DNA of 63,097 nucleotides, the filler included. It is 11 parts of 11 records of this genome, joined end to end, with 100 filler letters (N's around TTAATTAATTAA, not from the genome) between each part and the next. Parts side by side here need not be neighbours in the genome. Positions count along the whole stretch, not along the records: positions 22,168 to 28,845 come from SRR9670534_1216; 10 more parts are not named here. The stretch is one strand, 5' to 3'. Position 1 is the stretch's first letter, and the number at the start of each line of letters is the position of its first letter. The translations under genes were made by a program, and so were the position numbers. This document shows positions 1 to 63,097 of the stretch, piece after piece. The notes under the pieces were generated by a model. That model searched no databases and was not told the DNA's origin. It saw only the letters and a list, made by a program, of their open reading frames with translations.

Positions 1-183
1 TCACTACATAATTAATAATATTTAATAAAAACAATATTACGACGATAAAAACATGAAAGATGAGTACAGCAAGAAACTAGAAATTAGAACGTAATCATAA
101 ATAAATAGTTTTGCAATGCCTAGCAGAACTTCCAGTAGGGACATTTGCACCAACATAACCACTGTACCATCTTTCGTGAAGTT

Positions 184-3140
184 TTATCTGCCAGAACTTG
201 ATTCAACTAAAATAGAAAATAAAATAATTCATAATCATTGGAATGCATTATTCCTTAAATTATTAATAATAGCATAGCAAGTTTATTAAAACAGTGCATT
301 TATTTATCACGTAATATATTAAACTAGGTTTATCAAAAATAAAGAGACCGAGATTTTCCAAAACCTTAAGTTCCTTCACATGATTGCTATACTCCTCCAA
401 CATGTTATCAAATTCTTTCTTTGTTTTTGTAATAATGGCATATGCAGAATCACCTCTACCACCAGTTTCAGCAGTTGCAGTATATGCATGTCCACCACCA
501 TGACAATATTGGCCAAAATGCTTGTTGGCCCAATTGTCAGCATGACCTTTGTTATTAAAATTTTTATACGTAAAGCTTTGTTGATTGCTTCTTAGAAATT
601 CTGTAACCTGGGGGTGGTTTGGAATAACAGCATTTGGTTGACACCATGAAAACTTTGGTTTACCTATATTAATTATTACATAATTAATAATTATTATAGT
701 TCATAACTTCAAATGCTATTTATAACATTAATATTATTGATGTATTAATTAACTATAGTCAATAATATTCTATATACCTATGTCATTATTTTAAAACACA
801 GAAATACCTATGGCACAAATTTGTCGAAGTTCTTCCAATCTACGCTCATGGACTTGAATACCAAATTGAGTTTCGCCAAAACTTCTATTTTTATCCTGCA
901 AAAATAATTTTGACAACTTTCTAACCAAAAGCTTCTTGTACAAACAGTGATTGATCAAATCATCAGCTATCTTTTTAACTTTTTTGTTTTTACTCAAATT
1001 AAGTGAAAACTTAATCATGAGTAACACCATTTCAATAATATTGCCATCAGCTTTATCATGAATACCATTTTGAAAAAATTGCATAAAAAAGTTGACAACC
1101 AATTCATCAACAGGTACATTCTTTGCAAGTTGTATAAATTCTTTAAAAAATTCAATTCCTTTGGGTGTTGCAGTATGTGGCAGTAAAAAATGAATTTGAT
1201 CCTTGACAACTAACCATCCAAAAGCATTCACGATTTTAGCCAAAGCAACACCAACATTTCCATCAAATAATTGTAAAAACGCTTGATTGTTCATGCAAGC
1301 ATTTAGAAACTTTAAAGCCAAATTACAATCAGCAAAAGCAATGATCAAATGCAAAATTCTAACAATATTAGCAGAAAAATATATCCGTAGATATGGAAAG
1401 TTATTAACCAAATACTCCAACTTTGATTTGGTACTAATATATTCTGTAGAATCCTGGGGTAATTCAGACACCTCTTCAGTTTTAATCTCCAAATATTCGA
1501 TATGATCTGAAATAGTACCTTTACAAGCAAATTTGAGGGTATTTTGAGAAGGCCACATAGCTAATACTGTTGTATAATACCACAATTCGCATGTAGCACC
1601 TTCATTTCCTGTAGGACCAGAACATTCTTGCTTTGCCACTTTACCCCAAAATTCTGAAAATGAATCATCAAAGTCGCAATCAGAAGTAGAACGATTTACA
1701 ACAACCTTTTCCAAGTCAATATTAACATTTTTGCAAAAGTTAGCATTTTTCCCTTGTAAAGTGATCCAATTATCCATCCGGATGGAGGGGGCACCCATAT
1801 CTCCATCAGGCTCAAAACAGCAATCATTCACTTTGCTACCTTCATATCGTCTCTTTCGGTAAGCAGGGTTTTCTCTAGTACAGTCACCATATCGCACAAT
1901 TTCTTTTGTTGCTCTTGCAATGAAAAAATCTAGCCTTTTTTCTGGCGGTAAACTTTCACTTGCATGTTGAAATGCAGATATTATTGCTCTGTCTCGTCCC
2001 TTCAAACCCTTTATTCCATTGCTGGTAAGGGATTGTTCAGTATAACTGTAATCAAAGGCCCACTCTAAAATATCTTGCTCTTTCAGCAGGTTTTCCAATA
2101 ACTGTGGTAGCAAACCTAAATCCTTTTGCCTAAGCTGTTGTGTAGGTACAGCTAACTGATTCCAACATAAGGAATAGATCAAAACCAATCGATATCCAGA
2201 GGTAACTTCAGTAACCTTATGTTTGACATCACCATAGTGAGCTGCATACAAGCACTTGTAAGGAGATATATCTCTACTCATCACATATTCCTTTTCACGA
2301 TTACCTTGATACACAACAAGACTTCCACCTGTAAATACAGAAGGAAGTTGAATGATCAAGGTTCCAAACATTCCCTTTACTTTCTCAGTATCTCTGTGAA
2401 CCTCAAAATGACCACCTTTCTCATAAATTAAGACTTTGTAAAGATTACTGAAAACCACCATATCTTCACAGCCAAGATCCACCTTTATTTGTTGAACCAA
2501 ATTTTCAACACCTTCGTTAAAAGAAGCACTTTGAAGTTTGACCTGTTCAGGCTCCAATTGCCATGTTTTTCGAACATTTTCATCCAAAACTGTTTCTTCA
2601 CCAAGACCATATGGTGATGGCTTACAAAAAGTGATAATATCCTTGAAAGTAGCATCAACAATTGGTAAACTTACAAAACCATATCCATCAATATAAAGTC
2701 CAGGAAATGAGAGTTCAGATGCAATTCCACCAATACTGCTATTGTAATTAACTTTGGTATTTTCAAGTGCCTTGGTGATTTGCTTTTTAATAAGACCTAT
2801 AGCCTGCATATTTACTGCTCAATCTTATGAAATGTCTATACACTTGATTTCTCTAAATCACCAGTAAAAATCAATGAAACACTTTCCAGCAAATCATATC
2901 TTTAATAATAATGATAAATCAAGTTATTAAAAAACCTATTGTTAATAATTCAAACTTAATAATAATAATGGCACCTGCAATCTATCCTCATAATTATAGT
3001 TCTGTGACAGCTTATGGTTATTATATATTGTAATTATTAATAATAATAACGTTAGCAATCTGTTGCAAAGGCTCTGCACTGAAACCCCTTTTGTACCAGG
3101 TTGGTACCAACCTGCAGGTACCATTGCTACAAAGGTTCAT
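184..3140 (-). CDS. 2OG-Fe(II)-dependent dioxygenase-family protein (paralogue 1), multi-exon; main exon about 808-2803, next exon starting at 663; both ends uncertain
   Basis: ORF 791-2809 has the HxD...H...R motifs (GGHFEVHRDTEK, HKVTEVTSGYRLVLIY). A phase-1 GT-AG intron (807-664) continues the frame into GKPKFSWCQPNAVIPNHPQVTEFLRSNQQ, which matches the paralogue C-terminus. Small 5' exons near 2976-3140 and the last exon ending at 184 are tentative. Confidence 0.8.
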
Positions 3141-3536
3141 GGCTACAAGGATTCACCATCGCAGAAACTTCAACAGATTACTTATTATTGTTATTATTAT
3201 TAATTCTTGAAGAATCCTTATTATTATATTGTAATAATATTGCAAAATAATAGTGAAATGCCGAGATTATTATAATTATAATATTGCAAATCTTATTAAA
3301 AATGATAGTGAATTTCAGTAAAATGCTAAAATAAAAAATGAAAAATATGTGCATAGCTGTAAAATATGACATGTCTATTATAAAATCATAAATGTGATTA
3401 AAATATTATAATTATTGTTGATGATATATAGTTATACAATAAGATTGATAACTATTACTATAAAACTTATACTATAAAACTTATGCTATAACAAGGTTGA
3501 CATAATAAGACTGCAGTTATGACTGCACCAGTTACA

Positions 3537-5733
3537 CTAGTCATTCGATGAATATTTCATCTTTTTGCAGCTACTGGCATATGTCTCTTCTTTTAGTTGA
3601 AATCCTGCATCAGTTGTCTCATCTTTCACCTCCTGCATGGAAACTGAAGTCGATTTAGCTAGAAACATACGTTTTAAGCATAAAACTTTATGCACTAGTT
3701 TTATTAATATTCTAAATATAAAATTTAATACCATAGTAATTACTTGTATTATTTAATATGATATGGGGACAATATAACATATATTATATGAAAACTCTAT
3801 GATTACATACAGTCTGTTAATAATAACAGACTGCTATTGTTGTTTATTAACCGATAATAAAGCTGTGTTAGCTAAGTCTATTAATAATACTTTTGTAGCT
3901 CCACCCTCTCACATTAACCGATCTGATTAAAATTCAATCATTGAATGAAATTTGATCAATCATTCATACTACGGTAGGGATATCCCTAATATTACATACC
4001 TACTTAAATTAATAAGTAACTTAATCTGCAGCTATTACCTAGCAATTTCATCTCCCCGATGTATGCCTCATATTTCTCCACCAGAGCATTAAATATTGCT
4101 TTAGTTTTCGTTATTTTAACAAAAAAGGTAGGTTTTTCACCACCACATTCTACATTAGCCGAATATCCAGAACCTCCAAGGCGTCCGAGTTTAAAATCCT
4201 TTCTCCATTTATCAGCAGCAGTTTTACTATTAAAATTTCTAAAAATAGCAGTTTGCTGATCACCTCTTAAAAATTCTGTCACTTGGGGACAATTTGGAAT
4301 AAAAGCTTCTGGTTGACACCAAGGAGGTGGTGGCTTGTTATCAGCAGCAATTTTCTGAAGTTCTGCCAATCTGCAGTTAATCACTTTTGTACCACTGTTT
4401 GTCTTACATAACTCCATGCTCTTTTCATCCAGTAAATGCTTACAAAGCTTTTTAACTGTAGATGAACTTTTCAAACAAAAATTTGTAAAATTGTCAAATA
4501 CAGTCTTAAATGATGTATTTTCCTTAAATTTTGATTCAATTCTGAAAATAAGCAAAGCTGCTTTGATTATTTCATCTTGTTCTTTCATCGTATAAACTGC
4601 AAAAAATTCAACAACAATCTTGACAAGTGGTACATCAGAAACGCCTTTTAAGTTTTCGATGAAAAACTCAAAAAATTGCATCTCGTTCTGGTTCATAGCT
4701 CTTTTCAAAACAACTTCAACTGGATTCTGAACACCAGCCCATCCAAACCTTTTCACTATTTTTGCCAATGCTTGGCCAACATCACCAGAAAATACTTCAT
4801 AAGCTTGCTTCTTTGCAAGAAATTTTTCCATAAAATCCAGTGCCAATTCAAGATCTTCAAAAGATAGTATTAGTTGTAAAAGTTTTGTTACATCATCAGA
4901 AGAAAAGCACTTTTGTTTTACATAATAGACAAAATCGCCATCCCAAATTCTTCGATTCAGGTCTGCATGCCTGGCCCTGTTTCGAACTTTATCATCATGC
5001 CAGTCAGGTCTCTCCACTACCTTTTTGTCTTTAATTTCTAATTCACGAGCAATGCATTTTTCAACCAAAAGTTTCAAATGCGTTTTTGCAAGTATAAAAG
5101 CAGGTACACCCTTTGGCAGTTCCATAACCTTGGCAGATTCTTTCTCTACATAAGTAATAGCGTTAATTATGCTGCTTTTACAAATAAGTTTGAAGGTATC
5201 TTTACATGGCCACATAACTAGTACAGGTTTATGGTACCAAAGTTCACAAGTAGCATCAGTATGATATGATGAAAGAGTACCACAACATTTCTGTCTTGCA
5301 ATTTCTCCCCAAAATTCAGAGTGTAATTTCTTGTAACTGTCTTCATCAAACTCGTCAAATTCAGGACCTGATTCTGTGTCAGAAGACTCATCAGATTTAC
5401 CATGGTTAAATGGTGACATTCTTGTTTCAACGTCAATACATGGTTTACTATCAGCTAACTCTTCATCAGAATCAGGATCTGACAGTTCATTTGATACCTC
5501 TGGGTCAGATTTATTGAATGAACCATATTTCTCTTTTCCATATTTATCCAAGTTAATAGTACTGTTTTTAAAGTCAATTTCAAAACAACTACAAAAGCTG
5601 GCATCTTCACCTTCCAGAGTTATCCATTTATCAATGCTAATAAATTCATCTGGCAATCTGTCATAGTCATCCCAGTTTCTAAAGCAACATCTTTTGCCCA
5701 AACCTGTGGGATGCCCAATCATTCCTTTAAATT
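3537..5733 (-). CDS. Tandem paralogue of the 2OG-Fe(II) oxygenase-family gene; C-terminal portion only, 5' exons probably lost at the contig end
   Basis: Shares DxWITLxG, SEFWG..A.Q.C.G, ATCELWY...L.MWP and WCQP.A.IPN.PQVTEFLR with paralogue 1. Acceptor TTTTACAG before 5733, donor after 4039, terminal exon 3658-3537 ending KMKYSSND*. Confidence 0.75.
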
Positions 5734-6028
5734 CTGTAAAAGAATACTCGTAATAAATTATTTGGTATAGCACTTCAAATACAGATTTTAATAAAGATAG
5801 GTTAGAACTTATTAAGCTCAAAATGTATAGTATATATTGTATACATAGTACCTATTTATTAATTTTATGACAACACCTCATTTGCGCAATTACTCAGCGA
5901 TCAATTACGACAAACTTTGCATTGAATCACTAAATTTCAATTTCTTTTAAATTATAATTGACGATTTTTTACATTTATTCATAAATTCACTTTCCATCAT
6001 AGGAACTAAAGCAATAGTGATGCAACAA

Positions 6029-6128
6029 NNNNNNNNNNNNNNNNNNNNNNNNNNNNNNNNNNNNNNNNNNNNTTAATTAATTAANNNNNNNNNNNNNNNN
6101 NNNNNNNNNNNNNNNNNNNNNNNNNNNN
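6029..6128. other. Artificial contig linker (N44-TTAATTAATTAA-N44)
   Basis: Identical 100-nt spacer, with stops in all six frames, also at 14923-15022, 19484-19583, 22068-22167, 28846-28945, 38444-38543, 40621-40720, 48718-48817, 55861-55960 and 59987-60086. Confidence 0.98.
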
Positions 6129-6415
6129 TAATAAAATGTGAAAGGTTTCAATAAATTGATCCTGACATCTCAAACGTCTTGTAAAACAGGTACCAATTAG
6201 TTTATTGTTCATTTTCTGTCACCTACGAATAATCAGTATTCCTGTATGATATCACTTCAAGGTTATTTTTTATTAATAATAACAATAAGAACTGTGTAAT
6301 AATAAACATTGAAATGCTGTTAATTTTCAGTTGAGAGTTTTGTGTGTTAATTTTCTATTAACAAAATTACTATTTATCTCTAATATACATCTGTATACGA
6401 ATGATGTTATTCTTA

Positions 6416-8240
6416 TTATAAATCAGTAGCCAATGAATGATGACTCCTTTTATTGCTGCTGTGGGTTAATTTCTTTCGACCGGGACTAGATCTTGGAATT
6501 GAAGAAGGTAGCTGGAAAACTTGGGATAGGTCAGATATAATTCGTTCTAGTGAAACGTCATTTTTGACCAGGTATGCATAATGCCCATGTTTTACTGCCA
6601 TATCAATATTTTCCATGTCATCGTCAAATAGGATAATCTCATCAGGTTCAATCAATGTTTCTTGTCCCCTATCCAACATTTGTGTTAATACCGTCTTGAG
6701 ATGGCTTTCCTTGCCAATCAGTACTCCACCTACTTCATTCAAGAAACTTGCTGTATTACCAACAACATGAACTTTTGGTGATAAACTAAAAAATGTCATT
6801 TTTACCACTATTAATATTAGTGTGCATGGTATATTATTATATTTAGATTATTGATCCCTGAGGCACTTTTGACTCATTTGTGTATAATTTATGCGGCACA
6901 AATTAGTCTAGTTAATTTAGAAGATGAAAACGGTAGCGAATTTCCTCTATCTATTATATTATGGCCATAACTTACTAGTGTAGTACTTATACGTATTATT
7001 ATATTAAGTGCCGTACCTACATGCACTATAACATTATTATTACATATTGCACTTATTACTATTATTAGTATTCATTTGTCAATACTGAATGCAATTCAGT
7101 GCAATTTAATAGGACAAATAAGTTATAATTATGATAATTATTACACTAGACTTATTCGAAACTGTGATCTTAATGTATAATGACGTGTATACATAAATAA
7201 GTCACGGTTTTGCGAGGATGGAAAAAATGACCATAGAAACAGCTGAACTCATTACTTATTAAAAGTTTGTTGCTAAGACAGGATTTTTTCGTATGACAAG
7301 TCGTGAGTTCTATTGTATAGGTAGTACCGTACTGTGACAGTACGTCAAATTTAATAATAAGATACACAAGTAAAAGTTGAATTAAGTTATTTGCTTGTAA
7401 AATAACTACCAATTTTTAAATTTGCATGCCTCTAACAACATTTGAATTTTGCCCTGAGTACTATCACTATAGTATAATTCAATTTTCTAAAATTATTAAT
7501 AATATTAGTAGAAGCATGCTTTAGGAATAGCAATCACTGCCACTGATTCACTGGTAGCTAGACCAAATTTGATGCAGAAATTTCGTTTCGAAACGATTTT
7601 CAAAAAGGCCGTTATTATCCGACCGTCGCACTGACATCATGCAAATTTACGTCAAAATAATCACCACTTTTCATCATTAGTTATAACTTTCAAAGTGAAA
7701 GGTCACATGTAGAAAATAGCACTACATAACACATGGTCCATGTGACATGGAGCCTTTTTACAATATTCACTTCCTCGTATAAACGAATGCACGTGTATAA
7801 CCCAAATATTTAAAAATAATATCAAGATGAATACATACTACCTTCCTGTTATGATATGCTTCCATATGGGAGAATATCGTAACTTACGATTCCTAAGTAC
7901 AATAACAATAATAACAATGGTACAGTATCGTAATGACTTTGCGGGCTTACCCATTAGGTAAAATCGATTTCAAAACTTGAGATATCATGGACTTTTGAGA
8001 TGAGTAAGTAACAATCGCACACGAGATAAAGGGGTATTTCGTTGCAGTGGCCTGTAATAGTGCCAGCATTGAAGGGCGGATGTGAGGCAATAAAGTGGCA
8101 TAACTTCTCGTCCAATGACCATGGGTATGAATGTCCAACAAGGTTTCATCGAAATCCATGGCTAACAATTTGATTCCATTATGTATCAGCATTTCGACAA
8201 CTGTCTCTGCAGCCGTCTCAAATGCCTTTTCTGCTGACAT
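6416..8240 (-). CDS. HAD-superfamily hydrolase/phosphatase, multi-exon (internal exons not fully resolved)
   Basis: First exon (8240-7951) has motif I LAMDFDETL and motif II AIVTYS. Last exon has GKESH and motif IV ILFDDDMEN. GTAAG donor after 7951. Confidence 0.7.
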
Positions 8241-9407
8241 CTCCTAAAAAACAAGCAACATGACAAAAAGCCAATTATTCAAACAAATACCAAACTTCAG
8301 AATTTCAACTCAAATTACACAAAGACGAACACATGTCTGTGCAGCAATGAATAAATTATTATATTCTTAGCCTGCTTCACCACAGCTGAAGGAAAATATA
8401 TAGTAAGATCCCTAGGTTGCAGCTGTATTGTACCCATGATGATGTATCGATTTATTTTGATTACGCATGCACAGGTAAAAATAAAGCATACCTTCTTGAT
8501 CTACAATACAACAAAACAACAATAAAGATACATGTATTGTATGCAATAACAAAGGTAGGTAGGTTTGCCTAGCCAATTCTTATTGGGTTATTTTACAAAT
8601 CGACCTAATAGAATCTATTATTAGATAGATTGGTTAAAATCGACGAGAATCGACGCTGTTTTGATAAGGATGTTTGTGTCAATAAAAAGATATCAGGTTC
8701 ATCTAAAAGCGGTAGCATTTACCAACAAGGTATGGCAATCAAAATAAATGGACAGTTGTATTTATTTATTAGCATTATTATCAGGTATGAAGTAGATATA
8801 ATAGCACAAACCCGATGATAACGCGCAAATTATCATTTATAAATATTTAATAGTTAGAATAGTCTATTATAGACTGTCTATATTATTCCTGCTGCAGGAA
8901 ATATGGATCAATTCTTCATTTTGCCTTAAAAACATATACAATGTTGCAATAGTGCAGCATGCTAATATTGGATATCAACCGTTGTTAATATTGCACAGCA
9001 TTATTTACACAAAATAGCCTGAAAAGGTACCGCTTAGTAGTAAACTAATACATCTAATAATCCATGAGACACCACAAATATTATTTGCCAAATAAACAGA
9101 TATATTCTGGTGCCTCGATTATGTTACTCATATTAATGATAAAATAAATACCGTAGGAAATATCTACGATTTCCTAAAATAGTCATCATTTATCTATACT
9201 TATTACCGCAAATGAGTCAAATTCATGCAATTATTAGGTCAATAAACTCCATGAAGCCACCCTGCCACCTGTTAGACAGATATTGACAGGTCATTGACAT
9301 ATTTAAATGATTTACGTCATAAAGCATATATTTTGTAAAATACCGACATCTTTTAAGCACCGAATATAGAGCGCAAAAACTGTGGAATTTCCACAGTTTC
9401 GTATGTT

Positions 9408-12400
9408 TTATTTCATTCTTGACTTAACATCACTGCATATAGGGCAAGAAACCTCTTCACTTGCGACATACTCAGAAAAAAAAGAATCTGCTCTATCATG
9501 ATCACTAAAATACACCCTTAAACATTGATCATGAAGGGCATGCTTGCATCCAAACACATAAAATGGGGTATCATCGTGGGCATTTATGGAAGAATGGCAG
9601 GAAGAGCACTCTTCGTCAGCACTAATGAAAGCAGCACATGAATTCTGACATTTCAGCATTCGTTCAAACAGATGTGTTTGGTCATTATCAAGAATCTTTT
9701 TACAATCCTCAATTATGGACAATTGTGACCTATGTTCTTGTAAAATTCGGATCAAAGCTGATTTCAAGCCTGGAATTACCATCTTTTTGGGAATGGCGGA
9801 AATGAGTTTTATGGGTTCAATCTTTAAACCAGGAGTGTGGAGGAGGATGTGCAGAAATTCCGCAGATTTTACACTGTATTCTAGGAGATCACTCCATAAC
9901 TCATCATCATCTTCATGATTTTGACAAAATTCAATGGCAATTTTAATATCTTTCTGCTCTTTCAAAATAATTTCTAATGCAAACTTTGCATTACCCATTT
10001 TATCCGCCAAAAATACCTTTCCTTCTGTTATGCTTCTTTGTTTGCAGATATCATACGCCTTTTCCATGTTATAATCTGAAGCAGTTTTTACGAACTGTAG
10101 CAAAAACTTCTTATTAAATTCAGCAGCTAGTTCGACGATTGTGTTTTGGTGTATACTAATTTGTTCCTTCATTTCTGGATAACTTTTCCAAATGAGGATA
10201 AAATACCTTAGCAACAACTGCTTATTTCTTTGAATTTGTGGTATAACGATTCTAGGCTCAAATTCTTTATGTGAGCAGAAAAGATTAAGAGCTCGACCTT
10301 CATCAACATGAACCAATTGGTTACAAAGACCATTTCTGACTATGGTATATAAATTGTACTTTTCAATGAGGTCGAAAACGCCCGAATGTTTGACATCTAA
10401 ATAGTGTTTTAAGGCTTCATCGTATTTAGACATTCTTGCATAAAGTTCAGCCATGCACTGCTTAAGCTGGCAATTTTCTTCAGCGCCTTTATGAATGTAT
10501 AATTTTTGACGTAGCGTTTCGGCAATTATTTGAACATCGTATATGTTCTTAGGCCATGTTTTAACCAATTGCACAAATATTTCATAGCGTTTTTGCTTCA
10601 AAAAGTAATCCAAAATGTATTCGTATAAACTTTTGTCAAATACGCATGGTGGTGATGTTGGAATGTACTTGTACAGGTTCTAAAATGCTCATCACATGAT
10701 CAAAAGATTAGATATTTTACTAAATAGTAGGAAAAGCTTGCCTCGAGTTGCTTATTATTTATGAAGGTCACAATGGAGCTCTTCCAAATCTTCTGACTAT
10801 TTTCACTTTGTATTCCTATAGCATGAACCAGCAAATCAGCAGCTTTTTCAAAATTAAATTCCTTTTTACATAAATGTTGAATGTATGTCAGGACAATCCC
10901 CTAAAAATCCCCACACTTAAGTACGTTAAACGAACGGGTCAGGCTTTGAAAGTCTGTTATACGATTTAATAATCTAAGATCGTATTCAAAGCTTTAATAG
11001 ATTTAAATTTTAAAATTTAAGTTTTAACTTGAATTTTAAAATTGAAAATTTTGATGGGTAATATTGAGATTTAAAATGTTAAAATTAATATTTAGTTGAT
11101 CAAGTAGTGAAGATGAAAACATACATCGACGGTAAACTCTCTCAAAGTTTTCTCATACTTCCTAGCAAATTCCAAGGCCTCATCAAATCTGACATTTTCA
11201 ATCAACCAAGCAACCCGTTCATCATTGTTCCTTAATCTGGATCCGATTAGAACTCTTGGCGTAACAATAAATCTAATCAATTCACTTTTCAGATATTCCA
11301 ACCTGAGATCGTTTGGATTTACGTAGATCGGAATATTTTCATCTTCCATTGGTGGCTTCAAGACGTTCAATGGAATGACATTATTAACTATTTCATCATA
11401 TTTTATCCCATGGGTAAACTTTATCAGTCTAACATGAACACTCCAATCTTGATTTCCTCTAGGCGATTTTCTGATGTTACTATAATCATCAATTCTAAAA
11501 TTCTCTTCACCATCCTCTGGAGTAGTAACCAAAATAAAACTACCGCTCATTGGTCCCATGCTACAGATAAAAAAGGGTAAAGTACTACTTCCTATTCTGT
11601 ATCCAGCCTTCTTTGGGGAACCATCAGATGCACCCCTCTCTGAAACTGTATAATCTGTATTAGCAGTGCCACCCTGTTCTCTATCTCTTATCTCAAAATT
11701 CTAAAAATAACCTTCATAATTACCAATAATAATAATAATTAGTAGTGACTAATAATCATTATTATATTAATAAAAATAGCAATAACAATAATTATTAAAA
11801 ACTATGCTTTATTAACCTCAATGGAATTAGCCCAGCCAATGGAAAACTTCTCAGAACTTTGCCATAAAATGGTTGCTCGAAATAAATCAGCTCTGAAGGT
11901 ATGACTTTTTCGATGCTTGAAGAATACTTCCCTGGCATTTATATCATATACAATTACATAATTATCATTTGCCCAAGCAATGTAATTGTTATGCCAAGTT
12001 ATGCTTCTGATAAAACCTTCACCTTCATGTAGGACATGTTGCTTCCAACGACGAAACAACATTTCTTCAAATAAAATCAGTTTTTCTCCACCACAGACAT
12101 ATTTTCTATCTTTCTGGAAGTTTGGTGCCAATGCAACACTCTTAACTGGCCGGTCCAAGCTATGCTTACGAAAAACATGATGGTCAATACGTGGTAGATC
12201 GTGAATTAAAACCGTTCCATCATCAGAACAAGAAATGGCAAAATCTTCCATAGAATCAACAGCAATGCTATTTACAGTGATGTTGTGGCCTTCAAGCTTC
12301 AAATGGGTAACGTTTCCTAGGTGTTTCAAAGATAAAGGATCAAAATACTTATAATTCTCTTACTTTATAAAGTAACTTACAAAATTTCTTACCTTCATGA

Positions 12401-12540
12401 TCCAGCACATGAAGTGTACCTGTGTGTGTGCCTAAAATCAAAAATTTGTCTGTTGCAGCTAAGCAACTAGCTGATTCATATTTCAGAACGTCAGCAGCTT
12501 TTTCTAAAGTGTAAAATCGCAAAACGGGTTCCTCTTCCAT
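9408..12540 (-). CDS. VPS41: Vacuolar protein sorting 41 (HOPS subunit), 5 exons
   Basis: N-terminal EEPVLRF, LGTHTGTLHVLDHEGN and WD-like repeats (SCSDDGTV, HEGEGFI), clathrin-like repeat (AIEFCQNHEDDDELWSDL) and C-terminal RING-H2 (CSSC...FGCKHALHDQC...CPIC). Exons join in frame. Confidence 0.93.
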
Positions 12541-12754
12541 TCTTTCCTTTCGAACGTAGATCTACTATGGATTAGTTAGAAAATGATCTATAGCTCTAAA
12601 ATTTGTACAAAAATACTTCATTATATTGTACAATAAAGTTTTTAAATTAAAAAATTTAATTAATGCTTAAAAACTTACAATTAATAAAAGGCTTAAAAGT
12701 TATAATTATGATATTAAACAGATATATACTTGGTCTATACAGCATATACTTATA

Positions 12755-14770
12755 TCAAAAATGATTGCTTTTAACGATGTTCCAAACTTGGCTGGCTAAA
12801 CCATGCATGCTAAGCCATACATCCTCATTAAATTTGGTAAAAAACGCTCTGCCATCAGCATCTTCTAGCAGCTCAAACACAACGAATAATTCATAACAGT
12901 GCCCGAATGCTCCCATTGCTTTCACATTGTTTCGATAAGCTGTCAGCGAAGATACAGTGGAAGTACAAGTATTACTTGAGCTACTAATCTTCTTTTTTGG
13001 TAAAGTTAAATCCATGACTCGATATCCTCGGTCATCTTCGACCCATATTTCATAGGCAAAAACAGTTCTACCAAAGCGCTTCATAACTCTTTGCCATTCA
13101 TGATCACCAAAGAGTTTTATGCAGGTACCCACAAATTCTGAAAATTTGTTGCAAATATTACCGGCTAAACTCGCTGGAGAAGGTGTGTAGCAAAAATCGT
13201 TATTTCTATCGATATACAGAAGGTGGGCAAGTTTTAAGTAAGAACTCAAAAAGGGTTTGCTTCTATGAAAATTTTCAGGAACAATAGCGCCAAGGGTAAG
13301 ATTTCTTTGGCACTTCACAAAAATATAATCAATAACATCATCTAAAACAGGACGAATGCTTGCAATTATTCGGTTCCAGTATGCTTCAGAAGTTAATGGT
13401 TTAACACTGTACACATTTCGAAGTACTTTTAGTAATTTGACTCGTAACTGGTATAAGAGGAAGACGTTTTTTGGTTTCGATATTTCTGGTGACAAATCTT
13501 CACAGATACTACGTATAATATTATTTTCATTATCGGACATCCTGACATTTTGTAAAATCATCTTTGCATTAAAACGAATTTTTTCAATAACTAGCTTACT
13601 TTTCGTTTCATCTAACTGTTCATCTTCGTTGTAAGTCTCAAAATACTCAAAAAAATCTCGTAAATACCAGATGCATTTTTCAAATCGGTGAGGTTGCACA
13701 ATGCAAACTGAAACGCCCTCGTAAAGCGGTAGAATTGAGACATGAAAAGGAGTCAAAAGTTCTGTTAGATTTCCACTCAAAAATATAGTCAAATGCCTCT
13801 TTGCATTTCGAAACAAAACATCTGTATCTGTAGATTCTATGTAATTATACACGGTATCGGTATAACTACGTGAGCGTTTTCCAGATATACTTGGTGGTAT
13901 TGGAGATTCTGAAGCTGCTGAATAAAAGTCTTCAGAATCTTCAGAGTCTTCATTGCCACTATTATCAAAAACATCTTCATCTAATACACACTCTCTTCTG
14001 GAGAATACCAAATGTAGAAGAAATAGCTTTCTAACATCATTTGGAGATAGATTTCCAGTACCATGTAGTAACTGTTCTTTGGTAAAAATATAAATAGCAC
14101 TAACATCTTTGTCGTGGATGTACTGTGAAATATCACGAATCAAAAGTTCCATAACCGTTTTGACTTGACTGCTAACCAAAAGAGGTTCAATGCATCGCAG
14201 CTTTAATAAACGAATATCACTACTATTACTGCAAAAGTTTTCATCTTCATTATCGTTGTTGTTGTTGTTGTTCTTATTATTCTTCTTTTTAGAAGTGATA
14301 TTGCAAAGTTCTTCACAAATTTTTGCAAGTAGCAGTTTTGTTTCGATATTTCCATTAACCAAACAAGTCTCAACACAAAAACCAAACACGTTTGAGCAAA
14401 ATAGGCATTTAATCATATTCATAAACTCAAGACAAAGGAAATCAAAGTCTTTAGGTACTAAAAAAATAACTAAATATGATTGTCCAATATAATGGAAGAA
14501 AAATGATCCTTCTTCCCCCAAAGAAACTTCTTCATACGGCATTTTCATGGCGTCCTTCATAAAAATATTAGATAGATATAACGTTGAAAATAACTGACTA
14601 ACAATATCTCTACAAAGCCTTTTTTCCAAATTACGGGACTTCGGACATTGTTCACCTTTGGTCAGTAATAATTCGTTCTCCATCGCAGATTTTCGTAATA
14701 AAGTGTCAGCATTTTCATCAACAAAATAAAAATGTAGTGTACATTCCCGAAATATGAATACACCAAACAT
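12755..14770 (-). CDS. HPS1: Hermansky-Pudlak syndrome 1 protein homologue (BLOC-3 subunit), single exon
   Basis: 671-aa ORF with HPS1-like segments DYIFVKCQRNLTL, LAHLLYIDR, YEIWVEDDRG and CYELF in the expected order; N-terminal longin-like start. Confidence 0.75.
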   Translation of the reverse strand: MFGVFIFRECTLHFYFVDENADTLLRKSAMENELLLTKGEQCPKSRNLEKRLCRDIVSQLFSTLYLSNIFMKDAMKMPYEEVSLGEEGSFFFHYIGQSYLVIFLVPKDFDFLCLEFMNMIKCLFCSNVFGFCVETCLVNGNIETKLLLAKICEELCNITSKKKNNKNNNNNNDNEDENFCSNSSDIRLLKLRCIEPLLVSSQVKTVMELLIRDISQYIHDKDVSAIYIFTKEQLLHGTGNLSPNDVRKLFLLHLVFSRRECVLDEDVFDNSGNEDSEDSEDFYSAASESPIPPSISGKRSRSYTDTVYNYIESTDTDVLFRNAKRHLTIFLSGNLTELLTPFHVSILPLYEGVSVCIVQPHRFEKCIWYLRDFFEYFETYNEDEQLDETKSKLVIEKIRFNAKMILQNVRMSDNENNIIRSICEDLSPEISKPKNVFLLYQLRVKLLKVLRNVYSVKPLTSEAYWNRIIASIRPVLDDVIDYIFVKCQRNLTLGAIVPENFHRSKPFLSSYLKLAHLLYIDRNNDFCYTPSPASLAGNICNKFSEFVGTCIKLFGDHEWQRVMKRFGRTVFAYEIWVEDDRGYRVMDLTLPKKKISSSSNTCTSTVSSLTAYRNNVKAMGAFGHCYELFVVFELLEDADGRAFFTKFNEDVWLSMHGLASQVWNIVKSNHF

Positions 14771-15180
14771 TATAAAGAAAAATAAGGAAAATGGCTTTGT
14801 AGTTTAGGAACTTTGTATAATTTTTGTTTGACTCAGTCAACTTGACTTATTAAGCCATTTAGGTAATTTTCGTTTCTTCAAAACTTTTTCCTATTGTAAA
14901 AAATAATGTATACAGTACATAGNNNNNNNNNNNNNNNNNNNNNNNNNNNNNNNNNNNNNNNNNNNNTTAATTAATTAANNNNNNNNNNNNNNNNNNNNNN
15001 NNNNNNNNNNNNNNNNNNNNNNTTATATATGTAATAATTATTATTCATATTTATAAAATATATTTAATAATTATAATTACTTTAACTATACATGTATAAT
15101 ATACTCTTACAGATATACTAAATGAAGTTAAAATTTGAAATTTAAATTTCAAAATTTAAATTTTAAATTTAAAGACAAAC

Positions 15181-18100
15181 TTCTTTTCCATTAACAATTA
15201 TAGTAGATGGTGAAATGACAAAATCTACTGCTTTCCATTTGTCGGTAGGTGCAGCTTCAATTATTTTATCAATTGCGGCATGCAAAATCGAAATACCTAA
15301 ATTATGCAAGAGGCGTAAAGAACATCATAAAAGAAGTATTGACAAATGAAGATGTAGTACCCGTAGGTTTTGGCACAACAACTCGACCCACATAAAAGGA
15401 ACCAACAACACGTCTCTTGGGTTCTTCCATTGGAGTTGGAAAACATGATGACACTACAATAATTCCGTAATTATAATATAGCACTCTCAGTTCTTTTTTG
15501 CATGTTAGTAGTGTTCAAAAAAACTTTCTCATTACTATTATTAATAATAATGCCCAGTGATGTTTGCGCGCTCGTACTAACAAATAATTCAACGATAATA
15601 CCCAAAGGAGTTGAAGAAATCGAACTCTGGTTCCTTACAGGAAGGCTTTTGGGTCTGTTACTGCAAAAAAAAACACATTAAAACTTATTATTACTATTAA
15701 TAATTAATAATAAGCTGGAGAATCTGTAATTATTAATACGGATTACCTAAGTCTATTGAAGTGATTTGAATAGGGATAGTGCTCAAAGGAATCTCTTTGG
15801 TGCTGCTGTCTTCTGATAATGGCTCGTTCGCACTTTTCCTTCAAAATTTTGGCAATATATTTTGCTGGGCCATCACATCGAAAAACATGACAGAGATACT
15901 TTCCACTTCCCAAATCACGCGAAACATATGCAAAATCACTACAATGAGTCAGTAACTCAATTATCATACATTTATTACTTATGAAGAGACTAACGACGAA
16001 TAATTGGTAATAATAATAACATTCATGCTAACAAACAAGACATTTTGTCCTTACCGTTCTCTACATGTGATGAAAAGCAGCAGAAAAATACAGGTGTTAT
16101 TAATCAGCAATTATCATTATTATTAATAATTAATAACTTTTACTAATAATAAGTATGCTACCTGCCATTATCTCGACCAACACCCCAGACTTTAATTTCA
16201 CTGATAATCTGGTCGTGCAAAGTCACAAGGTTTTGGGGATCTATCAAGCGCAAATTACTATCGTCAATCTCTATGACTAAATCCTTGCCCTACGCATTGA
16301 TAATTAATAAAGTATTGCTTTATTATTAATAATAACAAGAAAGATATGCAAATCCTCACCTGACCCCATTGGGCAATATTGTCTAGGGTTACATCCTTCT
16401 TACTGGATAATTCCACAATGCAATTATTTACGGCCTTACTGCTTACTTCAGGAGTTGACAACTCTTTTCCTGGGATTTCAACCCAACCATGTGATTGGAC
16501 AGTATAGCGATTGACCTTCTTTAATTTAGCACTACAAATTAATAAAGCATAGTTCTGAGTCAGAACTTCTGACTCGGGAGGAATTGATTAGCAAGCAATT
16601 AATTTCTTACTGATCTTCAAAGGAAACCGTTTTCTTCATAGAATTATGACTTTCTTCAGGAACACTGAAGACTGATGTTAAATTACTTTTTCTTCCTTTA
16701 CTCTTCTCTTCCTGAATGTTGCAAATGATAAAAATGAATGTTTACTATTATCGCATTTATTCAATATTAATAACAATATATTGCTCATAGACGTTATGTA
16801 AACGTTATGTTTATTAATCAATAATCACTTAATAATAAGAAATGATAAGATTCATATTACATTGAACGAACATTTAATAAGGAAATTCCAAAAGCACTAA
16901 CTAGAAAATCCACGCTGTGGGATCTGGAAGGTCGATTATTATTGTCACAGCCGACAACTACGTCTGGTGGTTCTCTTTGTATAGTTCCGGAAGGCAAATG
17001 CCAAAAATACGGACCTTCTTCATCTTCACACCTTTTCCAACCAGCAGTCTGCATTGCTGAGCTTTCAGAAATGCCTGAATCATTTGACACTCCACTCGGA
17101 GAAGTAACTCTGAAATATACACTGTTCTAATGAAGCAAATAGAAACTGTACATACAACCATAGAAACTTAACGATATTTGAGTGCCTCTTGAGGCATAGG
17201 AATTCTCAAAGGTTAATACCGACTGCATAGCATTATAGATGGTCAATACTGACTAACAAGCTAACTAGTAGCAGATATTGATGTAATACACGATAATATC
17301 CTTTATTAAGCTGGACTCTTTCAATTCATTACTACCACAATCATTATAATGTACGACATGATATATAGATAGTACATTGTATCTACTAGAATACAACAAC
17401 GATTTACAACATAAGTGGTCTAGAAACTTGTAGATGGGCTTGCTGGAAGGCATTGTGCCTAACAGCCCAAAAGTTAATTCGATTATAGCAGCCACAAATG
17501 TGGTGAAGACAAATGCTTATTATAAATTGATTTTCGCAAATCTCTTGGTAAGTCCTTGAAAATGAGTCACACGTGGTGAGTCATAGAAATTGGACTGACT
17601 TGTGAGTATGAACAAATTACTTACCCTGGGTAGGCTAAATTTTAATTAAAATAGGCTATTTTAGTACTGTACATGGTGCGCTGTAGTAAAAGCATGTTCA
17701 TTGTCTATATGTAATAAAAGACATCTTACAACAATATCTGTTCTAACTGAGAAAAGAGAGAGTCATCAACTTCTTGATCTTGTACATAATTTTCTCCATA
17801 AGAACAAGATGTCATTAAATCGTCTTCTTCCCATGCATCGTCGTCGTCGATTGGATCTGAAATGTGGTAGTAACTTACTAGTAAGTATGTTACGCCTGAA
17901 CTCATAATTTGGTACGTAATAACATGATACAATACGTTATTATTATAGCAATTACCCCGTTCAATGGAATCTTCAGACAGTGAAGAACAGTTGTCAAAGT
18001 CACTATGTTCGTTATCAGAAGTACTTAGTAGACAACCTTCACCATTATTTTTAGTAGGCCCATTTATGACAGTGTTCACTATAGTTTCTCGAAAAGCATC

Positions 18101-18298
18101 TTCAATGATGGTAGAGCTGTCTTCGTCATTTTCAACATTACTGTCGATTACAGTAAGAATTTGTTCATCCTGGCACTTTTTCAATCCCATGTCGTTTAAA
18201 CTTAGTTTAGCATATCCTTTCCTACGACTTTTAGGCACGGTATTGCAGCAAACATCTGCTTCACAGTTTGGGGAGTTTTTCGAATTTTCATGTTCCAT
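15181..18298 (-). CDS. APBB: APBB/FE65-family adaptor (WW-PTB1-PTB2), multi-exon, 3' end truncated by contig end
   Basis: WW domain AGWKRCEDEEGPYFWHLPSGTIQREPP; PTB1 SSKAVNNCI, IKVWGVGRDNG and DFAYVSRD..KYLCHVFRCD; PTB2 start FPTPMEEPK..YVGRVVVPKPTG. Assignment of the 17726-18298 ORF as the first exon is less certain. Confidence 0.88.
16055..16060 (-). CDS. APBB: 6-nt microexon (AGAACG) of the APBB gene
   Basis: Minus strand reads TTTTTCTGCTGCTTTTCATCACATGTAG|AGAACG|GTAAGG, between phase-2 exon boundaries at 16162 and 15938. Inclusion gives GRDNG-RER-DFAY. Confidence 0.85.
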
Positions 18299-19679
18299 GC
18301 TTATAAGTAACTATCAATTACATACAGTCGATGAACTCATAAATACATAAGATCATAACTTTAGGAACGTCTTCCCATTCACTTATAGGTATCTCAAATA
18401 ACAAACAACAGCGTGAACAAAACAACAAGACATTGTCAAACGTCAGAGATACTGAAACAACAAAAACTTTGTAGGTACCATGTAATTTCACATACCTACA
18501 TAGTACAGTATGTAGGTGTGTGTACCTACCCATGTACATTCATGTAGGTAATGTACAAAAGCTTAGTAACAAAATACAGCATAGCTATGTACCTAGGTAC
18601 CGTATGTACATTCATGTACATTTCGAATGAGTGTGACAGAGTCATGTATTGTACTGTCATGTCATGTACTCATTGAGTCGTGTATGTACTGTACAAAAGC
18701 ACAGCCTGTGCTGCACAGGTACTCTTGGAATGCAATAATTGGATACTTACCCACGTTTTTAGTTCGGCTAAAAAGGCATACTTAAGAGCCACCTAAGCTT
18801 TATTAGTAATTATTAGTAATAATTATTAGTAATAATTTATTACCGCCATAATTAATACGGTGGTCGTAACAATAAGCATGACGCGTTAAACCACGACCGT
18901 ATTAACTGGATACGTTAAACGCTATTAAACGGTATTATTGAAAAATTGACAAGATACATATCTACTGTACCATGTACATGACATGTACTACATGTGTACA
19001 ATGTACACTGTACGTGTAGGTATGTACATTGACAGATGCATATGTACCTAATGCCACAACGTTTATTACTTATAGGTACGTAATACTTATCGTAATAGGT
19101 AACATGTTGCAATTGTAATTCCATATTGTACAAGCACTTACATAGCGTAAGAGTACTTATAATATAAGTCTTATATACAATATATCATATTTTTTTACTA
19201 ATATGATATAATGATCTCTTTAATCTAGAATAATAAGTTTGATTAATTAACTTAATACAAAGATATTCTTTTGATATATTAATACTATTATTATAATCTT
19301 TATTAATGTATTTTTCTAATTAGCAAATAACAATTTTTTTTGAATTAATAAAAAACATTGTATTTATTAGTATATAATAATATATAGTATTTAAATTAAA
19401 TATTGTACTATATATGATTAGACTATATATTTTATATTTGTTATATGTAATGTAGCGTGTACCGACATCTGATCGCATGACATNNNNNNNNNNNNNNNNN
19501 NNNNNNNNNNNNNNNNNNNNNNNNNNNTTAATTAATTAANNNNNNNNNNNNNNNNNNNNNNNNNNNNNNNNNNNNNNNNNNNNCGGGTGTTACACTTGGA
19601 AAGGTTTCCTTGTAAGCCATTATTAACTTATATTGGTTATGAGTTATTATTAATTGGCTATTAATTAATAACAAATTAG

Positions 19680-19859
19680 GTTATGGGAATAGCATTCCTA
19701 GATACCTTTGAAGAAATTTTGGGGAAGAATAAATTTCAATACAACGACAGAAAAGCCTGGACTTCTTTCTGGAATGCAGTGACAGGAACAATGCTAGATG
19801 GCTATCAAGATGTAAACAGTGAATATGTTAGAAAGCTACACGTGGATCGCACCATGTAA
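19680..19859 (+). CDS. Globin gene A, last exon (G and H helices)
   Basis: After acceptor AATTAG: VMGIAFLDTFEEILGKNKFQYNDRKAWTSFWNAVTGTMLDGY...*. Phase-0 start fits the G7.0 intron; AW in helix H. Not in the ORF track. Confidence 0.8.
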   Translation, partial: VMGIAFLDTFEEILGKNKFQYNDRKAWTSFWNAVTGTMLDGYQDVNSEYVRKLHVDRTM

Positions 19860-21071
19860 AATTTACGTTTTGTATGTTGCTAACAATGAATGAGTGAATG
19901 ACGTAGAAACCACGCCCTAGTAATAACAGATGTCCCTATTGTTAGTGTATTTTATAGTTTGTCGGTAATAATCCTCTTTTCCACTAACAATGTCATTATT
20001 AATATAATACCTATGGTAGTCTACTATTAGTAGATTTATGCCGCTGATAAGACTGTTTTCTTCATCATAGTTCTGGCAGAGTAGATTTAATTTTTTTACA
20101 TCCTGTACAACTAAACCATATAGAATTTATGTGCTATGGTCAGTTCCATTTTGGAATTTTCAAACCGTTGTATAGGTAAAAACGGATTTAATAATAATGG
20201 AACATAATTTTTAGTAACGTCTACAACTATATTTACAAGCTTCAAATAACGTGAATAATACAACAATACATGTTTTTTTTCTAGAAGTTGACGTATCAAG
20301 AATAAAGCTGTCACTTTAGTCATGTACCTATTTTATTGGCTATTTTATTTCTATAGAATAGTATTCTAAGAATACTATCGTTACGATACAATTGACATTT
20401 ATCATGCCAATAAAAATTGGGATAGTTTGAACTCAGCTGCGCATTTGTTATTTGATTGAAAAAGAAAACAAATGCAAAACTTTAGTCAACCGTGTCAATC
20501 TAACATGAAAAGAATTGCGATATGCATTATTGAATCAAAATGCAACTATTGGTAACCAGCTATCCTATATAGCATACCCTTGCCCACTGTATAAAGGTAT
20601 ATTAATTTATTCAGGCTTTCGCTGCTGCAGGCACCAAAACATTATCAACCATGAAAAAAAGCAAGTGGCAAATCGTCAGGTAAATACGATTCAAATGCTA
20701 TACTACTATGTATTGATTATTAAAAATAGGAAGGAAGTTTTCACAAGAGGGTCTTCAAAATGTATTTGTTTGTTTGTGGAAATAAAGATGATTAGCTTGG
20801 TTTGGAAGCTCTATTGTCAGTGTGATACACAATAATGAACATCTACAAAAGAGTGGCCCGTGTAAACAACAATGATGGTGTTTATAAAATGAAAAGTTCC
20901 TTCCTATAAGGTTATTATTACGAGATAGGTTGATGTGTTTATCCGACAATAATAGTTATTGTTGGAAGATAGCCATCTGGGCTTGCTGTCACAATATATT
21001 TATTATAATAAATTTATAAATTTATCTTTTTATTATGACGACATTTTGAAAATATTATTAATATTCACAAT

Positions 21072-21226
21072 ATGGAAAATCGCATAACTCGCCGTAGAGG
21101 GTCAATTGCAGAATATAAATTATCAGCTGGTGGACAAATCGTTGCATCTGCCGAAGAAATTGCATTGGTACAGGGTACCTGGAAATACCTGGATAATCAA
21201 CAACATTCAGTTTTCCTATTCATGAA
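21072..21226 (+). CDS. Globin gene B, first exon (A and B helices)
   Basis: MENRITRRRGSIAEYKLSAGGQIVASAEEIALVQGTWKYLDNQQHSVFLFM, then a phase-2 GTAAGT donor matching the canonical B12.2 intron; LVQxTW helix A signature. Confidence 0.75.
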
Positions 21227-22454
21227 GTAAGTATAAATACTTCTCTATTTATTAGGCTATTACTCAATTAACAATAATTTGCTTCTATTATTATAATAAT
21301 ATATTATTAACAATGAAACTGATATAATAATAAAACTAGTATACGATATTATTATAATAATAATATTAAATTTTCAGTATAGTTTCATTATAAAAACTAG
21401 GTAAATATTCGAAATTATTATTACTAATGGTAAGTGTTTCGTTTAATTATAACTATGCTGACTGTCAGGTAACAAGGTACAGTACGCTGTATAATAAGGT
21501 TTCCATTGAAATCATTTTCAAGATCTTCATCAATTTACTGCATTGCTCTTGCAATGTAACGATGTTGTTACTATAGTATATTATTGGTGGTGGTACTTTA
21601 TTAATAATAACTACACTTTGTTATTATTAATTAATCATTAATAATGATAACAATAAGCAATTAACAAACCCCAATAAATGTAATGAATGAAGTGTTGCTA
21701 CGAAGTCCTTGTCTCTCTTTATTATCACAAATTTTGCTTGCACCTGAGGAAACTAAATTCCAGTGGTAGAATAATATGCCGTATTAAATACCTGTTGGTA
21801 TTTTTGGCATAGTCGTTTTGCTCATTATTGTTGTGTGTGACATGATTTATAACAGGGTTTTATAATATGATCTATTGTGATTGCTGAAAGGAATTCCAAC
21901 CTACTCACTTACTAATCCGTTCGCAATACCTAGGTAAGCACATTGGAATCATTGTTATGATGCAGTTTAGGCGGTCGCAAATTGACACTGCCGCTACCAA
22001 CAACAACACACAAAGTATAGTAGTTCGAACTAAAGATCTTTATCATTATTAATAATAATAATAATAANNNNNNNNNNNNNNNNNNNNNNNNNNNNNNNNN
22101 NNNNNNNNNNNTTAATTAATTAANNNNNNNNNNNNNNNNNNNNNNNNNNNNNNNNNNNNNNNNNNNNTAATATGCATATTATAATACATGTAATATCTAA
22201 CGGCTAATGTAGCAAAAATATTTATAATAAACCATTTTAAATTCGTCCAATCTTGTGACCTCGGCTTTTATTCTGATCGGCTAATAGGCGCGGAAATACG
22301 GCATGTATGTAGATGTAGGTACGTTACGTAAGATACATACTACAGTAGCTATAGCGGTGTTTGAAACGCGTGTTACACCACTGGTTTAGTGTAATTTACC
22401 CATATCAAATTTTGCATTTGTTACCTATTAATAATAAAAATTACAAATATTTAG

Positions 22455-24877
<2,423 letters not shown>

Positions 24878-25069
24878 CCCGTTTTGTGCACTTTCTTTTA
24901 AATTTCTTCATATATAACCATTGATATCACGTTTATTTATATCTTTCTATCTCATATTGTCACTCTCATTGGATTTTTTTTATCATTAATTTGAATTTTT
25001 GCATAATTATTAATCAATTTTGGCATTATTAATGATTACTTTTTATCGTAGAAGAAAGAGCTTTAAAAG

Positions 25070-27922
25070 ATGATTAACGGATTCTTTCCCACCATTTTGG
25101 ATGAAAATTTGGATTCTTCAACTGCAATTCAGATAAATCAGTTTGATTTAAATCAGTTAGTCCAACAATTACCACCGGATCAAGCTCAATTATTCCAAAT
25201 TCACCAATTTTTGCCGATAATTCCTGAAAAAAGGACCGTTTCCATCGAAGAAATGACAGAAAAGGTTGCAGATGAAGTTGATGCCGAAATTGCTCAGGAA
25301 AGTTTTGAATCTGATTTATCACCAGAACCATTTGATGAAGAAAAGGCCTGGAGTCATGCCGATTTGATTGGGATTTTCAGTAAATTTGTTCTTTGGTTAA
25401 AGCAATATAAAGGTGCAAATTTGGAAAAAACCGTTATCGCACCTCTTTTAACAACTATTTACAAGTTTATTTGGTTGAAATTGGAGAGTTATGATTTGGA
25501 GAAGAAAGGTAGGATTATCAAGTGTAAATATTACGTAATCAGTAGGGCAATTCCATGACTTTTCCTAAACTCAGCTTAAAATGAGAAATGTATGTAAAAT
25601 TGTATTGAAAAAAAGATGTCACTGCATTATGCATATGCCATATGTTTTTGAAAATTTGAAATAAGTCATCAACATCAATAATTTTTTGAACATTTTGTAG
25701 CTTATCTATCTGACAAGTACGCTAGCTATAGTATGTTAATAGATGTCGCCATCTTGGGGAAAAACTTGATGGAATTGCCTTCTTAATTTGACTTTGTAGT
25801 TGTTGAATTCAAGTTAAAAGGCCATCATGTCCTCTCAAATGCCAATTTGCTCCACAACAACACCCTTTTCATACATGATGAAAACTTATTTAAAGCCAGC
25901 ACCCTACCTCATTCCCTATGGGTCCATATTGAAGATTTTGTAGATGAAAAAAATTCAGATTTATTTGTTTATCTTCTCAAAAAGTTAAACATTGATATAG
26001 TTGAGGACTCAACTTTTCACCAAAATCACATGGATTCATCTGCAAAGGCACCATCAGATGGTAAAATTGATGGTCTTCTTGAACCCATTTCACCAAATGA
26101 CAATGATAAAATTTCATTTTTTAACACCATTTCAAATTCACTTCCTTTGTTAGTAACTGAACATAAACACTCAATTTTTATTTACAATGTTTGCAATATG
26201 CTAAGTAATTTAAACAAAGTCAAATTTGCTCCCAGTTTGGAGTATTTAACTTTGTCTTTGGATGATTCTTCAATACTTCTGTACCCTTTGTCTGGAGAAG
26301 ATAGTGCAAAGTTTTTGTATGGACATAGTGGAGGAGTTTATGATTTTTGTTATCCAAAAAATAGTGACTTGTTTTTGTCATGTAGTTTTGACAAAAGTGT
26401 TTGTTTATGGAGTTCTTCTTATAAAGGCCAAATTGCTAAATATGAGGGGCATTCTGGCCCTGTTTGGTGTTTAACGGTGTAGTCATTATTATTGATTTGG
26501 AGTAAATTTGAAAATTTGGCTTATTTGATAAAATATGAGTTTAAAATATTTTAAATATATTGCATATGTAATTTTGAAACAATTGGGGGCAAGGGACACA
26601 GGGTCCTTTTTCAGGGTAAGGACTCCTGGAGGGTTTTGAATTTATGGGGGCAAAGGGGCAAAATTCCTTTTGTAGGGTATGGACTCCATGGAGACTATGG
26701 AGACTTTTGTAGGGTATGGACTATGGAGACTATTGGAGGGTAGTTAATAATAATAATATTATTTATTTTTCTGGGGACCCCCATAGAAAACTTCCTTTGT
26801 ATACTGTAGATGGCGCTAGTTGTTTTGATCATCAAAATTTGATGACATCATCCCCTTAAATAGCGCTATCTATTTTTCATTCCTATCAAACTGAAAATGA
26901 AAAATCGGCATTGGTTTTATTAATCATTAATAATGGCGCCATCTGTATTTGTTTCCCAATCAAATTAACTCAGGTTAGTTATGCTTTCAATTAGAATCCT
27001 TTGTTATTATCCAATCATATACATGGACAGGTTTTGTTAATGGCGCCATCTGTATTTGACCCCCTCCATCTGTATTTGTCCCCCAATCAAATTAACTCAG
27101 GATTGTTATGTTTTCAATTTGTACCATTCGTTAGCATGCAATCATTTTATGTATAGGTTTTGATACTGGCGCCATCTGTTTTTGACCCCCAATCAGATTT
27201 AACTCAGGATAGCTATGCTTTTATTTGGAATCCTTCACTATTATTACCCAATCATACATATATGACTACACTGTGTCTCTTAAAGTAATACCAGAGTTAA
27301 CCTTTACTTTGCATCTGGGTCTCATGATTGCACAGCCAAGCTTTGGTCTTATGACAAGACATTTCCTTTGAGAAGCTTTGTTCATCCTGAAGATGTTGAC
27401 TGCCTCAAATTTCATCCAAATTGCAACTACTTGGCCACTGGAAGTTCTGACAATTTCTGTAGACTCTGGGCACTCAGTGATGGCAAAGCAGTCAGAGAAT
27501 ATGAAAATCTACCAAGTGGTGCTTTAGCTCTTGACTTTTCCTATGATGGAAATTTGCTTGGTGTTGGTTGTTACAATGGAGAAGTCATTGTCATTGATCT
27601 CAGAGCTGACTCCATTTTGTACCAATGGACACCATCATTTGAAGAAATTGGAAAAATGCCATCAAATCATCTGTTTTTCATGCCAAATTCTCTGCAACTT
27701 ATTTCATCAAGTTCTTATGGAAAGTTTATCAGAGAACATTCACTGTATGGAAGTTTTACCAATAGTAATAACAACAATGATTTGATGGGAAATTTCTTTC
27801 ATGCACCAACTACTTTTGGAGAATGTACTGACATTGAATGTGGAATAAACAGTCAAATTTTAGATATTTGTAATGATGATGCTAATACCATAAATGTAGC
27901 AGTTCTGAAGAAGTTATCTTAG
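25070..27922 (+). CDS. TAF5/TAF5L-like WD40 protein; exons about 25070-25508, 25701-25730, 25800-26476, 27285-27922
   Basis: WD40 repeats GHSGGVY, LSCSFDKSVCLW, YEGHSGPVW, FASGSHDCTAKLW and DVDCLKFHPNCNYLATGSSD..CRLW typical of TAF5/TAF5L; divergent N-terminal domain. Confidence 0.75.
26584..26741. repeat. G-rich degenerate tandem repeat in the TAF5-like intron
   Basis: Recurring GGGGCAA, TTTTGTAGGGTATGGACT and ATGGAGACT units. Confidence 0.65.
26931..27262. repeat. Three tandem ~107-126 bp units with core TGGCGCCATCTGT(A/T)TTTG..CCCAATCA..TTAACTCAGG
   Basis: Cores start at about 26934, 27041 and 27167. Confidence 0.85.
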
Positions 27923-28015
27923 GATTTTTTCCATTTATTCTTTGATGAGTTTTTTTGCATGAGTTGTCTTTTAATATTATTCCTTGAGATTATTAATAAT
28001 TTTTAGGAAATAATC

Positions 28016-28797
28016 ATGGAAGGTTCTGGACAACTTGGTGCATCAATTGATGCATTAACATGTTTACCACCAGTTAACTTTGTCTCTGAAAGAACAAATA
28101 GAATGTTGGAGGATTTTTGGCCTGATGTTAAGAATGAAGTGGATCATTGTACAGTTAGTGATTTGAGGAAGCAAAAAGAAATTCCATTGGCTAGAATTAA
28201 GAAGATTATGAAGATGGATGACAATGTCAAGGTAAGGTTCTCATAATGCGAAAAAAAACATTGATTTTGCTCATAATTTTCAATTTTCGAAACAAAAACT
28301 AGATGGCGCCATTGTTGGGAAATGTTTTGCAATATTAATAATAGTAACATTGAAAAACAATCAGAAAACATAGCACTAGATGGCGCCATCTTTGGGAAAC
28401 TTTGCAATATTAAATAATAATAGTTTCATATTGTAGTAATTATATATTATTAAGATGATAAGCCAAGAAACCCCAGTCCTGTTTGCAAAAGCTTGTGAAA
28501 TCTTCATAAGAGAATTAACGTTGAAGGCTTGGGTTCATGCAGAGGAAAGCAAAAGAAAAACCTTGCAAAAGAATGATATTGCCTTAGCATTAGCTAAAAA
28601 TGACCAATTTGACTTTTTGATTGACATTGTACCCAGGGAAGAAATTACTACTAGTAGTAGTAGCAAACCCTCTTCTCATGGTAAAAATGAACCCACTGGC
28701 ATGGGACATCAGGGAATGTCCAAGAATGACCAACATCTTTTGCAGTATGTCCAGTTGGCACAACAAACTTCTTTGGATGTTCAGAAAATACACAATT
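28016..28797 (+). CDS. NFYC: Nuclear transcription factor Y subunit C, 3' end truncated
   Basis: Histone-fold [68 protein letters not shown]; intron 28232-28455. Confidence 0.93.
28299..28424. repeat. Two direct copies of CTAGATGGCGCCAT..TTGGGAAA..TTTGCAATATTAA in the NFYC intron
   Basis: Copies at about 28299-28345 and 28376-28424. Confidence 0.8.
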
Positions 28798-30094
28798 GTA
28801 ATTATTTTATATTATTAATCATTTATCATAAATATATTTTAATATNNNNNNNNNNNNNNNNNNNNNNNNNNNNNNNNNNNNNNNNNNNNTTAATTAATTA
28901 ANNNNNNNNNNNNNNNNNNNNNNNNNNNNNNNNNNNNNNNNNNNNAATCCGTACTTCGTGCAGAATGTGCTAATACCGCCAATTCACCCATACTTTACCT
29001 ACTATACTGTGTAATGATTACACAGTAATCCTATTATGCATGGTAAATGCTTCATATCATATCTTACAATTTAATCTGAGGTTTTATTAAAACATCTGTT
29101 GCACCTTTACAACACTACCATAATAAGTTGATAAAAATGCCGTAGGTAAGATGAGAGACCAATGTTGGGTAAATATGCACAGAAGTAGTGAACATCTAAA
29201 GGTCAGATGCTGCTACTCTTTTTACACATATGATCAAATACGGCCGTTTTCTGATATTTCCAAACGGCGGCAAAAATTTGTTTCTTATTTGTAACCTTCA
29301 ACAGATGTCGTCGAACGGCGGTAAAATTATATGTACCATTTTTTGATATATCACCAATGGACGGACACTCACTTACCTACCAGACATTAACTTAATTAAT
29401 TTGGTACTACCAAATTGGTACCTAGGCTTTTAAGAAGCTTTCAGAAAATAATTAATTTATTTGATGGATGTAAGTTCATGCTTAGATAAATTTTGAGGTG
29501 CATGCTTGCTTTGCACGTGCTGTTTTCTGATAACCAAAAAAGACATGATATTCATATGTTTATTATTATGTCTTGCTGCCTGTATATAACAAGCATTTAT
29601 ATGTTTCGCAGAACATTTTATTCAACCTTCTTGACATCAACTGCAGTCTGCAGATGGTTGATGAAATGAGATTTATGAAGATATTTCTTTATTAAGATTA
29701 TAACTAAAAAGGGGTTTTTTGTTTGAAGATAATTTAATAGTATTTTTCAAATTGCTAGGATTAATATTGACAATATTATATTGTTTGAATTATTACAGGG
29801 GCTTTGGGTTTTCAGTTTCAATTATTCGTGGGAAATTTTTCAGGCGTTAATTAACTTAATTAACAGGACAAATCCATTTTAGTGGTGTCTGAAAATGACT
29901 CTTAATCTTACTAATTATTAAAAATCCCTCGATAAAAGGAAAGGAAAGCTTTTAAAAGGTTTGTCAAAACGTATTAGTGTCTAATTGTGTGATTATTACT
30001 TGTGTAACATCATCACCATAAATATAACCGTCCGCGGTTTGGCAATATCTCCAAATGGCGAGCTCATTGCCAAATGACACATGGGTGATGTTTA

Positions 30095-30261
30095 TATTAT
30101 TTTTTGGCGACATCTTTGTGGGGAAATAACTTTTGGACGATGTTTCAAAAGTTATTTCCCCCACAAAGATGTCGCCAAAAACAATATTAACATCTCCAAG
30201 TGACACATGAGAAATGTATATATTGTTTTTGGCGACATCTTTGTGGGGAAAATAACTTTTG
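30095..30261. repeat. Inverted plus direct ~41-bp repeat array (foldback/MITE-like)
   Basis: TTTTTGGCGACATCTTTGTGGGGAAATAACTTTTG at about 30095-30135, its reverse complement at 30146-30186, and a direct copy at 30221-30261. Confidence 0.85.
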
Positions 30262-30762
30262 AACGGTGTTATTAATACAATAATAATCACTGTTCCTGTG
30301 TGACGTCATCAGTAGTGATTTAATTTGCCATCATGATGACCTACCTCCCAATAAGTTTGAAGAGAAGTAATTAAGAAATACCATTGTTTGCTTACCTGTA
30401 TATGCAATTACCTGTGTAACTCCACCTGTTAGACTAGGTAAGACACCAGATGTATTTTCCTGATAGAGGTAGTTAATAATACAAAGGTAAAGTGAGACAT
30501 GAAGCAAGGAAGAGGAGGGCACCTATTCTTTACACACAATGGGCGAGTTTAGACTGCTCCCATTTCCATCTGACGCGCATACTCTCCTGTAGTATTTAAG
30601 TAGCTCGCCATGCATTTTATAACATCCAGATAAGTAGTAAAGTATACGCATGCTACTTGTTGATGCATTGCAGCTGACGCACTCCTTTTCTGGCTACTAC
30701 TTTTCACCCCAACTGAAACAACTACTGTAACGAGTACTTTATCCTTGTTATATTGTCAAATT

Positions 30763-33700
30763 ATGTCTGAATTTGAAGGAGATTTTTCGGAGGAAGATGA
30801 GGATTATCTCCTGGACCGAGAAGAGCATTTTGATTATAATCAGGAATTAATAATGATGAACCAAAACCAACATCTTCAACATCATAATATGGTTGCTCAC
30901 CTAACAGCAGAAGAAGCTGGTGTCACAACTACGGTAATAATTCATTATATTACTAATAAAGCTTCTTATTATTATACCATTGTAATTATAATAAATTATT
31001 ATAACTATGTTAATTCTATTGTATTATAAAACCTATTAATTACAAATATGCAAATTCAGTCCATAATAAGGCTACTCATGAGTTCGCTACATTTCGTTAA
31101 TAATAATAAAAATAGAAATCGACAAAGAATGAAAGACGAAGTGACGAACTATAGGCTTATCAATTACACATGATACACATGGTTATTGAAAATTCAAAAA
31201 TCACTTATTAATAATAGTGTAAATCATATTAATTATATATTATATACATATATATTCATAATAATAAGAATTCTTATTTTTATTATTATTTTAAATATTT
31301 TATCGATTACTCATAATAGTTATATTTTTGAAAATTGTTACCTATTTTTGAAAATTGTTACCTATTTTACAAATTTTGATATATCTATCGGCTAGTTATT
31401 GAAAATAAGAATCAACAATGTTTAGCCAACCTAAAATATCAAGGATTGGCTAAACGTTTTAGCCAAATGGACTGAAATCGCACATTGACGCCAACATGTT
31501 TACAATACATAGAGATATGTATAATATTCACAATGTTTAGTAGTATTGATGGCTTGATGCCTCTAATTAACATAATTCGCAATTATTGATTAATAATAGC
31601 CCCTTCATGCGACGTATATATTGATGCGTATTGTACTATGTTATGCTGGGTTATTAAAATGGCTTCATTTTGCCTTTGCATTTGTGATTTCGTAGTATCA
31701 TATTTTATTTTCTTGTGAGTGATTATTATTATATTATTATTGAGTGGATGTAAAACGACACTAAGCTTTTGCTAATTTTTGCACCCTTCTTTCTTGCACA
31801 CTTCACTCTCTATCTGCCTTATTAAGAAAAAAGATGAACGAACCGGGCACGACAATTATTACCAAAAGGGGTTTTGTTGCCAAGGTTTGTACTTTATTTA
31901 CTTTGTAGCTCTTGCTATTTTTATAAACATTAATTATAATTATTTGGAAGAATAAAAAGGCCCTAAGGGTCACTTGTAGCATACATGATACTTCTTTCCT
32001 TCTTACACCCCATCCCTGTTTTATCCTTTCCACGTTCTCTCCTTATTACGTAAGTAATGTATGCAACTGGAAGACAACAATGTTTACAGAGACTTTGAGT
32101 TACAAGCTGCATGTTCTTTGTCTTAAAATGCTGATTGCTTGTGTTTGTTAGCTAGCTCTTCATATATAAGCGCTACTTGCCCCCATGCACATTCATTTGC
32201 TGCCATGTGTTTAGTGGTGATGATGATAACATATGTACTTTTTGAAGCCATGTTTTATTTTTATTTTTATTGTATGTTGTCAGACTGTGTTGTTTTTAAA
32301 AGCCCAGCTACAGTTCAGTAAATTCGGATATTCGACGAACGAACTTAAAATCCTCCTAAAATGTTTTGCTATTATTATTAATAATAATGATATATAATAA
32401 TTCATGTCACGTATCATTTTATTATACCTATTTGTTCAGGTATTGGAAGGTGCTAAACAGGTGAAATCCAAGACAGCAAATATGACTGGAGGCCGATGTT
32501 CTTGTTGTAAATGCAACCATCTATGGTCAATTTGGTATGCACTCGTGGTCGTTGCAATCCAAAGTTACCTGGTTTTTCGAGGAATCAGACAATATCAGTA
32601 TTATGATAGTCTCCATTGGGAAATGGATGTCAAACCTGTCTTTGAATTATATTGTTACCTCACATTAATTGGGCTTTCAATCCTGATCATGCCCTTCTTT
32701 GCGGTGGGCACTTTTGTGAAAATGGGCAACAATGCGAATGATGGATACAAATTGGGTGCCAAGATGAATTTGCTTGATTTGCGAAGAAGGTCACGTGACG
32801 TGAGGCAGGGCTCTTGTTATTACCTGAGGCAATTCTGGAGGCACTCATGGCCAACAGCCCCAACTTTACATCTAGTAATGGCCTTTGCATTGTTATTACC
32901 CAATATCTTGCTGCAAGCTAGGGGCATCCAATACTCCATTATTGGAAAAGGTGGGTACTATAGGACATGTATTAATAGCCCTGAAGCAAATTCTGGGCTA
33001 TTACAATGATAACAATAGTACGTACTACGTGTTCGTAAGTAATAATCATGGTTTTTTGCTTTTAGAGAAAATGTGGGAAACTGAAGTGGATTTCCTTTTT
33101 GGTATGAATAGGTAAGTAAGTCCTATTAGTTTAATTAGCGGAAAATTTTCTCCTGTCAAATTAAATTGTCGAAACAGTCTACCAAAACAGGAAACCTAAA
33201 CTCTATGCATTTATTACCTTTAATACATAGTGTGTCGATGGGCACGCATAAGGTGCATGACTCATCATGATGAAGACGCTTAACAGATGCCCTGGTGGTG
33301 AAGAAAAGTTCATCAATTTTTAAACAAACCGAGAAATATCGTATTTTAAATTAGCCCTACTAAGTGGTCTAACCATGCAAATTTTATTGATTATTATAAG
33401 AAGTTTCTGCCCCTCTTTCTGTTTCAAATTATAATTAATTAATAATGCTTTCATTAGAAGTACTACTTGCTTGGTTGGCAAACATACGCATTATTACGGT
33501 AATGCCATTACCAGAATATTGACTTCAAGAAAATTTTCTAATTCCTTACTAGCAATAAATTAATGTAATAGCTTTGATGGATGTTATTATTGAATTTATA
33601 TTTAGACATGGTGGAACAAGCAAACCAATTGGTGTTATCTCATCAGATTTTATTTACGCACCAATTTCTCTAGAGTTCTTAAATTTTGCATTGGCAATTT

Positions 33701-36700
33701 TGGTATGCTGCATCAGATATCCTGTGGTATTTTGGAACACTCACAGAACATTTACATTCCTGTATGCTTTTATGATGTTCATCAATTTTGCCCAATTAAT
33801 CATTTCATTTAATGGATTTGCAATGCTATACAGGCTTAGCCTTGGGGAAACTGGCTTACCAACCTCTAAATTTCTGCTAAATTCAACCCTGATCATCGTA
33901 TTATATATCTGTTCAAGTGGGACTATTTTTATGTCAACAATGGTTATTTACCTTTATGGATTGAATCAATACCAAAGAGTAGTTGAACAGTTTAAATATT
34001 GCAATCAACGATGTCTAGGTTCAGGCAAGGGAATTTTAGACACACGATCCAGAAGTTCTTGCAATACTTGTGCGACATATGTTATTGCAACCACAGTTTT
34101 GCTACTAGTTGGCGCTAGCAAAGCCCCAATGTTGCACGATTTGATTAAAACTTTCCAAATAATGCAACATGATACCCTTGCATGTGGTGCCTTTGTTGCA
34201 GATTTGGCTTGGATGTTCTTTTGGATTTCTCTGTGGTTGATTTTTCTGTGTAAAAGAAGATGGAACTTCAGAATTACATTTTGTCAGAAATTAAACTTTC
34301 AAAAACCTTGTTCAGATACTCATGTGTTGATCCCTCCAGAAGAAGTTGAACTGACTTATACAAGTAGAGGACATGTTTTTGTCATACCAGACAAGACAGA
34401 AAGACGTGCATTGCACACATTGTTGCAAGAATATGAAAATGAAACGGAAAACCAACAACAAGCTGTTTTGATGGAAAATTCATCCTCTGTCATACCAGTA
34501 ACAACTGTGACCAATTTGTCAGCATCAGAATATTCTGCGAACTCTGGTGGACTTGGTAACTTTAATAATACTGCTAACAATCAATTTAAAAAGAAGGGAA
34601 GAAGAAAGAAAAGATCAGTAGTTAAATTTAGAGACAGAGCTAATGATGATGCAGATACCAGTGATGACATTGATAGTTTAGAAGATCAAGATGTTGCATC
34701 AAATTTGATTAGGAAGGGCGAAAGTAATGGTATGTCTGCAACAACGCCAAAGGGAGAAATGTTTGCGCTTGATAACAATTTACCAAGGAGTCAATCATCG
34801 TATGATAGCAGACACCAACATGCAAATTTTTTCAACAGGAATAAAGACTTTAGATTTAGTCTAAGAGATCAAAGAGTCACGTTTGCGCCAACCCCTGGCA
34901 GCTCCATCATTGGTTCTGAACCTAGTACATCTTCTCATCCAGGTAAAGTCTAAATTTAGGAATTTAGAATAGCGTTTGTATGTCAAAATTACATGTACAA
35001 TGTAGAGTACGTAATGTCACACATTTCGATCACATCGTACGCTGGACGACGTACAGTATTAATTTTACGTTTACAGTACATCAATGATGATCGTTTTGTT
35101 TACAGTACAATATTTGATAACTAATTGATACAGCACAACGTTCACTTCGCAATAAGTATAATGTGTACTGTACACTGTACATTGTAAAGGTTAATACTGC
35201 ACTGTAGTACAGTACCTGTACAGTGTACAGTGTATGTTACAGTACACAACCGTTTATCGTATGACGTCGTAATTTTCATTTCATAAATTGTGATTGTACG
35301 TAATAGGTTAAGTATTAGTATTGCTATATTGTAAAATACATTAATAATATAACATAGTACGTAGTACGTACTGTAAGCTGTACGTAATTATTTTGTTTGG
35401 TACATAATAAGTGTTAGATAAAACGAAAAAATTCTAAACTTATTAATAATGAATGTAATTGTTTTATGATGATCAAACTGTAATAAAAATATAAAAGATA
35501 GGTATCAATTGTAAAAATGCACTTGATATAAGCTTCATTATCAGTTTGTCTGTCGGTATGTCATAAATAACAAGTTTTGGCATAAGTATTTGAATGTATA
35601 ATTAATAATCTTGATGTTTTAGGAGCTTATCCACCAGCAGAACGGCTACCCTTGTCAACATTTCGCGACGATCAGACGCCAAGTGGACTGGAAAATGTAG
35701 GAAATGGAAATTATGGCTACTTCATCAGAAACAACACAGCTGGACTTGCTCCAAGAAGTTTGCCAACTTTAATTAAACCTGCTGCTTCAGAAAACCAAGT
35801 TTCCGCATTAGTTTCGCCCAGTAAGCAAATGCCAAAGACAACAGCATTTTTTGAACAACCAAACCAGCATCAGAAGCAGCTACCATTTGGGCAGCCTCAA
35901 ACACAACAACCCAATGTTTCCAGATTGTTCGTTCCAGGAGCACAAAATGCAAATCCTCCTTTCAACTCAAGTCTGTCTAACCCCGATGATTTATACAGCG
36001 TTCCCATGAAAAAGCAGCAACAATCCATGAAAAACCAAGTTGGCTTCCATCAAAATCCAAGACCTCTTAATCAAACTTTTAACGGTAAATTATTCACTTC
36101 CCCATAATACTTACAATTAGTGTGTAAGTTACACAGTGTAACACTGCACTGTGCAGTAGCTACTAGACGTTTTAACTTAAAACTTAAGTTATCGTTAAAA
36201 TTTAAACTATCCTATTAAAAATTTTCATTTATAATGTTTATTGCAAATTACAATAGAATACATAGAACAATTAAAACGTTCAGATTTAATTTAGGTTTTG
36301 ACCAATACCAACGACCTGGTCAAAGATTCAGCTATCAAGGAGGTCCTGCTCCAACTTACATAACTTTAAATGAAGCTGGATTAATGGTACGTGGTAACAA
36401 CAACACTGTTCAACCTGAGAATCATCGGCCGGGAAGTGCATTACCTTTCGCAAAGAACGTTCCCACCAATAGTAACCTTGGAGGCCCTCCTAATTCCTTT
36501 GCAAACAATTTAGTCAGCTCTGCCAACAATAATACCAAAGGAGGAGGAAATAAATCTAGAGAATCTCCTAAAAACAGTATTTTTGCTACGAATAATAATA
36601 ACGCAAATTGTTTACCAGTAACACAACCCCCAATTGATGTCAGTAATCAGTCATCTTCAGAATCTTCAGTTGGAGGAAATCATACCTCAGATGGAGGAAC

Positions 36701-37034
36701 AAATCCAAACAATTGCTCTAACTTTCCTGCTGTTCAAAATAGCTCACTTACTTGTAATGGAGGTTTAAAACAACATATACCAACAATTCCAGAAAATGAA
36801 CCACTTTTAAATGGAAATGCTAAACCAATAAAATTTTACAATTCTAGGCTAACTCAGTTTCACAATACTAAAAGTGGTAAAGGGAGCTTTGTGCCAAATG
36901 ATAAGTTATCAAATGGGAAATTAAATGGAGAAGTCAATTCTGACACAGGTAGTCGAGATTCAGCAAATTACAGCATGATTTCCTCTGCAAATGAAGAAAA
37001 TACAACTTCAAGCAATCTCTGTAGTCAAGTTTGA
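30763..37034 (+). CDS. tinc: Tincar-like multipass membrane protein; exons about 30763-30933 (tentative), 32440-32950, 33066-33111, 33606-34942, 35623-36084, 36295-37034
   Basis: LWSIWY, KMGNNANDGYKLG, PTAPTLHL, WETEVDF, ISLEFLNF and RYPVVFW motifs resemble Drosophila tincar; several hydrophobic segments and a long low-complexity tail ending LCSQV*. Confidence 0.8.
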
Positions 37035-39013
37035 ATAATACGGACACCTATTTGAAGTTTCAAGTTAGACCATGTGACGTATCATACGTACCATACGATA
37101 TCATACCGTATGGTACACCAGTAGTTCCCTCAATTATGTATATATATATATGTAGTGATAGTGTATCTTTAATAAGCTTAACCTTCAAGGTTGTATATAG
37201 TACATGCATAAACAATATATTCTATAACTAACATACCGCGATACATTATTTGACGTACAGTACCGTACTACGTCGTACCTTGTAGTGCAAGGTTGTACAT
37301 ATGTAGTACGACGGTCGTACACTGTACACTGTATGAGTACCTACATGTAGTACATGTCATGTACATACATAAATAGGCATTGTAACTTTGTTTTAATTGC
37401 ACACATATTTTGTTCTTTTTCAGCATAGGTAATGTATATTTTTCCAGTATTTTTTCTATCATGTTTTTTTCTGTTACAGATTAGCAGCTTTTGTCTACTA
37501 TGTACTCTACCAGTTGTACAATATTATTAACCTACTACTACTCTAATATGGCATAGACCATAATGGAGGTATACGGTAGTGCAGTACAGTGTGAGTTTGA
37601 ATGAAATTCATACAGTATACTTAAGCATGTACGAAAATATGTTCAACCGTTGAACTTCAACGATAATGATTTCTAATAACAATTGTGGCAAACTGACATG
37701 AATTTTTTTATCTCATTCTATTGTCATGTAATACAGTAGTACATAGTATAGTATACTAAGTATACGTAAATTACTACAATTACTGTAATAATGTACGTAC
37801 TATTGAATATGTAGACTACATAATGTAGTACATATGAAACGATCATAATACCTTTAATAATTATTAATTTATAATCATACTCAAGCTATAGCATAGGTAT
37901 TTATGTTTTGAATAATAAAGGACTTTGTTAGTAACACCATGTATCTAAAAAGTCTAAAGGCTTATGACTTATTTTGTGAGTTATGATGACAAAAGTTCCC
38001 ATGCTAAATTATAACCCAATTGCACAATATACAGTACAAAAATGAATGTTCAACTTTAATCTATTATAACTAATAAGTCAAATATGTATTATTAATAATA
38101 TAGATTAGTAAGTTTGACTAAAAATAAGGATTTGGATCATAACCCATGGCTTTTAACATATATATATTCAATACATTATATTCCTACAATTTATGCTTAA
38201 CCTGATGCAAAAAATGCACTTGGAAATTCCAAGTTGGAATACACTATGTCATAATTTTAACAACTTTTGAAAAAATGTTATTACAAATTTTATTTTCAAT
38301 TAAAATTTTTAATATAAGCTAATTTTTATAGATTTTATTATGATAGGATAATATATTCTAAAATGTAAGCAAAATTAATAAAGTATGTACAGTAAAATGA
38401 AACCCACTTAACATTATCACTTTTATGATCATTTTTTGCTTAANNNNNNNNNNNNNNNNNNNNNNNNNNNNNNNNNNNNNNNNNNNNTTAATTAATTAAN
38501 NNNNNNNNNNNNNNNNNNNNNNNNNNNNNNNNNNNNNNNNNNNTATTATTCATATGCTGGCCTTTATTAGTTGGCAATTTGCCAATTTGCAACAGATGTG
38601 GAACTGCAGACTTGACTCTGTTTGAAACGTCTCAAATGATTCATTTGAAATGAATTTGGTACGTACTTATTTTAAGTCTTCTACAATCAGCTTTGGTAGA
38701 TGCAAGTACCAAAGTATTTGCTTTGGTGTCATATTATTCATTCATCAGGCCTAGTTGTGTTGCAATAAGAATGTAGGTGGTTGCTTCATAAGACGTGAAC
38801 CAAATATTGATCAATGGCACGCTTTTATTCGTCATCAATTGACGTAGTAGGAATAAGCTAGTAGGAATAAATTGGTTTTACGTTCAAGTTGGCAAAATTC
38901 CAAAATATCCCAATTTCATTGATGGACGTCAAAATACGCACTTTTTAGACTTTAGTACAAGTACACAATACTTTTGCAATTGTTTTTATACCTTGTAAGT
39001 TTCGCAAATTTAG

Positions 39014-40559
39014 GTGCTTTTTTGATCCCATACACGATAATGCTGGTTCTGGAAGGAATTCCTCTGTTTTATATGGAATTAGCGCTGGGACAATATTTCA
39101 GAACTGGTTCTCTAGGTGTATGGCCTCGATTAAATGGCTATTTAAAGGGAGTTGGAATAGCATCCGTAGCAGTCTGCTTTTTGGTGGCAATGTACTACAA
39201 TACCGTTATTACTTGGTGTTTGTTCTACCTTATATATAGTTGCCAGAAAACACTGCCATGGGCTAATTGCCCAACTATAGACGTGCCGGAAAATATAATG
39301 TGGAACGACACAGCTCAAGTAACCCGAATGGTCACCAAAGTTGTTCCTGAATGTGCTGCTTCTGATGAGACCAACTACTTTTGGTACAGAGAGGCATTGC
39401 AAACATCAGCAAGTATCGATGAATTTGGCACTTTGAACTGGAAGATGGCCCTCTTTTTGGCGCTTGCTTGGACCATAACCTACTTAAGCATCATCAAAGG
39501 AATTAAATCCAGTGGCAAGGTTTGATTTGTATTCTGATACATATAATATCTCTAAATAGAAAGTCTGAATGCGACTATCATTTAGGTCATGTATGTTACA
39601 GCCACGTTTCCATACATCGTTTTGGTTATTTTCTTTATCCGTGGAATTACACTACCAGGTGCAATGTCTGGATTGAAGCATATGTATACGCCACGGGTAA
39701 GTTTTATTAAATTCAAACTGTGAGTAGTCTGGGTTAAATATCAGTATGTTACTTATTAGCGTCATTACACCGGTATAATAAAGTGGCATAGAAGTTCTCT
39801 TGAAAGGCATGCGTTTGTTTAAGCCATGCTGCTGTTATGATATTAGTACGCCTACTCGCCACGTGAACACCATGCTGCTTGCATGCCATAACCATGTGAT
39901 GATACACCCTCTGTAGCCCATCGATTTCTATAGCCAAGCATACCATGTGTGCACTGAAATGATTAGCAGTGTGTTTGTTTCGTACTTATTAATGGTTTAT
40001 TACATAGATTGAGGAATTGGCGAATCCGAGGGTGTGGCTTGATGCTGGAACTCAAATATTTTATAGTTTGGGATTGGCATTTGGTGGTTTGATTGCATTT
40101 GCCAGCTACAACGATAGAACGAATAATGTTAAAAGAGATGCAATATTGGTGTCCATCACCAACTGTAGTACCTCACTCTTTGCCAGTATCATAGTTTTCA
40201 GTGTACTCGGTTTCAAAGCTACCAGTAACTTTGACAAATGTGAAGCAAAGTATGCATACTAAATCTATTTATAGAACATGTTTGAATATTTTCATATTTT
40301 CAGTTCATTGGCTATTTTAAACGAGACAATGCTATGCAATACAGAAATGGGTTGTCGCCAGATATTTAATGAAATGAAATCAAATATTTTGTGGAATGAA
40401 GAAGACGAAATGAATGACAAGTTTAAGATGGACTTGGAAAAGATTGTGAAGAATTTAAATGCTAGCCTAACAAACGAGCATTTTGAGGAAGGATTTGGAA
40501 AACTTTCGGAAAGGGCTGGTGACTTCAAATTATGCAACTTTGAATCCTTTTTTGACAAG
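39014..40559 (+). CDS. SLC6 sodium-dependent transporter (nutrient amino-acid, SLC6A15-20-like), partial at both ends
   Basis: [68 protein letters not shown], and an expanded EL4 loop after SVLGFKA. Confidence 0.92.
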
Positions 40560-40978
40560 GTATTCAAATTATTAATAGCATTGATCTGATGCAATTTTTA
40601 ATAATAAGTAACAAGCTATTNNNNNNNNNNNNNNNNNNNNNNNNNNNNNNNNNNNNNNNNNNNNTTAATTAATTAANNNNNNNNNNNNNNNNNNNNNNNN
40701 NNNNNNNNNNNNNNNNNNNNTTTTATTGACGATTTTATCTTTGAAATTGATGCTTCTTTCTTCAAAATTATATTGATCATTTTATCATTGATCTTATGAT
40801 GATATTATGAAGATTAAACTAATAATACAGTATTAGGAGTCGACTTAATTATTATAAATGATAATACAAATAGAATAACAATCATGTTACTTTATTATTA
40901 ATAATTAAAAATATTTTAAAGTAGATGGTTGCATGGTATGAATAAAAGTGAACAATATTATAAGAAACAAGAAACAAT

Positions 40979-41929
40979 TTATGCTTCTGTAAGATCATCG
41001 TTATAATACAAATGAATGGCAGAAATATGCTGTTCATTATCAATTCTTAGATTGTAAAATTCTTCGTCTTCGTCCATGACTCCATTTTCTTCAAGTGTCT
41101 TATCCATTTGCAGGCATTCCCCTTCATTTTTCCAAGTATAACTTGCTGCATGTGCATTATAAAACAAATACCTATCCAGTATTTCGTTTATTGTTTCTTC
41201 TGAACAAACCTGAAAATTTAGTAAAGATCAATTTTTTGTAAGATTTTGATCATTTTAAAATTTTATTATTAATTTTCTAATATTTAGCAATATTTATTTA
41301 TAAAATCATAATGATTACCTCCAATGTTTGCTCCTGTGATGTAAGTGTGTTGACAATACGTATTAATCGTGTTTTCTTGCTCAAAGTACCAATGCAGTAC
41401 CCATCATCTTTCCACCAAGGTCTGCCAAAATCATTGATCCAGTCTGAACATGGAAATGCGGGTGGAACGTGGACAAATCGACCAGTTGGTGAATATGGTA
41501 TCAAGCAATTGGTTACTGGATCAACATATCTTCGCAGCTAAAAGAATAGACTATGGTGCAAAGAACTTCAAATTTATAAATTATTATAATAAACTAAAAC
41601 TATTAATAATGTAAAATCATACGTTACAATTATTAATATAACCAAACAGTAGTACTACACTAATAAACCAAATAACGACCACAAGAATAAACTTGCATAC
41701 AAAACATTACATCTTTTGTCTTTGGATCAAACCAATGACTGATGTCTTGCCCAGCTGCTGCTACTATTGGCTTCAGTAAAACATCACCATTAAATTTTTC
41801 TGCCAAAGGTGTTAAATCATAAACTTTGCCAAGAAAACTGACCCATAAATCATTTAAACTATTGTGAACGGAGACTTCATTAGGTGTATAAAATCTTTGG
41901 ATTTTCTTTGGAACAATTGGTGTGTTCAT
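40979..41929 (-). CDS. CYB5D1: Cytochrome b5 domain-containing protein 1, 3 exons
   Basis: [60 protein letters not shown] and the C-terminal [11 protein letters not shown]. Confidence 0.93.
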
Positions 41930-42454
41930 TTCGCTAAAATAACAATTGTTTGCCAAAATCGAAATTAAAGATAGTTTATTTTAGATAGACCTATAATCTA
42001 TAAAGTATTAATATTCTAGACTTTAAAGAACCAATGATACGACGTTACGTTAATTTCAGCTATAATTTACAATACGCCTATTGAAGAAGAATTGCGCTTA
42101 TTCAATGCACTTGCTATAATGTCTGATATGAATGTGAATGACGCCATCTTGAATTTCAAAGTGTGTGCATAGCAACAACATAGAACACTGATACATATGA
42201 ATAGACTAACGATAGTATCGGATACCAATCGTTCATGCAACCTACTATTATTAATGATAAGCTAATTCTAAATTAAACCTCCAGCACCTAAAACACCATT
42301 AAGAAACGTTTTCACTCAAATTTTTTAGGACACTTCAGTAAAGATAATTTTTATTACTTCTTCAATATTATGAAATAGATAATAGTTGCACTAATTAGAT
42401 TTAAATGGTATTAGATTTCAAAAGTATATGCTACATTAATACAATAAATATTTT

Positions 42455-44466
42455 TCAGCTTTCCTCCAACAGTACTTTTCTCTTTTTCACAGGTAAATCT
42501 GATACGGTCCCAGGTTTTGAGTTTGCTTTCAAATTTCTTTCCTTCTTTCTGTCAGCGCTTAATATAGTTTTAACTTCTTTTTTAGCATTGTAGACATGCT
42601 TTGGAACGTGCCTATGATTAGCAATCTTCTTCACGTCAGGATGGAAAGCATACTTTTGCTTTAGTTTGTCATTGTAATTTGCAGCATCTTTTTCACGTTT
42701 AGACAGCTAAATATTTTATCAAACATATTATCAATTAAATTAGAACATTTAAAGTAATAACAAATTCCTTACTAAACCAAGTTTTTCTGAAGAATAGGCC
42801 TTCCATAGTCTCAAATTCATTTCATCAGAGCCAGAAACTATAAACTTATTATCAAGTGACCATTTGACGCAAAAGACACGTTGCATTCTTTTGGTGTGGT
42901 AAACGTCTCTACTATGACCATTATGTATTTCGAAAATTCTTAATGTTTTGTCATAACTACCACTAACAAATTCTTTCCCCGTTGGTGAGAAATCAATATC
43001 CATAACTAAAGCAACTAGTGGTCATAGCTATCGATATCGACGAAAAGTTTAAATATGAAAAAAAAAATACCTGCACCAACATGATCACTATGCATCATTA
43101 AGGGGTTTCTCAAGTGTCTCATGTCAAAAGTATAAAGACTAAACGTAAGAACGTTTAAAATATTACACACATTACAAATTTTAGACTACAATACATTTAT
43201 TTAATATATTATAGATAACCTAACTACGGATAGTATTCACTGGGTACAATGTGGTCAATACTTATAGTCTTCATTGGCAGCTGTAAAGATGAAAGGTTCC
43301 CTAGGATTCCAGGCCACGGAATTAGATCTAAGCTCCAATAACAATCGTCTAATAGGTACAGGTTTTCTGGTATCTATGAAAATCAAACTACGATCGCTAC
43401 AAGTTGAACACAAAAGATCGTTCTAAAATAATACAATTGTTTTTAACATGAAAAAAGATGTCTCTGATATATCGAACAATAATTCGGAGAATTTCCTCAT
43501 ACCTCAGCTGGATTAAAGTTAACTTTGCTATGAGTGTCATGACCCCAAGTATAACTTCGGACAGGATCACACCTTTCAGTATCCCAAATATCTACAGTTT
43601 CCCCACAAGTAGCAAAACTGTTTATTTCATAAGCACAATCCAAGCCATACAACACAGACTAAAATGCAAACTTTTTCTTGTTAGTACTGTATCCCTCATA
43701 GCATGGCAAGAGCATGAAAAATTTACCTTGGATAAAATACTTTTCGCAGGTACCTCTGTATTATCAAAAGACCAGAACTTTATACATTTATCATCACCAA
43801 CTGATATAAATTGTTTTGATTGGCTAGTGATACCAAGACCTCTTATCCAGCCTGAATGAGCGTTTCGATAAATGTTTTCACAAGAGTGCAAAGCTAAATT
43901 CCATATTCTAATCTAAAGTTTTGCACATACATTACTAACCAATATATTTTACATCATCAAGCACTGTAAAACCTAGATACTATTGTATAATGATAGATGC
44001 ATACTTCGCCATCGTATGAACCTGATAAAAGCATTCGAAGATTTTTACGATCTTTTGTAAGACAGCTAACGCCATCCGTATGCCCATCCAAAGAACAGAT
44101 AAATGGTTTTGCAAACACCCTACTCAACTTTGTTGCGTTTAAAGCCCTAATGTATTCCCTATTTGATTCAAAAGGATGATTGATGGGATCCAAGTTTCTC
44201 GGTACTGCATATCATATGATAAAGAAAAAGTATTAGGTATTATTATTAATTAACAATAACTATTATTATCATTGGATTACTGTACACATGTTGCAATGCT
44301 TACATTATAACTTATGAACTTCGTGCTACGTTATAGAATAACTACGATAAGTATTTATTAATTACATTCTGTCACCCCTGTGAATGTCAAACTTCGTTTG
44401 TCTGGTAAAATTATCCGGATTACGTGTCAATACTTTAATCTTGACATCATTATTGATACTGGACAT
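42455..44466 (-). CDS. DCAF13: DDB1- and CUL4-associated factor 13 (Sof1/WDSOF1), multi-exon
   Basis: KIKVLTRNPD, HPFE..REYIRALNATKL.RVFAKPF, WNP.EPF.FTAANEDY, DFSPTGKEFVSGSYDK, YHTKRMQ, SGSDEMNLRLWKA, IANHRHVPK. Confidence 0.96.
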
Positions 44467-44859
44467 GTCTAGAACGATATATTAATATCAGTAAAGAATA
44501 ACGCAGTTGCAATACTATTAAAGAAAGTTGCAGTTTAATTAAATAATCTTATAATAAAAAACGAGAAAAGACTTATTATTAAATCAAAACTTATTAAAAA
44601 CTCTCTACACAGTAAGATTAGATTCATAGTCACAGTATGTCGTATTGTAATCTAAATTAATAAATGTACGTAATTACAATATCATTTAATAAATAAGTAT
44701 GTAGTAAAGACGATAGTGAGACTATATGTATGTCTAGATTCTAAAAGATGTATTTATTGATTTTAAAAAGTATAACATAACAAAAAAACGCATTAATAAT
44801 AACAATTCAACAGTGTTAATTTTTCATCGCCACTCAAAGGATAATCCAAACCATTCGGC

Positions 44860-45683
44860 CTAGATATCATCCCCTTCGGTCAAAAGGTAATCCAGATCTT
44901 TCGGTCTCTGGCGTGAATACTGCTTGGCGGCAGGTTTCCTGGGAGCTCTGGCACTATTATAAGTAGTTGTGTTCAAGGAAGCACCATTAGTAGCTTTTGG
45001 CTTTGACGTCGGAACCTATGACAACAATATATTAATTGCATAATTATTACTATTGAATTATTATTAACAGCAATACTTTATTTCATATAAAATTTCGTAT
45101 GTTTAAATTTCTTAACTTATCACAATGTGACATAGCATACCTCGTTATTATTGTGATAATCACCACTGGTCAAATAGACGTTCTCTGCACTTGTTGAAGA
45201 TGACTGCATTGGAGGTCCAACGGGTTCAATAGGTTTCCCTGAAGCTGGTTGTGTCTGAAGCCAAGTATTGACTTTATCATCTTTGTCAACTACCTTCGGC
45301 GCAGGATGAACAAGTGAATCTGGGATACTAACTTGAGTTCTTTCTGGTGAAGTGAAAGATTCTTTGCTAGAACTGTTAGTCATTTTGATCCCACCATATC
45401 TTCCCGGATTGTGGTCTCTTTCAAGAGTAGCCTTCTGCTCTTTCAACCATTGAAAGACATCATGTTTCAATGGTTTGCAGTTTCCAAAGACTTCTTGTAC
45501 CGTTAATTTCGGCTGGTTCTCTGCTTTCTTGACTATGTCATCCAATGTTTCGAAAAGAACCATTTCTTCTTCTGACTCATCAGATTTAACAGATTCTTCA
45601 TCAGATGATGTAGATGAAAACGCCTCTTCATCATTGTCAACTCTGTGTTCAAATTTAGGAGCAAGTTCTTCCTTTTGAGCCAT
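44860..45683 (-). CDS. Hypothetical protein with acidic, low-complexity N-terminus; 2 exons (45683-45141, 45015-44860)
   Basis: 190-aa ORF with a phase-0 GTATGC donor joining a CATAG acceptor and an in-frame terminal exon ending DYLLTEGDDI*. No family recognised. Confidence 0.6.
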
Positions 45684-46013
45684 ACTTGCCAAGTTTTGGT
45701 GAAACGTTTACACAATAAGGTCCTAAAAATAAATTCGTCAACTGTCGTATGTATGTACCTTTTATTGTAACAATCTTAGATTTTAGTAAACTTTATGCCA
45801 CGTAATCTGCGCATTACGTACGCATTATCAAAAAATAAAAATAGATATGCTCGTTGTGCAAATAATATTATAATAATACGTAGTACATATTACGTTGCCC
45901 GTTGTGTACACATTACGTAGTACGTAATACGTATCAGGGTACATAATATGTACCTAACATAAGCACGGTACATATTACGCACGCGCAAAAAAGCCTAAAA
46001 TCAACCAAAAACA

Positions 46014-48092
46014 TTACTTTGGCCACGATTGGTCAAGTACATTCCTATCAAAATTGAATTGTTCTCGATGACACTGCATAAAAGGCTGAGCTGTTAAAAT
46101 TGCCCATAACTCGGAAGAAAAACCAGGTGCCATTGGACTTATCATTACAATAAATTCCAACAAATATTGGTGCAATAATTTACTATGAGTTAAACTTTCC
46201 TTGCTAACTATCTTCTTGTTTCTGAAAGTCTGAAGATATCCTTGCAAAACGCGAATATTTGTATTTAATAAATGTGTTTTTTCGTAATAGGACGTAACAG
46301 ATTGCAAAGTAGTGTTACGCTTTTTCGTCAAAAAAGATTCGCATTTCTGCAATTCTTCAATATTTGGCAAGGACACACTTTTGCAATCTAGATCGATCAA
46401 CGTAGTTACCAAATTCCAAGTTCTTGACATAAATCTTTTCATACTAATGAATTCTAAAGTTGAAACAATAAATGAATGGTAATGAAATACAATATACCCA
46501 TACAGAGTCTGTAACAGACCTCTTTCGTTCCATTTTCTTGGATATTTAGGCGCAACGTCAGCCAACATACATAACCTTGTGACATCAACACCAAATTTAT
46601 TCATGATTTCTCCAGGGTCAACACCATTCTTCTTCGATTTGCTCATTTTATCCCAATAAACCTCAACATGTTCTTTTGTAGAAATTTCAACAAATTCTCC
46701 ATTCTCTTTTTCAAAAACCTCTGAAGAAATTAAAAATTTGCCACTGTGCTTGGTTTTATATGTTTTCCCCAAAATCATTCCTTGTACCATCAATCTGGTA
46801 AAAGGCTCAACACAATTAGCCATACCAATTTTATGCAAAAAATGATTGATAAACCTGGCATAAAAAAGGTGCATAATTGCATGTTCTTTGCCTCCAACAT
46901 ACAAATCAACTGGCATCAAATGGTTAGCTTTGTCCGAATCAAAAGCCATTTCTTTATTGTGAGCATCACAATATCTTAAAAAGTACCACGAGGAATCAAC
47001 AAATGTATCCATTGTATCTTGCTCTAAAGATGTTTTAGAACTTCCACATTTGGGGCATTCTTCCGCTGATGAGGAATGATTTATGGGTAATCTTGCATAT
47101 GGAATCGGTTGTGGACCACAAGAGCTGCAATGAACTATTGGGATTGGTGTTCCCCAAGTTCTTTGGCGAGAGATTAACCAATCTCTCAATGATTTTCCAG
47201 AATAACAAGCAATAACATTTTTTTCTCTTAATTTCTCCATTAAGTTATTAGAAACACCATTTCCAGAAATTTTTGGAAATTTTAAATTTTTCGCCACATG
47301 TAAGTTTAACAGATCATTTCCAGAACAAAGCTCGCCTTCTGAGTTCTCAAAAATATTAGACTGGACCACAATTGGCCAACTGATAGCTGGACGTAAAGGA
47401 TTATTTACACTAGCTTTTAACCGCTTAACTAAAAATTATTAATAACAATGTTTTGCACTAAATATTTATTAATACAAATATCATTACATATGTATCAAAT
47501 TGAACTATTGTAAATTACAATTTGTAATAGAGAAATTATCTATTATATTTAGCATCATAATAACTCGAGTGATCATGAGGTTGACATACTTCTGACTTTC
47601 TGTGGTTCTTCATCTTCTTTAGCCGTAACTTCAATTTCCATTTCTTCACTTCTAAATTTTCCTGTAATTAAATTACGTCATTTTCACCGTGTCTTACATT
47701 AATTCTTGTATATCTAGGAAGTGTTTTTCAGGAACAGCAACATGAGTTATATGGTTAAACTGTTGTTCATTTTCTAAGAATAAATATAACATATTTGGAG
47801 CACCAGAATTGTCTAACAAACATTTTCCTGCCTCATCATAAACATGGTATTGAAGCTCCAACTTTAATCCTAAGGTGTGACCAATCCAATTTCTCTGCAT
47901 TTGTTTTACTTCATTGCTAAAGTTTTTTAGGCCTTTTAAATTTTCTTGCAAATCCTTGGCAAGAGCTGTGGTTCTGACAAACCATTGTTTTAACCATTTT
48001 TTCTCAACTTTGGCACCAGATCTCCAAGAACAGCCACTTAGATCAATCTGCTCATCTGCTAGGACAGTTTTGTCAACTGGATCCCAATTTAC
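46014..48092 (-). CDS. LARS2: Mitochondrial leucyl-tRNA synthetase, 5' end truncated
   Basis: VNWDPVDKTVLADEQID..GCSWRSGAKVEK, MQRNWIG, LRDWLISRQR.WGTPIP, DTMDTFVDSSWYFLRY, GGKEHA, KMSKSKKNGVDP. Confidence 0.93.
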
Positions 48093-50084
48093 CTAAATTT
48101 AATAATACTTAACTCAAAGTAAACTTCAGTTTAATCAAAAATTAATTACTATTAAAATTGTATTCATTAAAAATAATAGGTACTTATTTAATGAATGCAT
48201 CATTATGATTAAATTATAGTACATGATTTAATTATGTATAATTAGTGTGCATGATTTGTATGGTAATCATCATTATTAATAATAATGTTTATTATTAATC
48301 AGTATGTATTATAAATTGTAATACAATATATTACAAATCAAAAATTTTGATTCAACATTCATAAATTTTTCTTTCAAGGATTTTCATTTACAAATTATGC
48401 AAAAATTAAATTCCTGAAAATTGAAAGAAAAGATTGTTTATTGTTAGTGAAAGTTTATCTGAAGTGCTTTGTTGCATTGAAAGATTAAATTTTTGAAAAT
48501 AGCAACAACAGATTGTTTATTGTTAGTAAAACTTTAGTTGAACTGCTTTATTCCATTGTTATTGCTATTTTGGTATAAAATAGGCATGTTGCATGTTGGT
48601 GGTGATTAGTGCACAAAATGAAAATGAAAGCAACATTCGTTTTAGTTTTATTACTAGTTGTCTTTTCTGTTATGAACACTACTTTAGTAATCAATATAAT
48701 ATGGTTGACTTTAGTAANNNNNNNNNNNNNNNNNNNNNNNNNNNNNNNNNNNNNNNNNNNNTTAATTAATTAANNNNNNNNNNNNNNNNNNNNNNNNNNN
48801 NNNNNNNNNNNNNNNNNGTGTATCACTTGGTGAGGTTTCCTTGTAAGAAGTCCTTACCAAAACTTTATGACTGTTCTACTAAGAACAGTGTTCTTTAGCG
48901 CCATCCATAGTGCTGTCACGATTGAATAAAATCTTTATTGAAAAATATTTATTAACATACATATATATTAAAATTAATATATAATTAATTTTAGGATATA
49001 TTATGTATTACTGAATTAGTAATACTAATGCAGCTTTTTGCATAACAATGTATTCAAAATATTAAATGTATTAATAATTATGAATTATTCACGTAAATAT
49101 TCTATTTATATAGTTTTACATTAATTTTATGGTAATTTAATATTTGTTTATTAAGATTGATATTAATAATGTTAATAAAAAAATACAGTAATAATATATT
49201 AAATTATGATTTATAATAGACGTATTCATTGAATATGTAATATGAATCTGCAGGTATTACTAATAGTAGTGCAATTATCATTTACTTTGCTGAGTAATTA
49301 GTAAAATGTTTAAGACCTTAATGTTATTTGATAGTAGTTATAATAGAAACCTCAGGACATTGATTAAATGACCTGGTTATTTTATTTTATCTACCATAAT
49401 AATTATAGCTAGATTTAGGGATTTTGCCCTCAGATTTCACTACTAAAAATAAAGAATAAATATATCACAATTATGCTTTACGACAATGTTACACCTTTAT
49501 TGCTATTCTCAGATTGTTGCTAAATCTAAAATAATGAATTGATAGGATAGAAAGGGGTAAAAGTTTATGCTGATCCTATTGAACCCCTCTGTATCATTAA
49601 ACAATAAAATTTTACCATTTTTCTCGATGCTAATTGCAAACGAAGTTAATAGCAGATCGGCTTTAATACAATAATATGACCCCCTAATAAAAAGATGTCG
49701 TCACTAATTGCAACATAGACATAGTAATTGCAATGAAATGTTATTACTAGTGATGGTAAAAATAATATTGCCCATGTTTATAGTGAGTATTGAAGAGCTA
49801 TCCATCGCCTATCCATCCATCCATATTGCAATAACAATGCTATATAATTATTATTATTAATGTTGGAACCACAATATGCAATATATGATGGATATCATTA
49901 TAAGCATGCCCATGCATTCTTTGTTATTACTATTATTAATGCAATAATCATAATCATAATTCCGCTTTATGCCTGGCTACTGGCCTTGTTACCTGTTCAA
50001 GTTGATTTTTTCTATTATTTGATGTACGATTATACTAGCTGAACAAATATTATATCTAAGCTTGCTTTCTTTCATTTTCTAAGG

Positions 50085-53000
50085 GAAGTCACATTTGTGG
50101 AGGAAGAACCTGAAGAAAAATCTTCGCATTTGAATAAAGGCAACAACAATGACCGTAGGAAACATGGTAAACCTTCAACATTTCACAAAGATAGGTCAAG
50201 TAGACCTTCGGAAGGTGGTGGTGGTGGTAAAACCCCCTCATTATCGAAACTTGGAACCGAAGTAAGTGGGTAGATACAGAAAGCGTGTAGTATCCATGTA
50301 CTTTATGGATAATCCATGAATAATTTATTGGACAGAATTATTCTGTCACATAGATGTAGCATGAAACTTTAATAATAATGCCATGGGCATTCATTGTTAA
50401 ACATGCAGGGGTGCACCTCACTCGCAAAATAGAGCTGACTATGGCTGAATGAAAAAGGAGCTGTGGGGTGTTAAGGCGTCTTGTGTATAGTAATTATCGC
50501 TTGATTTGTATTATAATTATGTTTGTATGTGTTTGGAGTTTACTGCATCTATTCATATGTGTGGTGGGTAACAAATTTGGCGCAATTACCATGGAACTTT
50601 ACTATTTTCTTAAGACATATTGTTGAATTGCCACTCTTGAATGCACACGTGAAACGGTAATACCCCTAGATTTGTGAATATGTGAACTCCCTAGACCATT
50701 ATTCATTGATGCCTCTTGCAAGGTAATCAGGTGATTATTGAAAGTGAAAATAGAAAGGGTTAAAAGTATTGGGATTAAGTCTAATAGCATTGAAAGGGTT
50801 TTATTATCAATAATAATATGGATCAAGCATTATTATTATAGCAAAGAGAAAGGCTTTATCAAAGCTGGTATTGCATCAAGAAGCGGGTAAAGGATGAAGA
50901 ACATGCTAAGTTGCGGGACAAAATTAAATTGCAAAAAGAGTTAATTATGGCAATGGATGAACTCACTGCCCAGCAGAAAGCTGAAGAGGAAGAACTTGTA
51001 CAAAAGGTGAGAAACACCTACTAACAATGAAAAAGGAGTTATTATAATTACTGTTTGCACAAACTTATTATTTCTATTGTATTAAACCATGTTTTTATAA
51101 CTACCTAACGATCAGGGGTTTTCTTTCTCCCTTACCTCTTCATTCATTCACCCTGTCTCTCTTTCCCTTTCTCTCTCTCCCTCCCTCTCCCTTTCCCTCT
51201 CTTCTCCTTAATTTTTAATGATCCAACCAAGCAGGCTATTATTATTATAATGCAACGCATAGGCATTGTACTACTCAATTATCAATTGAAACACGTTTGT
51301 TTCACCTTTTCCTAATCCAGTATGGCTGCTGTCAATAAATAGTACAATAGGCCTGCTGCAGCTATTCTACCTATATAAAAGCAGTTTGACAAAGCTGCTG
51401 GCATTGCTGCTGCTGTTTCGGCCTTGCCTATTATTACATACATCGCGGCTACTTATTGCTACTGCTTTCCAAGCAAATCTTCGTCCTCCTCAACTTGAAG
51501 AACTATGAAAATAAGCTGGGATAGGGTGCTGGTTTCATGTCGTGGATAGATGAAACAATATCATCAATTTATCAGCAGTCTAGCACCATGTGAAATCAGT
51601 GCCCATCTTTCAGATTAAATGCTGCTACAACATCATAAATTCATCATCATACTCATTCAATGCTAACACCCCGTACTGCCATTTCTCTTCCTTCCTTTTG
51701 TGTTTGCTTCTACCTTACCTGCACTAAACCTAGGCAAGACTGGAAGCCAAGGAAAGAAGACAAATGCAGCATGAATATTACCAGAAAATCTGTTCAAAAT
51801 CTATGGGTAAACATGCGATATATTTATAACATTAATATTCCTGACACACCTCTCTTGTCTTTAGCACATGAAAAGAAGAAAAAACGCCTTCTTAGGAGCA
51901 GAGAGAAAAGTCACCTGTGTGATGGTTCTAGTGATACAGCAGGGAAGCGAAAAACATCCGAGGACCTAAAGAATGCCACTTATGAGGAAAGTGGTGCGAG
52001 GCCCCTTAGCGTCATACAATCTCGCAGCGGGGATGATGACATAAGTGGCATAGGGGGTGAAAGTAGTGAAGCTGAAGATAGTCCTGAAATTCCGCAACAT
52101 GTTCAGTTTTCAGGACAACCTCCTCCAGGTAGGAAAAGCTCTGCGTTTTGTTTGATAAGCCGGTGCTTATTTTTTTAAACAACAAATGAGATTGTGCGAT
52201 AAATTGCTGGGGTGTAGAAAAGCTTCATCTCATGTATTCATAATTCTCTATTGTTTATGTCTCTATAGAGCAGGCAACCCTTTCTGAAAAGGATCTGGAA
52301 AAGTTGCCATGGTATGAACAGCAGTTATATCGATTGTATGGGGTTGAAGTTGCTGAGTACTTTTTAAAACCCAAGTTTAGCCAGAAACTAAAATCAAAGC
52401 AAAGCAGCAAAATGAAGAAAGGTAATTAGCTGTACCACTTTTTGGCGCGTAAACCCATGATCATTATGTGCAATACTACTTTAATGGATAACTTAGCTGC
52501 ATTCATATAGCTTTTTAATAAGCCTAACACAGAAGCTAGCAAATGCAACTTATTAAGTGAAGATTGTTACTTTTAAGAAATTTTATAGGCCTGAAATTTG
52601 CTGGAACTAGTTTGTGGTCAAACCTAAGACAGAATTCCAAAAAGAGAATTCGCAGTGAAGACCTTAAACTATCCCAAAGCCTGAAGGTATAATAATTACA
52701 ACACTTCACATTCAATGTACGTTACCCAATAATCTATTGTATTCTTTATGTAGGACACTTATGCAGCTTACATAAGACAGAATCTAGTGAAGGGTAAAAG
52801 GAGACCTGTCAATAGAAATTTTCAAACAGACGATGACGTAATAATACAAATTGCTACTATGTGCTACTGTTTCATTACGAGATCTCCTCCCATTTCATTC
52901 TTTCTATAGGTTGTCAAAATGAAAGTACTAATGGATCAGCGAAGATTGAAACAAATCAGATTTATGCGACACCAAATGGAATTGATGTATCGTCAGGCAC

Positions 53001-53574
53001 AAACCAACCACGATAAAACCCAAATTCTTCTGCACAATAATCCCTTGTCATCAATGGCACTAGATCCTACACAAGGTAGTATTGTTCAATATTTACCTCC
53101 AAATATAAAATTACAGCCCTTACCTGCTATTGGTACAAGGCCATACTATGGATCTGAAGACTCTGATCAAGATGATGACTTGGAAGTTCCACAAAGAGGC
53201 GATGGAGGTTTCAAACTGCAGTTTTTATCCAAGGCTGATGACCACCTGGCCAATTACTTCACACGACAAGCACCTGCTCTCACAATGGAGGATGAAACGG
53301 CCGCGGCAAAAGAAGAAGGTAAATGAATAATTGACCAAAAATTGATATATCGATCCATACGGCTTCTCCTTTAGATTCTACAGAAGCTCAACCGCAAGAT
53401 ATCACATGCAAGCTACAGGGAGTGAAGGAGATTCAACAAGAATCTGATCAAGATTGGGAACCATTAACAATTCAGGCCCTCAAAGACACCAATAAGCTAA
53501 TTGATGTTGATGGATTTGGTGATTTCCGTCATGGCAAGGTGAAAACATGGATACCTTCAGAAACTGTAATTTAA
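50085..53574 (+). CDS. Uncharacterised multi-exon protein with coiled-coil and charged regions; start not identified
   Basis: Chain of GT-AG-flanked in-frame exons (about 50085-50261, 50842-51006, 51733-51806, 51864-52128, 52269-52421, 52589-52686, 52754-52837, 52910-53319, 53374-53574) ending DWEPLTIQAL...GFGDFRHGKVKTWIPSETVI*. Confidence 0.65.
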
Positions 53575-54959
53575 CCTACCTGTTCAATGAGGGACGGGTG
53601 GTATAGCTTCCCTGTTGAAAATATTAATTATCTTTTGTACTATAATAGTTCTGCTGCAATAAACTATGCTTTGCTCAATAATAATAATAATAAGGCTTGT
53701 GAGTATACTTTAGTAGCATTATTTTTGTGCCACCATAAATTCTTCTTAAAGAATAAATGTATAAATAATACAACACGCGATTTAAGGCGACAATGAACAG
53801 TTCGAAAAACACAATGGGGAACTTTTGTAATTAAAAGGTAGGAACCTATCCCTTATTTTGCTTTCAAAGAACCTCCAGACATGATTTTCCCGCCATTTCA
53901 GTTATGAGCTGTATATTCCATCAAATTTTAATAATATAACAAGCTGATTATGAAAAATTAATAACTGCTACTTAGTTTATAACGCATCATAAATCATCCA
54001 TGTTTGTCATGAACACCTATATAGAATGGAATGGAATGTATTATAAGAAAGAGATAGAGGGGTGCCATGACTTTAATTCTTTGATGAAATGACAACAAAC
54101 ATATTATGCTATTATTAATAAACAATATTATTCAGTTGTAGTAGCAGAGTTATCATAATGTGCAAGTGTTGGATTTCCATATGGCTATTGTAGTGTATGT
54201 GATAACAACTTCATATTGTCAATAAATGAATATATACATATTAGACAAATAAAAAGCAATATCAGAAAATACAATACAATATTAATTCTAGTGATATGAC
54301 GGGAACACAGCAGAGACATCCCCAGACTATTGACTAACACGATCTTTATAACATAAGTTATTAATATTTATAATATAGCAAATTTCAATAATACAATTCA
54401 ACAATTTCAACCATAATTTTAGCATGCAAAAAAATACAATGATATGACTGTAATGAAGCAGAACATGCATAATATTTGCTAACTAATTGAATAATATTTT
54501 ACGATTTTTATAATATATTTGATATTATTATTAAATAACATATTTAATAATTCAATTATTATCATTAAATATATCATAGGTTAATGTAAAGCATGCTTAA
54601 TAATTTTTTCATTTACAATAATTTAATTTGCTTATTAATTAAAGTCTTATATATTTAATATTGTAATAATAATATTATTATAATAATACATTAATTTAAT
54701 AATCATTATAATATGTGAACTATTCTTTTTGCATCTATTATTATTATTATATTTTCTACATTACATATCTAATTAAACCATTTTTATTAATAATAGACAT
54801 AAATCATTACATATAAATTATTATAAAAATAATGTTTAGAACACAATAGTTATGTTTTAAAATAATCAATGTGGTGCTCTAGTTATTGTAGAAAGAACTA
54901 CCGTTGAAAACTTCTCACAATTTAGCGTTTTGAGTGACATTGTTTAGAATTTGAAAGTC

Positions 54960-55770
54960 ATGTGTGATAAAAAGTTATTAAAGTGCATTCATTGCCCAAC
55001 ATTATGTTGTATGGTACATCCCTTATGTGGTTCAGGTGATAAATACAACCAAATTTGTGAACATGTGGTTTTAGGTTGTCAGTTACGGGTCAAAGATCTA
55101 AATCAGGTAAGCAAATCATATCAAGGTGAGTTAAACCTATTAGGAGTAGTTTCCAATTAGCTGCTAAATGGCGAGAACAAAAGCTTTAACATAAAAGGAG
55201 TAATTAGTTTGCTGGAAAAGTTTGAAAATGAAAATAAGTGTTTTAACGGCAGCAATAAAGCTTGTACTGGCTCTGAACTTGCTACACCAGCAACTTGGAA
55301 AGCTAGGGGTATTACCCATTTAAACATGCCCACGAGTGACATAAAACCCTTTTTATGCAACAGAGAATTTGATAAAGTCATGGAGTTTCTTGAAAGCATG
55401 ACAGCATCAAATGGTATGGTATATGTCCATTGTAAGGCTGGCAGAACAAGAAGTGCAACAGTAGTTTTGGCACATATGCTTAAAGTATTGTAACAATAGT
55501 AAATAGATGTCACTGTAATGTGTTTCACTTTTTCATTTTTAGCATCATGACATGACACTGATTGATGCACTTAATCATGTCAGTGAAGAAAGGCATATTG
55601 TAATCAGAAAGTCTTTAATAGAAATTTTATTGATTTACTATGATTACCTGCATCCAAACTTAAAGGAATATTGCTACAACTTACCATGTTTGTTTGTCAA
55701 GTATGATTACAATAACAAAAGCAACAATAGTGATTCGGAATCGTCTTCATCATCAATAACTAAAGTTTGA
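54960..55770 (+). CDS. PTPMT1-like dual-specificity phosphatase, 3 exons (54960-55106, 55161-55482, 55543-55770)
   Basis: CX5R signature VYVHCKAGRTRSAT, close to PTPMT1 VHCKAGRSRSAT; YNQICEHVVLG and GVISLLE upstream. The rest is divergent. Confidence 0.75.
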
Positions 55771-56226
55771 CGGTCAATTGCAGAAAAACCATCATCCAGA
55801 TTAGCAATCGTACTGAACACATTGTGAAACGTCATTATTATTATTATTATTATTATTATTNNNNNNNNNNNNNNNNNNNNNNNNNNNNNNNNNNNNNNNN
55901 NNNNTTAATTAATTAANNNNNNNNNNNNNNNNNNNNNNNNNNNNNNNNNNNNNNNNNNNNGAAATCCCATGAAGTATACAGTAATTATTATACCGTATAT
56001 GCAAAATATTGTAGTAGGTATGCAACTAATGATGCCCAATAAAGTTTTTAACAAAATGGCATATTTATGAAGGTTTCATTTTGAATATAGTAAGAAAAAT
56101 AATTAATATTTTTTAGTGCTACAATTGTTAATAATATTATTATGCAATCTCAGCGTTAGTAGAGCAAAAATCAACTTCAAAAACAAAATAGCAGCACCAG
56201 GATTGCCAGGATTCGTCTAAATCGTA

Positions 56227-56814
56227 TCATTGATTACGTTCATGAAATCTTTCATTTAATCTTGCTGCATTAGCATCTATTTCAAATTCATCATTTGTGG
56301 AACCCCTTTGCAGTCTCGAAGAATTTTCTATTGTTTGTGGGGAAATTAATAATTCAGGAGTTTGAAGAGTTGGATCATCTAAAATGTGCTGAGGTATATT
56401 TGGATTAACATCCCATCCGACTGGAGGATCAGATTTGAATTGAACTGTAAAATTTAATCTTTGATACGAATTTGGTAAAGCACCGCCATTGTATGCTTTA
56501 ATTTCTTCAACTGTTCTGCATCCTTGCTGTGGACAAAAATAAGCATATATTTCCCAGTAATCAACTGTTAAATTTTCTACTGGAATTTTTTTCAGCTCAA
56601 TGTTATCCCATCGTTTCCCCTTTATTTTGCCAATTGGACAATATACGGAGACTGTACTTAAGTTGGCTTCAGTGGTCTTAACACGATAAATAATGTCTCG
56701 ATTAGTAAGATTGTAAATTTTAAGGCTGATGTAGGTTGGCTCTATGGTCGGTGGCTCTTGATACGCAACATTCTCTGGAGATATATTCAGCGAAATTAAA
56801 CATGATTGCGACAT
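56227..56814 (-). CDS. MSP (major sperm protein)-domain protein, intronless, no transmembrane anchor
   Basis: LNISPENVAY, LKIYNLTNRDIIYRVKTT and VYCPIGKI are MSP/VAP-fold signatures; shares GWDVNP.IPQ with its neighbour. Confidence 0.7.
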   Translation of the reverse strand: MSQSCLISLNISPENVAYQEPPTIEPTYISLKIYNLTNRDIIYRVKTTEANLSTVSVYCPIGKIKGKRWDNIELKKIPVENLTVDYWEIYAYFCPQQGCRTVEEIKAYNGGALPNSYQRLNFTVQFKSDPPVGWDVNPNIPQHILDDPTLQTPELLISPQTIENSSRLQRGSTNDEFEIDANAARLNERFHERNQ

Positions 56815-57230
56815 CACCCAATAAAATTTATGCAATCATTTGTGTTAATCAGAATATTTGTTTGCTAATACAATAATAAATAAGTCACAAAGGCGTTCTT
56901 TCGCTACGTGGTTCACAAATGTTTCAAAAACAGCTATGTTCACAAAAACGCTAGGTTATTAAATAATTATTTTATTTCAAAAACGAAAAACTGATGTTTA
57001 ACAATGACAATTTTGTATCTCTTTTTCATCAGCGATATTATAACAATAATAGCAATAATATTATAATATTACTACATAATAGTATAATGATAATATTATA
57101 ATATTACTATAGTTGCAAACTTATATAGCGTATGGTAACAGAAAACTATTTGGTACTTCTATAACTTATTGTAGTTATAACGAAATATTATTATAGTAAA
57201 AAACAGTTTAGTTATCGATAGATCTGCTCG

Positions 57231-58115
57231 CTATTCATTTTGTTCACTTTTTTCCTCTGTTTTCTCCTCAGTTTTTTCTTCGGTTTTTTCTTCAGTTTTT
57301 TCTTCCGTTTTGTCTTCAGGTTTTTCATCGGGTTTTTCATCAGTTTTCTCATCAGCTTTCTGTTCAACGTTATCTTTCTTAGGCTCCTCACTTGGTTCTG
57401 GCTGCTTCTCTTTTTGCTCTGAACCTTCCTGCACATCAGTAGTTCCTGGTGGATCCTGTGGTTCAGCTTTCTTTTCCTCATCTGGCTTTTTCTCTGGTTC
57501 TGGTGAGATTTTGTCAACTGGCGATATTTTGTCAACTTCAGCAGTTGGTGATGACAAGCTAGCGGGTGTCTTAGCGGCATCTTGTTCAGACTTGTTTGAT
57601 GTGTAGATTTTCCTATCCATGCTACCCTGCTTCATAAGCTTTCTTAGAGCAGGCGTTCTACGCTTCTTGTCTTTGAAAGGCTCTTGGGGAATTCCAGGGT
57701 TAACATCCCAACCCTCAGGTGCGGAAGAACAATGGATCGCCACGAGGTATTTATCTACATCTGCTTCAGAAGACAAATTCTTGAAAACCTCACGAACTTC
57801 TTCTCTGCTGCCTATATTGCCGTCAGGGCATCTTATTGAAATGATGGTAAAGGTATCTTCACCTCCTGGAGATTTATCATCAGATAATTTTTTGAACTCA
57901 ATTGATTCCCAACACTTAGGATTGACTCGGCCAACTGGGTAACGAAGAGTGTAACGTTGTGATGCATCCAGAGTTGTTTTAAATTTGAACAAAACAGCAT
58001 GATCTGAGTCATTGAATATTTTCAAATTGCTTTTGCAGCTTTCACCAGAGGTACCATTAATATAGATGGTCTTCTCGTCACTGAGATTAAGTTTTAAAGG
58101 CTTTTCACTAGACAT
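57231..58115 (-). CDS. MSP-domain protein with acidic/Lys-rich repetitive tail, intronless
   Basis: LKIFNDSDHAVLFKFKTT..RYTLRYPVGRVNP and DTFTI; C-terminal (EEKT)n repeats; no hydrophobic tail. Confidence 0.75.
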   Translation of the reverse strand: MSSEKPLKLNLSDEKTIYINGTSGESCKSNLKIFNDSDHAVLFKFKTTLDASQRYTLRYPVGRVNPKCWESIEFKKLSDDKSPGGEDTFTIISIRCPDGNIGSREEVREVFKNLSSEADVDKYLVAIHCSSAPEGWDVNPGIPQEPFKDKKRRTPALRKLMKQGSMDRKIYTSNKSEQDAAKTPASLSSPTAEVDKISPVDKISPEPEKKPDEEKKAEPQDPPGTTDVQEGSEQKEKQPEPSEEPKKDNVEQKADEKTDEKPDEKPEDKTEEKTEEKTEEKTEEKTEEKSEQNE

Positions 58116-59087
58116 AGTTATGCTTTTTGTTAACAACTTTTTTATAAAGTGAATAGCGTTTCTGTTCAAAATCAGCAACAAAACATAAAAATTTAAAAAT
58201 CAAATACTGATATTTGCCTGAATATTTCATGCCCACAAAGTAGTCAATTACTAGAATAAGTTTATTGGAAAAAGCAAATTACGATTTGTTCCTAAAAATG
58301 AGATTTGTGAATACAATTATTTTTTGTTATTAAATTGTAAATGTTTCTATAGGCCTTAATGATAGCTGTTTATATTCAATTTGTGCTAACTAGTAGCCTT
58401 TACTCTTATTTGTGGCACATAAAACATATGCGATAAACTTCTCTGTTACTCAACAATATTAATAAGAAAGTAGCCATAAGTGCAAATTTCAAAGCAAATT
58501 TTAGAGTTATGACGTTAAAAAGGTACATGTACGTAAAAAGGGCGGAGCTATATAAATTATTGTAACATATTGGTATAATAACAGCTACAAAAAATGGCAG
58601 AAACAAAAAGGCTATGCATATCAAATTTAATAAGATGTGACTTGTTTTTGCTCTATGGAATGTAAACGAGTTAAAACAGTGGCAAAGAAATACGCCACTT
58701 TTCTGATTGACTAGCAATATGGAATAGTGATTTCTATGACCATCATAACATTTTACATGTAATTGGTGATGCTTATTAATAAGCATGCTTGTTTACTTTT
58801 TCTTACCAACAACAAGGTCCTCCAACCTTTGTTATGTGAAGTTTTATCCTTGTATTCTGAAATAAAGATCTTACGTAATTTAATAAATTGAAATCAATCT
58901 ATTCACCATCAGAGATTCTGTCAGAACTAGATTAAGATTCCAATAATTAGCGCATGGTTAATAATAATAATAATAATAAATAATTTGTTCTTTACTGTTG
59001 CTTTTTCAAGGTTATGTATGGCTGGCTTTCATAAAAGAACTTTTTGAGCAATCCTATATTTATTGTGAAGAATATTAAAATTTTTGG

Positions 59088-59435
59088 CTACAAGCTATGA
59101 TCTACAACGCAGAGAGTACTGATGTCTGGTTTTGTTTCTTTCTTCTTAGACTTTGCAGCCATTTTCTGTCTAGTTCGTTTGCTTTCAGGCTTTTTGGGCT
59201 GAACATCACAGCAACAACAAACAAAAGATTGAATCTTCTTCCGCAAAGGTGTTTGCTTAGTGTCACCTCCTTTCTTTAAATTTGAACGAGATCTATCTGA
59301 CTTTGGAGAACTTTTTCGTGGTGATATCCGAACTCCTGATGACACTCCTGATGACGATTTCGATTTTTGCGCTTTATTGCTATTAGTACTTTTGGTACTA
59401 CGATGTGACTTGTTTTTGCTCTCTCCTTTTGGCAT
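59088..59435 (-). CDS. Small Lys/Ser/Arg-rich basic protein with SPRK/SPKS motifs and a CCCC cluster
   Basis: 115-aa intronless ATG-initiated ORF with coding-like composition between AT-rich flanks; no family recognised. Confidence 0.55.
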   Translation of the reverse strand: MPKGESKNKSHRSTKSTNSNKAQKSKSSSGVSSGVRISPRKSSPKSDRSRSNLKKGGDTKQTPLRKKIQSFVCCCCDVQPKKPESKRTRQKMAAKSKKKETKPDISTLCVVDHSL

Positions 59436-60721
59436 TTAGTACATAAAATGTGCATAAAAATAGCGTTCATATTATTCTTCAATTATTTCTTTGCAAAAAA
59501 CGCAAACTATTGTGGGTGAGGATAATCTAAGTTACTTCGCAGCTGCCGAGTGCAGTTGAAAGTAACTTATTAATAATAGAAACATGAACTCATTTCAAAA
59601 TTAAGTTACATAAACTAATTATATTATAATTTAATTAATTTATATATAACTTCATAGCTTGCATGACCATTTGGGGCAGAATTTCATTGCTATAAAAGTG
59701 TTAATCAAGGTTGAAAACATTTCTAATTAATCAATTCAATGATTGAGTTTCAATCCCAGTTCAATGACATTATGTTACTGTTACTTGAGAAGGAAACATA
59801 ATTCTTTAATAACAATTTTTATAGTAACCATAGTTTCCTTTTAATATGCACACTCGGTCATTTTTCATATGTAATATTATTAACAATAATAATACAGTAA
59901 TAACTCTGCTGTACATAATAATATTATTATTAAAATTAATAATATATACAACAAAAAATTACTAAATAACAACATGTCGAACGTTTNNNNNNNNNNNNNN
60001 NNNNNNNNNNNNNNNNNNNNNNNNNNNNNNTTAATTAATTAANNNNNNNNNNNNNNNNNNNNNNNNNNNNNNNNNNNNNNNNNNNNCCTTAACAACACTT
60101 TGTGCATAATAAAAACGTCTTAAGTGCAGGAAAACATGGCTAATTAGTAATTATTCTATAAAAATTACATTCAATAGTAGTTTTACAACTACTAATACTT
60201 GTACTTTTACTTATATTTTGTTTATCCTTAATAAATAATATTTATAAATATATGGTTTAATTATTAAACTTTAATTGCCATTTAATTAATTGATATATTA
60301 TAATAAAGGGTTTTAAATTCAAAGAAACAAACTTACATTTACATACTAACGAAATAGTGTGAACTATATAATTAATGATATTGTGAACTTTATAATAATA
60401 ATAATGTACAATGTGCAATTTTATAATTAATAGCAATATTATGTACAATAAAATATCCTTGAAAGGGAACTTTTTATTAAAATAAAAACAAGTGTTAAAT
60501 ACATTTTTAAGAGTCTTAAAATAGCATCGTTGTACGAATAATATTCATATTGTATAATATACAATGTATATGAAGTTAAAGTTTTTAAATTTTAACTCAA
60601 AATGATATAACTTTATTCATTTAAAGCAACATTATTTACTTCTACACTGTAGCTAGTAGCTACCATCACCAACTAAGCAAGATAACTTTTAGCAACTAAC
60701 TATAACTCACATTAACAGTTT

Positions 60722-62885
60722 TCAAGTTTTGCGCTGCAATTAAATACATAATATTAAAATCACATTTTTATTAGAATCAATTCAAATGTAGTAATAATAA
60801 TGTACCTGGATGCTGCTGACGAAGTTAGACAACTTTCCTGCTACTTTACTAACACCTTCCCTCATGCCATCTTTAATGGAGCCAAAGTCAGTATTGGAAT
60901 ATCTAGCTGGCTTAGAATCTGGTCTACCAAAATAATCATCACTGCTAATGGCACTGCTACCCGCAAACTTGTTCACGTTTGCGTCTCTTTCCCACTAATA
61001 ATAGCAATATGTGTCATTGGAACTACGTAGTATACTATAGTACACGTTATGTCGCAAAAAACACGCATTACCTCATCTTTACTTTTGTCGCCAAAATATT
61101 GATCTGATGAAATAGATGTAGCATTTCCAAATCGCTTCTGTGCGTCTGAGTTTCCTATATTTTTTCTTTGAGAACTGTCCAACGTTCCAATGGGTCTTCT
61201 GTGACCAGACCTTCATAAAATACATGGATATAAATTACTATATATATATATTCAATTAAATCGAAGACAAACTTAGTGTCATCATCTTCTTCCGCTTTAA
61301 CGAAGAAGGAGTCATGAGTTGATCTAGTACCAAGATCGGAACCAGTGTTACGTGAACCAATTTCGTCAACAAACCAATCATCTTCTCGTTTTGAAGGCTT
61401 GCTGGTAACAGTTGATGTGGTGTTAGAGCCACCGAAACCGATAAATTCAAATTCATCTTCATACCTATCTTTGCTTGAAAAATAGCTGGAAGAGCCTGAA
61501 GAAGTGGTTTTGCCTTCCTGTTGGATTATTTCCATGTCAGATAAAGCGGAATGACTTGCTGCCCTGTGAATTAGAAATAGATAGACAAAATCGCAACATT
61601 TATTCATTACATACCTAATTACATTCATTACATAACCTTTAGTCATTACACAGATAGACATTGACACATGTTACACAACACGTACATATGTATTATTCAT
61701 TACATAAGACAATAAAATGCAGTATAGGTAGGTATTATAGATACATTGCACATACGATCTTTTTCCTGTTCCCATTCCAAGCCTTTCGTATGCTTCCTGC
61801 TTTTTTTTGTCTTTCTCATCCAAATGTTCACTATCATCTTTATACTGCAATTTCATTTGAGCTCTAGAGTTCATAATTGTAAACAAAGTTATACCATGAG
61901 TTACAAGCTTTAAGCACTGTTACATACAGTTCTTTGGAAAGATCTTCCTGTTGTTTTTTCGCTTTTTCGCGAGATAAGGCTTGCTCAATTTCTTTCTGTT
62001 TCTCCTCTTCATGCATTTGTTCTTCAATTTGCGAAAAGTCCGATGCCACTTTTTGAGCACCGAGTCTCCCTGGCCTTTTCCCACTTAACCCTGCTTTCTT
62101 TGGACCTTTCTTGGGACCAGTGATGGTACATTTTCGGTTCTCTGCTATTGAAATAGCACTGCGAGGTGAGGTACTTAAGGCAGCGTCAACGTTTGGACCT
62201 TCTTCAACATTCTCAACATCAATGTTTAAAGAGGCACCAGCAAGACCTGAATCACTGAGTTGTTGGTCTCGTCCTCCAGAGAGGCTTCGCTTTCTGCTTA
62301 TTTCTAATTCAGTAAAAAAATCTACATCTTTTGCTGCTGGAGATGTTGCCGGTTCAGTGCCGAAAAATAACTAAAAACACAAATAGATGTCTAGATGTAC
62401 ACAGTTTACAACTCATCATCATCAGATTACATAGGATACTATGTACAGTATCCCCCATAAAAAGGGAAGAATTTATAAACTATCGTAGTACATAATATGT
62501 ACTACATATATCAATTCTTCCTTTTTTGTGGGCCACCATGTAGTATAGCTATTTTATGTATTGCTATAGGATTGTATCATATAGCATTGATTTGTACATA
62601 TTTAGGCATTGTATTACACATATGTACCTAGTTTGCTTCTACAGTACCTACACCATCTATAAACTCCTACATAAGTACGGTACTTAAAGTACCTACCTAA
62701 TACAATACATAACTTATTATTCAATACAGATAAGAATAAAACTAATAGGTAACCTTGGTTCCATGCTGTCTCATAATTTGGGCTGCATTTGAATGTAGCT
62801 TATCACGATAAAGCCTGGCACCTCTACTGCTGTATTTAATTTGAGCATCTGAGCTTGTACAACTATTTGCTTGAAAAAAGCTTTC
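60722..62885 (-). CDS. ARFGAP2/3: ADP-ribosylation factor GTPase-activating protein 2/3, 5' end beyond the window
   Basis: KYSSRGARLYRDKL, RLGAQKVASDFSQIE, ERLGMG, SHSALSDMEIIQQE, Glo3-type repeats AQKRFGNATSISSDQYFG and KFAGSSAISSDDYFG, GVSKVAGKLS; tentative terminal exon RKT*. Confidence 0.92.
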
Positions 62886-63097
62886 CTGCAAAACAAGAGT
62901 TTCATAAAAACAAACGTAACGAATATCAAATTGATCTGATCAATATTTTTCGAAACTACCTACATGAATAATACATATTTCGAAACATGTACCTATGTGC
63001 ATATATGGCATACTGTATTGTCTATTCATTGAATAAAAATGAAGCATGGTGCATACATGTTTCGAAAGTACATTGTATGTAGTATTTCCAGAAAAGA

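Follow-up and report, generated by a model that had tools for sequence, protein, structure and literature searches.

The locus analyzed here raises the question of whether a six-nucleotide sequence, AGAACG, lying inside an intron of a gene related to Fe65/APBB represents a retained copy of an ancient microexon and, if so, whether such an exon would be used as a neural on/off switch or would have become an obligatory part of the mRNA. The background against which this question is posed is well developed. A preprint of September 2026, based on tissue RNA-seq from 20 bilaterian species, infers a bilaterian-ancestral origin for no more than two neural-specific exons, both of them microexons, one of 6 nt in APBB1/2/3 and one of 9 nt in MADD, and it reports neural-specific inclusion of the APBB exon orthogroup across bilaterians (bioRxiv 10.64898/2026.09.05.749416). 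In two further sources, FE65 isoforms without mini-exon 9 (E462, R463) are described as mainly non-neuronal (PMC8304848), and inclusion of the 6-nt exon is described as strengthening the binding of Kat5/Tip60 (PMC8911335). Targets of the eMIC domain have been characterized by UGC motifs near the 3' splice site, a long AG-exclusion zone, a long pyrimidine tract and a strong 5' splice site (PMC8797185; bioRxiv 10.1101/2024.09.17.613571). The eMIC exons common to fly and mouse are very few, with four at the same position (PMC8797185), and for nematodes the absence of eMIC has been reported, with PRP-40/RBM-25 taking its place (bioRxiv 10.64898/2026.09.14.751627).

The host gene and its genomic context

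The window, by which we mean the whole 63,097-nt stretch of DNA that was analyzed, is made up of eleven contigs chained by ten spacers of 100 nt, all identical, in each of which a 12-nt six-frame stop linker is flanked by N44 on either side. The contig that carries the Fe65 gene occupies 15023..19483 only, with one spacer at its 3' limit (14923..15022) and a matching spacer at its other end (19484..19583). Because the contigs are chained, the VPS41-like, LeuRS, kinesin and mir-29 neighbours carry no linkage information.

Mapping of Fe65/APBB proteins by tblastn placed a WW-like segment, three PTB1 exons and the first half of PTB2 onto 17045..15181, which supports the assignment of the host gene as a Fe65/APBB homologue. 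All features of the gene lie on the minus strand. The first PTB1 exon (AKLKKVNRYTVQSHGWVEIPGKELSTPEVSSKAVNNCIVEL...WGQ; 16360..16531) was recognized by tblastn to Fe65 homologues and is followed by a 70-nt intron. The second (GKDLVIEIDD...KVWGVGRDNG; 16162..16289) shows 53-60% identity to Fe65 homologues, ends in the split codon AG and matches PF00640 at profile positions 52-89 with E = 0.0025, below the cut-off. The third ((T)DFAYVSRDLGSGKYLCHVFRCDGPAKYIAK...; 15747..15938), which has the donor GTAATC at its end, matches both Fe65/APBB proteins and PF00640 (PID), the latter at profile positions 95-139 with 28.1 bits against a cut-off of 20.9. Together, these two exons supply the WGVGRD...DFAYV core of the first PTB/PID domain. 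Since the two domain matches stop at position 89 and resume at position 95, the hexamer lies at the few model positions (90-94) that neither match covers.

The remainder of the gene is less sharply defined. The WW-like region (AGWKRCEDEEGPYFWHLPSGTIQREPP; 16965..17045, borders approximate) is 63-70% identical to the corresponding WW segment of Fe65 homologues from a spider and from Priapulus, and no Pfam WW match was found in the gene at E <= 0.01. On its 5' side lies an acidic and poorly conserved open frame of 194 aa (17729..18310), probably an N-terminal coding exon, which yields a weak match (KSRRKGYAKLSLNDMGL) to the N-terminus of a chiton Fe65 and no Pfam family. The N-terminal half of PTB2 (FPTPMEEPK...APSTIIV) is encoded by two exons (15453..15361 and 15296..15181) with a 64-nt intron between them, and its C-terminal half is missing because the contig ends at 15023. 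The exon that links PTB1 to PTB2 could be placed in many frame-compatible ways, none of them favoured. The gene is thus incomplete on a 4.5-kb contig, and we assume it to be part of an intact, expressed gene. On the opposite strand of the contig only short ORFs were detected, and an Rfam search of the contig returned three sub-threshold matches to miRNA models, all of them to a single hairpin.

A full HMMER search with the 63-residue exon downstream of the hexamer as query retrieved 181 proteins at E <= 0.001, among which the named ones are Fe65/APBB. No near-identical protein occurs in the searched libraries, the best identity being 55-56%.

As for the organism, a mir-29 hairpin is present on another contig of the window. 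The mir-29 family is not known from outside the bilaterians, and the hairpin therefore suggests a bilaterian lineage. The mito-LeuRS exon of the window reaches a best identity of 36-43% among the matches listed. In a quick LeuRS tree, drawn from 25 of the 120 matches listed, with deuterostome and outgroup rows absent and a careful search unfinished, the branch of the window is very long and does not fall within the insect clade, which has 99% support. For the KIF2A exon, the counterparts in molluscs, a centipede, cestodes and vertebrates are all about equally close, with identities of about 50-54% overall and of 60-72% over the start of the motor. A flatworm affinity hinted at by local identities vanished once the identical region was compared.

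A candidate microexon in the PTB1 intron

The intron that splits the codon after GRDNG and before DFAY measures 223 nt when taken as a single unit. The reverse complement of 16050..16092 reads gtatttttctgctgcttttcatcacatgtag/AGAACG/gtaag, so that both the sequence and the coordinates of the AGAACG/GTAAGG element reported in the earlier note are confirmed. The upstream PTB1 exon ends in ...GTC TGG GGT GTT GGT CGA GAT AAT GGC AG at 16162, followed by the donor GTAGCA, whose GT occupies 16161-16160. After 101 nt from this donor, the sequence immediately 5' of the hexamer is tgtatttttctgctgcttttcatcacatgtAG, closing with an acceptor AG at 16062-16061, and the candidate microexon itself covers 16055..16060. 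Downstream, an acceptor AG at 15940-15939 is followed by the next exon, which starts at 15938 with T and continues GAT TTT GCA TAT. Translation bears out the claim that inclusion and skipping are both in frame: inclusion gives AG/A GAA CG/T, that is R-E-R with the flanking split codons (GRDNG-RER-DFAY), while skipping gives AG/T, that is S (GRDNG-S-DFAY). A second AG is present within the microexon (AG/AG AACG), and its use would lead to a 4-nt, frame-breaking exon.

Were the hexamer used as an exon, the 223-nt interval would be removed as two introns of 101 nt (16061..16161) and 116 nt (15939..16054), sizes typical for this gene, the other introns of which measure 64, 70 and 86 nt. The upstream sub-intron begins with the weak donor GTAGCA and has a 76-nt AG-free stretch before its acceptor. 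Three candidate branch sites lie 43 nt (CTGAT), 39 nt (TTAAT) and 10 nt (TTCAT) from the 3' splice site of the microexon. They are accompanied by a pyrimidine-rich tract (16063..16090) with 22 pyrimidines in 30 positions, the richest among the six acceptors examined in the gene. This tract harbors the motif TGCTGC, with TGC copies at 16082-16080 and 16079-16077 (positions -22 and -19). The donor of the microexon, GTAAGG (16049..16054), is the nearest to consensus among the six donors examined in the gene, and the downstream sub-intron contains a branch-like motif, TACTGAC, ahead of its cattgtAG acceptor. The hexamer is thus flanked by a functional-looking acceptor and donor, on a consensus reading in which the consensus may not be that of the species itself. 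Taken together, the splice signals appear intact and above the average of the gene, and they fit a used exon.

A short motif of this kind must be weighed against its background frequency. Sites of the form AG-N6-GT are common as such, with 316 in the window and at least one in 46% of shuffled introns. Within the 223-nt intron, the AGAACG site is the only one, and the more specific pattern AG[AG]GA[AG]CGGT has a single match in the 63-kb window when both strands are counted (126 kb). Mononucleotide shuffling of the intron interior produced an RER-coding site in 20 of 200,000 replicates (1 in 10,000), which speaks against a chance origin for an RER-type hexamer. Orthology with the vertebrate APBB microexon is far more likely than chance. 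We consider it very probable that AGAACG (16060..16055) is the orthologue of the ancient 6-nt Fe65/APBB microexon, in agreement with the earlier proposal that the orthologous exon had been kept, for which the same codon position, the same peptide, intact splice signals and the outcome of the shuffles all speak.

Comparison with vertebrates and other animals

The claim that vertebrate APBB1 carries a 6-nt exon at this position is corroborated by the crystal chain of human APBB1 PTB1 (3d8d_A), which contains the insertion and reads GRDSGRERDFAY, and by mini-exon 9 as described in PMC8304848. Vertebrate mini-exon 9 and its APBB2 counterpart resemble the element of the window in their position in PTB1 (GRD(S/N)G/DFAY), their length of 6 nt, their phase and their RER product. 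They differ from it in the codon at the downstream junction: in the window, the last two bases of the microexon are CG and the following exon opens with T, unlike the situation in vertebrate APBB1/2, so that skipping keeps the Arg in vertebrates (GRDNG-R-DFAY) and replaces it with Ser in the window. For the vertebrate exon, the literature documents both its neuron-specific use and its dependence on SRRM4, whereas the microexon of the window is known from DNA alone.

The matches retrieved with the downstream exon allow the junction to be followed across animals. Among the 150 representatives listed out of the 181 matches, 58 span the junction, 84 contain DFAY without the upstream exon, being mostly short open frames that enter from the intron, and 8 lack the motif. 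RER is found in 10 of the 58 junction-spanning homologues of this set and RDNGR in 20, the remainder presenting other short variants. The residue preceding DFAY is Arg in 49 of these 58 and Ser in a single one (P0105). Ser also precedes DFAY in three fragment records among the matches listed. The two of them that were inspected (P0058 and P0121) run into DFAY from intron sequence, indicating that a next exon starting with T/C is not unique to the window.

Relatives were named by exact-sequence look-up, and their records are database protein models. In the spider Parasteatoda tepidariorum, a 602-aa record contains RER while records of 600 aa and 614 aa contain R. Both records of Limulus polyphemus contain RER, and the 14 junction-spanning records of the crab Scylla paramamosain divide into 6 with RER and 8 with R. 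These arthropod Fe65 homologues share with the window the arrangement GRDNG-RER-DFAY, with R records of the same gene in Parasteatoda and Scylla, and their PTB1 exons are 51-60% identical to those of the window. Their skipped form, as far as isoforms known as database protein models can be compared, keeps the Arg, unlike that of the window. The organism behind the window falls outside the insects, and its placement is close to neither the spider nor Limulus nor Scylla. The insertion is absent (ending in R) from the one record each of Priapulus, Trichinella, Caenorhabditis bovis, Hypsibius and Liolophura, and it is likewise absent from all four junction-spanning records of Nematostella and all four of Hydractinia.

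A metagenome scan contributed two loci, neither of them close (48% and 36% identity). One (L001) is intron-less and transcript-like. The other (L002) is cnidarian-like, with a Nematostella-type junction (KEDQR) and an intron at the same place and in the same phase, and none of the six AG-N6-GT sites in that intron is of the RER type. The presence of the insertion in deuterostomes and protostomes and its absence in cnidarians match the prediction of a bilaterian origin. By position, size and peptide, the element of the window fits the bilaterian-ancestral APBB exon orthogroup, which the preprint defines from RNA-seq and which is represented here by genomic sequence only.

The further suggestion that the find would extend or date the neural microexon programme does not hold up. 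Existing annotations of chelicerates and a crab already include RER and R forms, and the exon is described as bilaterian-ancestral and neural-specific in the preprint (bioRxiv 10.64898/2026.09.05.749416). With the dating of the microexon programme already in print, the locus opens no new question on the origin of that programme.

Regulated or constitutive inclusion

If the hexamer is the orthologous microexon, at least some of the mRNAs of the gene would contain it, and the question becomes one of how it is used. One account, which is a special case of the interpretation favoured here and to which we would give a chance not far below even, holds that the exon is a neuron-enriched alternative one, included through an eMIC-domain Srrm2/3/4 protein recruited by TGCTGC. 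The layout of the region agrees with that of published targets (PMC8797185; bioRxiv 10.1101/2024.09.17.613571) in presenting TGC at -22 and -19, 3' of a distal branch point and ahead of the AG, together with the 76-nt AG-free zone, 22 pyrimidines in 30 positions and the strong donor GTAAGG, as is seen in eMIC Srrm234/SRRM3/4 targets. The coexistence of RER and R forms in the spider and crab annotations points in the same direction, as does the neural-specific inclusion of the orthogroup across bilaterians reported in the preprint (bioRxiv 10.64898/2026.09.05.749416).

The TGC motif, which the earlier note had read as the footprint of the programme, is nevertheless less telling than the layout as a whole. 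TGCTGC is indeed present upstream of the AG, and the microexon acceptor is alone among the six examined in the gene in having two TGC copies, the other five carrying none or one (four of them with one). Across the window, however, two or more copies within 30 nt upstream are seen at 6.2% of AG sites (n = 6306), and at 8.4% of those that are pyrimidine-rich (n = 440). The TGC count thus lies within a background of 6-8%, and the motif taken alone is weak evidence. A scan of ten large ORFs in the window revealed no Srrm gene among them. Moreover, nematodes are reported to be without eMIC (bioRxiv 10.64898/2026.09.14.751627) and the window belongs to a long-branch lineage. The PRP-40/RBM-25 system of C. 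elegans, which is linked to the U1 snRNP, promotes inclusion of very short exons independently of eMIC and acts at the 5' splice site, the strongest of which, in this gene, is that of the microexon; the Caenorhabditis bovis record differs from the window in having the R form only. Finally, skipping would put Ser where 49 of the 58 junction-spanning homologues, among the matches listed, have Arg.

This last observation leads to a second account, possible although well short of probable, according to which the microexon is constitutive in this organism, being always included by intron definition through its strong flanks, with the Ser form either not made or mere noise. With CG at the end of the microexon and T at the start of the exon that follows, the Arg before DFAY is kept on inclusion only, whereas neither form loses it in vertebrates and arthropods. 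From this arrangement we infer that the included form, as the constrained one, is the target of selection, and inclusion may be constitutive. The fact that the microexon has both the best acceptor tract and the best donor of the gene is in line with this account, and so are the lengths of the two sub-introns, which fall within the 64-116 nt range of the gene, outside which the undivided 223 nt would lie. Against it, the exon is alternative in every named lineage in which records of both kinds were seen, tissue-specific inclusion is reported in the preprint (bioRxiv 10.64898/2026.09.05.749416), and Ser appears to be tolerated in at least one homologue (P0105), with the three Ser fragment records, among the matches listed, as further cases.

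The least likely account by far, in which the hexamer is unused, whether as a remnant of the ancestral microexon in decay or as an AG-N6-GT that arose by chance in AT-rich intron sequence, can appeal to the fragmented state of the assembly, where the gene is incomplete on its short contig, and to the frequency of AG-N6-GT sites, and we regard it as very improbable because an RER-coding site of this form arises once in 10,000 shuffles and is found nowhere else in 126 kb, because CG is rare at 32% G+C and yet is exactly what is needed to encode Arg with a T-initial next exon, and because every splice signal is intact.

Under the orthologous-microexon interpretation, the Glu-Arg insertion would be placed in a loop of PTB1 and, by analogy with the mouse, would tune the binding of partners such as Kat5/Tip60, with the included form as the one under selection. 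It is possible, although less likely than not, that the ancestral on/off neural microexon has changed character in this lineage through the paired change to CG and T at the downstream junction, either by becoming fixed as an obligatory exon or by turning into a switch between Ser and Arg-Glu-Arg.

Implications for the Fe65/APBB family

The novelty of the locus is limited: it would add one more lineage to those carrying a known ancient microexon, and what is new in it is the unusual Ser/Arg-Glu-Arg arrangement. Each additional lineage that keeps the hexamer together with its splice signals strengthens the argument that selection has acted on a two-residue insertion in PTB1 over a span of more than half a billion years. 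There is also a value for annotation, in that the exon will escape gene finders, and the PTB1 domain they predict will contain Ser. The CG/T arrangement at the downstream junction provides a simple test of whether the alternative state has been conserved or only the inserted form. If the switch between Ser and Arg-Glu-Arg is real, it would alter the chemistry of the PTB1 loop more strongly than does the switch between Arg and Arg-Glu-Arg of vertebrates and arthropods.

Composition of the window and its other genes

The window contains 100-nt spacers at ten positions (6029-6128, 14923-15022, 19484-19583, 22068-22167, 28846-28945, 38444-38543, 40621-40720, 48718-48817, 55861-55960 and 59987-60086), all of them identical and made up of a 12-nt six-frame stop linker flanked on each side by 44 N. 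The window is therefore a chain of eleven short contigs, and gene order across the spacers is artificial. The mir-29 family hairpin at 51524-51605 (plus strand), which scores 46.9 bits against an Rfam gathering score of 46.7 and has tagcaccatgtgaaatcagtgc as its mature-like arm, lies on a separate contig from the Fe65 gene. A second hairpin, at 18956-19045, gives three sub-threshold matches to unrelated miRNA models across both strands (25-27 bits versus gathering scores of 60-75) and is probably a simple palindrome.

Among the other genes, a mitochondrial-type leucyl-tRNA synthetase with large exons (46014-48092, minus strand) shows only 36-43% identity to the best animal matches listed, and its branch in a quick tree is very long. 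A kinesin-13/KIF2A-like gene is found at 22355-24407 (plus strand) and a VPS41-like gene at 9408-12561 (minus strand), the latter assigned from a protein Atlas features search of 9411-10679 only. No Pfam family matched the 682-aa open frame at 12755-14803 (minus strand).

The Fe65 homolog and its microexon-bearing intron

The terminal stretch of the Fe65 homolog (15023-15181, minus strand) breaks off at the contig end, and the C-terminal half of PTB2 was not found anywhere in the window. The final readable exon ends in …STIIVNGKE, followed by a weak donor (GTTTGT) or, alternatively, by three more codons to a stop. On the same strand, a small linker exon at about 15660-15602, preceded by the acceptor ttttttttgcag, codes for SNRPKSLP…, a peptide similar to RPT(S/D)L, a motif found in other Fe65 homologs. 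The donor of this linker exon is ambiguous: the frame is preserved in exons 35, 59 and 83 nt long and in longer versions.

The intron that bears the microexon in the window is matched in position and phase by one in L002, a metagenome contig with a cnidarian-like Fe65 locus that reads …MRVWGFGKEDQ(R)|DFAYVSRD at about nt 2893-3480, and this corresponding intron lacks an RER-type hexamer, that is, an AG-N6-GT site whose inclusion would encode Arg-Glu-Arg at the junction. In the gene model P0003 of the ostracod Notodromas monacha, residues 512-525 or thereabouts read GRDNG-RSQQKMWLVNIRG-DFAY, and the RSQQKMWLVNIRG stretch looks like a gene-predictor read-through of the same intron rather than a real insertion.

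Follow-up and report, generated by a model that had tools for sequence, protein, structure and literature searches.

Three genes arranged head to tail

The locus was taken from a 63-kb window (the whole stretch of DNA that was analysed), where it lies on the piece at positions 22168-28845 (SRR9670534_1216), bounded by N-linkers at 22068-22167 and 28846-28945. Three genes follow one another head to tail on the plus strand of this piece, a kinesin-13 (KIF2) gene, a TAF5L/TAF5-like WD40 gene, and an NF-YC gene. Because all three lie inside one contig piece, their adjacency is not a product of the joins. Across the window, all seven adjacent gene pairs that could be defined were co-oriented. The gene models are as follows.

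22303-24877, plus strand: gene 1, kinesin-13 (KIF2A-like), 675 aa, based on Pfam, tblastn, splice sites, and an open model; exons 22303-22318, 22455-23381, 23549-23858, 23920-24163, 24207-24386, 24477-24651, and 24702-24874
25070-27922, plus strand: gene 2, TAF5L/TAF5-like WD40 protein, ~583 aa, based on Pfam WD40, PDB phmmer, and splice sites; exons 25070-25508, 25800-26478, and 27286-27919, stop codon 27920-27922
28016-28796, plus strand: gene 3, NF-YC, histone-fold subunit, based on Pfam and PDB matches; exon 1 28016-28231, exon 2 from 28455 to no less than 28796, with the gene's 3′ portion cut off by the piece end (28845)

Gene 1 matched PF00225 (kinesin motor) across four exons and PF22923 (KIF2A-like N-terminal domain), and was assigned to kinesin-13 by this combination of an internal motor domain with a KIF2A-like N-terminal domain. 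Its product was ~50% identical to full-length KIF2A of molluscs, an annelid, and vertebrates, and its exons were covered in tblastn by KIF2A of Pinctada (mollusc) and Echinococcus (cestode). A quick KIF2 tree was built from 21 hand-chosen rows out of 120 listed matches. The query branch measured 1.98 against a median of 0.15, and a branch with 95% SH-aLRT split the query from lophotrochozoans; its placement is unreliable. For an HPS1-like ORF, no homologue was found by word-based search.

The best natural PDB match of gene 2 was TAF5L (7ktr_B; phmmer E values of 5.9e-32 and 5.6e-15), with TAF5 chains next. The two were colinear, exon 2 corresponding to TAF5L residues 335-390 and exon 3 to residues 396-480, and it is this C-terminal WD40 propeller, colinear with TAF5/TAF5L, that links the gene to the family. 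The length of ~583 aa also fits TAF5L (589 aa). An N-terminal LisH/NTD2 was not found, as exon 1 and the first 133 residues of exon 2 gave no Pfam family at E ≤ 10; exon 1 likewise had no PDB match and no detectable family. An HDOD match in the N-terminal part (E 0.21) was taken as chance. Because no LisH/NTD2 was detected, we call the gene TAF5L-like rather than TAF5L. Its reading frame is shut 5′ of ATG 25070 by an in-frame TAA at 25064-66, and intron 2, previously placed at 26477-27295, was corrected to 26479-27285. Relatives of gene 2 were found at 21 loci in metagenome contigs, with 32-70% identity over parts, and none of the 21 had NF-YC or KIF2 beside it. Since all of these are distant relatives, the missing neighbours say little either way.

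Gene 3 matched PF00808 (E 5e-10) and PF00125. The best 12 of 15 PDB matches were NF-YC or its fungal homologue HapE (E 5e-27 to 3e-22), and the gene was named for this histone fold closest to NF-YC/HapE. An exact 38-nt pattern from NF-YC exon 1 had no match in metagenome contigs and none in genome contigs.

Spacers and splice sites

A sequence-only reading of this DNA had described three same-strand genes 192 and 93 nt apart, with T-rich spacers, pyrimidine-rich acceptors before the two downstream genes, and a 93-nt spacer free of consensus GTAAG-type donors. All of these observations held on re-measurement. The distance from the KIF2 stop codon (TAA 24875-24877) to the gene 2 ATG at 25070 was 192 nt, and that from the gene 2 stop codon (TAG 27920-27922) to the gene 3 ATG at 28016 was 93 nt. 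Both junctions lie within the distance used for operons (same strand, ≤250-300 bp) as described in PMC12460157 and PMC12582326. The features of the spacers are listed below.

24878-25069, plus strand: spacer 1, 192 nt; T 48%; three CpG, observed/expected (o/e) 1.12
24911-24917, plus strand: TATATAA, of the TATAWAW type, the sole TATAWAW in spacer 1 (0.23 expected per 192 nt)
25025-25036, plus strand: palindrome copy ATTATTAATGAT, ending 14 nt before AG 25050-51
25038-25051, plus strand: gene 2 acceptor-like site ACTTTTTATCGTAG, 3.72 bits
27923-28015, plus strand: spacer 2, 93 nt; T 53%; no CpG
27989-28000, plus strand: palindrome ATTATTAATAAT, which includes AATAAT at 27995, ending 5 nt before AG 28005-06
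27993-28006, plus strand: strong unpaired gene 3 acceptor TTAATAATTTTTAG, 8.87 bits

The sense-strand T contents of the two spacers compare with 37% in eight cis introns. Neither spacer contained AATAAA or ATTAAA. No donor-like GT was present in either, since all six GTs, including the two in the 93-nt spacer, scored below the median of 6524 GTs. The TATATAA at 24911 could, as judged from the motif, serve gene 2 as a core promoter element; no TATAWAW was found within spacer 2. The 12-mer palindrome was over-represented across the window, with a copy in each spacer. As a poly(A) signal, ATTATTAATAAT was rejected as too weak a candidate, occurring within 250 nt of 7 of 18 stop codons versus 17.7% of random positions (coding positions included).

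The two acceptors differed in strength. AG 25050-51 (TTTTTATCGTAG, 18 nt to the ATG) fell in the top 15% of 6316 AGs, a score typical of cis acceptors and not rare. By contrast, AG 28005-06 (AATTTTTAG, 9 nt to the ATG) fell in the top 0.4% and, in a leave-one-out comparison, outscored 11 of 13 real cis acceptors. There is no ATG between AG 28005-06 and ATG 28016, and the TAG of the acceptor is in the NF-YC frame, which it shuts upstream. Spliced-leader (SL) trans-splicing acts on unpaired acceptors, as described in PMC1488885. At the level of the whole window, a top-5% acceptor was found within 60 nt of 3/21 objectively chosen ORF starts, compared with 13.7% of random windows (p 0.56), and of 5/10 starts on a curated, author-picked list (p 0.007); the two tests together leave window-wide enrichment of acceptors equivocal. 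At least one of these acceptors, that of the cytochrome-b5 gene, is preceded by a good GTAAAT donor and could therefore belong to an ordinary 5′-UTR intron.

Strong donor-like sites were found in gene 2 intron 2, shortly before its repeats at 26809-27183: GTAAGG at 26616 and GTATGG at 26677 and 26714. With scores of 8.8 and 7.95 bits (top 0.5-1.1% of GTs), they are the best upstream of AG 28005-06 and could pair with it in cis. Two splices that would join gene 2 to NF-YC were tried and rejected: joining the weak GTAATG donor of gene 2 exon 3 (27870) to 28007 brings in a TGA at once, and joining the gene 2 exon 1 donor at 25509 to 28007 puts NF-YC out of frame. Given this stop codon and lost frame, a cis-spliced gene 2/NF-YC fusion protein is unlikely.

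CpG landscape

The distribution of CpG along the locus was uneven, with two features standing out.

25750-28845, no strand: CpG-depleted domain, 13 CpG in 3096 nt, o/e 0.15
26809-27183, no strand: repeats within gene 2 intron 2 that carry the motif (T)AGATGGCGCCATCT, a palindrome

Within the depleted domain, which extends to the piece end, GpC o/e was 0.99 and TpG+CpA o/e was 1.35. It contains a CpG-free gap at 27170-28249 (about 1078-1079 nt), the largest in the window, which spans the TAF5L-like/NF-YC junction; no CpG was observed there, against 32 expected for an o/e of 1 and 21 for the mean of the window. Another gap, at 25747-26475 (728 nt), is the fourth largest in the window. Of the 13 CpGs surviving in the domain, 7 lie within AGATGGCGCCATCT. 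Further copies of this motif, at 25747, 28303, and 28380, fall in the first introns of genes 2 and 3, and a related AAGATGGCG is present in the CpG-rich flank of the cytochrome-b5 gene.

Gene 1 was CpG-normal (CDS o/e 0.86; CGN at 17/35 Arg codons), and gene 2 exon 1 retained 9 CpG in 439 nt (o/e 0.69). One CpG remained in the 1313 nt of gene 2 exons 2-3 (o/e 0.03), and likewise one in the 558 nt of the gene 3 exons (o/e 0.05), with CGN at 0/7 Arg codons in gene 3. In these depleted exons, TpG+CpA was raised to 1.5 and GpC was about 1. Judged from composition, such a loss of CpG with a gain of TpG/CpA is the signature of germline methylation. The switch from CpG-normal to CpG-free sequence is sharp, at ~25750, about 700 nt 3′ of the gene 2 ATG. 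In the upstream flanks, CpG o/e was 2.1 for KIF2, 1.17 for gene 2, and 0.0 for NF-YC; the 300-nt upstream flanks at the longer tandem junctions gave 2.09 (after aaRS), 1.54 (DCAF13), and 1.45 (cytochrome-b5).

In Ciona, as described in PMC3827831, gene bodies are methylated and promoters are unmethylated over a stretch reaching from ~800 bp before the transcription start site (TSS) to 1 kb past it; a promoter put into a methylated intron likewise stays unmethylated. Read in this way, the CpG pattern is consistent with a promoter near spacer 1 and none in spacer 2. The argument is an analogy with Ciona and assumes methylation in an unplaced organism.

RNA genes in the window

The 63 kb were searched with Rfam at E ≤ 1. 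Within the curated SL families, SL1 and SL2 models included, no SL RNA was found, nor was any snRNA. Only mir-29 attained its gathering score, and three weak sub-threshold miRNA/snoRNA matches lay near 30100-30300. No tRNA was found within the window.

Proposed transcription units at the locus

The sequence-only reading had proposed one three-gene operon resolved by SL trans-splicing. This proposal is supported in part: the TAF5L-like/NF-YC junction looks operon-like, having a strong unpaired acceptor and no donor, no TATA-like box, and no CpG. The KIF2/TAF5L-like junction, however, more resembles a compact promoter region, in view of its ordinary acceptor, the TATAWAW at 24911, CpG-normal flanks, and the CpG switch ~700 nt downstream. 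The explanation we favour, at somewhat less than even confidence, is a dicistron of the TAF5L-like and NF-YC genes that is resolved at AG 28005-06, trans-splicing being the probable mechanism, while KIF2 stands apart. The TAF5L-like and NF-YC genes would form a single transcription unit beginning at or near the KIF2/TAF5L-like spacer, and KIF2 would be a unit of its own. We infer this co-transcription by analogy, through the CpG footprint. Splicing at AG 28005-06 would create the NF-YC mRNA's 5′ end, most likely through attachment of a spliced leader, so that a gene-specific 5′ UTR of 9 nt would remain; the TAF5L-like mRNA would have its 3′ end within the 84 nt before this AG. The junction would then be of the Ciona type or the SL1 type, with little or no intercistronic DNA. 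The spliced leader that we infer for this organism is putative throughout.

The main alternative, which we consider rather unlikely, is that the genes are independent and tightly packed, each with a promoter of its own that overlaps its upstream neighbour's 3′ end; the acceptors would be chance T-rich AGs or unused, and the CpG-free state would have another cause. Such packing agrees with the TATA-like box within spacer 1, with the failure of Rfam to find an SL RNA gene in 63 kb, and with how common acceptor-like sites are in AT-rich DNA, where 15% of AGs reach the score of the gene 2 site and a top-5% acceptor is present in 13.7% of random 60-nt windows, ORF starts being unenriched (3/21). 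However, a 3′ UTR and poly(A) site as well as a core promoter and 5′ UTR would all have to fit into 93 nt, the acceptor found there ranks in the top 0.4% and stands 9 nt before the ATG, and the 1078 nt without CpG at this junction are unlike all the longer junctions of the window. A different arrangement without an operon would have NF-YC transcribed from a promoter of its own at the GGCGCC-motif repeats within gene 2 intron 2, so that the genes overlap and a non-coding first exon is cis-spliced from 26616, 26677, or 26714 to AG 28005-06, skipping the last gene 2 exon. The intron does hold the best donor-like sites upstream of that AG, as well as the motif in which 7 of the 13 CpGs of the domain survive and whose relative AAGATGGCG lies in the CpG-rich cytochrome-b5 flank. 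We nevertheless judge this arrangement improbable: under the Ciona pattern (PMC3827831) an active promoter should spare ~1 kb downstream, but the next 1078 nt hold no CpG. The CpGs survive solely within the motif, which repeat copies or binding sites would fit equally, and copies of the motif also occur in the first introns of both gene 2 and gene 3.

The three-gene operon as originally proposed, driven by the KIF2 promoter with both downstream genes trans-spliced, now appears very doubtful. In its favour, the genes share one strand with spacers inside the published operon distances (PMC12460157, PMC12582326), both spacers are T-rich and lack donors and AATAAA, and each of the two AGs is preceded by a copy of the same 12-mer palindrome, which ends 14 and 5 nt before them, respectively. 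Against it, the gene 2 acceptor is an ordinary one, a TATA-like box stands at 24911, and KIF2 (o/e 0.86) and gene 2 exon 1 (0.69) are CpG-normal, while NF-YC and the remainder of gene 2 are free of CpG. The switch at ~25750 is what would be expected for a TSS near 25000 under the Ciona pattern.

Comparison with known operons

Of the systems compared, the operons of Ciona intestinalis, as described by Satou et al. 2006 (PMC1488885), share several features with the TAF5L-like/NF-YC dicistron that we favour: genes on the same strand, almost no spacer beyond the upstream 3′ UTR, and an unpaired acceptor just 5′ of the downstream ATG without AATAAA. In that account, 16 of 18 operons lack a canonical AATAAA before the junction, and operons of this type have the poly(A) site of the upstream gene lying directly against the downstream acceptor, usually with no AATAAA within 40 nt. 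Gene-body CpG methylation also seems black-or-white in this genome, judged from sequence, as in Ciona (PMC3827831). Unlike the Ciona cases, the present junction is known from genomic sequence, and the organism stands on a very long branch of the KIF2 tree, away from the lophotrochozoan clade. In Caenorhabditis elegans, operons are described with spacers of ~100 nt (SL2 type) or none (SL1 type) (PMC1488885, PMC12582326). The 93-nt spacer is near the typical intercistronic length, is U-rich, and has an acceptor close to the ATG. However, the characterised nematode SL1-type operons of PMC1488885 have an upstream AATAAA, which is lacking here; the locus also differs in its strong CpG-depletion mosaic and in giving no Rfam SL1/SL2 match in the window.

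Working thresholds for operons are <250 bp in chaetognaths (PMC12460157) and ≤300 bp in flatworms (PMC12582326). The locus resembles these operons in strand, in distance (≤250-300 bp), and in having an acceptor before the downstream gene. As described in the same two sources, operon calls in these groups require SL-bearing reads, whereas our junctions were judged from genomic sequence. In addition, the chaetognath Paraspadella is described as being without gene-body methylation (PMC12460157), unlike this locus, which looks body-methylated.

Implications

The CpG footprint separates two junctions that had been treated alike, although as a prediction only. If methylation drives the CpG loss, the presence or absence of a CpG-retaining gap between tandem genes would predict, from sequence alone, at which tight junctions a promoter is missing. 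If NF-YC is expressed from the TAF5L-like transcript, two components of the transcription machinery would be under one promoter. Should the dicistron be true, this genome would be added to the animals with operons, whose distribution is patchy and of an origin still under debate (PMC12460157). It is a long shot that the source is a fast-evolving, unplaced animal combining mosaic gene-body methylation with SL operons, from a phylum without described trans-splicing. If so, this would be a further independent origin of operons, and CpG depletion would provide an RNA-free map of polycistrons, in which an unmethylated edge is seen at the first gene only, with no gap between cistrons.

Structure and identity of the KIF2, TAF5L-like and NF-YC genes

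The DNA of the window is AT-rich (G+C about 32-35%) with short spliceosomal introns, and its 11 contig pieces are joined by N44-TTAATTAATTAA-N44 linkers. KIF2 (gene 1), a TAF5L-like gene (gene 2) and NF-YC (gene 3) stand entirely on the piece at 22168-28845, so the three-gene adjacency is not an artefact of the joins. On recheck, the spacers, starts, stops and acceptors were all found where the sequence-only reading had placed them:

24875-24877, +, KIF2 stop codon TAA
24878-25069, spacer 1 (KIF2 to gene 2), 192 nt
25050-25051, acceptor-like AG before gene 2, 18 nt 5' of the ATG
25070, +, gene 2 ATG
26479-27285, second intron of gene 2 (present gene model)
27920-27922, +, gene 2 stop codon TAG
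27923-28015, spacer 2 (gene 2 to NF-YC), 93 nt
28005-28006, acceptor-like AG before NF-YC, 9 nt 5' of the ATG
28016, +, NF-YC ATG

Gene 1 is a kinesin-13. Its seven-exon model gives an open protein of 675 residues with a kinesin motor on four exons and a KIF2A-like N-terminal domain (Pfam), and the exons were covered by tblastn with KIF2A from Pinctada and Echinococcus. Gene 2, judged from its matches, is a WD40 protein; the best natural PDB match was TAF5L (7ktr_B, E 5.9e-32), with TAF5 next, and exons 2 and 3 were colinear with TAF5L residues 335-390 and 396-480, respectively. No family was matched by exon 1 (146 residues) or by the first half of exon 2, and because NTD2 and LisH, which TAF5 proteins carry, went undetected as domains, the gene is named only "TAF5L-like". 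Gene 3, which carries the histone fold PF00808 (Pfam), is NF-YC; the best 12 of 15 PDB matches were NF-YC or HapE. Its 3' part is missing where the piece ends.

The frame of gene 2 is closed upstream of its ATG by a TAA at 25064-25066, and that of NF-YC by the TAG of its own acceptor; unless splicing brings in a coding exon from upstream, each of the two ATGs is thus a true start. A fusion protein is unlikely, as plausible cis joins yielded a stop or a frame shift when the sequence was read by eye. The spacers are T-rich, as had been claimed (sense-strand T 48% in spacer 1 and 53% in spacer 2 vs 37% in eight cis introns), and neither holds a good donor: with a donor matrix trained on 13 cis introns, all six spacer GTs scored below the median of the window's 6524 GTs. 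AATAAA and ATTAAA were absent from both spacers. TATAWAW was found in spacer 1 only of the two, at 24911 (0.23 expected). All seven adjacent gene pairs definable in the window were co-oriented, with a probability of ~0.008 if random (0.5^7), given short pieces and an author-made gene list.

Full-length KIF2A relatives were ~50% identical and came from molluscs, a nemertean, an annelid, a centipede, a hemichordate and vertebrates; no near-identical protein was found in the collections searched. In a quick KIF2 tree of 21 rows, author-picked from 120 hits listed, the query lay on a very long branch outside the lophotrochozoan clade. With Rfam at E<=1, the only RNA in the window to reach its gathering score was a mir-29 family hairpin at 51524-51605 (+) (RF00074, E 5.8e-7; 46.9 bits, gathering score 46.7). 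The mir-29 family is bilaterian, and the hairpin would fit a bilaterian source. No SL RNA or snRNA was found in the 63-kb window at that threshold, and a 38-nt stretch of NF-YC exon 1, searched for as an exact pattern, gave 0 matches in metagenome and genome contig collections.

Strength of the candidate acceptors

With an acceptor matrix built from 13 cis introns within the window, the NF-YC acceptor scored 8.87 bits, placing it in the top 0.4% of the 6316 AGs on the two strands and ahead of 11 of the 13 training sites as scored by leave-one-out. The gene 2 acceptor scored 3.72 bits, which is typical of real acceptors yet equalled by 15% of all AGs. Of the two junctions, only gene 2/NF-YC carries an acceptor that chance would seldom produce. 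Evidence that acceptors habitually precede start codons across the window was equivocal. In the objective set, 3 of 21 ORF starts had a top-5% acceptor within the preceding 60 nt vs 13.7% of random windows (p 0.56); among ten curated starts, a small, author-chosen list based on homology or long ORFs, the count was five (p 0.007). Since the acceptor of the cytochrome-b5 gene has a good GTAAAT donor upstream, at least some start-proximal acceptors may represent ordinary 5'-UTR introns.

CpG landscape

CpG content switches sharply at ~25750 (boundary near 25747), within gene 2.

Table. CpG content along the piece (o/e, observed/expected)
22168-25749: 3582 nt, 106 CpG, o/e 0.94
25750-28845: 3096 nt, 13 CpG, o/e 0.15; GpC o/e 0.99; TpG+CpA o/e 1.35
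KIF2 CDS: 2025 nt, 68 CpG, o/e 0.86; CGN in 17/35 Arg codons
Gene 2 exon 1: 439 nt, 9 CpG, o/e 0.69
Gene 2 exons 2-3: 1313 nt, 1 CpG, o/e 0.03; TpG+CpA o/e 1.50
NF-YC exons: 558 nt, 1 CpG, o/e 0.05; CGN in 0/7 Arg codons

The largest CpG-free gap of the window, 27170-28249, covers exon 3 of gene 2, spacer 2 (93 nt) and exon 1 of NF-YC; 32 CpGs would be expected there at o/e 1, and 21 at the window mean. From this composition, the CpG loss over 25750-28845 is most probably the footprint of germline cytosine methylation.

Table. Spacer length, and CpG o/e of the 300-nt flank upstream of each ATG
KIF2: first gene on piece, 2.1
Unknown gene after the aaRS gene: about 330 nt, 2.09 (17 CpG, repeated TACGTA motifs)
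DCAF13: about 394 nt, 1.54
Cytochrome-b5 gene: about 525 nt, 1.45
Gene 2: 192 nt, 1.17
Vps41: about 215 nt, 0.63
NF-YC: 93 nt, 0.0

Other gene arrays and repeats in the window

Four co-oriented genes lie at 41663-48092 (-), beginning with a class I aminoacyl-tRNA synthetase (aaRS) gene, probably LeuRS. A second CpG-free stretch, 47688-48638, covers its 5' part, and its 3' exon is CpG-normal and adjoins a CpG-rich flank. The other three start as follows:

45683, -, ATG of an unknown two-exon gene
44466, -, ATG of DCAF13/Sof1, AG 2 nt before
41929, -, ATG of a cytochrome-b5-domain gene, AG 4 nt before

Because each upstream flank is CpG-rich, these downstream genes probably each have their own promoter. 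Elsewhere, a single-exon ORF of 670 residues at 12761-14770 (-) is HPS1 (BLOC-3)-like by language-model features only (score 0.95), with no Pfam or sequence match. The start codon of Vps41 (9411-12540, -) lies ~215 nt downstream of its end on the same strand, preceded by T-rich AGs at 24 and 55 nt and a CpG-poor 5' flank. These tandem endolysosomal trafficking genes are a candidate for another co-transcribed pair. By eye only, ORF fragments at 19680-19859 (+) and 21039-21230 (+) look like pieces of two globin genes in tandem, the one C-terminal and the other N-terminal.

The palindromic (T)AGATGGCGCCATCT is confined to introns of genes 2 and 3. Exact ATGGCGCCAT occurs in four copies (26933, 27040, 28303 and 28380; 0.03 expected), with variants of (T)AGATGGCGCCATCT at 25747, 26814 and 27170, and the element could mark the ends of repeats or a binding site that is protected. 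At about 42140 (minus strand), within the CpG-rich flank of the cytochrome-b5 gene, there is a related AAGATGGCG. The 12-mer palindrome ATTATTAATAAT (<=1 mismatch) has 123 matches window-wide vs 8.6 expected from shuffles (e.g., 259, 3033, 7492, 16119, 22045, 25025, 27989, 32374, 40894 and 48272). Copies end 14 nt (gene 2) and 5 nt (NF-YC) before the candidate acceptors, and stops are weakly associated (7/18 have a copy no more than 250 nt away; p 0.03 under a lenient null). The palindrome could be a signal for 3'-end formation or a junction of (ATT)n with (AAT)n.

Transcription of the locus

The two junctions call for separate readings. The sequence-only reading had proposed one operon of all three genes, resolved by spliced-leader (SL) trans-splicing. 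The gene 2/NF-YC junction, CpG-free and with its top-0.4% acceptor, fits that proposal; the KIF2/gene 2 junction speaks against it, with an ordinary acceptor, the TATA-like box in spacer 1 and the CpG switch, and a three-gene unit is improbable. We tentatively prefer, at somewhat short of even probability, an arrangement in which the TAF5L-like gene and NF-YC would be co-transcribed from a promoter near spacer 1 and the NF-YC mRNA would be freed by splicing at AG 28005-28006, most simply with a spliced leader, while KIF2 would form a separate, unmethylated unit.

In Ciona, according to one study, methylation is almost complete over gene bodies and absent from promoters and intergenic regions, and a promoter put into a methylated intron was unmethylated from ~800 bp upstream of the TSS to 1 kb downstream (PMC3827831). 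If methylation here is Ciona-like, the point at which the CpG-free domain begins, ~700 nt past the gene 2 ATG, would fit a TSS near 25000, and CpGs ought to have survived around any active promoter in the 93-nt spacer; none are left. That the genes are independent and compact, with no operon, is rather unlikely; the null objective acceptor test and the lack of an SL RNA by Rfam within the 63-kb window argue for it. Quite unlikely, too, is a promoter for NF-YC inside the second intron of gene 2, from which a leader exon would be spliced in cis: the donor-like sites at 26616, 26677 and 26714 are strong, and 7 of the 13 surviving CpGs fall inside the palindromic AGATGGCGCCATCT, repeated in introns, but the downstream kilobase is CpG-free, unlike sequence beside an unmethylated promoter.

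Under the preferred co-transcription of gene 2 and NF-YC, their junction would resemble Ciona operons and nematode operons of the SL1 type, whose upstream 3' end nearly abuts the downstream acceptor. Like both spacers here, 16 of 18 Ciona operons lack AATAAA (PMC1488885). In published reports, operons are called at <250 bp in chaetognaths (PMC12460157) and <=300 bp in flatworms (PMC12582326), with leader-bearing reads also required; the 192- and 93-nt spacings lie inside both limits. SL-resolved operons are well known from nematodes, tunicates, flatworms, rotifers, chaetognaths and others, and a gene 2/NF-YC operon would add at most another case. Most of the value comes from reasoning on the CpG footprint, by which the operon claim yields sharp, cheap predictions.
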